A stretch of DNA of 64,000 nt, taken from contig JBITNC010000001.1 in assembly GCA_050084985.1 (NCBI GenBank), positions 203,732,001-203,796,000 of the forward strand. Reading direction: 5' to 3'. This document shows positions 1-64,000 of this stretch, piece by piece; the stretch's first letter is position 1, and each line of letters begins with the position of its first letter. The notes under the pieces are model-generated. The model made no database searches. It was given only the letters and a program-made list of their open reading frames with translations, and had not been told where the DNA came from. The translations under genes were made by a program, and so were the position numbers. This DNA is from Nageia nagi (taxonomy: Eukaryota > Plantae > Pinophyta).

Positions 1-3000
1 CCAATAGGAACATTAGCTTCAGGATCCAAAAAAAGAGAAAAGTTATTGAATCATCTGGTTCACAACAACTTCAGTAAAAGTAAAAAGAAGCTTAAATCAA
101 AATAGCTACTGCTTCATGGGAGTCTTCTCCAAAGAAGACAAAAATAATCAGGTCTCTATCCAAAGAGCAACAAATCTTGGAAAATAAATAAGTGCCAAAA
201 AAGAAGGCATGTACTAATAAATCATCTGAGGTGATAAGCACTCAGATCCCTTCTCCCTAGGCGATAAGCAAAGATCAACCTAAACCAAGTACAAGAGAAA
301 TTGAATTGGTGGATGTAGAAGAAACTCATTAACTCCAAAGCACTAACATAATTATTTATCAAGATGCTCAAAAGGAAATAGGTGATGAAGTACAATAAGG
401 GGGAGGAAATGTTATGGGGATGGGTGGTACAATAGCAATAGGAGGTGATGCAGGCAGAGATGAAGATGATGATGATAAGGATCCGAATAAAAAGAAAGAC
501 TTTGGCCCAAAAGATAAGCCATCTAAAAAGAAAAGCACCTGGTAGATGAAGAAGAAGAGGATTTACAAATTATATCCTTTATAGAGAAAGCAACACAAAA
601 GCCTACTCAGGATACTCCAAGATCTACTTCAAGAGTAGATGTATCTTCCCATTCTTTAATTCCTTTTTCTAAAACCTCACAAGAGAAAATAAAAAGTATT
701 TTTTTCTACTCAAGTAGTAGACCCCATTGATTGGGAAACCTTTGTTAATAAACCCCCTATGCTCTTGGAGCAACACATGAGAATTTTGAGTAAAGTGACA
801 AAAACAAGGGATATTAGAATTTCCTAGATGCCTTTCAAAGAAGGTCAACTAGAAACAACACCCATGACTGTGATAAATATAAATATGTAGAGTGCTCCAA
901 CTATAGATCAGTCCAAGTTTTTGGTTAACACTTCTCTGGTGGTTGAAAAGAGTCTCCAATATATGGAGAACAAAACAGAGAAGTTAAATAATAAGATTGA
1001 TCAATATAAGGACTACTCCCAAAAAGATAAAATGATATCCAAGTTGTAGAATCAAAACAAAGAGTTAATTGAAAAATTGGCCAATCAAAATTCTGAGCAT
1101 GAAAAGAGCCTTGAAGAGGCTAAGGTTGAGCTGGAAAATATGAAGAAACAGATTGAAGACCTAAAGTCTTAAGCCACCATGATTGAAAAGGAAAAGGCTC
1201 AGTAGATAGAAGAGGAACTCAAAAAGATAATGGCAATAAATAAAGTCTTAAATGATGATAAGATCAAGTTGTTGGAGATTGCCAAGAATTTTAAGAAAAC
1301 CCTGATGGAGTAGATAAATGAAAAATTAGTTAGCCTATCCCAACTACATTTATTGAAGAATAAAATAGAACAAGTTGTCCAATAGTACATTACTCAAACC
1401 ACACTCCACAAACTAGCCTTATCAATCCTAAGATCAACAACCAAAGGGATGCAAAGTTAGCTTAGGGCCTTAAAAGAGAAAAATCTATCTACAATTACTC
1501 CAAGACCTAGACAAACCATTTTGAGAAGGACCAAGGATATCTGTGTTGCAAGATTTAGTGTTAATCATGGACTTGGAGAAATATTAATTAAAGACAGAGA
1601 TTAAGTTTGTAAATAGATTCTTTCATTCTTTAGTTCAATTAAAGGCTCTCAAATTGTGGGAAGAACCAAATGTATAGGGTAGCATCAATCTATGGGTGGT
1701 GAATACCAAATAATTTTTGGAACAATCATTTTTTGAGAAATAAATTTTAGACCTGCAAGCAATAAATGACTTGGCCTAGGAAGCACTATCAAGATTCTTG
1801 TATGTTGGAAGATTGGAGAATATGGTGATGAGATTCAGAGTAAATATAGTCAAATTACAAGCATGCCATGTTCTATCACAAGTGGATAATTAGGATCTAA
1901 AAGATTTGTATAAGAAGCTGTAGTCTCTGCTTCCTTCAAAATTAGTTCCACTGCCAGAAGTCCCACCAAAGGATGCATCTAGGAAAGTGAGTGAAAGTGG
2001 CCAATAAGGGTCTTATTCTTCAGTAGGCTGAAGACCCCAAGAGCCTCCAGAAGATTATTATTCTTTCAAAATTACACTTTGTAAGGATGGTAACATTCTG
2101 CTATTCCTTTATTCTTTCATTCATTTATTCTTTCTCAATAAGATCCATGATTTTAATTCTCATTTCTTACTCCCCTTTAATTATTTTATAAGTATTATAA
2201 TTACTATATAGTCTTTATACTTAGTCATTTTTGTCAAATTTTGTTAAGTCTATGAAAGTTCGGGTACTGTCGATGTTTACGAATCATAATTGATATGTTT
2301 GATAACTTAATCATCTTTTTTATGAGAAGCGGGTGTTGTTGTGTAAATAAGTCTCGTACATTTGTTGCAACACACTTGGGTCTTTTCCAATAATTGTACA
2401 TAGCTTTAAGGTTGAAAGGTAGCTTTATTTTGTCTAAGTCATGTTCGGGAAGTAATGTAACATGTAAAGGAAGCAAATGTCTAACTCCAAATCCATGTTT
2501 TAAAGGAGTTCAAGTTTGTAAAATTTAAGTCTTGTAAATCTAGGTACTCTTTTCAGGCAGTGTTGTAAATATGAATCATTATTGAGTCAAAAAAATCAAT
2601 GGGTAATGATCTAGATCCCATGGATTTACAAAAGAAAAGTTGTATCGTACACCAAGAATTAGTGGGCACTGAGTTAGTCCATCAGCAAGTGTTACTGAAG
2701 GACCAAGTAGCAAGAGATATTTCAGTAAGTTCATTATGTAGAACCCATTGATTTTGAGTGATGATGTCACACCTTTTGTTGAAAATCGATAGGCGATAAG
2801 GCGATTCCCAATCAATCAAAAGATGTCGCCAGAGCAAATAAGACCCACTATACTAAGAAGAAAACTGTGAGATAAGGGAAACACCTGGGTCCACTTAATC
2901 ATGAGTGTTTGACCCTAGGGTCTCTATCAATGTGCCAACTATGACTAATTTCCACATGATAATAGCAATTCTTCCTTGGGTTTCAATGTTATATATTCAT

Positions 3001-3564
3001 TGCCCTTACAGTTTTTGCTATCCATAAATACAATGATTTTCATAAAAGGTTGTAGAGAGTTAGATGGGTATCGACAGAGCACAAAGACAAATTGTACCGA
3101 TCAAGTCAGTAGACCATATCATGAAAAATCAGCTATAGTTGCAACAAGATGCAGTCAAAGACAAATCAAAGAGATTACAGCTAAGAAGGTACAAAAGTTC
3201 AGAGTCTACAAATTCCCAAACATTGGCATTGATTGTACTAAGTTACTATACAATCTAGCATAGTTATAGATTGATGTTGTACATTTGTAAATAGTTCTTT
3301 GTTTTCTTCTTAGTCAATAGGGTAATTAATGGTAGTAATGATGGACAACCACCTAATTATAAATATATTCATATAAGAACTGTTGGAGGTCCAAAAGGTC
3401 AAACATTTTAGCAAGGTTGCCCAATGTATGAAATGCTTTCATATAAGATAATACAATACAATGATACTTTGTCCTTTGCAATTTGTGGCTATTTATTATA
3501 TCTTATTAATATTATGTATGAAACGTTGTCTTAAGTCGTGGCTATGTATTGCGACTACAAGACC

Positions 3565-5396
3565 TGTAGATTCCTACATTGAAATTCTTGAAATAGGGTC
3601 CGGGGTATTCTAATTATTATCCTAAGATCACCTAAATGTCCCCGGAGCCATTCCGGAATAAATAAACAGCCGGAGTCAGTGAATAAAGCCCTCCGGAATG
3701 AAAAGAAGAGGTCGCGGAGAAAAGATAGTCATATTTTGGCGAAGACCGAATTCCGGAACAAGATGACGTCTGCAAGGAGTAACTTCGTATCCGGAGCCTT
3801 CGGGTAAAGCATTCCGGAAAAATAAGAAGGTGACATCAGCAAGGATGGACGAGGTTCACAATTGCAAAGGACTCCGGAGTCCGGAGGAGATGACGCCAGC
3901 AAGTAGTGACTTAGTAGCCGGAGCCATAAAGGAAAACATTCCGGAGGAAAGAAAGATGACGTCACAGGTGAAACGACGTTCGCATTTTGATGGAACCGGA
4001 GTCCGGAGATGACGAGTCATCAAAGGTAACTAGAAGGCCCGGAATCTGTGCATGGAGCATTCCGGACATATGAAGGCGATGTCACAGGTAGAACAGTGTT
4101 CATATCTTGCAGGAAATCAGACTCCGGAAGCAATGAAGTCTACACCGTCTTATCCGGAAGGCGAAGCGTTCCGGAGGTCCGGAAATGACGTCACATGGAA
4201 AGGCAAAGTCTACATCCGGAAGGGAAACCGGAGCCCGGAACAGATGACATCAGCAAAAAGAAGATTAGTATCCGGAACCAGCGAGCGAGAAATTCCGGAG
4301 ATTCAAAGGTGATGTCACAAGGAGATATAAAGTTTACAATCATAAAGCAAACCGGAGCCCGGAATGGATGACATCATCAAGGAGTGACTTAGTGTCCGGA
4401 GCCAATGGAATGAAGAATTCCGGAGACTTGAAGCTGACGTCAGGTGAAGGGGAAAAGATTAACATTTGGAATTAAGACCACGTCAAGAGGAAAACAGGCC
4501 CGCAACGAAAGATCAAAGAGTCAGAGTCGGAGAATTGAACATCCCGGGAGAGAGAGAGAGAAGTCTGCAAAATTCCAGAGCGCCATCATCAAGGGAATCG
4601 AATTATCAGCAATCTGCCCCATTTTGTAACAGTCGGCCAAGTGTCATATGTAGTTGATAGCAGTTCAAGAAGGCCGGAATCTTGCGGCCGTTTTTGTAAA
4701 CGTTTCCGTTCTGTAACCTTGTAACTGTTGTTAATACAGTATAAATATATGAAAATAAAGAGAAACTAGGGTCGGAAGCCTAGTATTGCCCTTTTCATTT
4801 GTTCTCGAAGACCTGTAGCTTCAGTCCGGTACTATGAAACCATCTTGACCTTTCTTGTCTAGCACTCGTAATTGTTATTCTTAATTTGGTTACATTGTGG
4901 CAGCTTAGCTTGTTTCCTGAGTAATAGTTGCGGGTTGCTAGTATAACTGTGTCTGCTACATGGTAGAGTAGAAGCTGGGGAGCTATTCAGAGAGTGAGGA
5001 CTTGTTCTGTGGCTGCGACACTAGATTCAGGCCAAGGTTTCGCATACTGCGAAAGCCTGCGCTGAACTAGTGATCTACCCCTTTGCTTTCTCTCTCGTTA
5101 CCCTATCCTTTTATCCCTTTCCTGTTACTCTATCCTTTTATCCCTTTCCTGTTACTCTCATCCTTTTGCTTACATTCCTCGCACCCTGTCCTTTTTATTT
5201 CCTCTCTTGTTACCCTTACTCTTTTGCTTTAATCTCTCGCACTCTGTTCTTTTTATCTCTTTCCAGTTACTTTTTCTATACCCAATGGATAAGGAACCGG
5301 CCTTCTCCGGAGATCAGGCTGCGTCCTACAGTCTGTTCGTGAACTACTTTGGTTAAGATTGTTCCAGGCGCACATATTACACAATCTCAATCAACA
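3565..5396 (+). mobile_element. Solo LTR (1832 bp)
   Basis: TGTAG...CAACA termini; TSD AGACC at 3560-3564 and 5397-5401; TATAAATA near 4740. Confidence 0.88.
3600..4680. repeat. Degenerate tandem array (~120-bp unit) rich in (T)CCGGA and TGAC(G/A)TCA inside the solo LTR
   Basis: About 30 CCGGA occurrences by hand count; TGACGTCA near 3957, 4186 and 4435. Confidence 0.8.
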
Positions 5397-5737
5397 AGAC
5401 CCTAAGAGTAAGATAGTTTTACTATTCCTAATCTTGGCTATGGATTGCTACTTGTGTGGTAATGCCTAGGCTAATTAGTTTCAGTTTACTTTTTGTAGTT
5501 CATTTTTCTATCTCTTTCCTGTTACTTTTATTTTTTCATCTCTTTCCAATTACTTTTGACCTTTACCATAGACAAGAATCGGCCTATAATTCAGAGATAG
5601 AGCAAAAAACCCCATGAGCGCATTGTCCCACCACTTTTTGCTCTTTCAATAACCCTACTATTGCAGGCAATGGAGAACATGATTGTGCCAAACCTTTAAG
5701 GTTATGTTATACTGATCAACCGTTACTGTAGTCCCCT

Positions 5738-7830
5738 AGCCTTTGATTTGTCCAAGTATAGGAAAATTCATGGAGATCTACATCTAGAAGAGCATTCAAA
5801 TCCATAAAATCTCTAAATTCCAACATATCATCCATTATATCCTAAGATCCCCCTATTTTATTAGCTACATTAAGGTGGATATTGAAATCTCCTAACACTA
5901 CCCAATGAATTCCAGCAAAGGTTACTCTCATCTCACTAGGATTTTTCCATAAAGTTTTCCTACCTGTAGGTTTATCAAGTGCATAAACATTGGTTAGAAT
6001 ATAGTCTTCACTAGAAATCCTATTATGACAAAAAAGGCTAATTGACCATAAGATCACTCTTTCTTCTATAACTTGATCATTCCACAAAATTAAAAGTCCA
6101 CTAGATAGACCTTTTGCCTTATTAAAAGCTATTTCAGCTTCTCTCCAAATTCTATTTTTAAAAGGAACTATTTTATCTCTCAACATCTTCATTTCTTGTA
6201 AAATAATTATATAGGGTTTATGGTTTTTCTTTAGGTCATAGAGTTCCCTCGTCTTAACAATGTTATGACCTTTATTATTCGAGATAGTACCTTCATCGAT
6301 TACCTCTATTCCCTTGATCCTTGCTCCCAAAATTTAGAATTGTTTGAGTGTCGTTAGCTATTTCCTTGGCTACCTCTTTCTAAAGTTTGATCGAGCTACT
6401 AAGCTTATCCCTAGAACCAAAGCTCCATCCTCCTATATTTGCACTAGCTCTAGCTACACTCCAAGTTAGGACTTTATTCTTCTATGATCTTGGAGTAACT
6501 TTTACCGTAATATTGTTATAATCAATTATAAATATATCCTCATTAAGATTCTCAATAAGTTCAAACCTATTTGAAGTGAGGATCTCTTCTTGAATGAATT
6601 GTCCTTAGAGCTCCAAGGTTGTGCAAGGGACTCTTTCTTCTTCTTCTCTCTATGTCTCATAAGCCTTTCTTGTTCCTTCGGCCCATAAAGGGGGATCATA
6701 TAATCACTTTTCCTTTTCCACCTTCAATATTTGTAGTTGGTTGCTCGAAGCAAGGGCCTTCCTTCTAAGAATAAGGGGGGCTTTTATTACTCATATCCTG
6801 AGGGGCAACTTTTTTCTCATAATGGGCTTTAGGTCGCCATTGCATGTTGGGTTGTTGAAAAACTTTCTTTGCTAAGTAGCGAATACTCTAGTGAACAAAT
6901 TTGTTACAATCATTAATCTTAAATGAGGTATTTTCATACTCAAATTCCTAAGTATAAGTTCCAAAAATTGTATCTAGATTTATTGTTTTGGGGAGATCTT
7001 TACTAAGATCAACCATAACACAAATTCAAGTTGCAAGCAATTTAGATTTGCTAATAGTTTTTGGATCAATCACCATTAGCTCTCCTATTTTATTAGCCAT
7101 TCTTGCTAGAATTTGTTCATGCCAATACAACAATAGAAGCCCTAGCATACAAACCCAAATAAGTGCTAAGTCTAATTATTGGGTTAAAGGGTTGAACTTT
7201 GAGCTCCACCTTTTCAAAAACAATTAATTCTCTTTTCCCATAAAACCAAGGTCCTCCATGTAGGATTCAATCTAGATCTTGTGGATAATGGAACTTAACT
7301 AGAAAAAAGCTTTTGGGTAAAGCTTTGATTTCCACTTTCAAACGTGATCTCTAGTTTTGCAAGGCCCATCTTCTAATTTCTTCTAGTTTCGACCTAACCC
7401 CATGAATTTAACCACTACCAAGTCTTTCTTTTGTCCATCACGTAATTAATCAAAGAGTCAAGGACAAAGAGCCTACCATTTGAGGGTTTAAGATTAAAAT
7501 AAGCATCATGCAAACACTGCTTACCTCTAAACACATTGATCCATGATTGCCACCATGGACTCGAGTCCAATCTCCCATCCCCTTAGTGGGACTCTATAAC
7601 TTGATCTTTCATCCTTGTTCACTATTACACTTATTATGTCAAAAGCTGATTTTTGTCCATCTACTCCTTTACCTAGGAATCATCCATTAAAGATGCTCCC
7701 AATCAAGAAGATAGAGCCTATCCTTGTCCTCTTCTTCCAAATGAATCATTTTTACCTTGTGATTGCTAGTCTAAATTGTCTCCTTACACACCCTATAACT
7801 AGAATTTGAAGCTCCATAGCCTCGATCCAC
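5738..7830 (-). mobile_element. L1-type LINE remnant: ORF1 plus N-terminal endonuclease of ORF2, 3'-truncated
   Basis: Endonuclease motifs IIILQE.K, SGLLILWN, LTNVYA, WVVLGDFN (5842-6330) and SYTWT near 5750. Upstream ORF1-like GGPWF and PIWV motifs with frameshifts. Boundaries approximate. Confidence 0.82.
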
Positions 7831-8069
7831 TCATTCGCTCACCAGTTTTACTTAATACACTTTTATTCTAATAAATAAGAAATAATAGTTAATGTAGTCT
7901 AATCTTTTGCTTTCGCTTTTGACATTTACATCAAAATTTTCTTATTTCAGTAAATTCACTTGAGTGCAAATCTTCCCACCTGAACTGGCTTGCGCTGGAT
8001 TTCAAAAAAGGGCATGGCCCTAAATTGACTCATTCCTACACATAAAGTCTCGGCAGGTGCCATTTATTA

Positions 8070-8429
8070 ATGGAAGACTCCGTTTATATGAAGCAGCTGA
8101 AGAAGAGACTAGCAGAAGAGGACTACAACCACCACCAGCAGCAGAAGAGACCAGAAGAAGAAGAGGACTATAGCCGGAGGAACAAGAAAAATAAGAGACT
8201 AGAGGAGGACTACAAGCACATGAAGAAGAAAAACAAGAGACCAGAAGAACAAATGGACCACAGCCTGAAGAAGAAGAAGAAGAAGAAGAAGAAAACATCA
8301 CATCATGAGGACATGGACAGAGGCAAAGCCGACACTGCGGAAGAAGCAGGAGTAGGTGCAACCACAGTAAGCATAGCAGTAGCAGGGTCCATCGTGGAGA
8401 ACGCCCAGTCCTCTGAACTTGCTACACGG
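8070..8429 (+). CDS. SPOUT1: SPOUT-family putative RNA methyltransferase (C9orf114/CENP-32-like), exon 1
   Basis: ATG at 8070, Lys/Glu-rich N-terminus, then TVSIAVAGSIVENAQSSELATR, which I recognise as the start of the conserved C9orf114 domain. Phase-0 GT donor at 8430. Confidence 0.9.
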
Positions 8430-8523
8430 GTGGGCTACTGCTCTTATTGCTATTACTATTACATGAGGATTAGATTGGTTTGTGTTGTTTAAGCGACATT
8501 GCATTGTATTTCGGATTGTGCAG

Positions 8524-8571
8524 CTGGCGGGACAGATAGCAAGGGCGGCTACAATTTTCAGAATTGACGAG
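8524..8571 (+). CDS. SPOUT1: SPOUT1-like methyltransferase, exon 2 (LAGQIARAATIFRIDE)
   Basis: CAG acceptor at 8521-8523 and GTGAG donor at 8572. The peptide continues the conserved family motif in frame after a 94-nt intron. Confidence 0.92.
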
Positions 8572-10449
8572 GTGAGCCCTACCTTTGCAAGTGAGGATTA
8601 GCTTTGGAAAATGTTATTATGGTGGGGGGATGCATTTTGCAAAAAGGATTTGCAAGTAGCTCACATGACAATCATATTGCGCCCTGAGGAGTTTTAGTAC
8701 TCGGAGAGATGTTTGTCATAGATTCAATCATTTTGTATGGCTAAGTATTAATAAAGCCTACTTCCCTGCGGAGGTTCGTGCTTTAGGAGATTTTCTGCAT
8801 GATATATGCTTTATCTAGATGTGCGAAATTTTTTGTTGATTCTTTTGTTTGCATAAAAGCTCACCTATATTTTGAACCAGTTTAACCTTGCCATATTTGA
8901 ATACGTATACTTCCAAGTTTATGATATATTCTTCACTTGTTTTACCCCCAAGTAGGTAAACATGTCCCACCAAACTGATCCAAGGGATTTTGCTTGAAAC
9001 AATGCCCTTCATGCCTAGAATTCTTTTATTTTTGAAATTGCCTGCTTTCTCTATGCATTCTAGGAGTCGTCTGTGCCACCAATAAAATCACCATTCTATT
9101 CTGCCATACTAGAATTCTCTTCAAACAGCAACTTGGGTGCCACGAACATGGTCATTGGAAGAATACATTTACCGTAATCCATATACCTTACATGTCACCA
9201 CACTTGTCAAAAACACCTGGCTATTAGGTTGTTTCATTGATCAAGATACAGGGAGATAGCCAAGGCACCGTATGACAATGCACCCCCATTTCCTTCGTTA
9301 TGATTGAAACAATGTTTTTGCCATTAGCCAGAAGCTGATAAGTTTGTTTTCATGTAGGTAGAGCACATTAAAATTCGAATTAGAGATGATTTTTTTTGTT
9401 GGTATACTATAAATGATTATGTGCAGTCAATTCCTCGCCAACTTCAAACACTCTCATAATGTTCTCGACTGGCATTTTTAGTTTCACGAGCAACTTTAGT
9501 CAAGTCATTGCCTGAGAACCAAGAAAGTGTTCGTAGCACTAATTTCATTTGGGCTACAATGGAAGAAGAGGAGTTCTATTGAGTTTCCTAACTTCTGTTA
9601 ATAGATTTATTGGGCCATTGTTCTGAGTCTTCTGACCTATCTTGATGTTTGCAGTGCACTATTTTGAGTCAACATTTGACATTCATGAGAAGTCATCTGA
9701 CTGGGCTTGGGGGTAAAACACAACCAAATAGCTCATCATGAACTTAAAAAGATATGAAGCAATTGATCATTCAAATATAATTTGCATTACTTTACAACAC
9801 TGTCACATGTTTTGGGTCCTGTCATGGTAGGGCTACATAATAAACCGGACCTAGCCAATAATCTATACAATCTCTAGGCTTTTCTTGTCAACCAAATGCT
9901 CTATAGTAGTTCTATATCACTCTCAAAATACTAGACATACTTCTAGTCCAAATTAGCCTTCATTTTTCGAGTCTCTCCATCAGTCATCGACTACATCCCA
10001 TGGATCTTAACTATCATTATAACTATACAACATTTTTACGTTGCTGTCACTTTTCTGTTGCAAATACTAGGGGTAGCTCTCTTTATTTCTGTTATACACT
10101 TTCAAAGTGCTCTACCTCAACTCTTTACAACCACCTCACCTTCATGCATAATTACAAATTGTGACAACTAGTTTTAAGGTAGTTTACTTCCCTCATATGG
10201 GGTTTATACCTAACATAACTATTTCTGCCAACGCAATATATCAATTACAAGTGCTCACACATGGTGGTTATGATTCTTCATCAAACCACCCATTTGTTAA
10301 ATTTACATTTGGTGGATGAGCTAGCTCACAACATACTAGGTGTTGCAAGTTCATGGAAGTTGGTTAGGATTCTCAAACTCATCTCCTCTTAACCACTTGA
10401 TTTGCTACATATTTATAAAAGATAGAATCTTCATGATGATAAATAAGTG

Positions 10450-10850
10450 TCAAGATCACATCTGAAGGTTCAGCATCACATATTTCAACACATGTTTTGA
10501 ATTAGTACAAAGAAGTCTGTCATGCCTTGGGTGATTCTCACCAAATGTTTTTGAGGGGCTTTTTATACTATTGAAATCATCAGTTATGATTACTTTTTTT
10601 TGAGGAAATTTAAGATAGATTTGATGAAATTGCTAAGGGTTGCCCATAATGCATTCCTTTCTTCCCTTGTTTTTTGTCCACAAACACTTATAGTGCAGCA
10701 GACAATATCCGATTTACAATTTCTTGCTTTGGCTGCAATCCAATTCCTTTCTTTGTCAATGAAGTGACATCCATTGCTGCTGCATTCCAACAGCTAATTT
10801 AACCACCTGATGCTCCTTCTGATTCTTCAACTATACAATGCATTCATAGT
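10450..10850 (-). mobile_element. Highly degenerate LINE endonuclease fragment
   Basis: ISVCGQKTREERNALWATL resembles the plant L1 endonuclease motif .NVYGP....R..LW..L. Confidence 0.45.
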
Positions 10851-12249
10851 TTTTTCAAAATATATTGGCAAGAGTTTCTGCTTTTGGATGTAATGGTTTC
10901 CTTACTATACACCCACCATTACTAGTAATAATGCTATATTACATGCATAGTTTTATGGTTTATATATATATATTTTTAATAGACAAGAATAGTTTAATCC
11001 AAGACTGATTGGATTCCTTTTTCCATTGACGTCAATTTTCATAGAACTGAAATACCAAGTTAAAAGAGTTTCAGTTCTCCACAGATTGTAGTTTGAGCGT
11101 AATCTTGGTGTTGGCTTCTTAAGGATAGTTAGGCAGCACATTTATCATACATCCTCTGAACAATGAGCAATTCAACTTCATCAGTTAGAATATGTACTCA
11201 TAATGTGGAAACCTTTTTAGAAGACCCTTATGTTAAGATTTAACAAAGTTGTTCATAGTTTTGACATCCAACCGTTTCACTTAATCATTATGGTCAAGTA
11301 CAATTTCAATTGTTCCCTTATCTTACTTGCTGAGGTGTTGTACATAATATTACATGATAGAAAGCATAATTCGTACACTTCTAACATAAACAACTACAGT
11401 AACCAAGAACTTATCAATGCAGAACTGCCATATGAGCATATATTACCAAGTATTTGTAATTTCATGTTCAACTTTAAATAAATGATTATGGTAATTAATA
11501 AATGCTGAATTCAACAATTCCAACTGTAAAGCATGCATCATAAACATCATTCACATAAAAGAGACACATATTTTGATTAACATGGAAAACTTTCGATGAG
11601 ATTTTGGAAGAAAAATCCATGGGCAGACTAACTGCCATGCTTCAATTTTTATGTTTTAATTTATTTTCAATTTAAACAATTTACATGCATATCTCAATGC
11701 TCTTCAAGGCCTTTCTTACAATTTTGTTACTAACATACAGAAAAATCATTACACAGCAACATTCTATGCCCAATCAATTTTCTCAATATGAAAAGAGGCT
11801 ACCCTATTAGATAACAAATTTTGCTAAGCACATAAGCATACTGATGTCTCGATTTCACCATATCCAAATTGTTTCCTGTAAACGATTCCTTCATTAAAGA
11901 TTCCATATCATATCATATGGTGCTAATTCATATGCATGGTTTGCCATGAGGATGCAAGCGGCTATCTTATGTTCTCTCCTATCATTTATAATGCAATAAT
12001 ATGATAATTGGCCAGCTGTCAATAACATCATGAATACTACACTTAAATATTTTTGCAATTTCTATATGCAACTAGGGTCAAAACTCATGCTTATGGAATG
12101 CAAACATATCCAACAAAACTCTTACAATAAATGCCCATATCAACTGCATAAGAAGTTCCTTTTTATAATACTATAAATCAAACTTCTCAAGTAAATCTAT
12201 TAATCTCTATCCATGAGTTTTCAGTGAAGATGCAAGCATATAACATATC

Positions 12250-13686
12250 TTTTATATAACCTTCTTGATCAAAATGGATTTCTTAGTCATAAAAATAAAA
12301 GTCTCCAAAAAAGTGATATATCTCTTAAAAGTTGAAGTTTACTTTGCCAGCTCGTCAACATCTTTGACGGTTTTGAAATCCGATATCATATGAATGAAAT
12401 ATTGAGGTTTGGAGTTTTTAATAAATAGTAATTAAAGATTACTATTTATTTATTATTTCAAAAGGTTTTATTTAAAATTTCAAGGTTGAAAAATACTTCA
12501 ATATCATTTTAAAATGCCACATTGCCGACCACATAGTCAGCAAAAAAGGGCCAATCAAAATTGTAGTCAAAGGATCATTGATCGGTCAAAAGGAGGTGTG
12601 ATATTAAGAGGAGGCGTTCATGTTGATCCACCCACATGGCAAGTTGCTTGTGCATAGGTAAAATGGCGGGTTGCATTGTGTTAAAGCCCATTGTCTGTGA
12701 CATGGAGGACAACGCTATCGTAGGGAAAACCATGCAAAGGAGTTGACCATCAGCATGTGAACGTGTGGTCTATCATTCGTTTTGGGGGTCATGGAGTTTA
12801 AGATAGCCATCAACTGATGCCACCTTGAGGATTGTACATGTAGGTGAATGGTGAATGAGCGCTCATGCGTTGGTCAATAAGTCAATGATGCCAAATGGCA
12901 TATCTTGGTTGCATTCACTGATTTATGAATTCATTTGAAGGATTTTCATTGGATCCACTTGAGGACTATTTGAAGTCGGGTATTAATTGGTGGAAAGGTA
13001 TTTTTGGCATTTTGTTGGATAGTGAAAATCTGACATATTTGCAAATCATACCTATATTATTCGTATGATTTTCAAAGAAGGTTATTAGCCATAATAAATT
13101 GGCACAAAAATAATAATCTTTAATTACTATTGTTGTTGACCAAAAACTAATATGGGCTAAAAGGATATATACAGGAGTGTAATAATTGGCAAATGGAAAC
13201 AAATATTATGGAGAGAATATTTCAAAGATGTAACCAATTCTCCTAATATTGTACACCCTTATTATTATAAAAGGGTATGTGGAGAATGGATATTTTAATT
13301 CCTTTTGGAAGGCGTTCCATGCCTTGGGCATGAAAGAGCTTTAATGGGACCTTAGTTGATTTTGTAAAATGGGGAGATTCTTTGTTGGAGGAAAGTGCAA
13401 GAGGGAAAAACAACCCAGAAGAGAGGTGTGAAATTACCTGAAGTGTTATGGGAGTTCAAGTAAAAACAAACTCCTCTTCCATGTATTCTCCAAAACAAAA
13501 TCAAAAGAAGGTATTTGCTGGATGTAGACCACATCGGTCGAACCAAGGTAAAAACTTGTGTCAATCTTATGTGGTTGATTAATTTTATTTCCGTAAGCAC
13601 TTAAAAATTAAGTGTGAGATCCGAAGTAAACTCGTAAGTTAGGGTTTATAGATCACTTCCACTGATTTCTTTTCCGCATTTTAACA
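12250..13686 (+). mobile_element. LTR-like remnant related to 57330-58270
   Basis: Ends in TTCCGCATTTTAACA; shares the TTGAAATCCGATATCA...TTACTATTTA block with 57435-57500. Left end and TSD not found. Confidence 0.5.
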
Positions 13687-13835
13687 AATATGGTAGTTTA
13701 CGTTTTGAAACATCTTTGCCTTTGTTTAACACAATCAACCTTTCAAGCTACATTTATAGGTATGAGCATAATGGCCATTTCAGATACATGAAATCAATAA
13801 AAGAAATAATCAGCAATCAATTACCTGTTGCAATC

Positions 13836-14075
13836 ATATGCAAAGACTAAAATGAATGCAAAGAGAAAGACCACAAGCTAGCTGCCCTTGTCCAAAAAAC
13901 CTATTATAGTGGTCAACATGTATGCAAAATAGAGGGCTACAAATCAAGTCATCTATACCCAATACAATTTTCAACATGTATGCAAAATAGTGGGCTACAA
14001 ACCAAACTGTCCATACCCAATACATTGGTCAACATGTATGCAAAAGAGAAGGTTATAACTAAATCATCCATGCCA
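13836..14075. repeat. Degenerate tandem repeat, ~58-bp unit, about 4 copies
   Basis: Recurring CAACATGTATGCAAAA.AG..GG.TA.AA. Confidence 0.7.
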
Positions 14076-14233
14076 ATTAAAAACCCAAATTTATATTATC
14101 TAATATTCTAAATCATGGAATCCTTCTTTTGTCCTATTGCTTATGTAAATAAAACTCAAATGCATCCTTTAATTCTTGAAATATTTTCATTTCTATTCAA
14201 AGCATTCAAATTATTGTTATAAACAACAAGGAT

Positions 14234-15624
14234 TGTAACAACCCCTTTTTGTAAAAAATAAATAATTTTGGAATCCTAAGGATTCCCTTTTTGTAAATAT
14301 TCATTTATTCATGTATTTGTTGTTAGTTACTTGGGACATAATTATGAAGGTTTGTTGGACCCACTTTATGAGCCCCATGAGGGACGTTTTCCTCCCAAGC
14401 TAGGATGTGTTATTCAATTTGTCATTAATACACTTGGAGATCCTAAAGATGATTGTGGGAATCTTAAGGCTTGTATAGATGGCACTTGAGCATGGATAAA
14501 CACCTATTTGCCTCAACGTAGGATTTGGGAGCACTTGTATACATATGCCACCCTTGGGGAGACTCCTAGACCCCCACGTTGGCCCATGATGACCCCCTAG
14601 CACCCTCGCATGACTCCTAGACCCATGTGGCACCTTAGACTCCCACGTTGGCATGCGTGGCACCTTAAACACCCACGTTGGCATGCGTGGCACCTTGGAC
14701 CCCCACATTGGCATTTATGGCCTCTAGGTACCCATTTTGGGCATGCTTGACCCTTAAGCACCCACGTTGGAGATTTTGGGCCTCTAAGAGGCTAACGTTG
14801 AGATTGGAGAGGTGGGGGATGACTCTTAGGTGAGATCCAAATCCAATGATGAGCTATACAAGGCAAAGGAGCCTCATTGTAGAGATAGACTTGATTTTGA
14901 TATTGAAACCCTTCTCTTCGGAGTTACCAAAGACTTGGCAGTGTCAAGCACCCTTGAGTGCAGGGCACAAGGAGAGTATAGGAGGTGGGGAACACCTTCT
15001 GTCTTACGATTGAGGTGAGTGTTTGTGCTGTGAGGTTGATCTACCCTGAGGCATCCACAAGCAGTCTACACCTTTGAATCTATTCGGTGGTATTCCGGAA
15101 TCACATCCGTTCTCTTCGCCGGAAGCTAGCCTATGAGGGAGCCTTTCAGTAAGGCATCCACAAAACTAGTAGCGTGTGATTGTTCTACAACAGTTTCAGG
15201 ATCTATCTTAGCTCATTGTATGCCCTAGTTGGCTCCTTGGAGGCCAACGTTGAACCCTTTGGGCCTGCTCGGTATTGTACTCATAATTCTTTCAATAATA
15301 GAATTGTGGCATACTTGGATCTCACTTGTTGTCGCATTATTTGATGTTTGTACTTCCATATATGCAACCTTGAGCTATTTTTGTATATGCATGCTTGTAT
15401 GGTGAATTGTTGGTATTCTTGGATGTGTTTGGCATGATATATGAGCCCTCAAGTGTGAAGTTGGTACATAGGGGTGTAATTGAGCTAGTGAGGTGCATCG
15501 TTTGGCTTCCTGGCTTGTTATTGTTCATGTTTGATGCTGTAGTATAGTTCGTGGCATGCCTAGGAGTGCATATTGATATTTTATTTGGCTAATTTCTGCT
15601 TTGCGCATACTTGGGAATATTATA
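14234..15624 (+). mobile_element. Solo LTR (1391 bp), same family as the LTR at 58574-59242
   Basis: Starts TGTAAC and ends TATTATA (CA decayed to TA; the homolog at 58574 keeps CA). TSD AGGAT at 14229-14233 and 15625-15629. Internal 30-bp CCCACGTTGGCAT repeats. Confidence 0.85.
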
Positions 15625-17049
15625 AGGATATACCCATAATCTCAGGTCATGTTTAGCTGAAAATCCTAACCATGCAACTCAGGAAGTAGCTCGCACAATG
15701 CAACCATAATACCCACAAAATAATATACACAAAAGGAGCAATTTATTCAAATGCATCATCTTATCATGTTTCTACAGCTTTATTTCAATTTCTACTAGCA
15801 AGATGAGTAAAAAAATGAATGAGAAGGGCACTATTCTACTAGCTCTAGAATATTTGTTATTTTGCAACCTCACTTATCTCTCTCTATGTTCCTCATTTCG
15901 TGCAAATGAATCAAAACCTTTTAAGAGCTGAGGCTCTTAAGCTCTCTTTGCATGGCATTGCTTTGTGGTGTTTTTAGGAGTCCTCTTTGCGTGCAACCTG
16001 CACGTCACCATCAAGATTGGCATGATTTTCCTTCCTCCTCATCATTCTTTCTCAAAAATCTCTATGCTGCACTTCTCAAGCTCTCCAAAATGGGGAGTTT
16101 CTTGAATGTTCTAATCTGCACTAGCTCATGTTGGAGGGAAAGGTTGCTCGAATGTTGCCACCTCTTCGTTTCTACCAACTCCTGCTTGGTTTTTGCATTG
16201 TTTATTCAATTTAATGGAGCAAACATCTTAAAATATTCCTCTATGATTTATCAAATCCAAATCAACACCCAGCATGTCAATGGTGGAGTCATCGAATAAG
16301 TTTCTCAATGTTGCCTATGGCAACCCAACAATATTTGTCTAGTCCAGGTCAACTCATAGCAAACCAATGGTGGGGCTTTAATAAAACAAATCAGATTTTT
16401 GTATTGTCATGATTATGCCTCCAATGCCATGGCACACATCCACAAAAGGTATTTTTCGGCAACACCATGTTTAAAATGCTCTTACTTATTTAAACAATAA
16501 AATATTTCCTCATAAATTTAATACCTCAAATGCTAGGGTGGTGAGTTCTTATCAAATAATAACATTCCCAATGGTTCCACAAACAATTGTCCCTATGATA
16601 ATACCATGGTGGTGTTTGAAACAATTTTTTATTTTTTTAAAATTCTTAAGAAATACATTATATGTTACGTAAATTATTTTGCCGAAATAAATATAAATTA
16701 TATAATAATTTTTCCCATCATCACAAGGCCATAGTCAAATGAATTATCTGCTTCTAGGCATTCATCGAATGCCTCATGAACACCATGATCTTTCTAAATT
16801 ATGTAATAAATCAAAATTCACCATTATGCAATAATATATGCTGGTTTAATTTTCAAAATGCAGCAAGATGAATCCTTAATATAAAACAATAAGTTCATAG
16901 AGTGCATACTTTTCTAATCAAACAAGATAAGCCCTTATATCAACATACATGCACCTATTACCTTTTTCAAGGATTGTATAGTTATTTCACTTTTAATTAA
17001 GCACGATAATAATAGTCTGTAAATACCAAGTTTTGCAAATGTTTATAGT

Positions 17050-18400
17050 AGAAAGGTGGTACTAGGGGTTTGAGTCATCCCATTGGGCTTGATATACTAG
17101 TTTCCTAGATACAAAAGTCTGATTTTTGGTTTTTGCATAGATCATTGAGGGCTCTCTGTTTTGTTGGGGCATTAACACCCCTTATATTTCATGGAAGGAT
17201 AATTATTTCACTCAGTAGGAGTTGTTCCTTCTGCCAATCAGGAAGTTCGTAAGCTGAGTTTTGGAGCCACTTTCAATGTTAGCCCGTATTTCTTTGCCTC
17301 CTTAGCTGATGCAGGTGGTCTTCCTCTTTTAGTTTCTTCACTCTTAGGGAAGGTTTTTGCTGCTCTGTTCCTTAAAATTTTGTTATCTTTTTCTTTTGTT
17401 TGTCCATTACTTTGACTTGAATTAACCATCTTGATATCATTATTATTTTTTATTTCGTCTTAGCAGAATTGAGGTTTCAGTTTGTGGTGAGGATTGATGA
17501 ACAATTATTCATGCTGCAAACTTTTCTTCCTTACCTGAAACTTCAGGGAAATGGATAACCTTATAGCATTTCTGGCATTTGAATGCCAAATTTTCAGAGT
17601 CCAATGTTTGTCTGCATACTTAATTTCCATACAGTAAAATGGAATCAGGGAGGGGTTTTTGGAGGTCTCTAACAATACATGATCTTACACAGGCTAATGC
17701 ATCATCTTGAGGAGTTTGAGATAGACAAAGGAAACTGCTCTGGGTGTTACCTTTGGCTTAAAACGTTTCCTAATCGCAGAATTCTTTTCTAAGTCTGTCT
17801 ATTCTTACGCAAACTGGAATAGCACAGAGCTTCTTGGATTCTGGAGTGAAGATTTCACACCAGGGGGTAAGAAACAGGCTTGTCCATCCCATGGACCATG
17901 GGCTGCCGAGAAATAATCCATCTCTTTCCTCAGAGAAATGAAAAATCACAAGGAAAATACATTTAGGAAGGAAAGAGATACTGAATTGTCATTTCAGATT
18001 GATCCGCTGAATGAATGAAGCCATTCTGGGCCATGGACTATTGAATCTGCATACCAGAACATGGTCCTTCAACTATTTGGTTCTTATTTGGATTCACATT
18101 TGATTGAATCTCCAACACTTCCTCAACTCTAGCAATAACATTGGTTCAACTGGATGCCATTGGTATAGATCTTAAACTCAGTGTGATTTTTGGGCGGAAT
18201 TGTCAAGATGCATTGGTCCTCTAGCTCAGTTGATTCCTATATAGGGGTTCAAAAATAAAAAAAAACAGGGATTGCCTAGTAGTTGGGATGCTTATGCCCT
18301 TCCAACTAGATCCCTAGACAACAGATAAAGTGACAAAAATAGGGTTATTCCTTTCTTTCTAAGCTTTGAAAGGAAGAGGTCTGCTATTTTTGGAGGAATA
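17050..18400 (-). mobile_element. L1-type LINE remnant (ORF1 and start of ORF2)
   Basis: Minus-strand PW...LFLTPW...PVCVRI, a degenerate zinc knuckle (KCQKCYKVIH), a KRGRPP tail, and a WNIRG.N-like ORF2 start near 17190. Confidence 0.7.
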
Positions 18401-18704
18401 GAATTCAAAATCACTTGGTAGAAGTTTTCACTCTGTCAGTCCACTTGCTTTCCATCATGTTTGGTATTTATTGGTTTGTCTTTGTACAAGGCAATTTCTG
18501 CAATTTGTTTCTTTACCTTGTTATCATAACGATTGCATGTTGCTTAATAAATTTACAAGAAAGATCAGATAATTAACTTTTCTTCTTTCTATTTTATAAA
18601 CTATGAAATTGGAGAGGAAGGTGAATTCTGGCTGGACAACTATAGTAATTCATATCAAAAATGTAAACTTAATGATCTAAATGTTTATTGCTGTGTGTGA
18701 ACAG

Positions 18705-18881
18705 GTGATTGTATTTGACTACAAAGCAAACACATGTGTTACATCTGATATGACAATATTGGACATGTCGGAAGAAAGTGAAAGTGGTGCATTATTTTTG
18801 GCAAGAATCTTGCAGTATCTTGAGATGCCTCAATATCTGCGTCGTGCTCTTATTCCCAAACATCACAACCTACGACTTGTG
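18705..18881 (+). CDS. SPOUT1: SPOUT1-like methyltransferase, exon 3 (VIVFD...ARILQYLEMPQYLRRALIPKHHNLRLV)
   Basis: ACAG acceptor at 18701-18704 and GTAGGT donor at 18882. Contains the family motif ILQYLE.PQYLR and joins exons 2 and 4 in phase 0. Confidence 0.92.
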
Positions 18882-19589
18882 GTAGGTATGTCTCTACTTT
18901 TATTTCCTCCATGGGTATAACATCATGATATTAGGAGCCAACATGGCCTTGGTACGGTTAGAATGTATATTTATGAGAAAAGATGTAAGAGAACTTAGAT
19001 GACATAATTTTTTTTATAAATAAGAATCGTACAATTTTTAGTTTAAAATTTGTAAAAAGCTTTTGATTTTAAAAAACGAAATAGAAATCAATACTAAAAA
19101 TTTGAATTAAAATCTTATTTTTTTTTGTTCCTTGAAAATCTTGGATAAGATATCCAAATTTGTCAGGAGTTTTTTTTGATGGATGGCGTAACATTGGTTG
19201 TAAAAGCTTAATAAATGGCAAGGTAAAAGATCTTGAGAATTAAAATGGCAAAAGCCAAAATAATAAATAATGTATTAAAACATGCACATGTATTATTTCT
19301 ACGGAATAAAAATATATTAATAGCTAAATTCAGTAAAGGATCTAGCAATTAGGATTATGCAAATTTACAAGAGGAGATATAAAAAAAACTTATGTTGAAG
19401 GTGGAGGATTGGAAGCTTGTTGGTGAACAACTTGTGATTTTGGATGGAAAATCCTAATTGCAACTAGATAGATCTGCATAATTTTGGAGATAATTTTAAA
19501 GATAATTTTGAGGTGATGATTTTTCTCAGGATGATGTTAGTATGGAAGTGTAGACATTTTGGAATGACTTGGTTCAGTTGTGGGGGCTA

Positions 19590-19790
19590 TTGAGGCTTGG
19601 AATTAGAGTGTTTGCATTTTGGACATGTGTTTTGAACCTAGATGTTAGAATGTTGGGCATTTTGAGCTTGGGTGCGAGAACTCTGCGTGTTTTGAGCTTG
19701 GATGGAAAAACTCTGGGTGTTTTAGACCTATGGGTTTGAACACTAGGTGTTTTGTCTTGGATGCTTGTTTCAAACTTTCAAGGTGCTCTT
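19590..19790. repeat. Degenerate ~30-bp tandem repeat (TTTTGAGCTTGG...)
   Basis: Repeated TTTGA(G/A)C(T/C)T(G/A)GATG units; a similar run lies near 22410-22480. Confidence 0.55.
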
Positions 19791-20869
19791 CTTAGGGAGG
19801 TACATGTTACCAATGTTTTGAAAAACACCGAATATATACCAAGTTCATGAACAAATGCAATTTTTTTCAAACCCATGCTTTTTTCTAAAAAATATGTATT
19901 TTGATGCTTCTTTTCACACTTTTTTTCATGTATATACGTGAAAAAACATGGAAAAAAATGCAAATTCACTAAAAAAAATGCCACATTTGGCATTGTTGAG
20001 ATGCATAAAAGCATGAAAAAAATGCGAAATTCGTAGTGAAACTGTTAGAAAGGAGATCCATTAAAGGCTAAAAAATGCAAATAAAATGCGAAAAAATACA
20101 TCAAGTTCACCACAAAAATGCAGCCTAACTTGGGCAAAAATGGTGAATCGATGGATAAATGAAAAATTCAAGTTTTTTTTTGTCATTTCTCTTTGCATGC
20201 TTGAAGATGCTAGAGAGCAATGGACTTAGTTTGTGGAAGATTTAAGTTGGTTGTGGCACTTGAGGAGAGTGGCCACAAGGAATTGGTACTTGGTGCATCA
20301 CTCATTGAAGAAAAGAAGAAACTTGAGAGTACACATGGTTTGCTCAGTTTTGAGCATTTGAATCATAAGGATGGATTCCTATGAATCAATGGAATCTTCT
20401 TCAAGTTTGGAAGAAGATGATATACTAATTTTTGAGGATGGAGATGATAATGAGAATGGTAATGATTTTCATTAATGGAGATAGTGATCTTCACATGTAT
20501 GGGGAGAAAGTTGGTTGTCACAATGATAGTTATGGTAGTGATATTCACTTGGATGATGGGAATGGGGCTCATTGTGGTAATAATGTGGTTCATCATGGAG
20601 AATACGGTCTTGATGATTGTTGTCACAATACTCATTCAATAGTTGATTTGAAAATTAGTGCGGTTGTGATACAATCTTTGAATGGAGCACTGGACCTTTG
20701 TGGCATAGGTCTACCTTGAGGATGCTTTATGGGAGTCCTTGTATTGGGTGATGCAACTATAAAGAGTGAGTATGAGATAAGGAATTAGATGTGCGAGCTG
20801 GTTCCAAGAAAAATGTGTTTGGATGCAACTATGAAGACCAAGTACTGTGATGCTTTTCTAAGCAATTAA

Positions 20870-21830
20870 ATATGGGTGTTGGTTCCAAAATCAAAGGTGA
20901 GCAAATGGGTCTACATTATCAAGTTCACATTCTAGAGATGTGATTTTTGATGAGGGGTTAGTGTATGTACAACAAGAGATGCATGAAAAATGAAGGATTG
21001 TGAAAGAGGCAAAAGAAACCATGAAGAAAATGAAGAGAAAAAAAGAATATAAAAAGAGGTAAAATCTTGTGAGGCTTTGAGGAAGATTGAACTGCAAAGA
21101 AAACCCACGATAGAGAAAGCTGTTGCTAATGATAAAATTAGAAAGATGTTAGCTGTAAGAGATCAAAAGTAGTAATAGCAAGGAGAATATTGATATGATG
21201 TTAGAGACAATCTTGTGAGTCCCTCATCAACAAGGGGAAGAATGTTGGAAGCTGATGATGCTGAAGGAGGAAGAATTTGAAGAGTTGATCACATGAAGAA
21301 AAGATTAATGTCTAGAGTTTTAAGAAATTGAAGATATGTACATGAGTTACAAAAAATGTCATGGAATTCTAACTAACATTAGAAGGTAAAGGGTCATATC
21401 CAAAATGGCAAAATGTAATATATTGTACATTAGCTATTTTTTTGGGGTGTGTGTGTGTGGTGTTGTTCACTATATTGGGAGTGTGAAGTTGTTGCGCACA
21501 CATCAAGATTTTTTGTATTATTTTAAAGAGTAATCAAAGACTCCATTTATAAGCTCAAAAATCTGATTTGTGTATTATTACGTTGTGTTAATCTTTGTGT
21601 GTGGTTGTGTTTATTTTGTATTGATTGTTTGTTGTTGTTGGGTATGCAATTCTCTTCTAGAAGTGATTTGTTTTATGGAAAAGTGCAAACTATGTAAACA
21701 ACCTATTTTGGGTGCTCTACGGAATTGCACAAAGAAGGTTGTTTTATAAAACTATCCTAGAACGTCAATGTTCTGGTACTTTGTCCCATAACGTCAATGT
21801 TCTGTGCTGAAAGGATTTCAACAGAGAGGT
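20870..21830 (+). mobile_element. Copia-like remnant: post-integrase SRDVIFDE motif, polypurine tract and 3' LTR start
   Basis: TCTAGAGATGTGATTTTTGATGAG at ~20930; AAGGGGAAGAA (21232-21242) followed by TGTTG at 21243. The LTR start resembles the reverse complement of 49960-49995. Confidence 0.55.
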
Positions 21831-22897
21831 AACAAATTTAAGACCTTTTGCTTCACCTCGAGTTTTAGGTACCATGGGCAAGCTTTCCCTTTAATATTTA
21901 AAAGGCGATCTATGTTTGGCCATAATTAAGAATCTGCATATCTAGATTTGAATCTAGATCACCAATCTGTTGCATCTGAATCATCCTCTCCTGAAAATCT
22001 TGAAAGCAACATGCTTACCTACTAGAATTGAGCTAAATATTTTGGTTTTTTTTTACCATGAGCTATAGATTTTCTGCAAAAACCATCCAAAATTTAGGGG
22101 ATCATTTCTACCTCAATACCAATGTTGTGTGGGCTTGCAAACCCTCATTGGAAAGATCTTTGAATGCTCTTTTTAATGACTCCAAAATTTCCAAAATGCA
22201 ATTCCTACAACTTAAAATATTTCATAGAATGATATTTAGAAGTGACAAACACAAAGAAGATAGTTAAGAAATGATAGATGCAAAATGATAATTTTTAGTT
22301 GTTTTATAAAATATAGTTGAATTACAAAATTCATATTTTGCCCTTTGCAATTTATTTTTGTAGATTTTTGGAAAGATACAGTGGTGTAGATTCTCTGGTT
22401 TGGAAAATTAGCATCTTAGGATTCTTGATCCTAAAACGTGGGCATTCTAGGATGCTTGGTCCTAGAGCATTGGCTTTTTGGGGGAAAATGTTCTAGGGTG
22501 CAAAGATATTGATAAATGCAAATTGTAATCTAAACAAGTACGAAAATGCAAAAATAATTAAAAAAATACCATATGGTACCTTTTTAGATGCATGATTGTT
22601 TTGAGGAGTTCTTTATTGCTTATTAACAACTTTTATGATATGGGGAATCACCCCATCACCTAGAGAAATGAGTGCTATTCATGCCATTGTCTATGAATGC
22701 ACTTGAAGGCATAAAAGAATGAAGTCCATATGTTTTCATCATTTTTTGTGAAATACGTATTCATCTAGAATATTTTCTTTAAAGGAAATATTATTACTCT
22801 AAGGAGTTCTTGTTCAGCCTTTAACATAGTTATTCTGATTGTGCAATAAATTTGGTTTCATCAAGACGAATAGATAGATCAATCACAAAGATGCAAT

Positions 22898-23040
22898 TCA
22901 CAAAGTCAAAAAATTGGCCAACCAAAAGTAGAAGCAAACAATGAAAGTAAAAAATAAAGCTATGGAGGCAAATCACAAAGTCAAAAAGTTGGCCAACCAA
23001 AAGTAGAAGCAAACAGTGAATGGAAAAAATGAAACTGAGG
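22898..23040. repeat. Tandem duplication, 75-bp period
   Basis: TCACAAAGTCAAAAA.TTGGCCAACCAAAAGTAGAAGCAAACA at 22898 and 22973. Confidence 0.8.
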
Positions 23041-23874
23041 AGCTCCTCATAAAGGCAAGCAAAATCTGAAAATAAAGGCAAAAATTCCAAGAATAAGATG
23101 TGCATGCATAAGGGAGAAATTGAGTGATTATTGAGATAACCAAAGAACTATTTTGTGCTGAACAAGTTATACATGAGACAAGAGGCGATGAGGCTAGCAT
23201 CGCAGTTAATCTAGGTTTGATAAATGGAAATATGCAACTGCTTTGACCATGAAAATCCTAGTGGAAGCTTATGCAGATTGATAATGTGAAGTACGAGGGA
23301 AAATTTGAGAAACATACTTTGTTTTTATTAAATATGAACTTATAATCCAATATGCAACATAAAGGCAAGAACTTGCAAAACATGAAGATTTGTTAGTACT
23401 GTTAATTTTAACAAAGCAAGAAATAATTATATAATGAATGAGACACAAAAATAGACAAGTTATTACATGAAATATGAAACAAGAGTTTCAATAGGTTGAG
23501 GCAACTATGCGATTATCCAGCTAGGATATTATGAAACTGTTTGCCTACTGATAAAGTCACTTTGTTGCTATGGACTGTGAGTCCAACCTTCTAAAACCGT
23601 TTGAATATGATTCCTGTGATTGTTCCAGAATGTGGGTGTTTTTGGGAAAATGGGTTTTTGTTTCTAAAAGTTGCCTTTGATGATCTGAACTCTGAAATAG
23701 GACCCTGTGTTGCATCCTAACATTCTTTCAAGTTTCAACAAATTCAACAATACTTTGGGATGGTTTTTATTCATTGTTCAAAACATGTTGTAGTAGTAGA
23801 CTATTGAATATTCCTAATTTATGATTTTGTGGATGAATTAGTTCTGCTAGTTGAGTTTTCTGGGTAGATTGGAT

Positions 23875-24832
23875 CATAGTTGTAAAAAGCAGAATTGGAT
23901 TGGAATCATTTTTTTTGTTATTAGAATCGGAATTGGGAAATCAGTAAAAACAATTTGACAAAAATTGGTCACAAAATTTGAAATAGAAAAAAATGGAAGA
24001 AATATGCAATTTCTTATGGAAATTTTAAGTTTTCTCATCCATATTACTGATTACTTATCTTTTTAACAATTCTAACTTCTAACATACTTACTCAACATTC
24101 AAAAACATACAAATAAGAAATTAATTTAAGAGAAAAGGGCATATATCGTATTAATGAAAATGTGTTTAGTAGAGTTTCTAACTTCTAACATACTTACTCA
24201 ACATTCAAAAACATACAAATAAGAAATTAATTTAAGAGGAAAGGGCATATATCATATTAATCAAAATGTGTTTACTAGAGTTTCAAAGTACTAATTACTA
24301 AGTAGCAAGTAGTAACTAGTAAATACAAAATGTGCTCATGTCTCACGAGCCATGACAAAATAAATAATCTACTATCTAAAAAACTATGACAATCTCCTCG
24401 TGGATTTTCCGTTTGCTAATGTTGCTCTACTATAAGCTTTAATCTCCCTTAGTTGGGCTGTCTGTCCATTTGCCTCTATAGCTGCTACTGCTCGTGCCCT
24501 TTCCTCTTCCTGTTCCTTTGCCACGAACTCCTCAACTAGTTGCTCAATATCATAGAAGGGATGTTGGGATGCAAATCATCATCCTCTTGGGCTGCTCATG
24601 CTCCTTATGAGCCTCATCAATCTCCCTCTCCATAGGCATGATCCATTCAGAGGGTGGATCAATGTACTCCAAGTCAATGGCCTCATAAATCAAAGAATCA
24701 ATAGTTACTTGTTTGTGGTGGAGGAGTAAATTGTAATGCACGAACACAAGATCATTCAATTTCTCTTGTGTTAGTTTATTCCTTTTCTTGGAGTGTATGT
24801 GCTCAAAAACACTCCAGTTGTGCTCACAACTT
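23875..24832 (-). mobile_element. hAT DNA transposon 3' fragment with C-terminal dimerization domain
   Basis: SCEHNWSVFEHIHSKKRNKLTQEKLNDLVFVHYNL is the classic hAT C-terminal motif. Possible terminus CATAGTTGTAAAA at 23875. Confidence 0.8.
24070..24284. repeat. Near-perfect tandem duplication, 106-bp period
   Basis: TTCTAACTTCTAACATACTTACTCAAC... starts at 24070 and again at 24176. Confidence 0.88.
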
Positions 24833-25686
24833 GGATTATCAAGCAAGGGAGGAAGCGACTTGGTCCGGATCTTTCCCAAGCAAGAGCACAAGGCAATAGT
24901 CAGTATGGTAAGTTGAATGTGAAGTGGTGTATGGATCAGATTCCGATTTATGGCAGATAAAGCCAATCAAATATCATAAAAGCAGAGTAATTCCAAAATA
25001 ACACAACTATATGCAGATTGCAGGAACGATCATTCATCCATTTAAGAAAGATATTCAACCATCTTTCCCTAAAGTGCCGAACTTTCAAAGGAAATGCTCA
25101 TAAATGTATAAATAATGCAACAACATGTATACTATGTCATTAACGTAACTTCAATCCCATAAAATAAACAATCAAACTTTCATTAATAACAAAGTCTCCC
25201 AAAAAGATTGATCATACATAAATGTAATGAAAACTTCAACTGCAAAAGTTACGCTTCAAAATATGCTACTGAAAGAATTGGCATTCAGCCCACAAAGCAA
25301 TTACAAAATTTCTATGCTCATGCATTTAACTATATGCGTATCTCTAATTGCATAACCATCTCCCCCAAAAATGAACCGGGGAGGGGTACTTATAGTACGC
25401 TACTAACAACCTCATTAAATGAAATGTTGCCCTAAAACAACTATGCAACCCTAATATTACATCGTAAAATGTGAAAACTATTGATAGAAAACAAAATTGC
25501 AGCCAAATAGCATCGCCAAAAGTCACATCAACCATATCCGCATCTGATCACACCCGATCAGATCGGATTCTATCTAAATGTCAAATCAAAAGTCTTTTAG
25601 CAACTGTGGGAGCAAAAGCTCATCCGTCATTGTGCGAAATTTAAAATATGTAAAATTTTAAGCAGAAAAATAGAATATGCATTTAT

Positions 25687-26182
25687 CTAATCATCCCTTT
25701 GTGGGATTGACAGAGTGAGCAGCAGCAAAGACGTTCTCGGGAATCCGTGAGACCGATCATCGAAGAATGCCTTGGCTTTGACTAGTCCTACAATAAATGC
25801 ACTCGGTAATTCTTCATGCTTTCTATTGTGGAAGTCGAGAATGAATTGAGAAGTGGTCTCCATCTGAAATTTCCAAATGGTCAAGTTTTGTTGATTCTCA
25901 ATGTGGGTCCCAACCCTCAGTAAATTCACATCCTTCGTGAAGATGAGCTTCTTGATAATGTTTTGAACTTGCATAACAAGCTCAACTTCCCTGGCGCTCC
26001 CATCTTCATTCATAAAACTGACAGGTTGCACGAATTGGTTCATTTGAAAAGCTAAGGCAGATATCAACTCGGCCCTTGCCTATGCAAGATTGGCATAATC
26101 TCTCGCAGCAAATCTCAACCAACACAAGTGATAGGCAAATTCTTGGCAATATTGTACCCGACCAGGTTGTCCTTCAGATGTT
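25687..26182 (-). pseudogene. Copy B ORF, C-terminal part
   Basis: IFTKDVNLLRVGTHI...LTIWK aligns by eye with ICSKDPHNLKTGKHM...LADWS of copy A. In frame with the middle part once 350 bp are removed. Confidence 0.72.
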
Positions 26183-26527
26183 TTCCAAGGTAATTACATG
26201 AACATATGATGATCTAAAAACTTATGACAAAGATATGATCCAACATACTATTGAACTCATGCTACATGTTGAGCCATACAGGTAGAAGCAAAGGCCAGTG
26301 AACCCAAGGATAGAGGAAGCAATGAAACAAGAGTTGCTTAAGCTCTTAAATGCTAAAATAATTTATCCTAATAAGCACTCTACATGGGTAGCTAATATGA
26401 TCCCAGTAAGAAAGAAAAATGGATAAATTAGACTCTGTGTTGATTTCTAAAATCTTAATCAAGCATCCCTAAAAGATAACAATCCTCTCCCTCCTATGGA
26501 ATAGATCTTGCAAACTATTACTGGTGC
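26183..26527 (+). mobile_element. Isolated Ty3/gypsy reverse-transcriptase N-terminal fragment
   Basis: Translates to TYDDLKTYDKDMIQHTIEL...KQRPVNP...STWVANMIPVRKKNG*IRLCVDF*NLNQASLKD..PLPPME. Flanked by ATGTT direct repeats (26178-26182, 26528-26532). Confidence 0.85.
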
Positions 26528-26532
26528 ATGTT

Positions 26533-27377
26533 ATGATATTTTGAATGGCCTGCTCATGATTTTGGAAATCTTGAAGTAATTGTGAAATGGCGGCCGTTGT
26601 GTTTTCCTCGATCTTTTGCTCGTCTATAAGGGCAACTAGCCGGAGTGAGAGCTCATTGACTACTCTTATCACTGCATTGACTAAGGTTTCTTTGGTGGAA
26701 GCAATACCAACATTTAGTGAGGTTTGGACTTTGATATCCTCAACAGTCATTTTGGCGGCCTCTATCTTTATCACTAGCTTATTCTTCCGAGCCAATTCCT
26801 TCTTCAATTCTTTGACTGTATTTTCCCTCTTGATTCCTTGTCTGACCATCTCACCCACATTGTCATTAATGGCATGTTTGCATCCAGCCCACCCGATCTT
26901 CTTCACTTTAAATTTTTTGGTGTAAACTTGCACGTATTCCAAATCTTACGGATGCTTTTTCTTAGAATAACACCTGTTGATGATCACCTTATCATTTTTC
27001 ATAGACACAAAAGTGTCTATCTCCTTGATCGGGGAATCCTCTGACATAACTTCCTCCCTTTGGCTGGACTCTTCATCATCACTCCTATCGCTTATCTGGA
27101 GATCTTTAATTACTCCATCAATGTTAAAGTTGTACTTCTTTTGCTGTGATGAACTAACTGCAATGTTGGCCAAAGTGGTGTTCGTGTTGGTTGGAATAGA
27201 TTCCCAGGGAATTTCTTCAATTCTTAATTGCTGGCTCTTTGTCTGAGCTGGTTTCTCCTTACTCTTTGGTGACTTGTGGCTGCCATGTTCCTGTTGCTTT
27301 CTCTTCTTCTTTTGTTCTTCACTTTCTCTCTTATCATCATCATCTCCTCCATCTCCAGCTGCAGAAGTTCTACTTAG
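26533..27377 (-). pseudogene. Copy B ORF, middle part
   Basis: Joins 43579 across TSD CTTTG (TPSTPSK|LSRTSAAGDGGDDDD). MTVEDIKVQTSLNVGI matches LTFEDIKKQVDLNIGI of copy A. Confidence 0.75.
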
Positions 27378-29948
27378 CTTTGTGTTGTGCCCGCACAACA
27401 CAACCCAAGATGCAGCATTTTGGGGACCCAATTTTTTTTCAAATGGAAATGAGCAACATTACCTGGGCATGACAACTTACGGTTCATATGGAGACCCAGA
27501 ACGGCCAAATGATCAAAGTAGCAGATGAGCATGCCCTGTAGTCATGGAAACAGTTCAGCTTAGCCAGTGGCCAAGCCAGGGCTCGGTCTTGAGCAGTGTC
27601 TCACAAGATGGAGTTGTGGATCACGACAACACCCAGACAGTGGAGTTTTGAGCGAATGGTTATCAGGGCAGAAAAGGCGTCGTTTTGGCAAGTTTGAGCA
27701 ACAAAGGTGCTAAGACGACAAAAGGTGCGTTTTTCGTCGAGTTTGAGCCCGAGAGCAGTGGATATAGTTAAGATGATGAAATTGTGCATTTTTGTACAAA
27801 TTGAGCCTAGAAAAGGGGAGCTATAGCCAAAAAGCGTGTTTTTGTCAATTTTGATCCCGGAGAGCCAGAAAATGAGCAACAGCACGGAAAAGCATGTTTT
27901 GGTCAATTTTAAGCCTGACAATGGCCACTATAGTGAAAATGTGCGTTTTTACACAGTTTGGGCCCGAAAAGCTCGAAAACGACCAAAAATGCAAGTTTGA
28001 GCTCAAAGTGCTAAGAAATGCTCGAAAAGGTCGAAAATGAGCATTTTTGCATATGTTGAGTCTGGAAAGGTCGAAAATGTAGATTTTGAGCTCTAAATGT
28101 TGGAAATGATCGTTGTTTTCATTGTTCAAACTCGGAAATGTTCGGAAAAGCCGGAAATGGTCAAAATTCATGCTTAGAGCTCGGAAATGCCGGAAATGGC
28201 TAGAAATGCACCATTTGGGCTCGGAAAAGACGGAGAAGGTCGGGAGTGTATAGTATAGCTCGGGATGAATGAGGAAAACAAGTTTGAGCACCCTTGTGGG
28301 CCAGGATCAATGAGTCTTTTGGCATTCGAAAAGCTTCGGTTTGAGTCCGAAAATTGAGTTTTTTCCAAAATATTCGGAATGAAAATCCGAGAGAGCTGTG
28401 GTGCCAAATGACAAATTAAGGCCACTCTACTCTTGGAAATTTCGAAAAAACTTGATTTTTGACCCTCGAAAAGTTAGGGGGGAGTTTTGCAAGTTTTCCC
28501 TTAGTAAATTTTGAAAAATGGCCTATTCTCTTCAAAACCTGCACCTACCTTTTGGGAGGCCTAGATTGATCCGAAATGGCAATTTTTGAGCTCAGGAGTG
28601 TGTGGATCACGATTCTACATCAAATTGTTCTTTCAAGTTCGCGATTTCGACGAGTTTTGCTCCACCAAAAGTGAGAAAAACAGGAAAATGAGCAAAAGGG
28701 CAGCCAATGAGAATGCTCCAAGATTTCCAAAATTCCCTAAAGTGTCAAAATGAAAATTTGAGAGTGAGGTAGGGTGGCAAATAAAAAATTATGCACTTTT
28801 CCTCTTGGAATTTTTGAAATTGGGCAAATTTTGACCCTCCTAGAGCTAGGCGCTGGTTTTGGGTGTTTTCCCTCATTTTTCAAAATCTTCAAAACACCCC
28901 AAACACCTCAAGACTTGTGCCTAGCCTTCTTGTGCCCCAAAAGTGAAAAAAATTGGAAATTTTGACCTTCAAGGGGCATAGGATGGGATTCCACACAAGA
29001 TTGATGATTTGAGTTTTTCAAAAAAATGAAATCTACCTCCTTAAATCATCAAATTTTGATTGACCAATGAGAGGGCTCCAAATTTTCTCAAAATTTTCCA
29101 AAATTGGTCAAATCAAAAAAGGAAAGTAAGGTAGGGTGCAAAATTCAAAGGAGATCAACATTGCCTCTTGCAATGTTGCAAAAAACTCAAGTTTACCCCC
29201 TCAAAAAGCTAGGCGGCAGTTTTGGCTTGTTTTTCTGATTTTCTAAATTTCCAAAAACATGCCAAAGCCCCTAAAACCTGCGCCTAGCTTCCAAGCCCTC
29301 ATTTTTGCTCAAAAATCAAAATTTTGATCCTAGGAGCATGGGAAATCCAATTTTGCATCTCTTTCATGTTTTAAGTTTTGGGAAAAAGGTTGATCTACTC
29401 CCTCAAAATCCCAAAATTTGGATCATCCAATGGGAGAGCTCCAAAATTTTCCAAAAATTTCAAAAATCCCAAAAACAAAATTGGAAAGAAAGGTAGGGTT
29501 CAAAATCCAAATGCAAGCATCTTTGCCTCGTGCAAATTTGCTCAAAAACTAATTTTTGCCCCCCTGAAAGGTAGGTGCTGATTTTGCAAGTTATCCCCCA
29601 TTTTTTCATTTTTCAAAACTTGCCTAAACATCCTAAAACCTGCGCATAGCCTCCTAAAAACCACCTTTTTGCATCCAAAAAAGATCTAAGGGCTGAGAAG
29701 ACTCAAAAAAATTGGATTTTCCTTCAAAAATATCAAAATTCAAAATCCAAATCTGAAGGATGGAGGTTGTAAAGCATTCCAAGGCCATCATCTTTGCTTC
29801 CAAGACCTCCCCCATTGCACCAAATCTGCTCCTTCCCCATCTAGGTGCAGGTTTTGACTTTTTTCCAAGTTTTCTTATGATTTCCAATGTTGGGTTTGAG
29901 AGAGAATAGTCCAAAGTGCAAGTGTTGAGCTCTAGGGTTGATGTGGAA

Positions 29949-29988
29949 GTGACATGTGGCACTTTTAACACCCCTAGGTCTATAAATA
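29949..29988 (+). promoter_or_regulatory. Candidate internal promoter for the copy A ORF (GTGACATGTGG plus TATAAATA)
   Basis: The same module recurs in copy C at 60551-60582. Confidence 0.5.
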
Positions 29989-30810
29989 TGACCATACCGC
30001 CTCCTTTTTACTCACCTCTCATTTTTGCACCAATTTTTGAGAATTTCAGAGCCAAGTGAGAAAAGAAGCCATTTTTCCAGCCTTGGAGGATTTTTCAAAC
30101 ACCTAGCATCTTGGCCGTTTACCCAAACTCCATTAAAATTCGAAATCCAAGCATCCTCCATCCACATGAACTCCATTTTTTCCAAGTTTTGAGGATTTTT
30201 TCACAAAAACCCTTTTTTCAAACCCTCAAACACTTGAAAATTTATTTTTTCAAATTTCAAGTTTGATCACTTTTTTGGATACCCTTTATCCATGTGATCA
30301 ACTTTTATTTTCAGCTAAAAAAATCACAACAAAATTCATAAGATCCAAAGATCTGAGTGATCAAAACCCTCATTTCTTGAAAAAAATAAAAAAAAATCCA
30401 AAAATTGTTTTTGAAGTCTGTTTTGACCATTTCAAAGTCTGAAACACCTTCCCCATTCATTCCCCATCCATCTAAGGTGTTAGAACTTGATTCCGGCACC
30501 ATTTGCCAAATTTCACCACTTTTTCCTGTTGAAAAAGTCAACTTTTTTTGAGAAAAACTTGAAAATTCTCCAATCATCCTAATTTTTTGCCAAGGCATTC
30601 CCCTTTGAGGCAGCTACCTTTGTGTCATCTTAAACTCACCCAGAAGGCTTTGAAAATTGCAAACCTTGACATTTTTCGATGATGGCACACTTAGAGAAAA
30701 AAATGCCCAAAATCCCAATTTTTTGAAAAATTCTCTTAGCTTGCTTAGAAAGCGCCACAAGCTTCCCAAGACTCCTCTAACACTATGTTGTTCTCTTAGA
30801 CAGGAACAAG

Positions 30811-31662
30811 ATGGCGTTAGTTGCTCAGAATATCAAAGACACGAAGTAGAAAAGGCTCACGATGGACAGTCCCATCACTCTTGAACATACGTCAGAGCTC
30901 TTGATGCCCACCGCAAGAATCATTGACCGAGTGAGATCGAAGATCCATATTGTAACTCCCTCGATCCAATTAAAACTCTAATGAAAATACATACATTGGA
31001 TTCAACTTTGATAGTGAAGGACACCTTGAAAACTTCCTTACTACTATCAGCTTCTATGGTGCCATTTGTCACCCCCTTCCCTAAGCTGTGCTACGAGCTA
31101 GGAAAGCATTGCGACATCCGAGAGCGGAGACTCCTCCATAGAAGAAATGAGGTAATCATGGAGTTCTCTGATGAGAGAATAGAAAGGGCATTCGCTTGGA
31201 AGGGTGAAGGCCTATCATACAACGTGCAAGACTCCTTGAAGTTTTACAAGGGTCTGAAACCTCCAGCTGATTTGATCAAAGATTGGTTGGCCAATTACTG
31301 CAAGCATCTCACAGGGAGAGCCTTAGCAACGCCAAACAGAGCAGAGTTCTATCCAGTAGTCTCCAGACTAATATCCATGCTTTCCAGAGTGATCGGACGG
31401 AAAGATGACACCAAATACCAGTCGGAATTTGTGAGGTTCATAGAGCTAATAAGTAGCGGTAAAGGTGTTAAGTGGAGTAGAGTAATTAGTGATTCTTTGG
31501 CTTAGCAACTGAAACACATTCAGAAGAGCAAGAAATTCTATATGAACTCCTACCTAGTTTTCCTACTCCTTCATGTTAGGGAGAGGGTAACTTCAATTGC
31601 CAATACCCAATATCTGTACAACCTTACACATCCAGTGTGGGAAAATTACCCTCAGTTCTATG
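30811..31662 (+). pseudogene. Copy A ORF, part 1 (unknown protein)
   Basis: ATG at 30811 after an acceptor-like TTCTCTTAGACAG. MVPFVTPFPKLCY...LISMLSRVIG..DDTKY..EF...FYMNSYLVFLL; in-frame stops. Confidence 0.78.
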
Positions 31663-32449
31663 TGTTTACAAATAAAAGTGTATTCGAGAATGCAAATAAC
31701 TGAAATATCTACAGTCCTGAAAGATACATATATCTATTTGTAAATTCTGAGCTAACGGATAGCAATTTATAACAAGACAAGCTGATATGGAAGATAACGA
31801 ATAACTGGAATTGAAATGACATTACCAAACAAGATTGAATTTGTGTACTTACCTCACGGAGTGTACCTGATATGGATAAACAGAAGATATTGATGAAGCC
31901 TCAATAGTGAATGGAGTCTGCACCGAAGTCGTGAAGCAAGATGATCCAAAAAAAAGGTCGCAGGTGATCTATTTCATGCTCGAAAGGAGCATCATCGGTC
32001 TGCTTTCGTCTACAGGGAGCACCAACGGTCTTCGTTAGATTGTAGTCCGTTTTGAACTGACTCTGTGCCTCCACACGAACTCTCAATGGTCTCAATTTGA
32101 TACTCAGATAAGCTTAGAATTGTTAGGATGCTCGCATAAGGAAGTACACAAACCCAGCCTTGAATGACGGTGTCAAGAGACACCTAAAGGACTGCCATCA
32201 TCAAGACCAGATATGGGATCATGTATCTCCTTGATGTGAACTTACTATTGGATCCCTATTTATATAGATAATAATATGACCTACTCTTTAGGTCGGCGTG
32301 TACCTACATAAACAAGAATATAGTAAGTCGATGATATATATTGATCATATCCAAAATATCATAAATATTCTTGAACTAGACATATAAGTGCGGGCACATA
32401 GTTCCTAATGTATTAAATTAAATTCATAAATTAATTTTATGCGATAACA
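31663..32449 (-). repeat. 3' LTR of the Tat-type element (787 bp)
   Basis: TGTTTACA...ATAACA; direct repeat of 39261-40009; adjacent polypurine tract. Confidence 0.93.
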
Positions 32450-32462
32450 GATGCCCCACTTT
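32450..32462 (-). promoter_or_regulatory. Polypurine tract of the Tat-type element
   Basis: Minus strand AAAGTGGGGCATC directly precedes the 3' LTR. Confidence 0.8.
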
Positions 32463-32859
32463 GGATGAGAAATTGAAAATCGCTAGACGCATTGAGATTT
32501 TTCATTCAAAGTATAACCAAGATGTCATAGCAATCAAATATTGGTAAGTATAGACAAGCATAATACCAACACTAATCAATCTGTTTTGATACTGAACTAT
32601 GATAAAGATATAAGAAAGATGAGCAACATATTGACAAAAGGTATGAGTTTACGAAAACCCTCTCATATGATATCCACTATGTTGCCCCTAGTTGATGTTT
32701 GATGTGCTCCATGAGCTCCAATGATGACCTGCAAAAGAAAGAGTTCTAGGGTCCATAGCCATCTACCAAGAGGTCACTGATGACAATTACCCATATTTTG
32801 GATATATTTTGATATGTGGAATACAACCATCTCACGTCATTGATGATTCTGCCCATTGA

Positions 32860-33110
32860 TCTTGTGGAAGCTGAACTTCCTACCAAGAGGCATAATGATA
32901 AAACTAGCAGCTGAAACTCCGCCAAGAGGCATATCGCAATAAGGAGTGGAGCTGGAACTCCCTCAAGAGGCATGATATGATGATGAGAGTTGAAACTCTG
33001 CACCAAGAGGCAGGAAACTAGGATGATGATATGAGAGCTGAAACTTTGCGCCAAGAGGCATGCAAATTTTATGATCTAGGAGCTGAAACTCTGCACCAAG
33101 GGGTATCTGA
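32860..33110. repeat. Tandem repeat (~40-45 bp, about 6 copies) in the 3' UTR of the Tat-type element
   Basis: Recurring GCTGAAACTC.GC.CCAAGAGGCA. Confidence 0.8.
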
Positions 33111-33309
33111 TGATCTTTGTTTTTGCTGTTTCTGACTATACAATAGGACCGTAGGTGGTGCTTTTCTGCTAAAATAGAGCGTTGACATCCTCTTATGATA
33201 TTGAAATGACTTTCTGTTTTTGGATTTTTGTGCCGTTTGTTCCATGCTTATTCCTATAGTAACATATTTACGGAAACAGACGCACGGGACGACCCACAAG
33301 TTGCTTAAA

Positions 33310-36300
33310 TGTGATACTTTTTTAAGTGCCTAGCATTAATGGGATTTTTGAAAACCTCCCCATCCAATCTAGACAATTTGTATGCACCTCTGCCAAAGAC
33401 CTCTGTGATGATGTATGGGCAACCCAATTTGGTTCAAACTTTCCTTTAAGTTCATCTTTTCCTATAGTGTTAGAAACATTCTCTTGGAGAACCATATCTC
33501 CAACCCCAAATGCTTTGGGCACCATTTTCTTTCCATAGGCCCTCTTTATTCTTTGCTGCTATGTTTAGAGATGCTCTAGTGCATTACTTGTTTTCTCATC
33601 TAATGCCTCTAGTTGATTTAATCTTGCTTCCCATTGTTGTGGCCTCTTCATGATATCTTTGAGTGCAATTCTCAAAGAAGGGATCTCAATTTCAAGTGAA
33701 ATGACTGCTTTATCACCATACACAAGAGAGTATGGAGTAGCACCTGTTGCTGTTCTTTCGGTTGTTCTATATGCCCATAAGGCATATGGTAACTGATCAT
33801 GTCAATCTCTACTATTTTTTTTTGATAGTTTTTGCCCATATCTTCTTGATTGTTTTATTTGTTGCTTCAGCTTGTCCATTCCCTTGGGGATAGTAAACTG
33901 AAGAAAATCTCTGTTCAACCTTCATCTTTTTACAAAATTCTCTGATATCTTTTTCTGTAAAATTCGCACCATTATCCATGATCAGCTTCTGAGGTATGCC
34001 AAATTTACAAATGATATATTCCTTGATGAAATTGATAACATGTTTTTGTATAGCTGTCTTTAAAGGAATTGCCTCAACCCATTTAGTGTAGTATTCGGTG
34101 GCAACCAAGATAAATTTGTGCCCCTCACTAGATGGAGGATTGATAACACCCATCAAATCCAAAGCCCACATTGAGAAAGGCCATGGTGATGTGACATAGT
34201 TCAACTCTTGAGCAGGTGTTAATTCTAAGTGTGCATGCTTTTGACATTGCTCACACTTCTTGACATGTTCATAACAATCATGTTCCATAATGGGCCACCA
34301 ATAACCCGTCCTAACCAACTTGCCATAGACTGATCTTCCATTGAAATGACCTCCACATGCTCCTCCATGAGCATGCTTTGATGCTGTTTCAATCTCCTCA
34401 TCATGAAGACATCTCAAAAGAATACCATTAAATGATCTTTTATAAAGTATATCACCAATGATAACATACTTCGTAGCAAGCCTTTTTATTCTAATCCGTT
34501 CTCTCTTATTAAGTGTACCATCAATGAAGTTATCCCTCAAATATCTGAATATGTGTTGGTACCAAGGACTTACCTCATAACCAACCTTTTGAGCCACATA
34601 TACCATTTTCAAGTCCTCCTCAGCAATTGATAGAGTTCCCGAGTTCTTGATAGTGAAAGTAATCTCCCTACTTTCTATCTCAATTGGTATAAGTGAAGTT
34701 GCGTTTGCCATTGCATCAGCCAACTTGTTATTGTTTCTTGGAATATTTTCTAATTGATACTCTTCAAAGCAAGCAAGGAGTTTTGTAACAAGAATTTTAT
34801 ATGGAATAAGCTTTTCATCCTTGGTGTTATAGATCTTACTGACTTGATTCACTATCAGCTGTGAATCCCCATAAATATGCAAATGTGTAATACCAATCTC
34901 TATAGCTGCTTTTAATTCTAATATGAGAGCTTCATATTCTGCCATATTGTTAGTGCATTCAAATGATAGTTTGTATGACATGGGAATAACATCATTTTGA
35001 GGCGATATCAACGCTATTCTTGCTCCTGAACCTTGCATACACTGTGATCCGTCAAAATACATTTTCCAGCGTTCTGACACCTTTGAAAAAGGAACGTTGA
35101 CGTTCCTGTTTTCTTCAAAGGAAGGTCGTGGGCGGTTCTCTTCTACACGTTCTGTGGTTTTTGCCAAAGCACATTCATCCTGAAATTCTTCTCTGAGTTT
35201 TGTACTGTCTTCCGTGGGAAACTCTGCAACAAAATTTGCGATTGCCTGCCCTTTAATTGATTTTTGTTTCACAAACTTGAGGTCAAACTCTTGAAGTAGC
35301 ATTATCTATTTTGCTGACCTTCCATTGAGGCATGGTTTTGACATCAGATATCTTAATGGGTCTGCCTGAGTAAGTACATGTGTTGTGCTATTGATCATAT
35401 AATGCCTCAACCTCTCAGTAGCAAATACTATACATTGACATAACTTCTCAATGGGTGTGTATCTGGTTTCATATTCTTTCAATGTTCTGCTAATAAAATA
35501 GACTACTCTCTCTTTACCAACTTTTTCTTTCTTTGCCAACATTATCCCAAATGCATTTCTGTAGCTGAGACATAGGGCCAAAGAGGTTCTCCATGCCTAT
35601 ATAGAGCTAATAGCGGTGGATGTAGCAAATACTCTTTTATTCTATCAAATGCTTCTTGACATTTAACATCCCATTTAAATTCAACTTCTTTCTTAAGTAA
35701 ATGAGACATAGGAGCTATCTTATCTGTTAACTGACAAATAAATCTTCTTACAACTTGAATTTTACCTTGAAGGCTTCTCAATTGCTTAAGATTTGTAGGA
35801 GGAGATATTTCTGTGATGGCTTTAATTTTCTTTTGATCCACTTCAACTCCTCTCCTAAAGACAATATGCTCTAAGAGTTTTCCTAATGATACCCCAAATA
35901 CACATTTTTGAGGCTTGATTCTTAACTTGTACTTCTTCATTCTTTCAAATGTTGCTTTTATATCCTTGATGTGATCTTCTTTATTCTTTGACTTTATCAA
36001 GATATCATCTACATAAACCTCTACTGTTTTACGAATGAAGTCATGAAACATGGTTGTCATTGCTCTTTGATATGTGGCCCTTGCATTCTTAAGACCAAAT
36101 GGCATTACCTTGTAGCAAAAGTTGGCCCAAGGAGTTCTTAAGGTTGTTTTATGCTGATCACTTTCCTTGATTTTGATTTGATTATATCCTGAAAATCCAT
36201 CCATAAATGATAACATCTCATAACTTGCCAAACTGTCAATGATCATATCTATGTTGGGTAGTTTGAAGTCATCTTTCGGACATGCTTTATTAAGATCTCT

Positions 36301-37800
36301 GAAATTAGTACATACTCTAATTTCACCTGTAGGTTTCTTTACTAGAACTACGTTGGCCATCCACTCTGAATAATCAATGGGTCTAATAAAACCAGCTTCT
36401 AATAGTTTCTCTATTTCTTTCTTGACTAGTAAAGAAATCTGAAAAGGTATCTTCTTTGGTTTTTGCTTTATAGGAACTGCTTTTTTCTCAACTACCAAGT
36501 TATGTACTACAAAATTTTCATCTAATCCAGGCATATCTTTATATGACCATGCAAATAATTCAGAATAATCATGAAAGGATTGAATCAATTCATTTTGCAA
36601 AGGTTCCTCAAGGAGCTTACCCGTTTTTAGGAATTGCGGTGTCTCTTGAGAACCAATGTTGACCTCCTCTATCTCTTCATTCAACTAAGTCATTTCTGAT
36701 TCTGATGGTGGGAAATGGCTATTCTCCTAACCCTTTGATTTTATCCTCCATAGATTCACCAAAGCAAGTATGCACATCTAGACAATGTTTGTGAGTCCTC
36801 TTTTCATGCCTAGTTGGATATTCAGTTCAAGCACCCATAGATTCTAAGAAAGCATCATCATTCTCAAACAAATCTATAGCATGTATTGCATCTTCATCAT
36901 CTATTTCACATTCAATAACAAAGCAATTTTGATCATCTCTTTCCCGTTCATCTTCTTGCATTAATAACGAACGACTAACCTGACCATTGTGATCATCTCC
37001 ACAATATGGGACAATGCAATATTTGTTTTCCTCTGTGATTTCTTCTAAAGAAGACCGTCGATGGTCTTTATGGAGCCCAAAGGAGCGCGAGCGGTCCTTT
37101 TCCTGAGCCTCCTACCGTTTGTCCAAATCTCTCTCGAGACTGATATTATTGACATCTGTGATAGTGTACGAACCAAATCCGATATCTTTGACATTGATTT
37201 TTGGTAATGCTTTTCTGTAAATTTGATCATTCTTAGCTAGTATAGCCTCATCTTCCGCATCATACAGAACAAATCTCTCAGGGAGAACATAATTGCATTG
37301 CTTGGCTATCTGCTCATTTGCTTCTACCTTGTAAACATTTCCTTCAGAACAAAATTTGAAACATCTATGCAAAGTGGATGCTAGTCCCTCCATGTCATCT
37401 GTCCATGGTCTTCCAAGAATAAAATTAAAAGAAGGTTTTCCATCTGTAATGTAGAAGAGAGTTTGAAGCACCTTGTTTCCCACTTTGATTGGAAGTGTGA
37501 TGATTCCTGCACATTTCTTTGGAACACCATCAAACCCCTTAACTCTCATGGTAGTCTCTTCTTTTGGAGGTAACAAATCTGGATCAAACTGTGAAAGCGA
37601 ATGGTGGTAATACTCAAAGCTTCCCAACCATCTATCAATGATCTTTTAACTGTATTACCAAAGATATTCACTTCAATAAAAAATGGTGGATGTAATTGGG
37701 TTACATCCTTACTAGGTCTTTCACTAGGGTGAAAAGTGATAACATCCCCTTTACTTCATATTTTTGCCTTTTTTGCAAAAGCAGTGATTGAGATGTTCTT
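33310..37800 (-). pseudogene. pol: pol (protease, RT, RNase H, archaeal-type RNase H, integrase), degenerate
   Basis: FILGRPW (protease); MDGFSGYNQI, VMPFGLKNA, VYVDDIL (RT); MYFDGS...NNMAEYEAL...GDSQLIV (aRH); H-G..GGH...C..CQ, WALDL, YYPQGNGQAEA and GKFEPNW (integrase). Confidence 0.93.
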
Positions 37801-39167
37801 GTCTATCTAATTATTTTTGAAAATCTGATTCATCATTTCTCTATGAGGTTCTGAAATTTGAAGTACTTCAAGCAAACTAACCTTTGCTTTTGTGTTTTTG
37901 AGTTGCTCAATGAGGTCAAAACTTCTTGGATCTTTAGGAAGCTCTTTTTCACATGTGACAGGATTTGTTGCTACTCTTGATCTTCCTCTTGTAAGTGCTG
38001 CACATACTTCTTCATGGAAAATTACATTGACATGCTGCTTTTCTTTTATATCTTTAACTTTAGTAGGGCAAACGTAGAATCCATCCTTTATAAGCCTTTG
38101 TATTTTGTTTCTTAGGCCTCCACACCCAATAGTGGCATGCCTCTTGATTTGATGATATTCGCAATATCTGTCTTTTTTGTACCATGTTGGCCTCTCTGCT
38201 GATTCATTTTCCTCTCTTAGGTAAAGGCTGTAATAATCCCTTTGCCATTAGATCTTTCAAGATAAACCTGGGAGGTATAGGAGACTTTATGAATTTCGTT
38301 TCTTTCTTTTCATTTGCCTTTTCTACCACGCGAATGGATTTATCTTTCTTTGGTGATTGTAGCTGCTTATCTTTGGCCCTAGGTTTGTCATTTTCTCGAT
38401 ACTTCACAAGCTCTAATTTCATATGGACTTTTTTTTTCCAATAGCTTATATGTCATATCAGAAAATGCTAGATGTGTATAATCAATGCAATAAGATTGTA
38501 AGGACAATATGACAGCATCCTTGAAAATATTGTTTACCTCTTTTTCAGTAAGTTTTGTTTTGATTTGTTGCCATGTCTTCTTGAATCGTACAACAAATTT
38601 TTCAAGATTCTTATTACTGCCTTGCCTCATAACACATAGATCCGAAACTATGACTTCATGTTTGATATTGTGTTTATACTGTTTTAGAAATAAGTTGCTC
38701 AATTCTCGAAATGATGTAACTGACCTTTTAGGTAGAGAATAGAACCATTCATAAGCCTCTCCTTCCAAACTATGAGGAAAGAACTTTGTCGGTAATCTTG
38801 AATCGACATTGATTTTGAGGTCACACTCATCTTTAAACTCTTGCAAATGTCTCCTAGGATCTCCTTCCCTACTGAACTTACAAAACTTGGGATCTTTATA
38901 ATTCGGTGGTGGCATGCATACATGGATCTCATCACATAGAGGACTACCAAACTCAATTGAATTATTTGGCTGAACTGATCCTTTTGCTAATTGATTAATC
39001 TATCTTTGCATACTCTCAATAGTAGCCTGAATGTTATCATTGTTACTTCCATCATCGTGTTCGGCTTCTTGGTTAGGTACTTTTGGTCCATCACGCTGAA
39101 TATCTCTCAAGAGCTCATCAAGATCTCTTCTCGAAAGACTTCTCAAGAATACTCTTAACTGATCCAT
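37800..39167 (-). pseudogene. gag: gag, degenerate
   Basis: PPNYKDPKFCKF..EGDP..HL..F, KFFPHSLEGEAYEWFYSLP, and a CEYHQIKRHATIGC zinc knuckle near 38120-38165; frameshifts. Confidence 0.85.
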
Positions 39168-39237
39168 GTTTAAAACAACTCACAAAATTGTTTATTAGTC
39201 CTAACTAAAACCCTAGGGTTTTAGCACAACTACTTAT

Positions 39238-39257
39238 GATTCACATCGGGTTCACCA
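39238..39257 (-). promoter_or_regulatory. Primer-binding site complementary to tRNA-Trp
   Basis: Plus strand GATTCACATCGGGTTCACCA matches the plant tRNA-Trp 3' end as I recall it (GATTCACGTCGGGTTCACCA) with one mismatch; 3 nt from the LTR. Confidence 0.82.
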
Positions 39258-39260
39258 AAA

Positions 39261-40009
39261 TGTTTACAATTAAAAATGTATTCAAGAATGCAAATAACTG
39301 AAATATCTACAGTTCCGAAAGATACATATATCTATTTGTAAATTATGAGCTAACTGATAGCAATTTATAACAAGACAAGCTAATATAGAAGATAACGAAT
39401 AACTGAAATTGAAATGACATTACCAAACAAGACTGAATTTGTGTACTTACCTCATGGAGCGTACCTGATATGGATAAACGAAAGATACTGACGAAGCCTC
39501 AACAACGAACAGAGTCTGCATCCGAAGTCGTGAAGCAAGATGATCCAAAAAGAGGGCTGCGGGTGGTCTATTTCATGCTCGGAAGGAGCGTTGGCAGTCT
39601 GCTTTTGTCTACAGGGAGCGTCGGTGGTCTTCGTTAGATTGTAGTCCTTTCTGAACCGACTCTGTGCCTCCACACGAACTCTCAATGGTCTCAATTTGAT
39701 ACTCAAATAAGCTTAGAATTGTCAAGACACTTGCATAAGGAAGTACACAAACGTAGCCTTGAATGGTGGTGTCAAGAGACACCTAAAGGACTGCCATCAT
39801 CAAGACCAGATATGGGATCATATATCTCCTTAATGTGGACTTACTATTAGATCTCGGCATGTACCTACATAAACAAGATATAGTATGTTGATGATATATA
39901 TTGATCATATCCAAAATATCATAAATATTCTTGAACTAGACATATAAGTGTGGGCACATATTTCGTAATGTATTAAATTAAATGCATAAATTAATTTTAT
40001 GCAATAACA
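39261..40009 (-). repeat. 5' LTR of the Tat-type element (749 bp)
   Basis: About 90% identical to 31663-32449 (about 23 mismatches in the first ~260 bp by hand count), with a ~38-bp deletion. Confidence 0.93.
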
Positions 40010-40014
40010 CTATG

Positions 40015-42339
40015 CTTATAATAAATGGAATACTGGAAATTGGACGATGATGACTGATGGTTTTGAAGGCAAAATTTACGAAGAGATTCTGGGCAGAGCC
40101 AACGTATTTAGAATATCCAAAGAGGCTGCTGCCGCTATCAAGGGACATGTGGAATTCTATGCAGAAGACATAGAGTTCACCTACCTCAAGGTCTATGGCT
40201 CCATAAAAGCCCCTTATAGGCTACCCAGTTATGCAAGTAATCGTATCATCCTTATGGAATTTTCAAGACACTTTCTAAATATATACGACAAGGTATGGGT
40301 AAAGAAGGCGGCAACCACTTACCAATTACCTATTGTCATCGGGAATTATGAATGCACCACCTAGCGACAAATTGAAATGATCAAACAAGAACTGGTGTTG
40401 TATGAATTCCCGACAGAAGTAGCTACGGATCACTATGATCCCGATGGAGTGATTGATGCATTCTTCCAAAAGACTTGGAGGTCATCATATCCACACCAGT
40501 CCCTTGGTAGCATCGAGAGGTATAGGAACATTCAGGACACCCTACAGGTTCAATAAGAACAAAAACAACATGAAGTCGAAGAAGTTGCTAGGTTAAGAGC
40601 TAATGCATGGGTCATCGTTCCCCCGAGCCACGGGTATGTTATTCCCATAATATCCCCTTCAGTAACCCTGGCTCAAGGACAGAACGGGCAGTATGCTACC
40701 AATAGCATCACTGAACAAACCATTGAAACAACTGTCAAGGGTACGAAGAATGAAATCCTGGAACTCAGAAGAGCAAGCCTGATCTCTCAACCATTCAAGC
40801 AATTGCAGAAAAAGATAAATCTCCTACAAAGTTTGAATCGGAGTGGTATGCACCTGAATCAAAACCCAACACATCATCATCCAGTTCCGATAAATATGGA
40901 CTAAGTGACTCGTCAGAGACCGATGAAGAGATGGATTTTGCTGCAGTCATCAACACCGACATGGAGATAAACCAAGATACTGCCTTTGAGTGGGTCAACA
41001 TTGATCATTCAGTAGAGGTCCTTAGTGAAGGCAATCTCTCAGTCGATATGATTGTCCAACAAGCAGCAGGAGAAGTACCCCAAAATCCGCTCCTCAGAAA
41101 CAGGCATCGCAAATGCCACCATCTCGGACGACCACAACAACATCAGCTCAGAAGGGTACTTCAAGACCTAGGACAATGGCATCATCTTTAGGGGGAGATG
41201 ATGAAAATCAGGGGAATGAGGGAGAAAATGAAGAATAGAGGGGAAAAAGAAGACAAGTAGAGCATGATGTCGAGATCATCGAAGACGGAGAGATGATTCC
41301 CTACGGAAAACAACCTATGGAACCTCGCTTCGACATGGCTGCAGTGATGTCCAATTTGAGTTCAAATCATCCTTACGAAGGAGAAGATTCTGAAGATGAA
41401 AATGAGGAACTTCAGCAGATTGATACTCTTATCACCACTGTAGGAAAAGTCACCGATTAGACAAGCTCTACTCAAGGAAAAACAAGGCTAGTTCTGGAAA
41501 GTTTGGCCTCACTGTCGAGATAGAAGAGGCCCCTGCAGAGATTGTTGGCCCATTGGGAATGGAGCACAACATCATCAAGAATGCACGGGCATTGAGGGAA
41601 TCTGGTATATTATTGAAGTTAAAGAACTGGGAGCTGAAGAAGATAGTGGCAAGGTTGGAAATGATCGACAAAGAAGTCAGGGCTACTAATTTGACATTTG
41701 AAGACATCAAAAAGCAGGTTGACTTAAATATTGGAATCACCGCCCTGAAACAAGGATAGACCAAGAACCTTATTGAGGCCATCAAAGCACTCCCCTCAAG
41801 CATGGTAAATTTTTATATTGAGGAGGGGGGTCGCATTCTCAAGCGGAGAAAATAGACTAGTTGATCATCAGATGGACGAATGGGTACCCGACAATGCTAG
41901 ACCTACGGAGAAGGGCAACCCATCATCCTTTCATGCAGTATTTTTGCATAGATTAGTTCCCATATACACCAGAACCCAACTCAAAGCTATCATCAGTAAA
42001 CAGGCAAGGGAATACGAATTCTAGGTACCCTTGTTTGAGGAAAACGGTAGCATTAAGGAGTATATGACAGTGATGACAATGATCCACGCCACTATTGCAG
42101 AGTAGATATGTTCCAAGGATCCACACAACTTGAAAACAGGAAAACATATGATAGGAGGGATGAGATTGGCTGATTGGAGCAAGGAAATGGTCAAAACCAA
42201 TAAGGCCATCTTGGAGCACCTGCTATCAAAGGAAGGAGCTCTCCAGACAATCCATCGTGCCATCAGGAACGTAGAAGCGTTCATGGGAGATAACTTTGAA
42301 GCCAAAATCGCCACAAACATGCAAGTCATCTTCCCATGA
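40015..42339 (+). pseudogene. Copy A ORF, part 2
   Basis: Continues in frame across TSD CTATG (YPQFY|AYNKWNTGNWTMMTDGFEGKIYEEILG). Acidic low-complexity middle and coiled-coil-like C-terminus; stops and frameshifts. Confidence 0.78.
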
Positions 42340-42538
42340 TCGCCAGAATAGAAAGGGGTCTATTCTGGTAAGTTTTTGATACGGAAGCTAAATATTTGGC
42401 CAACTTAGTGGATTTCCACTAAGTCCAATTGTAATCTCTATTTAGCATTTTTTATTAGCTTTTAATCTCGCAATTAAGGTTAGGGTTTTGAAACTCATTT
42501 CTAGGGTTTCAAAGGTCACTTTTAGGGTTTCAAAACTC

Positions 42539-42546
42539 TATAAGTA
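42539..42546 (+). promoter_or_regulatory. Candidate LTR TATA box (TATAAGTA) of copy A
   Basis: About 1 kb before the 3' terminus. CTATAAGTA...TCATTTTT is also present in copy B at 25387-25394 (minus). Confidence 0.5.
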
Positions 42547-43578
42547 AGAGACCAAGGGTCTCATTTTTGTAAGGACTTCATTCTGAAGAAAAACACTTCA
42601 AGCTTGAAGAGAGAACTTTTGTAAGAGAGTAGCAAATTGATGTATCCTTGCACAACTCTTTTTCAAATTAATACAAAGTGGTTAATGCAAAGACTTGAGT
42701 TTGACACTTTTCATATTGATGTTATGGATTGATTCTTCGGGGGCACTTTTAGTGGGCTTGTGTACTTTTGTTTTATTCCTTTGAAAACTCTCTAGCTTTA
42801 GGGAAGTTATCTTTGAAAAACTTTAAAAGTTCTTAAAGCCTACCTACGTTTGTTGCTTGATCCTTAACATGCAAGTTGATTGGGTATTCTATGTTAGTTT
42901 CTACTTCTATGACATCTTGTTAGGTCCTTCATCCAAAACCATAATCCTTTCACTTTGAAACATCCCGTTTCCGCCCATTTGACGTTCCTCCCTGCTCCTC
43001 TTTGAAGCATTTTGAACATGAGGTTGTTTGCTTGCAAGGTTGGATGAATTGGATGAAAAGTCCTTGATTGATTCGGAAGAGATAAACTCTTAGACACTCT
43101 CCCGTCAGTGAACCTCAAACCCATATCCGAGCAAGTATCTTTTCTTTCTCCATGGTGTTGTCCTTCACCTTTTACAGTATTGCCTTTACGCTTTTTTTTT
43201 TATGCTTTCATACCGAAATATAATCCTTAAGTCCACACACAAAAGTTTTGAACAAACTCTATACATCAAAAAATAAAACATTGTTGGTTAACAAACTACA
43301 TACCTCTCATTCCATTGCATTGAGGCTGATTCCAAAGAGGGATACCACCACCTTTTATTTATCTATCCCTATTCAGAAAACACACCTGGCAGACATACCT
43401 TACAACATCACAACGTTGGGGTCACTAGGCAGGGTGTTTCAACAAGAGCCTTGGAGGTACACAGTCCTTTTCAACCGAGGGAATTGGTAATGCACTCCCA
43501 ACTATGTTGCTTAGGATCTCCTAAATTCTACATGCAATATTCAGAGTGTCCTGTACGGGAAAGAAAAGTATCCCAACA

Positions 43579-45700
43579 CTTTGAAGGTGTGCTAGGAGTT
43601 GTTTGAGAAGCTCCTTTCTTTGGGGATGATCTTCTTTTCCTTTGTGGAGTGGCAAATTTAGAAGAAGCAACTTGCTTCACTGTTGTGGATGTGGAAGGCA
43701 AGACCTCATCAACTTCTTCTGTATTAGAATCTCCTTCGATATCTATGATTTGAGTGTTATGTGAGTTAGATTGAGAATCTTCACCATCTTCATGCTCTTC
43801 TTCGGTCTCTCCTTCTTAACTTGATTCATGTGAATTAGATGATTCAAAGGATGTCTTAGAATCAGAAGATGAACTTGAGGAGTCAGGATCCTCAGGTGGG
43901 TTTGCAATGGGAGCATTTTCTTGAATTTGAGCCTCAATAGGCTTTGGAAATGTATCTGGTGCATGTTCTTCTGCAGGTGTCAATAAGTTGGGGAGGACTA
44001 GAGGATTCTCAGCTCGGATAGACATGATAGACACCATAGGAACATCCTTTGGGATAGCATCTTCAAGCTGTTGGAGAGGGAAATTTGGATACCCTTTTTC
44101 CTTCATGATAGCAACATCTTTGGTAATCTCCCTAACTACGATGTGGATTCCAGGCTTAACCCCACCCAGAGTGGTGTGCTCTCCTATCCTTCCCTGGTGT
44201 CTTCTCACTCTTGAAGAGTAGGTGGATTTTTCAGCAGAGATAGTACGAGGGTCATTTAGGTTCTGGATTCTCCTATCAATTTACCCTTCGACTATTAGGA
44301 TTTGATGAATCTCCTGGATCTGCTTCTCCTCCCTCGTATTTTTGTATTTTTTCTTGTTCCCAAGAGGTCAATGCTCATAGATCACAAGATTCCAAAATGC
44401 TCGTTTGTAAAAACACTAAATTCTTCCTTCAGGGTCATAGTGGGAGGCTGCCTCCTCCTCACTGAAGTGGTAGTAAGATAATTCTCTGCCTATCTCTTTA
44501 GCCTCTTGCCAAGTTGAGCAAGTGTAATCCTTGATTGAAATAGGGAGATTAGTTGTAGCATTTTTCTTCTTCCATACAGTTTCATATAAAAATAGCAGCT
44601 ATCTGTAGAATTCCATAAGGATGAGGCGGTTACTGGCATATCAAGGCAAGAGGTAGGGCCTAACTTTAGAGCGATAGACCTGGATGTAAGTATGTGTGGG
44701 GTCTTCTAGAAAGTAGTTAGCATGCCCTCGGATGGCCTCAACGGTTGAATCAGAGATCCTTTTCACCATTTTCCTCCCCTTAATTTCTTTATAAATTTGG
44801 AACTCCCATCCATCGTTCCTCATGGCGTAGTAGTCCCATCTTGACTCTACATCCACTTGGGGTAAGCTCTCCATACAGGCTTCTCTGGATTGTTCAAGAT
44901 CTCAATGTTTGCGTGGGTTGACTTCCTATTTTTGCCAGGGAGGAGAAGGAAAACTAGGTAGGAATTTATATAAAACTTTCTTGAAGAACCAATGTGAGCC
45001 AGTTGGAACAAGAGGGAGTCGCTTATTATGCTACTCTACCTTATTTTCTGCCGGTTTCCAATTACGGCAATGAATCCAGTAAACTCTCTCCAGGACTTTA
45101 AGTCATCTTCTTTTCTAGTGATTCTAGATAACATACTAATGATCATGGATACCGTGAGGTAAAAGTGTTGCCTCTTTGCATTTAACAACTTGTTTCTTGT
45201 GAATCCTTTGCTTTCCACTTCAAGCCAGTTTGTGATAAGACTTGCAACTTGTGGAGACTTCTCATAATATTCTAATGAATCTCTCTTAGTATAAATGACC
45301 CCTTCATTGCTCCACTTAAAGGCTTCTTCGATCCTAAAGGAGAGAAATCTAAGATTTTATTTTCATCAGTGTCATAGAGGGCTCGATCCTTGAAGTTGGC
45401 ATGCCTACCCACTTTTTAGCAAAGCTTTGGAAAAGGAATTACAAAAAGAATTAATGTGGCAGTCGCCAATCCATAAGTACACACTACTTCTCTAAGGATT
45501 TGGAATTTGTCTAATTCCCCAATAGCTTGAAGTGTCCGAAGTGGGTCGGTGTGAGACTAGTTGGTATCCCAGATAGTGGTAAAATTATTTTTGAACTTGG
45601 CTGGTTTCAATGGATCTTGAGGATTTTCTTTCATGAATTCTATATGACTTTTTTTGGTCAATCTGGCCAATTGCAGCTCTCTAGATTTGCCTAGCTTAGA
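43579..45700 (-). pseudogene. Copy B ORF, N-terminal part (unknown protein)
   Basis: IISMLSRITRKEDDLK..REF, FYINSYLVFLL, IYKEIKG...RISD and TYIQVY.S...PYLLP match copies A and C; contains stops and frameshifts. Confidence 0.75.
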
Positions 45701-46069
45701 ATTGATCTTCGTTTTCTTTAAACTGTAAGCAGACTGAATTAGTAGCAACTGACTCTGATAGATGAGGGGTGCAATGCAAGGAGGGTGTAATGCCTGACAG
45801 GCTTGTATGCCTTTATATAAAAGTAAGGTGACCAACTTTCTACATACAACGTTGCCTAGAACCTAATTTTAATGCATGAATGATGACAAGGTGGCCGACT
45901 AGTGGTTTCTGTTTTGAAATGCAAATGAATTCAAATCTTTAACATATGAGATGACCACAAAACGGTAACAAAGTGCATGGGCCCACTTCTAGGACAGAAA
46001 TGAACATTCACTAAAATGATTTAAATGCAAAAAAGGGTGGTTGCATCCATTCTCAATGATGGACGTTTA

Positions 46070-47400
46070 TCTCCTAGGGACCATGCGACCATGTTATGGA
46101 ATGAGTTGATGCAATACAAACGATGCAATGGACCATGAAATGCAAACAATAATGCAATAAGGAGGTGGTCGCATGGTTTGGGAATGATGGGAGTGTAACT
46201 TCTTGAAATTGTGCGACAAGCACTATGAGACACTAACTTGGACTAAATCACCCTCCTTTCTCTTTAATAGCTGCTTAGGATTGCCAGATGGCAACATTTC
46301 AAGGAGGAAAGGCAAGTGTTTCGACTCATGTCGTTTATAATGCATGACCAAGGTGGTCGCAAGCTTTCCAGAAGATGAAACTTTAACTATTCAAAATCAT
46401 GCGAACATACTTATTTGTTTTGGAGATGCAAAAAGGTGGTCGGCCCTTCCTTAAAAGATGCAAAGGTAACTAAATGGAACCCTGCGACCATTGAGAATGG
46501 ATGATGAACATGCTAGACTTAGCCCCAAGATGCAGGAATGATGCTAAGGTGACCATATGGAACCATGTGACCATTAAGAATGGCGTAGAAGTCCAAAAAA
46601 AGGGGTGGTCGCATGCTTTCAATAAGATGCAATGATGACCTTTATGTATTGTGCGACTAGTTTTGAGGCCAAGGCTGACTTTGTGAAAGTTGGACATGAC
46701 AAGGTTATATAGTTCCCTTCTTGACAGGTGTCCATGTTGAGTTGGTCAGAGTGGAGGCCGAATGATTTCAAGACAAGCCATTTGCATGCTTGCTTAACGT
46801 CTGGAAGAGGTGGTCGCATGCTTGGGGAAAGATGGAACTTCAACCTTTTGAAACCATGCGAACACTTCTAACAAGCCTTTTTCCCAACACTTAGTCAATT
46901 CTTGAACTTATAGCTTTGAAAGGAGGGTGGTCGCATGGTTTTAGGAAGATGAAAATGCTACTTTCAAGAACCATGCGAACACCTTTGAAGCTGCAATATG
47001 AATGTGTTAAGTGAACTAGACGGCCTTCCTTTATATACTGACTTCCTTGCCAAGTGCCCTCGTCCATTTGGTTGAAGTGAAGGCCGAATGTGATCAAGGC
47101 AAATGCAATGTGCTAGTAATGGTGGTCGGGAGGCCACAAAAAGATGAGTTTGCAACTAACTTGAATCGTGCAAACGCCCTTGGGAAGAGAATTTCCGTTA
47201 CTTAACCCAATTTTATGCTTCCTGGTTTCTCAAGAGAGGTGGTCGCATAACTTTGCAACTACTAGAAACCATGCGAACACCCTCAAAATGGAGAATTTGA
47301 GGACTTAACAACTTTTTGAATGCTGAAACTTGCTTGAGGAGGTGGTTGTGCTATTCCATGAAAATGTATCTTTCCTTCGACATGTGACCAACCTTGAACT
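46070..47400. repeat. Array of imperfect palindromes GGTGGTCGCATGGTT...AACCATGCGAACACC
   Basis: Units near 46165, 46350, 46605, 46810, 46925 and 47240. Confidence 0.8.
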
Positions 47401-47618
47401 TAACCACTTTCGGATTTCACACTTGTTCCCATGCATGAATTTCCCCGAAAATGCTTGTTTTTCTTAAGTAAGCTTCTCATCTGATTTTAAAGTTGCACTT
47501 TGGGCTATTCTGAACAATTTTCTTCAATTCTTGCTCAAAAAATGCTGTTTGAAGTTGAGGGTCCCCTTATCCTTTTGCAAAAAAAGGAGGACGGGTGTGT
47601 TGAGGCGTCAACACACTC

Positions 47619-49995
47619 TTCAAGCATATATGGCTCTTCCCATGAGCCTTTACCAAAAGAACAAGGCTCCCCTTTGCTCACACAACCTTCATATTCACTG
47701 ACATCAAGAACATCTTTCAAAACTTTCTATGCAATAGAAGTAGATTTACAACTTGCTATGAGAGGAAAAACATTTTCTTTCATACCTTTTCTTATGTCCA
47801 TGAGGGCCAAACAATTTTGATATTGCTTCTGTTTCTTTATCTTCTTCTCTTCACCATCAAGCAAGCTCCAAGGGTTCTTCATACCCATCTTCAATGATCT
47901 CCCAAAGATCCTTAGCCATAAAAATTGTTTTCATTATTATGCTCCATTGAACATAATTGTCTCCATCAAATCTTGGAACCTCCAACCCTTCAAACATGGT
48001 GTCCATCTCCATTTGTAGGGATTTAATAAATCCTCATACATTCTATCAAAAAATCAATCTCAATAAAAATTGTATATCTTCTCCAGATTTTAATATTCCT
48101 TTCTAGAATATCTAAAATCTGCACCTTCCTTTTGTTATCATCCTTCACTTTTTATTCTTCTTCGTTGATCTAGAAAAATATCATTACCATGCGCAACATA
48201 TGGCCTCCACAGTAATCAAGAAAAGCATGTATGCCTTGTCAACTTCAACTCAACTACTTCCAGGCTTGGGCACGCTGGGCGCAATTATTCCTCAATATTC
48301 TACACAGCCGCCTCTCTGTGTAGAACTCACAGGCTCACAATTAGTTTGACAGGTTCATTGTTCAACAAATAGAACACACAGCAGTAGCAGGGGTCTTCCC
48401 CAGCTTGCAGAGGGCCTGCTTCAAGCTTGACGACTCTCCTTTTACAATAAATGGGCCCTTCCAATGCTACATTCTCTCACAGCAGTTGTTTCCTAAATGT
48501 TTTCAAAGCAAGAGTTTAGTTTATTCCAGATTTTCTCTCAATCTTCAGAATAGCAAACACCTCACAGGTTGGCTGCTATATAGGTTGCACAACCAAAAAA
48601 TTTTGATGACAGTCCTTGAAGAGCTTCATAAGATCTTTCAAGACTTCACCCACTTTAACCCAATCCAATGAATCAACTAGCTCTGATACCAATTGAGAAA
48701 ATGCAAACTGATGCAAGATCTGATTATTATGAATTTGGAATACAAATATATAGTTCTGTGAGAGAACTACAAGACGAACAGGTGGTTGAGAAGTATTCTT
48801 CTCATGACTCACAACTAACTACAACAAGCCAAACCATGTGGTCAACAAACCACTACAAGACAATATATACAATCCATGTGACTACAACAAGCTACTACAT
48901 GACAAGCTGATAAATCTTTAGGGATAATGTTTATTCGAACAGTTTTGTGTGTTTAGAGGAATACCTAGCATATTTGCTCTTTTCCGGAATTCGGTAGTGT
49001 ATTTTTGCACACTCTGCTCTTTACAAAACTTGTCACAATTTATTTGACAAACACTTGACACAAAACCTCAATAAGTCTCGCTTCAAGTACACTACAGATT
49101 CTGATCCTCATCTTGTCAAATGACACACAAAACATTTAATATTTTAAAAGAAACTCTCTCAACACCATTACAGAAGCTTCCTTGGAGCATAAACACAAAT
49201 ATTGATGTCAACACGACCATTCTCAGATCTATGATATGACTAAAGTCATTAATCTCATAAGCAGACTGAGCCTTGAGACCCACAAGAATTTATCCCTTCC
49301 ATGGAGCAATCAGCATTGCCATCAGTTTTTAGAATTTAGAGGATAAATCAAAATTTAGCATATCTTTAAAAAGTTCTTCCTTCAACATGATTCTTCATCA
49401 CGATCAAAAGAGCTTTTAAACTCCCTGATAAAATTTAAAACTATAATACAACTATGCAGACTAAATCTTACACACAATTGCCATGTCGAAGATGCAAAAC
49501 AAAGATTAACTCATCATTGAAGATAACATAAACAAAACATACACATGGAGGAGAGGATAAAATCAAATATCACAACATTCTCTGTATTTATACAACATTA
49601 TAATATCCTCTCTATCATGGAGGAGTGTATTCTCAGCTCTATGCACTCTCATCAATGCCTCTCTTATGGAGGAGTGGATATAAACCCGCCTTTCATCTTT
49701 GTACTCCATGATACAATCTTATTTTCAAGGCTAGCAATGACCTTTGGTCTTCCTTTCAGTTACACTTGCTGCCTGACACATAGACCATCAAAGTTTAAAC
49801 AATTGAAGATGACAATTACATTTGGTTTCAGGAGCTCCTATTTCACTAAACTGATAAAAAATTTGCTTATTGAAGATGACAATTATATTAGATTAGCCTG
49901 AGTGAGAGATCAGGTTGACACCTGCAAGACATATTAGGAGTTGGAGAGCACTTGAGATTTGCCTTCTTCCTCCATCAGCATCACATACCAAAACA
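47619..49995 (-). mobile_element. Ty1/copia remnant: 5' LTR (48694 to ~49995), tRNA-iMet primer site, start of gag; interrupted by copy B
   Basis: TGGTATCAGAGC at 48680-48691 (minus). VPRFDGDNYVQWSIIMKTIFMAKDLWEIIEDGYEEP near 47870-48000 is the typical copia gag N-terminus. Confidence 0.82.
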
Positions 49996-50324
49996 ATGTG
50001 TAGTGTCACATTCAGGTTTACATTATGAAGTTGACTTTGTATACAATACTAATTGTTTTTTATAGATTTAACATTACATCAAAGTTTGAATATTTTGATT
50101 TACCAAAAAGCTCTTTAATTTATAGTATAAGCTAATTACCAATGACTCTACATTTGAGTCAGATTCAAAGGACTTCCAATAATGTTGCAAACTATTAAGA
50201 GAGGAAAATTCAGACACTGTAATTTTTTTAATATGCTAATCTTGGAATGCACACCTTTTGTTTTTGGTATTTAAGCATATTTCCTTTGAATATGATGTTT
50301 CTCGATGATCTTTGGTTAACCTAG

Positions 50325-50507
50325 AGGCTTCTGGAATATATGAGGAGAGTGTTTCTAGATACAAGTCATCAATGTATGTTCATTCCATAAGCTAACAATA
50401 TGTAATTACTCTCCTCATACAAGGCTTCTGGAATTTATGAGGAGAATGTTTCTAGATACAAGGCATCAATATATATTCATTCCATAAGCTAACAATATGC
50501 AATTACT
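50325..50507. repeat. Tandem duplication (97-bp period) just upstream of the exon 4 acceptor
   Basis: AGGCTTCTGGAAT.TATGAGGAGA... at 50325 and 50422. Confidence 0.88.
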
Positions 50508-50540
50508 TTGCTGAAGCTTTTTGACAATCATGTTTTTCAG

Positions 50541-50607
50541 GGTTTATTGCCTCCGCTGGATGCTCCGCATCATGTTCGCAAGCACGAGTGGGTTCCGTAT
50601 CGAGAAG
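50541..50607 (+). CDS. SPOUT1: SPOUT1-like methyltransferase, exon 4 (GLLPPLDAPHHVRKHEWVPYREG); gene continues beyond the window
   Basis: TTTTTCAG acceptor ending at 50540, the family motif G.LPPLDAPHH...YREG, and a phase-1 GT donor at 50608. Confidence 0.92.
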
Positions 50608-52129
50608 GTTGTATTTTATCATCCATTATGTTTTAGAGAAAAAAAGATACAATAATCCAAATTTCAAATCATCCAAGCCTTTTTCTCACATTATTTTGTA
50701 GTCCTGAATTTAAGTGTTAGGGCATATCCATATCAAAGAGAGCTGGCATTCTAGGTTTGAGTACTAATAGGATGAAAACATGACCAATTTCAATATAGAA
50801 GTAATTGAAGCTATGGTATCTAAAATTCCATTTGGTCGACATACATTTAAAGGGGTAAGCATGGATGCTATTTAAAAAATAAAAGGTATAATCACTTAAA
50901 AGAGGAAAAAGGATTTACTCTTTTAAAGACACAAAATGATAGAATTGGGGATTATGCATATTGACCTTTACATCCATACTTGGATTAATTTTTGCATAAA
51001 CATTCATAATTTTTAGCAAGGTGATGATTTAGTTGCTCTTTTTGTAGCTGTCATGGGTGGCTGTAGTTTTGAGTCTAAACTATCTCTTTTGGTTATCCAT
51101 GAATGTTCAAATGGAGGTGATATCCTTCATCTGTAGACGTTGTCAGATTTGTGTTAAAAGTTAAAACATGTATATGTTACATTTTCTTTTTAAGAATCAT
51201 AAATAACAAACCTATGCTCAACAAGAATCAGTTCATAGAATTACTGCTATCTTTTTTGAAAGTTGCTATGACTATTTATCTGGCTTATGTTGGTTACACC
51301 TTACATGGGATTGATTCGATAATGAATAATATCTTATAAATAGGAGCACATATAATACTCATAATAATTGTAAAAATCATATCTTGTTTGCTTATTGAAA
51401 ATATTTGGAGACTTTGCCTTTTCAAAGTGGCTCTGGAGACTTTGCACTCTTGAAGTGGTTATCACTTTTGGATTTCTATTACTCGATATTCTGTATTTGG
51501 CTATTGCGAGTTATTCTTCAATTGACATTGTATGGTAATATTTTTTTTTTCAATTTTGTTATTTTGATATAACAGGGATATTATTCTGTTATTTTATTGG
51601 CTAGTTCATTACTAGTGGTATCAAAATATCAATTTTGGGCTCTTGGCAAAACAATTGACTATGTTTGTCCTTTTGGAGGCCCTGAGTACAATGAGGATAT
51701 CTTGCCCATAATTCTGAATTTTTTAATGAAATTTGAACAGTTGATAGAAACCAGGCCAAGAAAATTGTGGTCAAAATTTTAAACAAATTGGACTATATTG
51801 ACCGAGTTATAGGCATTTGAAGTTTATTAAAATTGCTGCCTAGGACTGAAAACAAAGAATTTTAAAGTGATTTTTGGGAATCAGCTGTAACAGTATAAGA
51901 TCAAGTAACAGATGAATTTTCAGAAGAATTGAAGCTATATTGAGCGAATTATTTCATAATGGGGTTTCTCCACCAAATTTTCTCCATATGCTACAAATTA
52001 ACAAACATGTCATACCAGTTTTAGGGTTTTTGGTTAGGCATGGTTTTATAGTATATGGGTACCAATTTTTCTTTTTAGGGCACAACTTAAAAAATTTGAG
52101 AGAGTTTTTGTGAAAGGTGGCACAACTAT

Positions 52130-53348
52130 TGTAATGATCCAAACAAGGTCTCCAACAAATATCAATAATTACAATAAATAAAAACCAATTAGGGCATCCA
52201 CAATTTACAACACAAACCCTAGTATACCAACATTGGACTCTCACAAGCACAATACCACTAAATAATGGCAACGCGGGGACTCCTAAGCACATATACACCA
52301 CACAAATCCAACGAATGGGCAAATACAACAATTCACAATAATACTAGCTCAACGCATGCATAAGATGACAATACAACACACAAACTTTGAGATCCAATGT
52401 CCACGGCTTATATTAAGATGCACAAGGAGTATCAGTACAAAACCAGTATCCAAAGGGCTGACATCAGCCTCCTGGGAGCTGAACTAGGCCAGACAAACTC
52501 TCCTGATGTTGCTGGATGGACGTGGGATAGTAGCACCTCCTCATAATCTAACTCCTCCCCACTGAAGGGGCCCTCCTCAGATCTGGATTACCATGTGAGT
52601 GGTAGAGACTCCACCTTGGATACCACTGGATGGGCAAAGGTGCTCCATCGATGCCGTAGATCCCTCAACTTGACAACCCTTTTAAGTGCTCCACTTAAGA
52701 AATACACTTAGCGCTCCGCTAAGGTTGCATCCACCGGATGATGTAGAAGTGTAAAGCTGTAATGATTAAGTGTGTCTAGCAAATGAGCCTCCAAGTCTTC
52801 TTATATCCTCAACCAGGTCCTGGATCTCACCTTGGAATCATCACTAGGCTCTAAGGCCCCAACGTTAGCCTCCAGAGGGCCTGGGATGCCTAACGTGGAT
52901 GCCTAGGTATCAAGCATGCCAATGTGGGATTCTTGGGTGCCATAAATGCTAGCGTAGGGTCTAGGGGTGCCACACATGCCCATGTGGGTCTTGGTGTCAT
53001 GCGTGGAAGCCTAGGAGTTTGGGATGGGCCAACATGGGGTCTAGGGGACTCCCCAAGGTTGGCACAAGCATGCAATTCTCTTTCTTGGTCATTTAATGTA
53101 TACAAGATCTTGAGATTCCCACAATCAAGTCCGGGATCTCCAAGTACATTAATATATCCTATTCTACACTTGGGAGGGATACGTCCCACTAAGGGCTCAC
53201 AATGGGGCCTATGGACCAATTAATTCCTATCCCAAGTTATACAAAAACAACTACAAGACAAATTTTAAACATACTCCAAAAGGGATGTTATTAAGACGTC
53301 CATTTTGCCTCTTACGTTATTTTTATATAGTACAAAAGGGATTTTACA
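52130..53348 (-). mobile_element. Solo LTR (1219 bp)
   Basis: TGTAATGATCC...TTTACA; TSD ACTAT at 52125-52129 and 53349-53353; inverted relative of 54312-55473. Confidence 0.87.
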
Positions 53349-54311
53349 ACTATCCAAAAAAAGCTATGGTCCAAATTTCAGCTTATTCTGATTTATTTTG
53401 AGGAAGTTGTATTTTTAGTGGTCTTGGATATTAACCCATAAGGTGCATTGCATTGAATTTTTTATATTTGTTTGCATTTTTGGGAAGCTTTTAAAAATGC
53501 AAGAAGGGTTACTTCTTTGAAATTTTGATTGCAGGCTTCATTTACATTGAAATCTTGGTCAAACGAGAGATCAATTTCCTTAGAAATGATGATTCATTAT
53601 AGATATGAAAGAGCAGAACATTTATAATTTATAATCGTGGCTCATACGAAGAAAAGGTGTGATGCTTCTGATAGACTGATTTTAATTGTGATTATGTTGA
53701 AGATATTTGATGGTACAAATCTTATTGGTTGGATAGATGAAAGTACAAATCAATTGAAAGGTTATGAACCTACATTGGAGGGAGTTTATGAATGTACTCA
53801 TTGAAAGGTTGAGGATAATGAAGAGCATCAGAAAAGAACATTTGACTGAAAGAAGAGGATAACGAAGAGCATCTGAAAAGAACATGTGACTGTGAAAGAA
53901 GAGGATAAGAGGGAGAATATACAAAGCATCTTGGTGGAGAAATCAAGACACCCTAAAAAGCATGATGATTATGATTCCAAACACAAATCTCATACTGAGG
54001 TGGCTTGCAATCTCCTGACTTGGTTTGAGAATATGTGAGTGCCAAAGCTTCCTCACATGGATTTCAATGGAGAGAACCCTAGAGAGTGATCAGCCACAAA
54101 CTAAGATTACATAAGGTTTCAGCGTAGAGTAAGGATTACTTGACAACCACTTAGTTGGATGCTTATTATTTAGATTGCATCATTTATGATTTGAAGAGTA
54201 GAGATAAATAGCCTACATGGATAGTAAAGTATGTTTTTGGAAAAATATTAAGAAAGAGAATTGAGAAGGATAACCCTAGATCAATTGGAGATATTGGCTA
54301 AGGTAGCAAAA

Positions 54312-55473
54312 TGTGATGTCCCCTTTGTTCAGTTAGTGGGACCAGAAGGGTCATCTTTGTACTATACTTTATTTAGTGTATTTACATTTACATTGTGTAA
54401 CTCTGGATAGGAGTTTTAATGGGTCATGTGGACCCCATTGTGAGCCCCAATTGGGATGTCTCTCTCTTGAATAGTAGAATAGGCATGTTCTGTATTGGAG
54501 ATCTCGGGTTGTGGGAATCCAAGGTAGATTTATGCTTAATCATGCTAGATGGCCATCAAGATGCTAGCGCTAGCTTGGGGAGGGACCCACACCTCCACGT
54601 TAGCCCATGAGAGCTCCAGGAACCCAACGTTGGCATTTAATATGGTCATGACCCCCACATTGGCATATTACATGATTATGAACCCCATGTTGGCACTTGA
54701 AATGAGTTGGGCCCCCCAAATACCCAACGTTGGAATAGAAGGGCTTGGAATGATTCTGAGGCAAGTTCCGGACATGAGAAAGGTATAAATAGGCATAGGA
54801 GGCTCATTACTGAAGACACTTGATCATTATTACACTTATTCTTCTACTTCGTCCAGTGGACAAAACATTAGCGGAGCGCTAATTGTATTCCTTAGGTGGA
54901 GCACCTAAGAGGGTAGGCAAGCATTGGAATCCTGACTACGGTTTTGGTGGAGTACCATTGCCCATCCGGTGGAATCCGAGGGTTTATTCCTATCGTTCAA
55001 TTGGTTAGCCAGAGATCGAGGGAAGCCTCTTCAGTGGGGAAGAATTGAGATATGAGGCGATAGATCTATCTTGTGTGTTTGTGGTGATTGTAGATTGTAT
55101 TCAGCTTGGCTCTTGAGAAGCCTATGTCTGCCCTGGAAGGAATTGTATGAATTTGTATTGGTCATATTGCCAATATAATTGTTGATGGTTCATGGTGTTC
55201 ATATTGTGTTATCTCATGCGTGTGTTGGCTCATTGTAATCATTCATGTTTGTATGCCTCCCACGTTGGTGTGCTGTAATCGAATGAATGGTATATTGCAT
55301 GTTTAAGTTAAGCATTGGGATTTTGGCATTGTAATTGTGTTTGTGACTCACCCTAGTGTTGACATTGGTATTGGAGGGGTTTGATTGTGCATTGTGGTGC
55401 CCTAGGCTTGACGTCAAGGTTTGGAGGTTGTTGAAAGGCGTTTTTGAACGAGGGTTCATTTTGGATCATTACA
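54312..55473 (+). mobile_element. Solo LTR (1162 bp)
   Basis: TGTGATG...GGATCATTACA; TSD CAAAA at 54307-54311 and 55474-55478; TATAAATAG near 54784. Confidence 0.87.
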
Positions 55474-56091
55474 CAAAAAGCAAGATCAATGGACAATATT
55501 TTCAAGCAAGAAGATACTACAACATGGGTTACAACTACAACACTAAAGGAGGAGTTGGCAAAGAAGAAGAAAAAAAAGACTTAGAAGAGGACCATATTAT
55601 GAAATCTTATGCTTTTAAGGATTCATCAAATTCCTTTGGCAATGAACATTTGAATGGTACATCATCTCTTACATCTTGTATTTCTTGAAAAGATAATACA
55701 AATACTTTTGAGGACTTATTTCAATGTGGTTGCATAGGATCTCATATTGAGAATAAAAAGGTAATACTAGTGTTGGGAAGGGATGTGTTGATGAGGTTTC
55801 TATTGAGGTTCATTCTTCTTGCCATCTACACACTTAATCATTTAATCATGATACTTTTGTTAGAAAATATCAAGCAAGGTAGCTGAAGTAACATGAGATA
55901 TTTTATGTTGAAACCCCTGCTATGTGCAAGGAAAAACCATGGAGCAAGGGTGGCTTCGATTCTTGCATTAACTTGAAAGTTCTCTTTACACTTTCTCACT
56001 TTTTCAACTACAAGGGGTCATTTCCTCTTTATAGAAAACAAAGTAGGCTATATAAAGATAACACCTATTAATAGCATGTCTATTTATAACA

Positions 56092-57320
56092 TGTGCCTAC
56101 ACAACACACCCCGAAATTTTCGCAATTTTGGGGATCCTCTTTTGAGCTAAGGCCGTTGGGATGAATATTTTCTGCTCAAATACGATGCATTTTTATCAAC
56201 TGGAGGTAAAAGTGGCTAAACTATGCACACTTTGGCAGAATTGGGCATGAAAATTCTTCTAAGTCATGAGGGAATGTTTTCTGATGAGTGAAAAAGCACT
56301 CACTCAAAATGGTGCGACTGGGTAAAAATCTGCATTTTCACAGAAAAATCATGCATTTTCAGGTCTGAAGTTATGCAATCTATGTCAATTGGTCACTTAC
56401 ATGCATTCCGAGTCACTTCCATGCATTCCGAGATCATTCTGGAAAAACTGGTTAAGTGTTTACCTTGGGCGCATCATTTTTGTGTAGTGAAAAAGCACTC
56501 ACTCAAAACAGTGTGTGACCAGCCTTGAGGGTGCTAAAATTGGCTTAGTCATTGAGAAATTGAGCATACACTGAGGAGTAGACAAGTCTCCTCATATGCA
56601 CTGGATCACTTTTTGCACTAGTAGGCATGTGACGCTTGTCCATTGGAGACTACATAGTATAAAAGGCAGCATGCTAGTTTATTTTGTATTCTGGATCACT
56701 TCATTCTCATGTGGCATCTAGCTCTGCTGAAGTGCAAAAGCACTCACCTAAAATGGTGCGCCCACCATTATTTCTGCATTTGATGCATTAGCATTCATGG
56801 TTGAGCAATTTAGGTCCAAGAACAGCTGGGTGCAGGTTTTTCAAGCAATGCAAAAGCACTCCTCCAAAACAGTGCGCCTATGTAAAAGCACTCACTCAAA
56901 ATGGTGCTCCCAAATTTGGAGGCATAAGTTTTCCAAGGCATGAAAATTTTCTAGTTAAATGCATGAGTTTCAAAGCCAAATGAGGGGAAATGTGACAAAA
57001 TTTGCATATTCAAGTTGAAATAGGTCCAAAAACAACATTTTTCCTTAGGCGCATGTTTTAGGGGACATGCTTTTGCATGTACCAAAAATGGTGCGCCCAG
57101 CTTCATTTTGCATAAATTTGGTCAATTCTTGCATATTCGTGTCTAAAATTGCATTTTTCTTAGCAAAATTGCACCCATCATATCTGAAAAGGCATTTTCC
57201 TCAATTTCACATCATTTAGGGGTCATTTTGGTCATTTTGAAGTCAATTAGCATGTTTTATGGTTGAGCGCATATTTTAGGGGACATGCTTTTGCATGTGC
57301 CAAAAATGGTGTGCCCTGGC
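56092..57320 (+). mobile_element. 5' fragment of another giant LTR-like unit (repeat array only)
   Basis: Starts TGTGCCTACACAACACACCCCGAAATTTT...TTTTGGGGATCC, similar to 59243 and 27383. Repeated AAGCACTCACTCAAAATGGTGCG units. Confidence 0.65.
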
Positions 57321-57329
57321 GAATGAGTG

Positions 57330-58270
57330 ATCCGAAATGGAATTTCGGAGGTTAAAAAATAATAGTCCTTAATGTGTTTATTGTTCTCTTCAAGAACAAA
57401 CTGCTTTTCGCCAACTCCAATGTTTTCAACTGCATTGAAATCCGATATCAAATGGGTAAAAGATGAGTTTTGAAGAATTTAATTAAATATTACTATTTAA
57501 TTAAAGGTTTAAATTTTAAATGCCATATTCTAAATAAATATATTCCAATTATAAAAGGCAAGCTTCAATATATATGGACGGCCATTAACTATCTTTGACA
57601 GGTCAAATACAAAAGATCAAGGCGGCATTAATCATAGTTTGCATTGCAAAGATACAATAGAAGGCAAAAGTGGAGGTGACGTGGAGAATTTGAGGAGGAC
57701 CCCACCATTGTAATCAACGTTAAAGTCGCCAGGGCATGAGCTAGACCACCAATGAAGGAAGATAGTAATGTGGAGAAAAACAACTAAGTGCATGGGGAGA
57801 CACCCACCTATAGATTTGACGACCATTAGCCGCTTGACGTAATAAACTTATCCACCAATAGTTGACGTTGGGTTTACTATGTATGGGAAACACGTATAAG
57901 GAGGAAAATCTGCTTGTGATGTGAGGAGGTTACCCGTTGTTCGGCCATCCATCATCATCTACTAACATAGAGCGAACTGCCATAGAAGAACAACGTGGCT
58001 AAAGGGGCAACTAGACTAATTATCTGCAAGGAAATCGCCAAAGACCTCACTGCCAACCAATGTGTACCTGCATGCACTAAGAATGAAACCACCTGGGAAA
58101 TGAATCTGCTAGAGTGAAGGTCAAAAGGAGGACCTCACCAAAATAGCTAAGTGGCAACGTCAGGAGGACTCACATGCCTTCTCGGAGCTTCTTGGTTTCT
58201 GAGGAATTTATTTATGGCGGCCGTTTGATTCTGCACTATACCCGTCATATTATGTATGGCGATGATTAGT
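57330..58270 (+). mobile_element. LTR-like fragment related to 12250-13686
   Basis: Shared sequence blocks with 12300-12700; boundaries approximate. Confidence 0.45.
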
Positions 58271-58274
58271 TCGT

Positions 58275-59242
58275 TGAACTATCTTTCCGGCATGGCTTCT
58301 CTAACTAGAGTAGAGCTTCTTCTTCTCCTTGTCGATGGGGATCTGCCTCTTCTGGCTGAATTCTCTTCGCCAAAAGCATCTCGATCTGGGACATCACCCA
58401 TCCAGGGTTTGCAATCCTCATTCTGAGTGGTTCTATTTGGATTTTCCTTTGGTAGCATCCTCTTTCCGCTCTTCTTGGCTGAAGACATCTCTCTTTTGGT
58501 GCTATATCTGGTATAGTAGTTGTGGACAATAGGTTTCATTCATAGGCTGGCCAGATCCAAGCTTTGATACCACTGTAATATCCCCAAAAATACTCAATGT
58601 AGGAATTAGCCAAAAACAAAATTCAATTGAGCCCTTAAGCATACCACGTTGGAGCTAGGGCATCAAATATATGCAAACACAAGCCAGGAATGCCAACGAT
58701 CACTCTTACAAGCAAGAATATCACTTAAATGCCCAATGTCATGCACCAATGCTCCAATACAATGCCAAACACATCCAAATATGCCAACGTTGCAATACAC
58801 AAGAACAAACACACAAGATAGCTCAACGTGGGAGATATAGAAGCATGAACATCAGACAATGAGACTATGATAGAGATTGAAGGTGCCCACGGTTGTATTA
58901 ATGATGAGAAAATAGAAAATGATACAATACCAGGCCCAAAGGGCTCAACGTTGGCCTCCAAGGAGCCAACTAGGGCACATGCAATGGTGAGACAGATACC
59001 GAAAGCTGGGTAGAACAACCACCTCCTACCAATGCTGTGGATGCCTCATCGAAGGGCTCCCTCACAGACTAGCTCTCAACAAAGAGATCGGGTGTGGTTC
59101 CAAAAAGCCATCGAATGGATTTAGAGATGTAGACCGCTTGTGGATGGCTTAGGGTAGGGCAACCTCACTTGCACAAACACACCCCAACCATATAAGACAA
59201 AAGATGTCCTAAGCCTCCTGCGCTCTCCTTGTGCTCCATGTT
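58275..59242 (-). mobile_element. LTR retrotransposon fragment: part of the 5' LTR (58574-59242), tRNA-iMet primer site, start of the internal region
   Basis: TGGTATCAAAGC at 58561-58572 (minus). The LTR is the reverse complement homolog of ~14960-15624 and is cut at 59242 by copy C. Confidence 0.8.
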
Positions 59243-59399
59243 TGTTGTGCTTACACAACACCCCCCAAATTTTTTGCATTTTGAGGACCCTCGAAATTAA
59301 AATTAGGAAATGCATGGAAGTAATATGTCAAAAGGACATGCATATGTATTGGTCTAACTTTAGGAAACATGTTTAAATTGCTCTTTTGTGGTCAAGTTA

Positions 59400-60960
59400 G
59401 GTCAAAATTGTGCATTTTTCAGCTTGTCGTATGTTTTGGAGTGAGTCCTTGTGCACCCCACTCAAACGATGCAACCAGCCCCTTGGTGCGTTTTCATCCT
59501 CATTCCTTGCATTTCGTGTCTTAGCATTGCATTTTTGAAGATCCTCCATATTGCAGAAATCTGTATCTCCCTCATTGCATTTCATATATGTGTCGTTTTG
59601 GTCAAAATGCAAGGAAAATCATGTTTTTTTAGCTTGTCGCATGTTTTTAGGTGAGTGCTTTTGCACTCACCCAAAATAGTGCGACCAAGGTAAAAGCCCC
59701 CTATACTTAGCATTTTTGTTGTATGAAAAGTTGTCGCATGTTTTTGAGTAAGTCCTTTTGCACCCTTCTGAAACCATGCGACCAAGGAGGGATTTTCATA
59801 CTTAGTCATTTCGGGGCCATGAAAAGTTGTCGCATGTTTTGGAGTGAGTCCTTGTGCACCCAACTCAAACCATGCGACTAAGGAGAATTTTCATATTTAG
59901 TCATTTTTGAGGTCACAAAGCTGTCATATGTTTTTGGACGAGTTTTTTTGCACTCTACCCAATCCATGCGACCAAGAAGGAAAGGGACTTAGCCTTTTTT
60001 GGGGCAACCAAGGCTAGTCGCATGCTTTTCAGCTAGTCCTTTTGCACCCCACTCAAACCATGCGACCAGATTCAAGAAGGGAAAATTGGCTAAGTGTTGG
60101 GTTCAGTTTGTTGGTAAGTGGAAATTCATGGATTGGACCTTCTCTTGCTCCTATCATATGGTGACACCTATCCTACTTGAAGGGCTATAAAAAGGAAGTT
60201 AGCCTCAGTATTTCAGTTTGCAAATTTGTCTGCAGCAGAACATGGGACTAAGGGAGAAAAGCACCCCCTCTAGAACATGCGACCTACATCTAACTTGTAT
60301 TTTTTGAGAGATCTTTGAATTTCTGGTCTTGGGAAGCATGCCAGATCCCCAGGCGCAAGGATATAGATGCATGCTTTAGCACCCTCTCAAAACGGTGCGA
60401 CCAGGAATTGGACTTAAGTTTCAACTTGGAAAATTGGCTAAGTACCTAAAGCTAGTCGCATGCTTTTCATCACATGCTTTTGCACTCCTTTAAAACCACA
60501 CGCCCTTATTTTTGTTCCATCATTTGATCCCTAGATTGACCTATCCGGAGGTGACATGTGGTAGTCCAGAAAATTATAAATATCACCTCACTCATTTTAA
60601 GCACTTCATTTCAGGTTTGCCACCCTTCCCCCAATCGCACCATTCATAATGCATGCTTTTGCACTCATCTCAAACTGTGCGCCAAGGAGAAATAGGGTGT
60701 TTTATGGGACGTTGTGCATCTAGTTAGCCTTTTTTTCAGCTAAGGCATTTTAGTATAGTCCCTAGACCTAGTCGCATGTTCTTCAAGCTGTGCTGAAGCA
60801 CTCATCTAGATCCATGCACCTAGAATTGAGGGGAAGATTTATGTTCTAAAATTTGACTAAGTGAAGATTTATGTTCTAAAATTTGACTAAGTGACCCTAC
60901 ACCTATTTGCATGTTTTTCAAGCTGTGCTCAAGCACTCATCCAAAATTGTGCGCCTAGGA
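59400..60960. repeat. Array of imperfect palindromes GTCGCATG-(~30 nt)-CATGCGAC
   Basis: For example GTCGCATGTTTTGGAGTGAGTCCTTGTGCACCCAACTCAAACCATGCGAC near 59830; more than 10 degenerate units. Confidence 0.8.
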
Positions 60961-61203
60961 TTACAAAATGAAATTGGTCAAGTGTGGGACTCCAAGAGTT
61001 GAGAGGAGAAGAAGACAAGTGGCAAGCATGCGCCCTGCCATGCATTCATCCTCCATGCATCTCATATAAAGGGGGAAGCAACTACCATTAGGGGTGCTGG
61101 ATGTCCTATAGTCCAAATCTGGACGTCTGGCTCTGCCTTGTTGCATCTTTCACAACATTCAGGTTTGTCTAGGGTTTTTCCTTGGGTATTCAGACAATCT
61201 TGC

Positions 61204-64000
61204 ATGGCTTCCAATATCAGACCACCTCCATCAAGGACCAACAAGATTCAAGGCCAACTCTTTGAAATACATGTAACCAAGAGCCAGATGACCTGAATTT
61301 CGAAAGAAAGCCTGATTGAGTTTCAAGAGAGAGAGAGACCAAAGCTCCTTGAAGCCAAATTTAAGGGGAGACACATCTTTGTTGGTGATACAAATCGGGG
61401 AAACATAGAACCTATTCAGACATTGGCCTCCACAACCTCCATCAACAAGGAGGACTTATCAGAAGAGCTCATCCACACATGTGGCTTGTTCAACGCCACT
61501 ATGATGCCCTTTGTAGTACCTTTTCCTGACTTGTGCTACGGAGTGTCTAGGAAGTGTGAATATGACAAGAGAGTCCTACAGGACATGGAGGGAAATGTGA
61601 TCATAGATTTCTCCCTGGCAAGAATCAAAGCAGCCTTTGGCTTGAGAAGATACGGGGATGATTATACGTTGGTATACTTTGAGGAATTCCACGATTCTAC
61701 AGCTCGACGTGGGGACTACATTCGACCCTGGTTGCTGGAAGATTATCAAAATCTTCATAGCCAAAGGTTGGTTAGCGTGCATATTGAGGAGTTCTTGCCT
61801 GTTGTGGCTAAGCTGATCACCCTCTTGTCAAGGGTCATTGGTTATGAGAATGACACTAAATACCGGAGGGAGTTCATGAGCTTCATTGTAGTTATCAGCT
61901 CAGGGAGAGCTATTTGATGGGTTGGGGTAATGAGTGATGCCCTACGCCATCAATTAACCTATTTTGGCTCCTTAGAGAGATTCTATATGAACTCTTATCT
62001 TGTGTACTTGTTGCATGGTAAGGTCAGATCTAGGGAGTTGGCTGACGAGAGATATTTGGGGCAAAAGAATACCCCTGTATGGCGAGCCTACCAAAAGTGG
62101 TGGTATCAAAACAAGTTCCAGCATTTCTGTGAGAGGAATGATTAGCGGGAGTATGATATCTACAAGGATATCAAAGGAGAGTCTGTGGTGAAGAGGATTT
62201 CTGATGCAACTATCCAAGTTCTTAGTGTACATGCAAATTTCTTTTTGCAATATGCTGATCGTACATACATCAGAGTCTATGGCTCAAAGGACCGACCCCT
62301 GCTCATGCCAAAATATGCCAGTGACAGGTTGATCCTCATGGAGTTTGCTAGGTAGCTTTTTTTCTTGAAGGAGAAAGTCTGGAAAAAGAAGAATGCAACA
62401 ATCAATTTGCCTATCTCTATTGCCAAGTATGTGTGTCAGACGTGGGTGGAGGCAGCCAACATGAAGGAGTTGCAGCAGTATGCCTTTTCCAAGGAGGCGG
62501 TTGCAAGAAACTATGATCCAGGTCCTAGCAAGCGTAGCGCAATCATAAATGATCTTAAGGATGCTGGCTATCACGCCCTCTTCTTGGATGTGCTGGATGA
62601 TGTAGTGGGTTAGGCCTGTGCAAGTGATTCACCCACGAGGTAGTACCTTCCAGACTTACTCATTCTCCTTGATGCAGGGAGAAAGTCCACCCTTTACAAC
62701 CAAGTTCTAGTTTTGAACATTCCACTTCTTCTAATGAAGAGACTGACGAAGAGCCTAGTCGTACAGTGGAAGATTTTGGAGAAGAATCGAAAAGCCATGG
62801 CGGAAGAGAAAAAGAAGAAGAAGATGATGATGATGATGGTGCTACCGGTATTCCTAAGCAAGAGGATGTAGCTGTAGGTGCCTTTGCACCCGATGAGATG
62901 GAGATTGAAACTCTCCCAGATGATAATGAGATAGTGGACGTTGGAACATATGATGATGACATCCAGATCGTTGGAGAAAAATGTGCCAAAGAAGCAGGTG
63001 CCTCCAAACCCCCTCCTACCGAGCATAGGAAGAAGTCCCCTTCCACATCACATAAGTCCTCCACAAAGAGGACGAGCCATGAGAGATCTCCCTAGCCATG
63101 GAAAAAGGGTATATCTATAGGCAGTAATGGAGGAGATGAAGAAGATGAAGGAGAGACTAAGGAGCAGAAGAAAAGAAGGCAGGAAGAGCACCAAGGTAAC
63201 GAGATCACCATTGTTCAGACCACTCCAGCGAAAGAGGTCAAGAATATTGACAATGGATGGCTGTTGGTTTAGAGATTTCCTCCCTAGCCAACAATCGAGC
63301 ATCCAGACCTTGACCTGGATGCTTGCCTTTGAGCCCTCAGCATGAGCACGACTCATGATGAAGATATAGATGAGGACCTGCACTCTGACGATGAGGAAGA
63401 ACTCTCAGATGGTGAGAAGATTCGAAGGGTTGACATTTTTGTCTCCACTTCTAGAAAAGAAATCTCCATCAACCATTGTTATTCGAAGGAGAAACACCTT
63501 TAGAGAGCAGAGGATTACGTCCTTGAGACATTCAAGATGCTTGTGAAGCTGGGACTGATAGCTTGAAAAACATAGTCACGCAGAGTGCTGCAGTCATGGA
63601 ACAGGAAGGCTATGAAGCCAAAAATGAGGTGAAGAGATTAAAAAGGGAACTCATGGCTAGTAGGAAAATCATTAAGGAATTCCAAAAGGTTAGTACCACC
63701 CCCTTAGATCTGTAGAAGCAGACCTCCTTCCATGAGGGTTGGGAAGTGATGAAGGAGTAGCTGAAGAAGGAAGTGATGGAGGCCATCGAGAGACTATCTT
63801 CTCAAATTTACAAGCTCCTTGCTCAAGGTGTAGAAATCAAGGATCTGAAAGCACAAATTTCAGCACACCTTGGCACCATGAATGGTCATCTTCCCAACAT
63901 CCCCCATTTGCAACATATTTACGTTGACAGTCCTGAAAAGCTAGTCTATTGCCATGAGTTCACCTATCATCATGATTGGTTGAACCATGCACTTGAAAAA
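61204..64000 (+). pseudogene. Copy C ORF (unknown protein), degenerate and incomplete
   Basis: MMPFVVPFPDLCY, LITLLSRVIGYENDTKYRREF, FYMNSYLVYLL, IYKDIKG..VKRISD, YASDRLILMEF and GGDEEDEGETKEQKKRRQEEH match copies A and B. Confidence 0.78.

Follow-up and report, generated by a model that had tools for sequence, protein, structure and literature searches.

In the 64,000-nucleotide stretch of Nageia nagi DNA analysed here (the window), a 7.8-kb unit interrupted by a nested retrotransposon is probably a giant solo LTR, derived from a lineage of gymnosperm LTR retrotransposons and carrying a large accessory gene in its U3 region (Table 1). The unit has integrase-type ends with a 5-bp duplication, is present in many copies, and keeps the same layout in diverged subfamilies. 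A solo LTR with a gene in U3 had been proposed in the initial annotation; this is the best-supported reading, although no full element was found.

Table 1. Features of the unit and of related elements in the window.
Feature	Position	Strand	Remarks
Whole unit, likely giant solo LTR	27383..43578	+	7,844 bp once the nested element is removed
Left copy of target-site duplication, CTTTG	27378..27382	+	Basis: sequence; host frame resumes counting one copy
Right copy of target-site duplication, CTTTG	43579..43583	+	Basis: sequence
Left end, twin hairpin TGTTGTG-n4-CACAACA, then CCC..GGG stem	27383..27424	+	Common to four related elements
Degenerate tandem array, period about 362 bp	28378..29680	+	TGC(G/A)CCTAG-type motif; candidate binding sites
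TATA-like motif upstream of gene	29981..29988	+	Basis: sequence; putative gene promoter
Accessory gene, first part	30811..31662	+	Broken; N-terminal domain 30927-31661 predicted VANC/PMD-like
Accessory gene, second part	40015..42339	+	Broken; remaining folded region, acidic linker, coiled-coil-like segment, C-terminal domain
Inner purine tract, PPT-like	42345..42362	+	Identical in 4/4 copies
LTR-like module of ordinary size	42363..43578	+	1,216 bp; R/U5-like tail ending CCCAACA
Repeats in the module	42481-42538	+	TAGGGTTT
TATA-like motif in the module	42539-42546	+	
Nested Tat-type Gypsy element	31663..40009	-	gag, RT, RNase H, integrase matches
LTRs of the nested element	31663-32449 and 39261-40009	-	86.7% alike
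CTATG duplication of the nested element	31658-31662 and 40010-40014		
Host element, downstream half	24920..27382	-	Rest of homologous gene to about 25700, truncated tail
Host element, upstream half	43579..47617	-	Own repeat array, TATA-like motif, start of homologous gene
Left end of host element	47560-47617	-	Same type as the unit's
Third related element	59243..64000	+	Same left end, repeat array; leaves window
Fourth related element, left 1.2 kb	56088..57320	+	Cut by another retrotransposon

The unit sits within a homologous gene of another element, a circumstance that the initial annotation overlooked. The ends claimed there were both present, with TGTTG at 27383 and CAACA at 43578; CTTTG flanks the unit on both sides, and 7,844 bp are left once the nested element is excised. 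As a mark of a solo LTR this end signature is present but by itself does not go beyond chance, because 332 position pairs in the window combine 5-bp TG..CA inverted ends with a 5-bp direct flank. Both ends are true insertion ends, since the interrupted host gene reads on in frame across the exact junction when one copy of the duplication is counted, empty-site contigs beginning at 27382 occur in three of the four read runs, and the two other copies that reach the right end, L001 (88%) and L002 (83%), terminate in CCCAACA at the same base as the unit with unrelated flanks (L003 is too short). The unit therefore shows what is expected of a solo LTR, namely TG...CA ends with a duplication in the 4-6-bp range at a true empty site and, with the nested element set aside, neither gag-pol nor an inner pair of direct repeats. 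Its 5' and 3' parts scored 24 in direct and 25 in inverted orientation, where shuffles averaged 24.4 and 25.3, in agreement with the claim that paired LTRs are absent. Short paired LTRs within the unit were ruled out, as no inner direct repeat rose above shuffles. Rfam gave no match in 27300-43400. The claim of a nested Tat element was likewise borne out by its LTR pair, its CTATG duplication, and the gag, RT, RNase H and integrase matches; its empty site was found in two of the four read runs and also in L001 and L002.

Reads cover the whole unit in all four runs, which makes it multicopy. Its left end recurs in four other elements, each adjoining unrelated DNA. The folding z-scores are -2.8 to -4.9 in five of five left ends, and the left-end pattern has two matches in the 64-kb window and none in 100 shuffles; comparison of five sequences showed no covariation in the first hairpin. 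Both the 362-bp tandem array and the second TATA-like motif, upstream of the gene, had been overlooked. In the third related element a homologous gene starts at about 61205. In a gene-less relative (positions 1-1687 of L002, reverse strand), the unit's left end is connected with post-gene, R-like and U5-like sequence over a span of 1.7 kb. The similarity scores were 44 against a shuffle maximum of 34 and 73 against 44, with further scores of 50 against 47 (0 of 200 shuffles) and of 31 and 33 (1 and 2 of 200). In a distant subfamily with proteins of 1,012 aa (23% identical), four proteins lie on records of equal length, 24,039 bp. The two N-halves are 99.7% identical over 291 aa and the two C-halves 98.6% over 278 aa, so that the two proteins of each pair resemble one another more than they do any of the 11 other listed members, for which the best values are 97.9% and 98.4%. 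Judged from the equal length only, these likely represent one record with two gene copies, which fits paired LTRs. The giant-LTR anatomy gains support from the four relatives that share the left end, from the short gene-less relative, and from this likely two-copy 24-kb record.

A full element with an internal region was sought at the ends of these copies. No purine tract precedes any of the five left ends examined and no primer site follows any of the three right ends, so that none of the eight ends adjoins either; nor was pol linked to the gene in the four window elements or three loci. When the unit's own two ends are left out, the chance of finding none in six is about 0.03, by our own arithmetic from the solo rate in spruce, in a sample biased by short contigs and old copies. 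That rate is roughly one solo LTR per 4-5.6 complete elements, according to the available portion of PMC5751070.

Near the right end, the inner purine tract lies right at the gene's stop and, with 18 nt, is the longest stretch free of variation in an alignment of 375 columns. The tract and the LTR-like 1.2-kb module behind it were overlooked in the initial annotation, which had placed a TATA about 1 kb before the 3' end; the TATA-like motif at 42539 agrees with that placement. A TG directly follows the tract in one of the four copies and in the gene-less relative. The copy is L002, where TGTTGG follows the tract and pairs with the matching CCAACA end, and the gene-less relative has a similar tract followed by TGTTG. 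Over the last 600 bp of the unit read depth increases 2-3-fold, although three copies are no more alike there, and the first half of the module shows an increase of just 1.1-1.6-fold. Judged by its purine tract and R-like segment, the unit is more likely oriented on the plus strand than in reverse.

The accessory gene spans 3,177 nt with the nested element removed, or 1,059 codons, close to the roughly 1,050 codons claimed. The claimed open frame did not stand, as the gene contains 11 stops and several frameshifts, and the longest stop-free stretch is 192 aa. Ten stops fall in the frames of L002, two of which adjoin gaps and are uncertain, and one more lies at 30847; the frame changes near 30925, and seven frame-changing indels relative to L002 are unpolarised. 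The relatives' stop codon lies four codons beyond 42339. The gene is thus decayed in this copy. It evolved under purifying selection, with a dN/dS of 0.28 (95% 0.22-0.35, 974 codons), below 1 as the initial annotation had suggested checking. Between L001 and L002, values of 0.37 (174 codons) and 0.14 (197 codons) were kept, whereas those for the second N-terminal part and the linker were dropped because of a deletion in L001. Its protein is one of a large gymnosperm family that carries no annotation. Intact ORFs exist in the family, as members of 1,012 aa, but all examined copies of the unit's own subfamily are broken. According to the initial annotation, each solo LTR would also leave a complete gene behind; this holds for the anatomy, not for the examined copies.

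Pfam gave no match above the cut-off for the gene pieces or their relatives, PMD and Transposase_28 included. DUF1985/VANC21 was absent from the window pieces and from the best 25 of the 40 families listed for 111 members. A homologue search among longer proteins with the 192-aa piece as query yielded none in 570 candidates. Scans of viral contigs found no relative and scans of prokaryote genomes no protein relative; three pattern matches in prokaryote genomes had no further similarity and were taken as chance. Foldseek against PDB and BFVD returned nothing at E<=0.001, and a PDB sequence-profile search gave one row at chance level and no match to 9LNK at E<=10. Among 48,161 chains, VANC21 was the best structural match for two predicted models. 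The first model reached Z 8.5 (230 aligned, rmsd 4.4; next-best chain 4.8) and the second Z 6.1 (212 aligned, rmsd 4.7; next-best chain 3.2). In both models the match covers the whole N-terminal domain and is middling, with 6-9% identity and an rmsd over 4. The gene product is accordingly predicted, from the modelled fold, to be a VANC/PMD-like DNA-binding protein. The tandem-repeat motifs beside the gene vary between subfamilies, and motif differences between subfamilies are likewise described for VANC targets in the available text of PMC5735166. Given the fold, an anti-silencing role of the protein has slightly less than an even chance of being right.

Three other anatomies were weighed against the giant LTR. 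If the true LTR were 42363-43578 only, the unit would be a 3' half integrated alone, a one-LTR non-autonomous element that uses the twin hairpin as its second integrase end. Such an origin is unlikely, though it would account for the invariant purine tract at the gene's stop with TGTTGG and its matching CCAACA end in L002, for the comparable tract with TGTTG of the gene-less relative, for the higher read depth in the tail, for the conserved twin hairpin, and for eight ends without an internal region. It agrees poorly with the three of four copies that lack TG after the tract, with the small depth rise in the first half of the module, and with the likely two-copy 24-kb record, which suits paired long LTRs. 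Reverse transcription makes the start of U3 the left end of the inserted DNA, and we know of no route that gives a one-LTR product routinely; both points count against it. A DNA transposon with very short TGTTG/CAACA ends, non-autonomous and carrying a VANC-like gene with repeat arrays as in VANDAL, would fit the predicted fold, the arrays, and the finding of stand-alone copies only. Mutator elements, however, make duplications of 9-11 bp. The 5-bp duplication and the lack of a transposase in the unit set it apart from Mutator-like transposons, and together with the LTR-like TATA, the R/U5-like tail and the purine tract they make this origin very improbable. Hardly credible, and largely refuted, is a one-off remnant of an ordinary Ogre/Retand-style element with an internal accessory ORF, which lost its 5' LTR and gag-pol and gained its duplication and TGTTG by chance. 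The 332 chance pairs in the window would allow it, and it is common for accessory ORFs with tandem repeats to lie between pol and the 3' LTR (PMC11963269, PMC7264820), but the host gene is back in frame at the exact junction, empty-site contigs begin at 27382, and four diverged elements have the same left end.

With the giant-LTR anatomy kept, the protein might do another job, such as integration targeting, chromatin tethering, or a structural (env-like or particle) task through its coiled coil. This is quite possible, if not the expected outcome: the fold match is remote and a common fold is no proof of function, about 700 codons outside the matched N-terminal domain are without explanation, and host MAIN/MAIL proteins of the same fold act otherwise, according to the accessible parts of PMC13547354 and 10.1101/2024.09.27.615353. 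The position of the gene beside arrays whose motifs change with the subfamily, as reported for VANC systems, speaks for the anti-silencing role instead.

Under the giant-LTR reading, in an ancestor the gene would have stood behind pol and before the purine tract, with a 1.2-kb LTR following. A shift of plus-strand priming to a site upstream of the repeats would then have caused a cassette of tandem repeats, promoter and 1,050-codon gene to be copied into both LTRs, with the old purine tract kept as an inner primer or a relic. Recombination of the two long LTRs may have left the present solo copy, which later would have taken the Tat insertion and decayed. The VANC/PMD-like product may attach to the repeats of its own element and counteract silencing. 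Taken as a whole, the proposal that an old, widespread gymnosperm lineage moved a VANC-like protein and its co-evolving target repeats into 7-8-kb LTRs, with two copies per full element and each solo LTR serving as a trans-acting anti-silencing cassette, is tentative and on the doubtful side. Solo-LTR formation is normally the host's way of disarming an element; if the anatomy is true, it would here leave the accessory gene intact. The LTR would also exceed the maximum reported for plants in the available sources, 6.5 kb, and would contain a complete gene in U3. LTRs of 7-8 kb would be missed by standard LTR finders because of their length caps, and such elements would have been missed in both a reference survey and a recent gymnosperm survey because these limited LTR length to 6,000 bp (PMC6317226) and 3,000 bp (PMC13477047), respectively. 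If the function is true, sequence-specific anti-silencing, so far demonstrated for VANDAL DNA transposons, would extend to conifer LTR retrotransposons, offering a testable handle on element persistence in giga-genomes and adding a new branch, intact members included, to the PMD/VANC fold family.

The literature consulted (Repbase, the REXdb supplements and the VANC21 structure paper apart) describes no gene of such kind inside a plant LTR. The extra ORFs of Ogre/Retand elements (Tat clade), with PMD (PF10536) or Transposase_28 (PF04195), resemble the present case in that a large accessory ORF has its own promoter, with tandem arrays nearby and a 5-bp duplication. The long Ogre LTRs, 1.9-6.5 kb in the available text of PMC6431247 and up to about 5 kb in REXdb, may be likened to the 7.8-kb LTR-like length of the unit, and PMD and VANC have a common fold, as stated in the available portions of PMC13547354 and 10.1101/2024.09.27.615353. 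Those ORFs are internal, mostly between pol and the 3' LTR and often antisense, whereas the unit's gene lies between two integrase-type ends, reads in the same direction as the TATA-like motif of the tail, and matches no Pfam family. The VANC proteins of VANDAL Mutator-like transposons (DUF1985; PDB 9LNK) are the best structural match of both models, and the gene adjoins family-specific tandem motifs as theirs do; in contrast, the unit has retroelement-type ends, 6-9% identity, and no profile match to 9LNK or DUF1985. VANC is described as dicot-specific in the accessible text of PMC13547354, while the host of the unit is a gymnosperm. The Gypsy-encoded PMD-A clades and host MAIN/MAIL1 belong to the same fold superfamily; PMD-A is likewise retrotransposon-borne, and its anti-silencing use is speculated on in the available part of PMC5418596. 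PMD-A and MAIN/MAIL1 are described from angiosperms and are detectable by Pfam, which the unit's family escapes, and the available text of their sources describes no LTR placement for them. Among retroviruses, MMTV sag lies within the LTR and HIV nef overlaps U3. In these a protein gene inside U3 is copied into both LTRs, as proposed for the unit, whose gene is about three times longer than sag. Unlike them, the unit is a plant element with an upstream TATA-like motif and a repeat array within its putative U3.

The unit begins with TGTTG at 27383, ends with CAACA at 43578 and has CTTTG on both flanks; re-reading of the window sequence showed that the initial annotation had placed the ends and the duplication correctly. 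This signature alone is weak proof because 332 position pairs in the window satisfy the same rule. The ends of the unit are true insertion ends. The unit splits a homologous gene of opposite orientation, and the frame of this host element (234 codons with one stop) resumes in open frame past the unit when one copy of the duplication is counted. Contigs passing directly from 27382 to 43602, with the unit absent, occurred in three of four sequencing runs. Two of these four runs come from a single sample, and the contigs land on the right 18 nt past the expected position. All 30 bins of the region were covered by contigs in all four runs; the summed contig depth, several hundred over the unit versus 22-192 in the right flank, is not readable as copy number. 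The nested element is missing from the copies at two further loci, L001 (88%) and L002 (83%). Both share the CCCAACA right end, past which the flank is an intron of a Mo-co oxidoreductase-domain gene at L001 and unrelated DNA at L002; a third locus, L003, was too short for the right-end comparison. Similarity between the 5' part and the 3' part of the unit does not exceed that of shuffles, and therefore the unit holds no short paired LTRs, in agreement with the initial annotation.

Excision of the nested Tat element again leaves 7,844 bp. This element has a CTATG duplication and LTRs that are 86.7% alike (K2P 0.094, 748 columns). Pfam identifies gag, RT, RNase H and integrase in it, and contigs without it were found in two of the four runs. 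The position of its second RNase H is ascribed, in the available part of PMC6317226, to the angiosperm Ogre and Retand clades and not to gymnosperm TatII/TatIII. The lineage of the unit clusters and nests within itself, with four members in the window. Both nested pairs (the unit within the host's gene, and the short element within the L002 gene) are opposite in orientation, and a target preference may account for the clustering and nesting. A putative RNA methyltransferase gene may contain the transposon cluster within one very long intron.

Positions of the unit, its parts and neighbouring features (window positions unless a locus is named)
Position	Strand	Feature	Details
3540-4900		LTR-like sequence	CCGGA-rich, tandem units of ~120 bp
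14236-15626, 52130-53350, 54315-55420, 58575-59240	both	Related LTRs of another family	30-bp repeats
18705-18887	+	Exon of putative RNA methyltransferase	PF02598, E 3.5e-11
24400-24920	-	Fragment with a motif like that of a hAT transposase C-terminus	Where the host's tail is truncated; no Pfam match at E<=0.01
24920-47617	-	Host, same lineage as the unit
~26200-26550	+	Gypsy-type RT fragment, 350 bp	Antisense, interrupts the host's gene; lacks LTRs; Pfam gives nothing at E<=0.01
27383-43578		Unit
28378-29680		Degenerate 362-bp tandem array	In the unit
31663-40009	-	Nested Tat element
33815-36684	-	Part of the Tat element that includes its second RNase H	Between RT/RNase H and integrase
~39240-39258		Primer site of the Tat element	Resembles tRNA-Trp
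42345-42362		Inner purine tract	At the stop of the accessory gene
42363-43578		Right-hand module
47620-48700	-	Start of a Copia gag (DUF4219)	Primer site of tRNA-Met type near 48680; interrupted by the host's left end; remainder not found beyond the opposite end of the host
56088-57320, 59243-64000		Two further members of the unit's lineage
L001 3063-4000		Gene with a copy of the unit in an intron	Copy near the 3' end of the gene, which has a Mo-co oxidoreductase dimerisation domain and resembles plant sulfite oxidase; ~575 bp internal deletion in the copy's accessory gene
L002 1-1687	-	Gene-less relative of the unit	Within the L002 gene

The long ORF of about 1,050 codons first described in the unit stands as a span, which is 1,059 codons without the nested element, but not as an open frame. 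Its longest stop-free stretch is 192 aa, with 11 stops and a frame change near 30925, and seven frame-changing indels separate it from the L002 gene. The dN/dS against L002, proposed earlier as a check for a value below 1, is 0.28 (bootstrap 0.22-0.35; 974 codons) and ranges from 0.20 to 0.41 over five segments. By this measure the accessory gene of the unit was once functional. Two other homologues in the window show 37% and 44% identity in the N-terminal domain. Of 1.84 billion cluster representatives, 122 were found with a profile at E<=0.001. Three of the 30 clusters inspected are hypothetical proteins of Taxus chinensis and the others are nameless or plain "hypothetical protein"; the Taxus names and the occurrence in air metagenomes point to a conifer origin of the family. 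Intact reading frames, broken in the unit's copy, do exist in a distant subfamily with 1,012-aa members of 92-95% mutual identity, which matches the family profile at E 1e-32. The Pfam search gave no matching family.

The model of a relative of the accessory protein, P0032 (pLDDT 76.8), matched DNA-bound VANC21 (9LNK) over 230 residues at Z 8.5 and rmsd 4.4; its second-best match reached Z 4.8 over 70 residues. VANC21 again came first for the unit's own domain (pLDDT 85.4; Z 6.1, 212 of 245 residues, rmsd 4.7), followed by a match of Z 3.2 over 60 residues; the two models have much of the alignment in common and the Z values are middling. Neither Foldseek with the models nor a sequence-profile search gave a match, in the latter case to VANC21. 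The VANC fold is reported to be common to the plant mobile domain of MAIN/MAIL1 (available parts of PMC13547354 and bioRxiv 10.1101/2024.09.27.615353), and PMD-A clades are encoded by Gypsy elements (PMC5418596, available part), which makes it plausible that a retroelement carries a remote domain of PMD/VANC type. VANC target motifs are tandem repeats that differ among related elements (PMC5735166, as far as its accessible text goes). The arrays of the unit's relatives have top motifs other than the unit's, and TGCGAC, which the unit lacks (0 per kb), occurs at 5.2 and 6.6 per kb in two relatives against a background of 0.09. The accessory protein may bind these repeats.

When folded, the left end of the unit forms a twin hairpin (z -2.8 to -4.9 across ends). 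This end recurs in four other elements, three of them in the window (the host and two others) and the fourth, gene-less, within the L002 gene. Within 1,687 bp the gene-less relative runs from the shared left end through short repeats to tail-like sequence, scoring 73 against the host's post-gene tail (shuffle maximum 44). It also holds an R-like segment, whose score none of 200 shuffles reached, and a U5-like match of 25 nt, for which 1 and 2 of 200 shuffles did. With left end and tail joined in this relative, the two ends are parts of a single module that comes in long and short forms. Among the 15 listed members (of 28) of the 1,012-aa subfamily, four lie on records of equal size, 24,039 bp. 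They comprise a pair of N-terminal halves sharing 99.7% identity over 291 aa and a pair of C-terminal halves sharing 98.6% over 278 aa, each pair closer mutually than to other listed members (best 97.9% and 98.4%). If these come from one shared record, which we infer from equal size alone, two near-identical gene copies would lie within 24 kb, as paired long LTRs predict; tandem or nested copies are the alternative.

Against a giant LTR, no purine tract precedes any of five left ends and no primer site follows any of three right ends. In spruce, complete elements outnumber solo LTRs by about 4-5.6 to one, a ratio unrelated to LTR length (PMC5751070, available portion). By our own arithmetic the chance of 0 of 6 unselected ends (excluding the unit's own two) at that rate is near 0.03, a figure softened by copy age and because short contigs favour unique flanks. 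The main rival, a one-LTR unit integrated on its own via the hairpin end, would agree with these counts and less readily with paired gene copies; we hold it to be unlikely, and it would be stranger still than a giant LTR. A further point against a giant LTR is a purine-rich block of 18 nt at the stop of the gene, which all four copies share without change and which is the longest invariant run of the alignment. TGTTGG follows this inner tract in L002 only, and the gene-less relative has an equivalent tract plus TGTTG. The 1,216 bp from the tract to the right end resemble an ordinary LTR, with depth 2-3 times higher in the last 600 bp and 1.1-1.6 times in the first half. The inner tract would be the ancestral plus-strand priming site, in an ancestor with repeats and accessory gene upstream of a 1.2-kb LTR. 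Plus-strand priming likely shifted further upstream and extended U3 over the cassette, the old tract being perhaps kept as a helper primer or relic. The unit would be a solo LTR that later received the Tat insertion and then decayed. A chance remnant and a DNA transposon are both poor fits and very improbable. A giant solo LTR is the reading we favour, as a reasonably probable one.

Ogre LTRs reach 6.5 kb (PMC6431247, available text). The LTR maximum was 6,000 bp in the REXdb survey (PMC6317226, in part) and 3,000 bp in a gymnosperm survey (PMC13477047), so the unit's layout would be filtered out. No account of this layout was found in the literature searched, Repbase, supplements and the VANC21 structure paper lying outside the search, and the accessible parts of PMC11539532 and PMC12859917 hold nothing specific on it. 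Extra ORFs of Ogre and other plant elements sit in the internal region, up- or downstream of gag-pol (available parts of PMC7264820, PMC11963269 and PMC6317226), whereas the gene of the unit sits between the unit's two ends. In its way of working the unit's family would resemble the accessory cassettes of Ogre/Retand elements or the VANC systems, but by sequence its gene family falls outside both.
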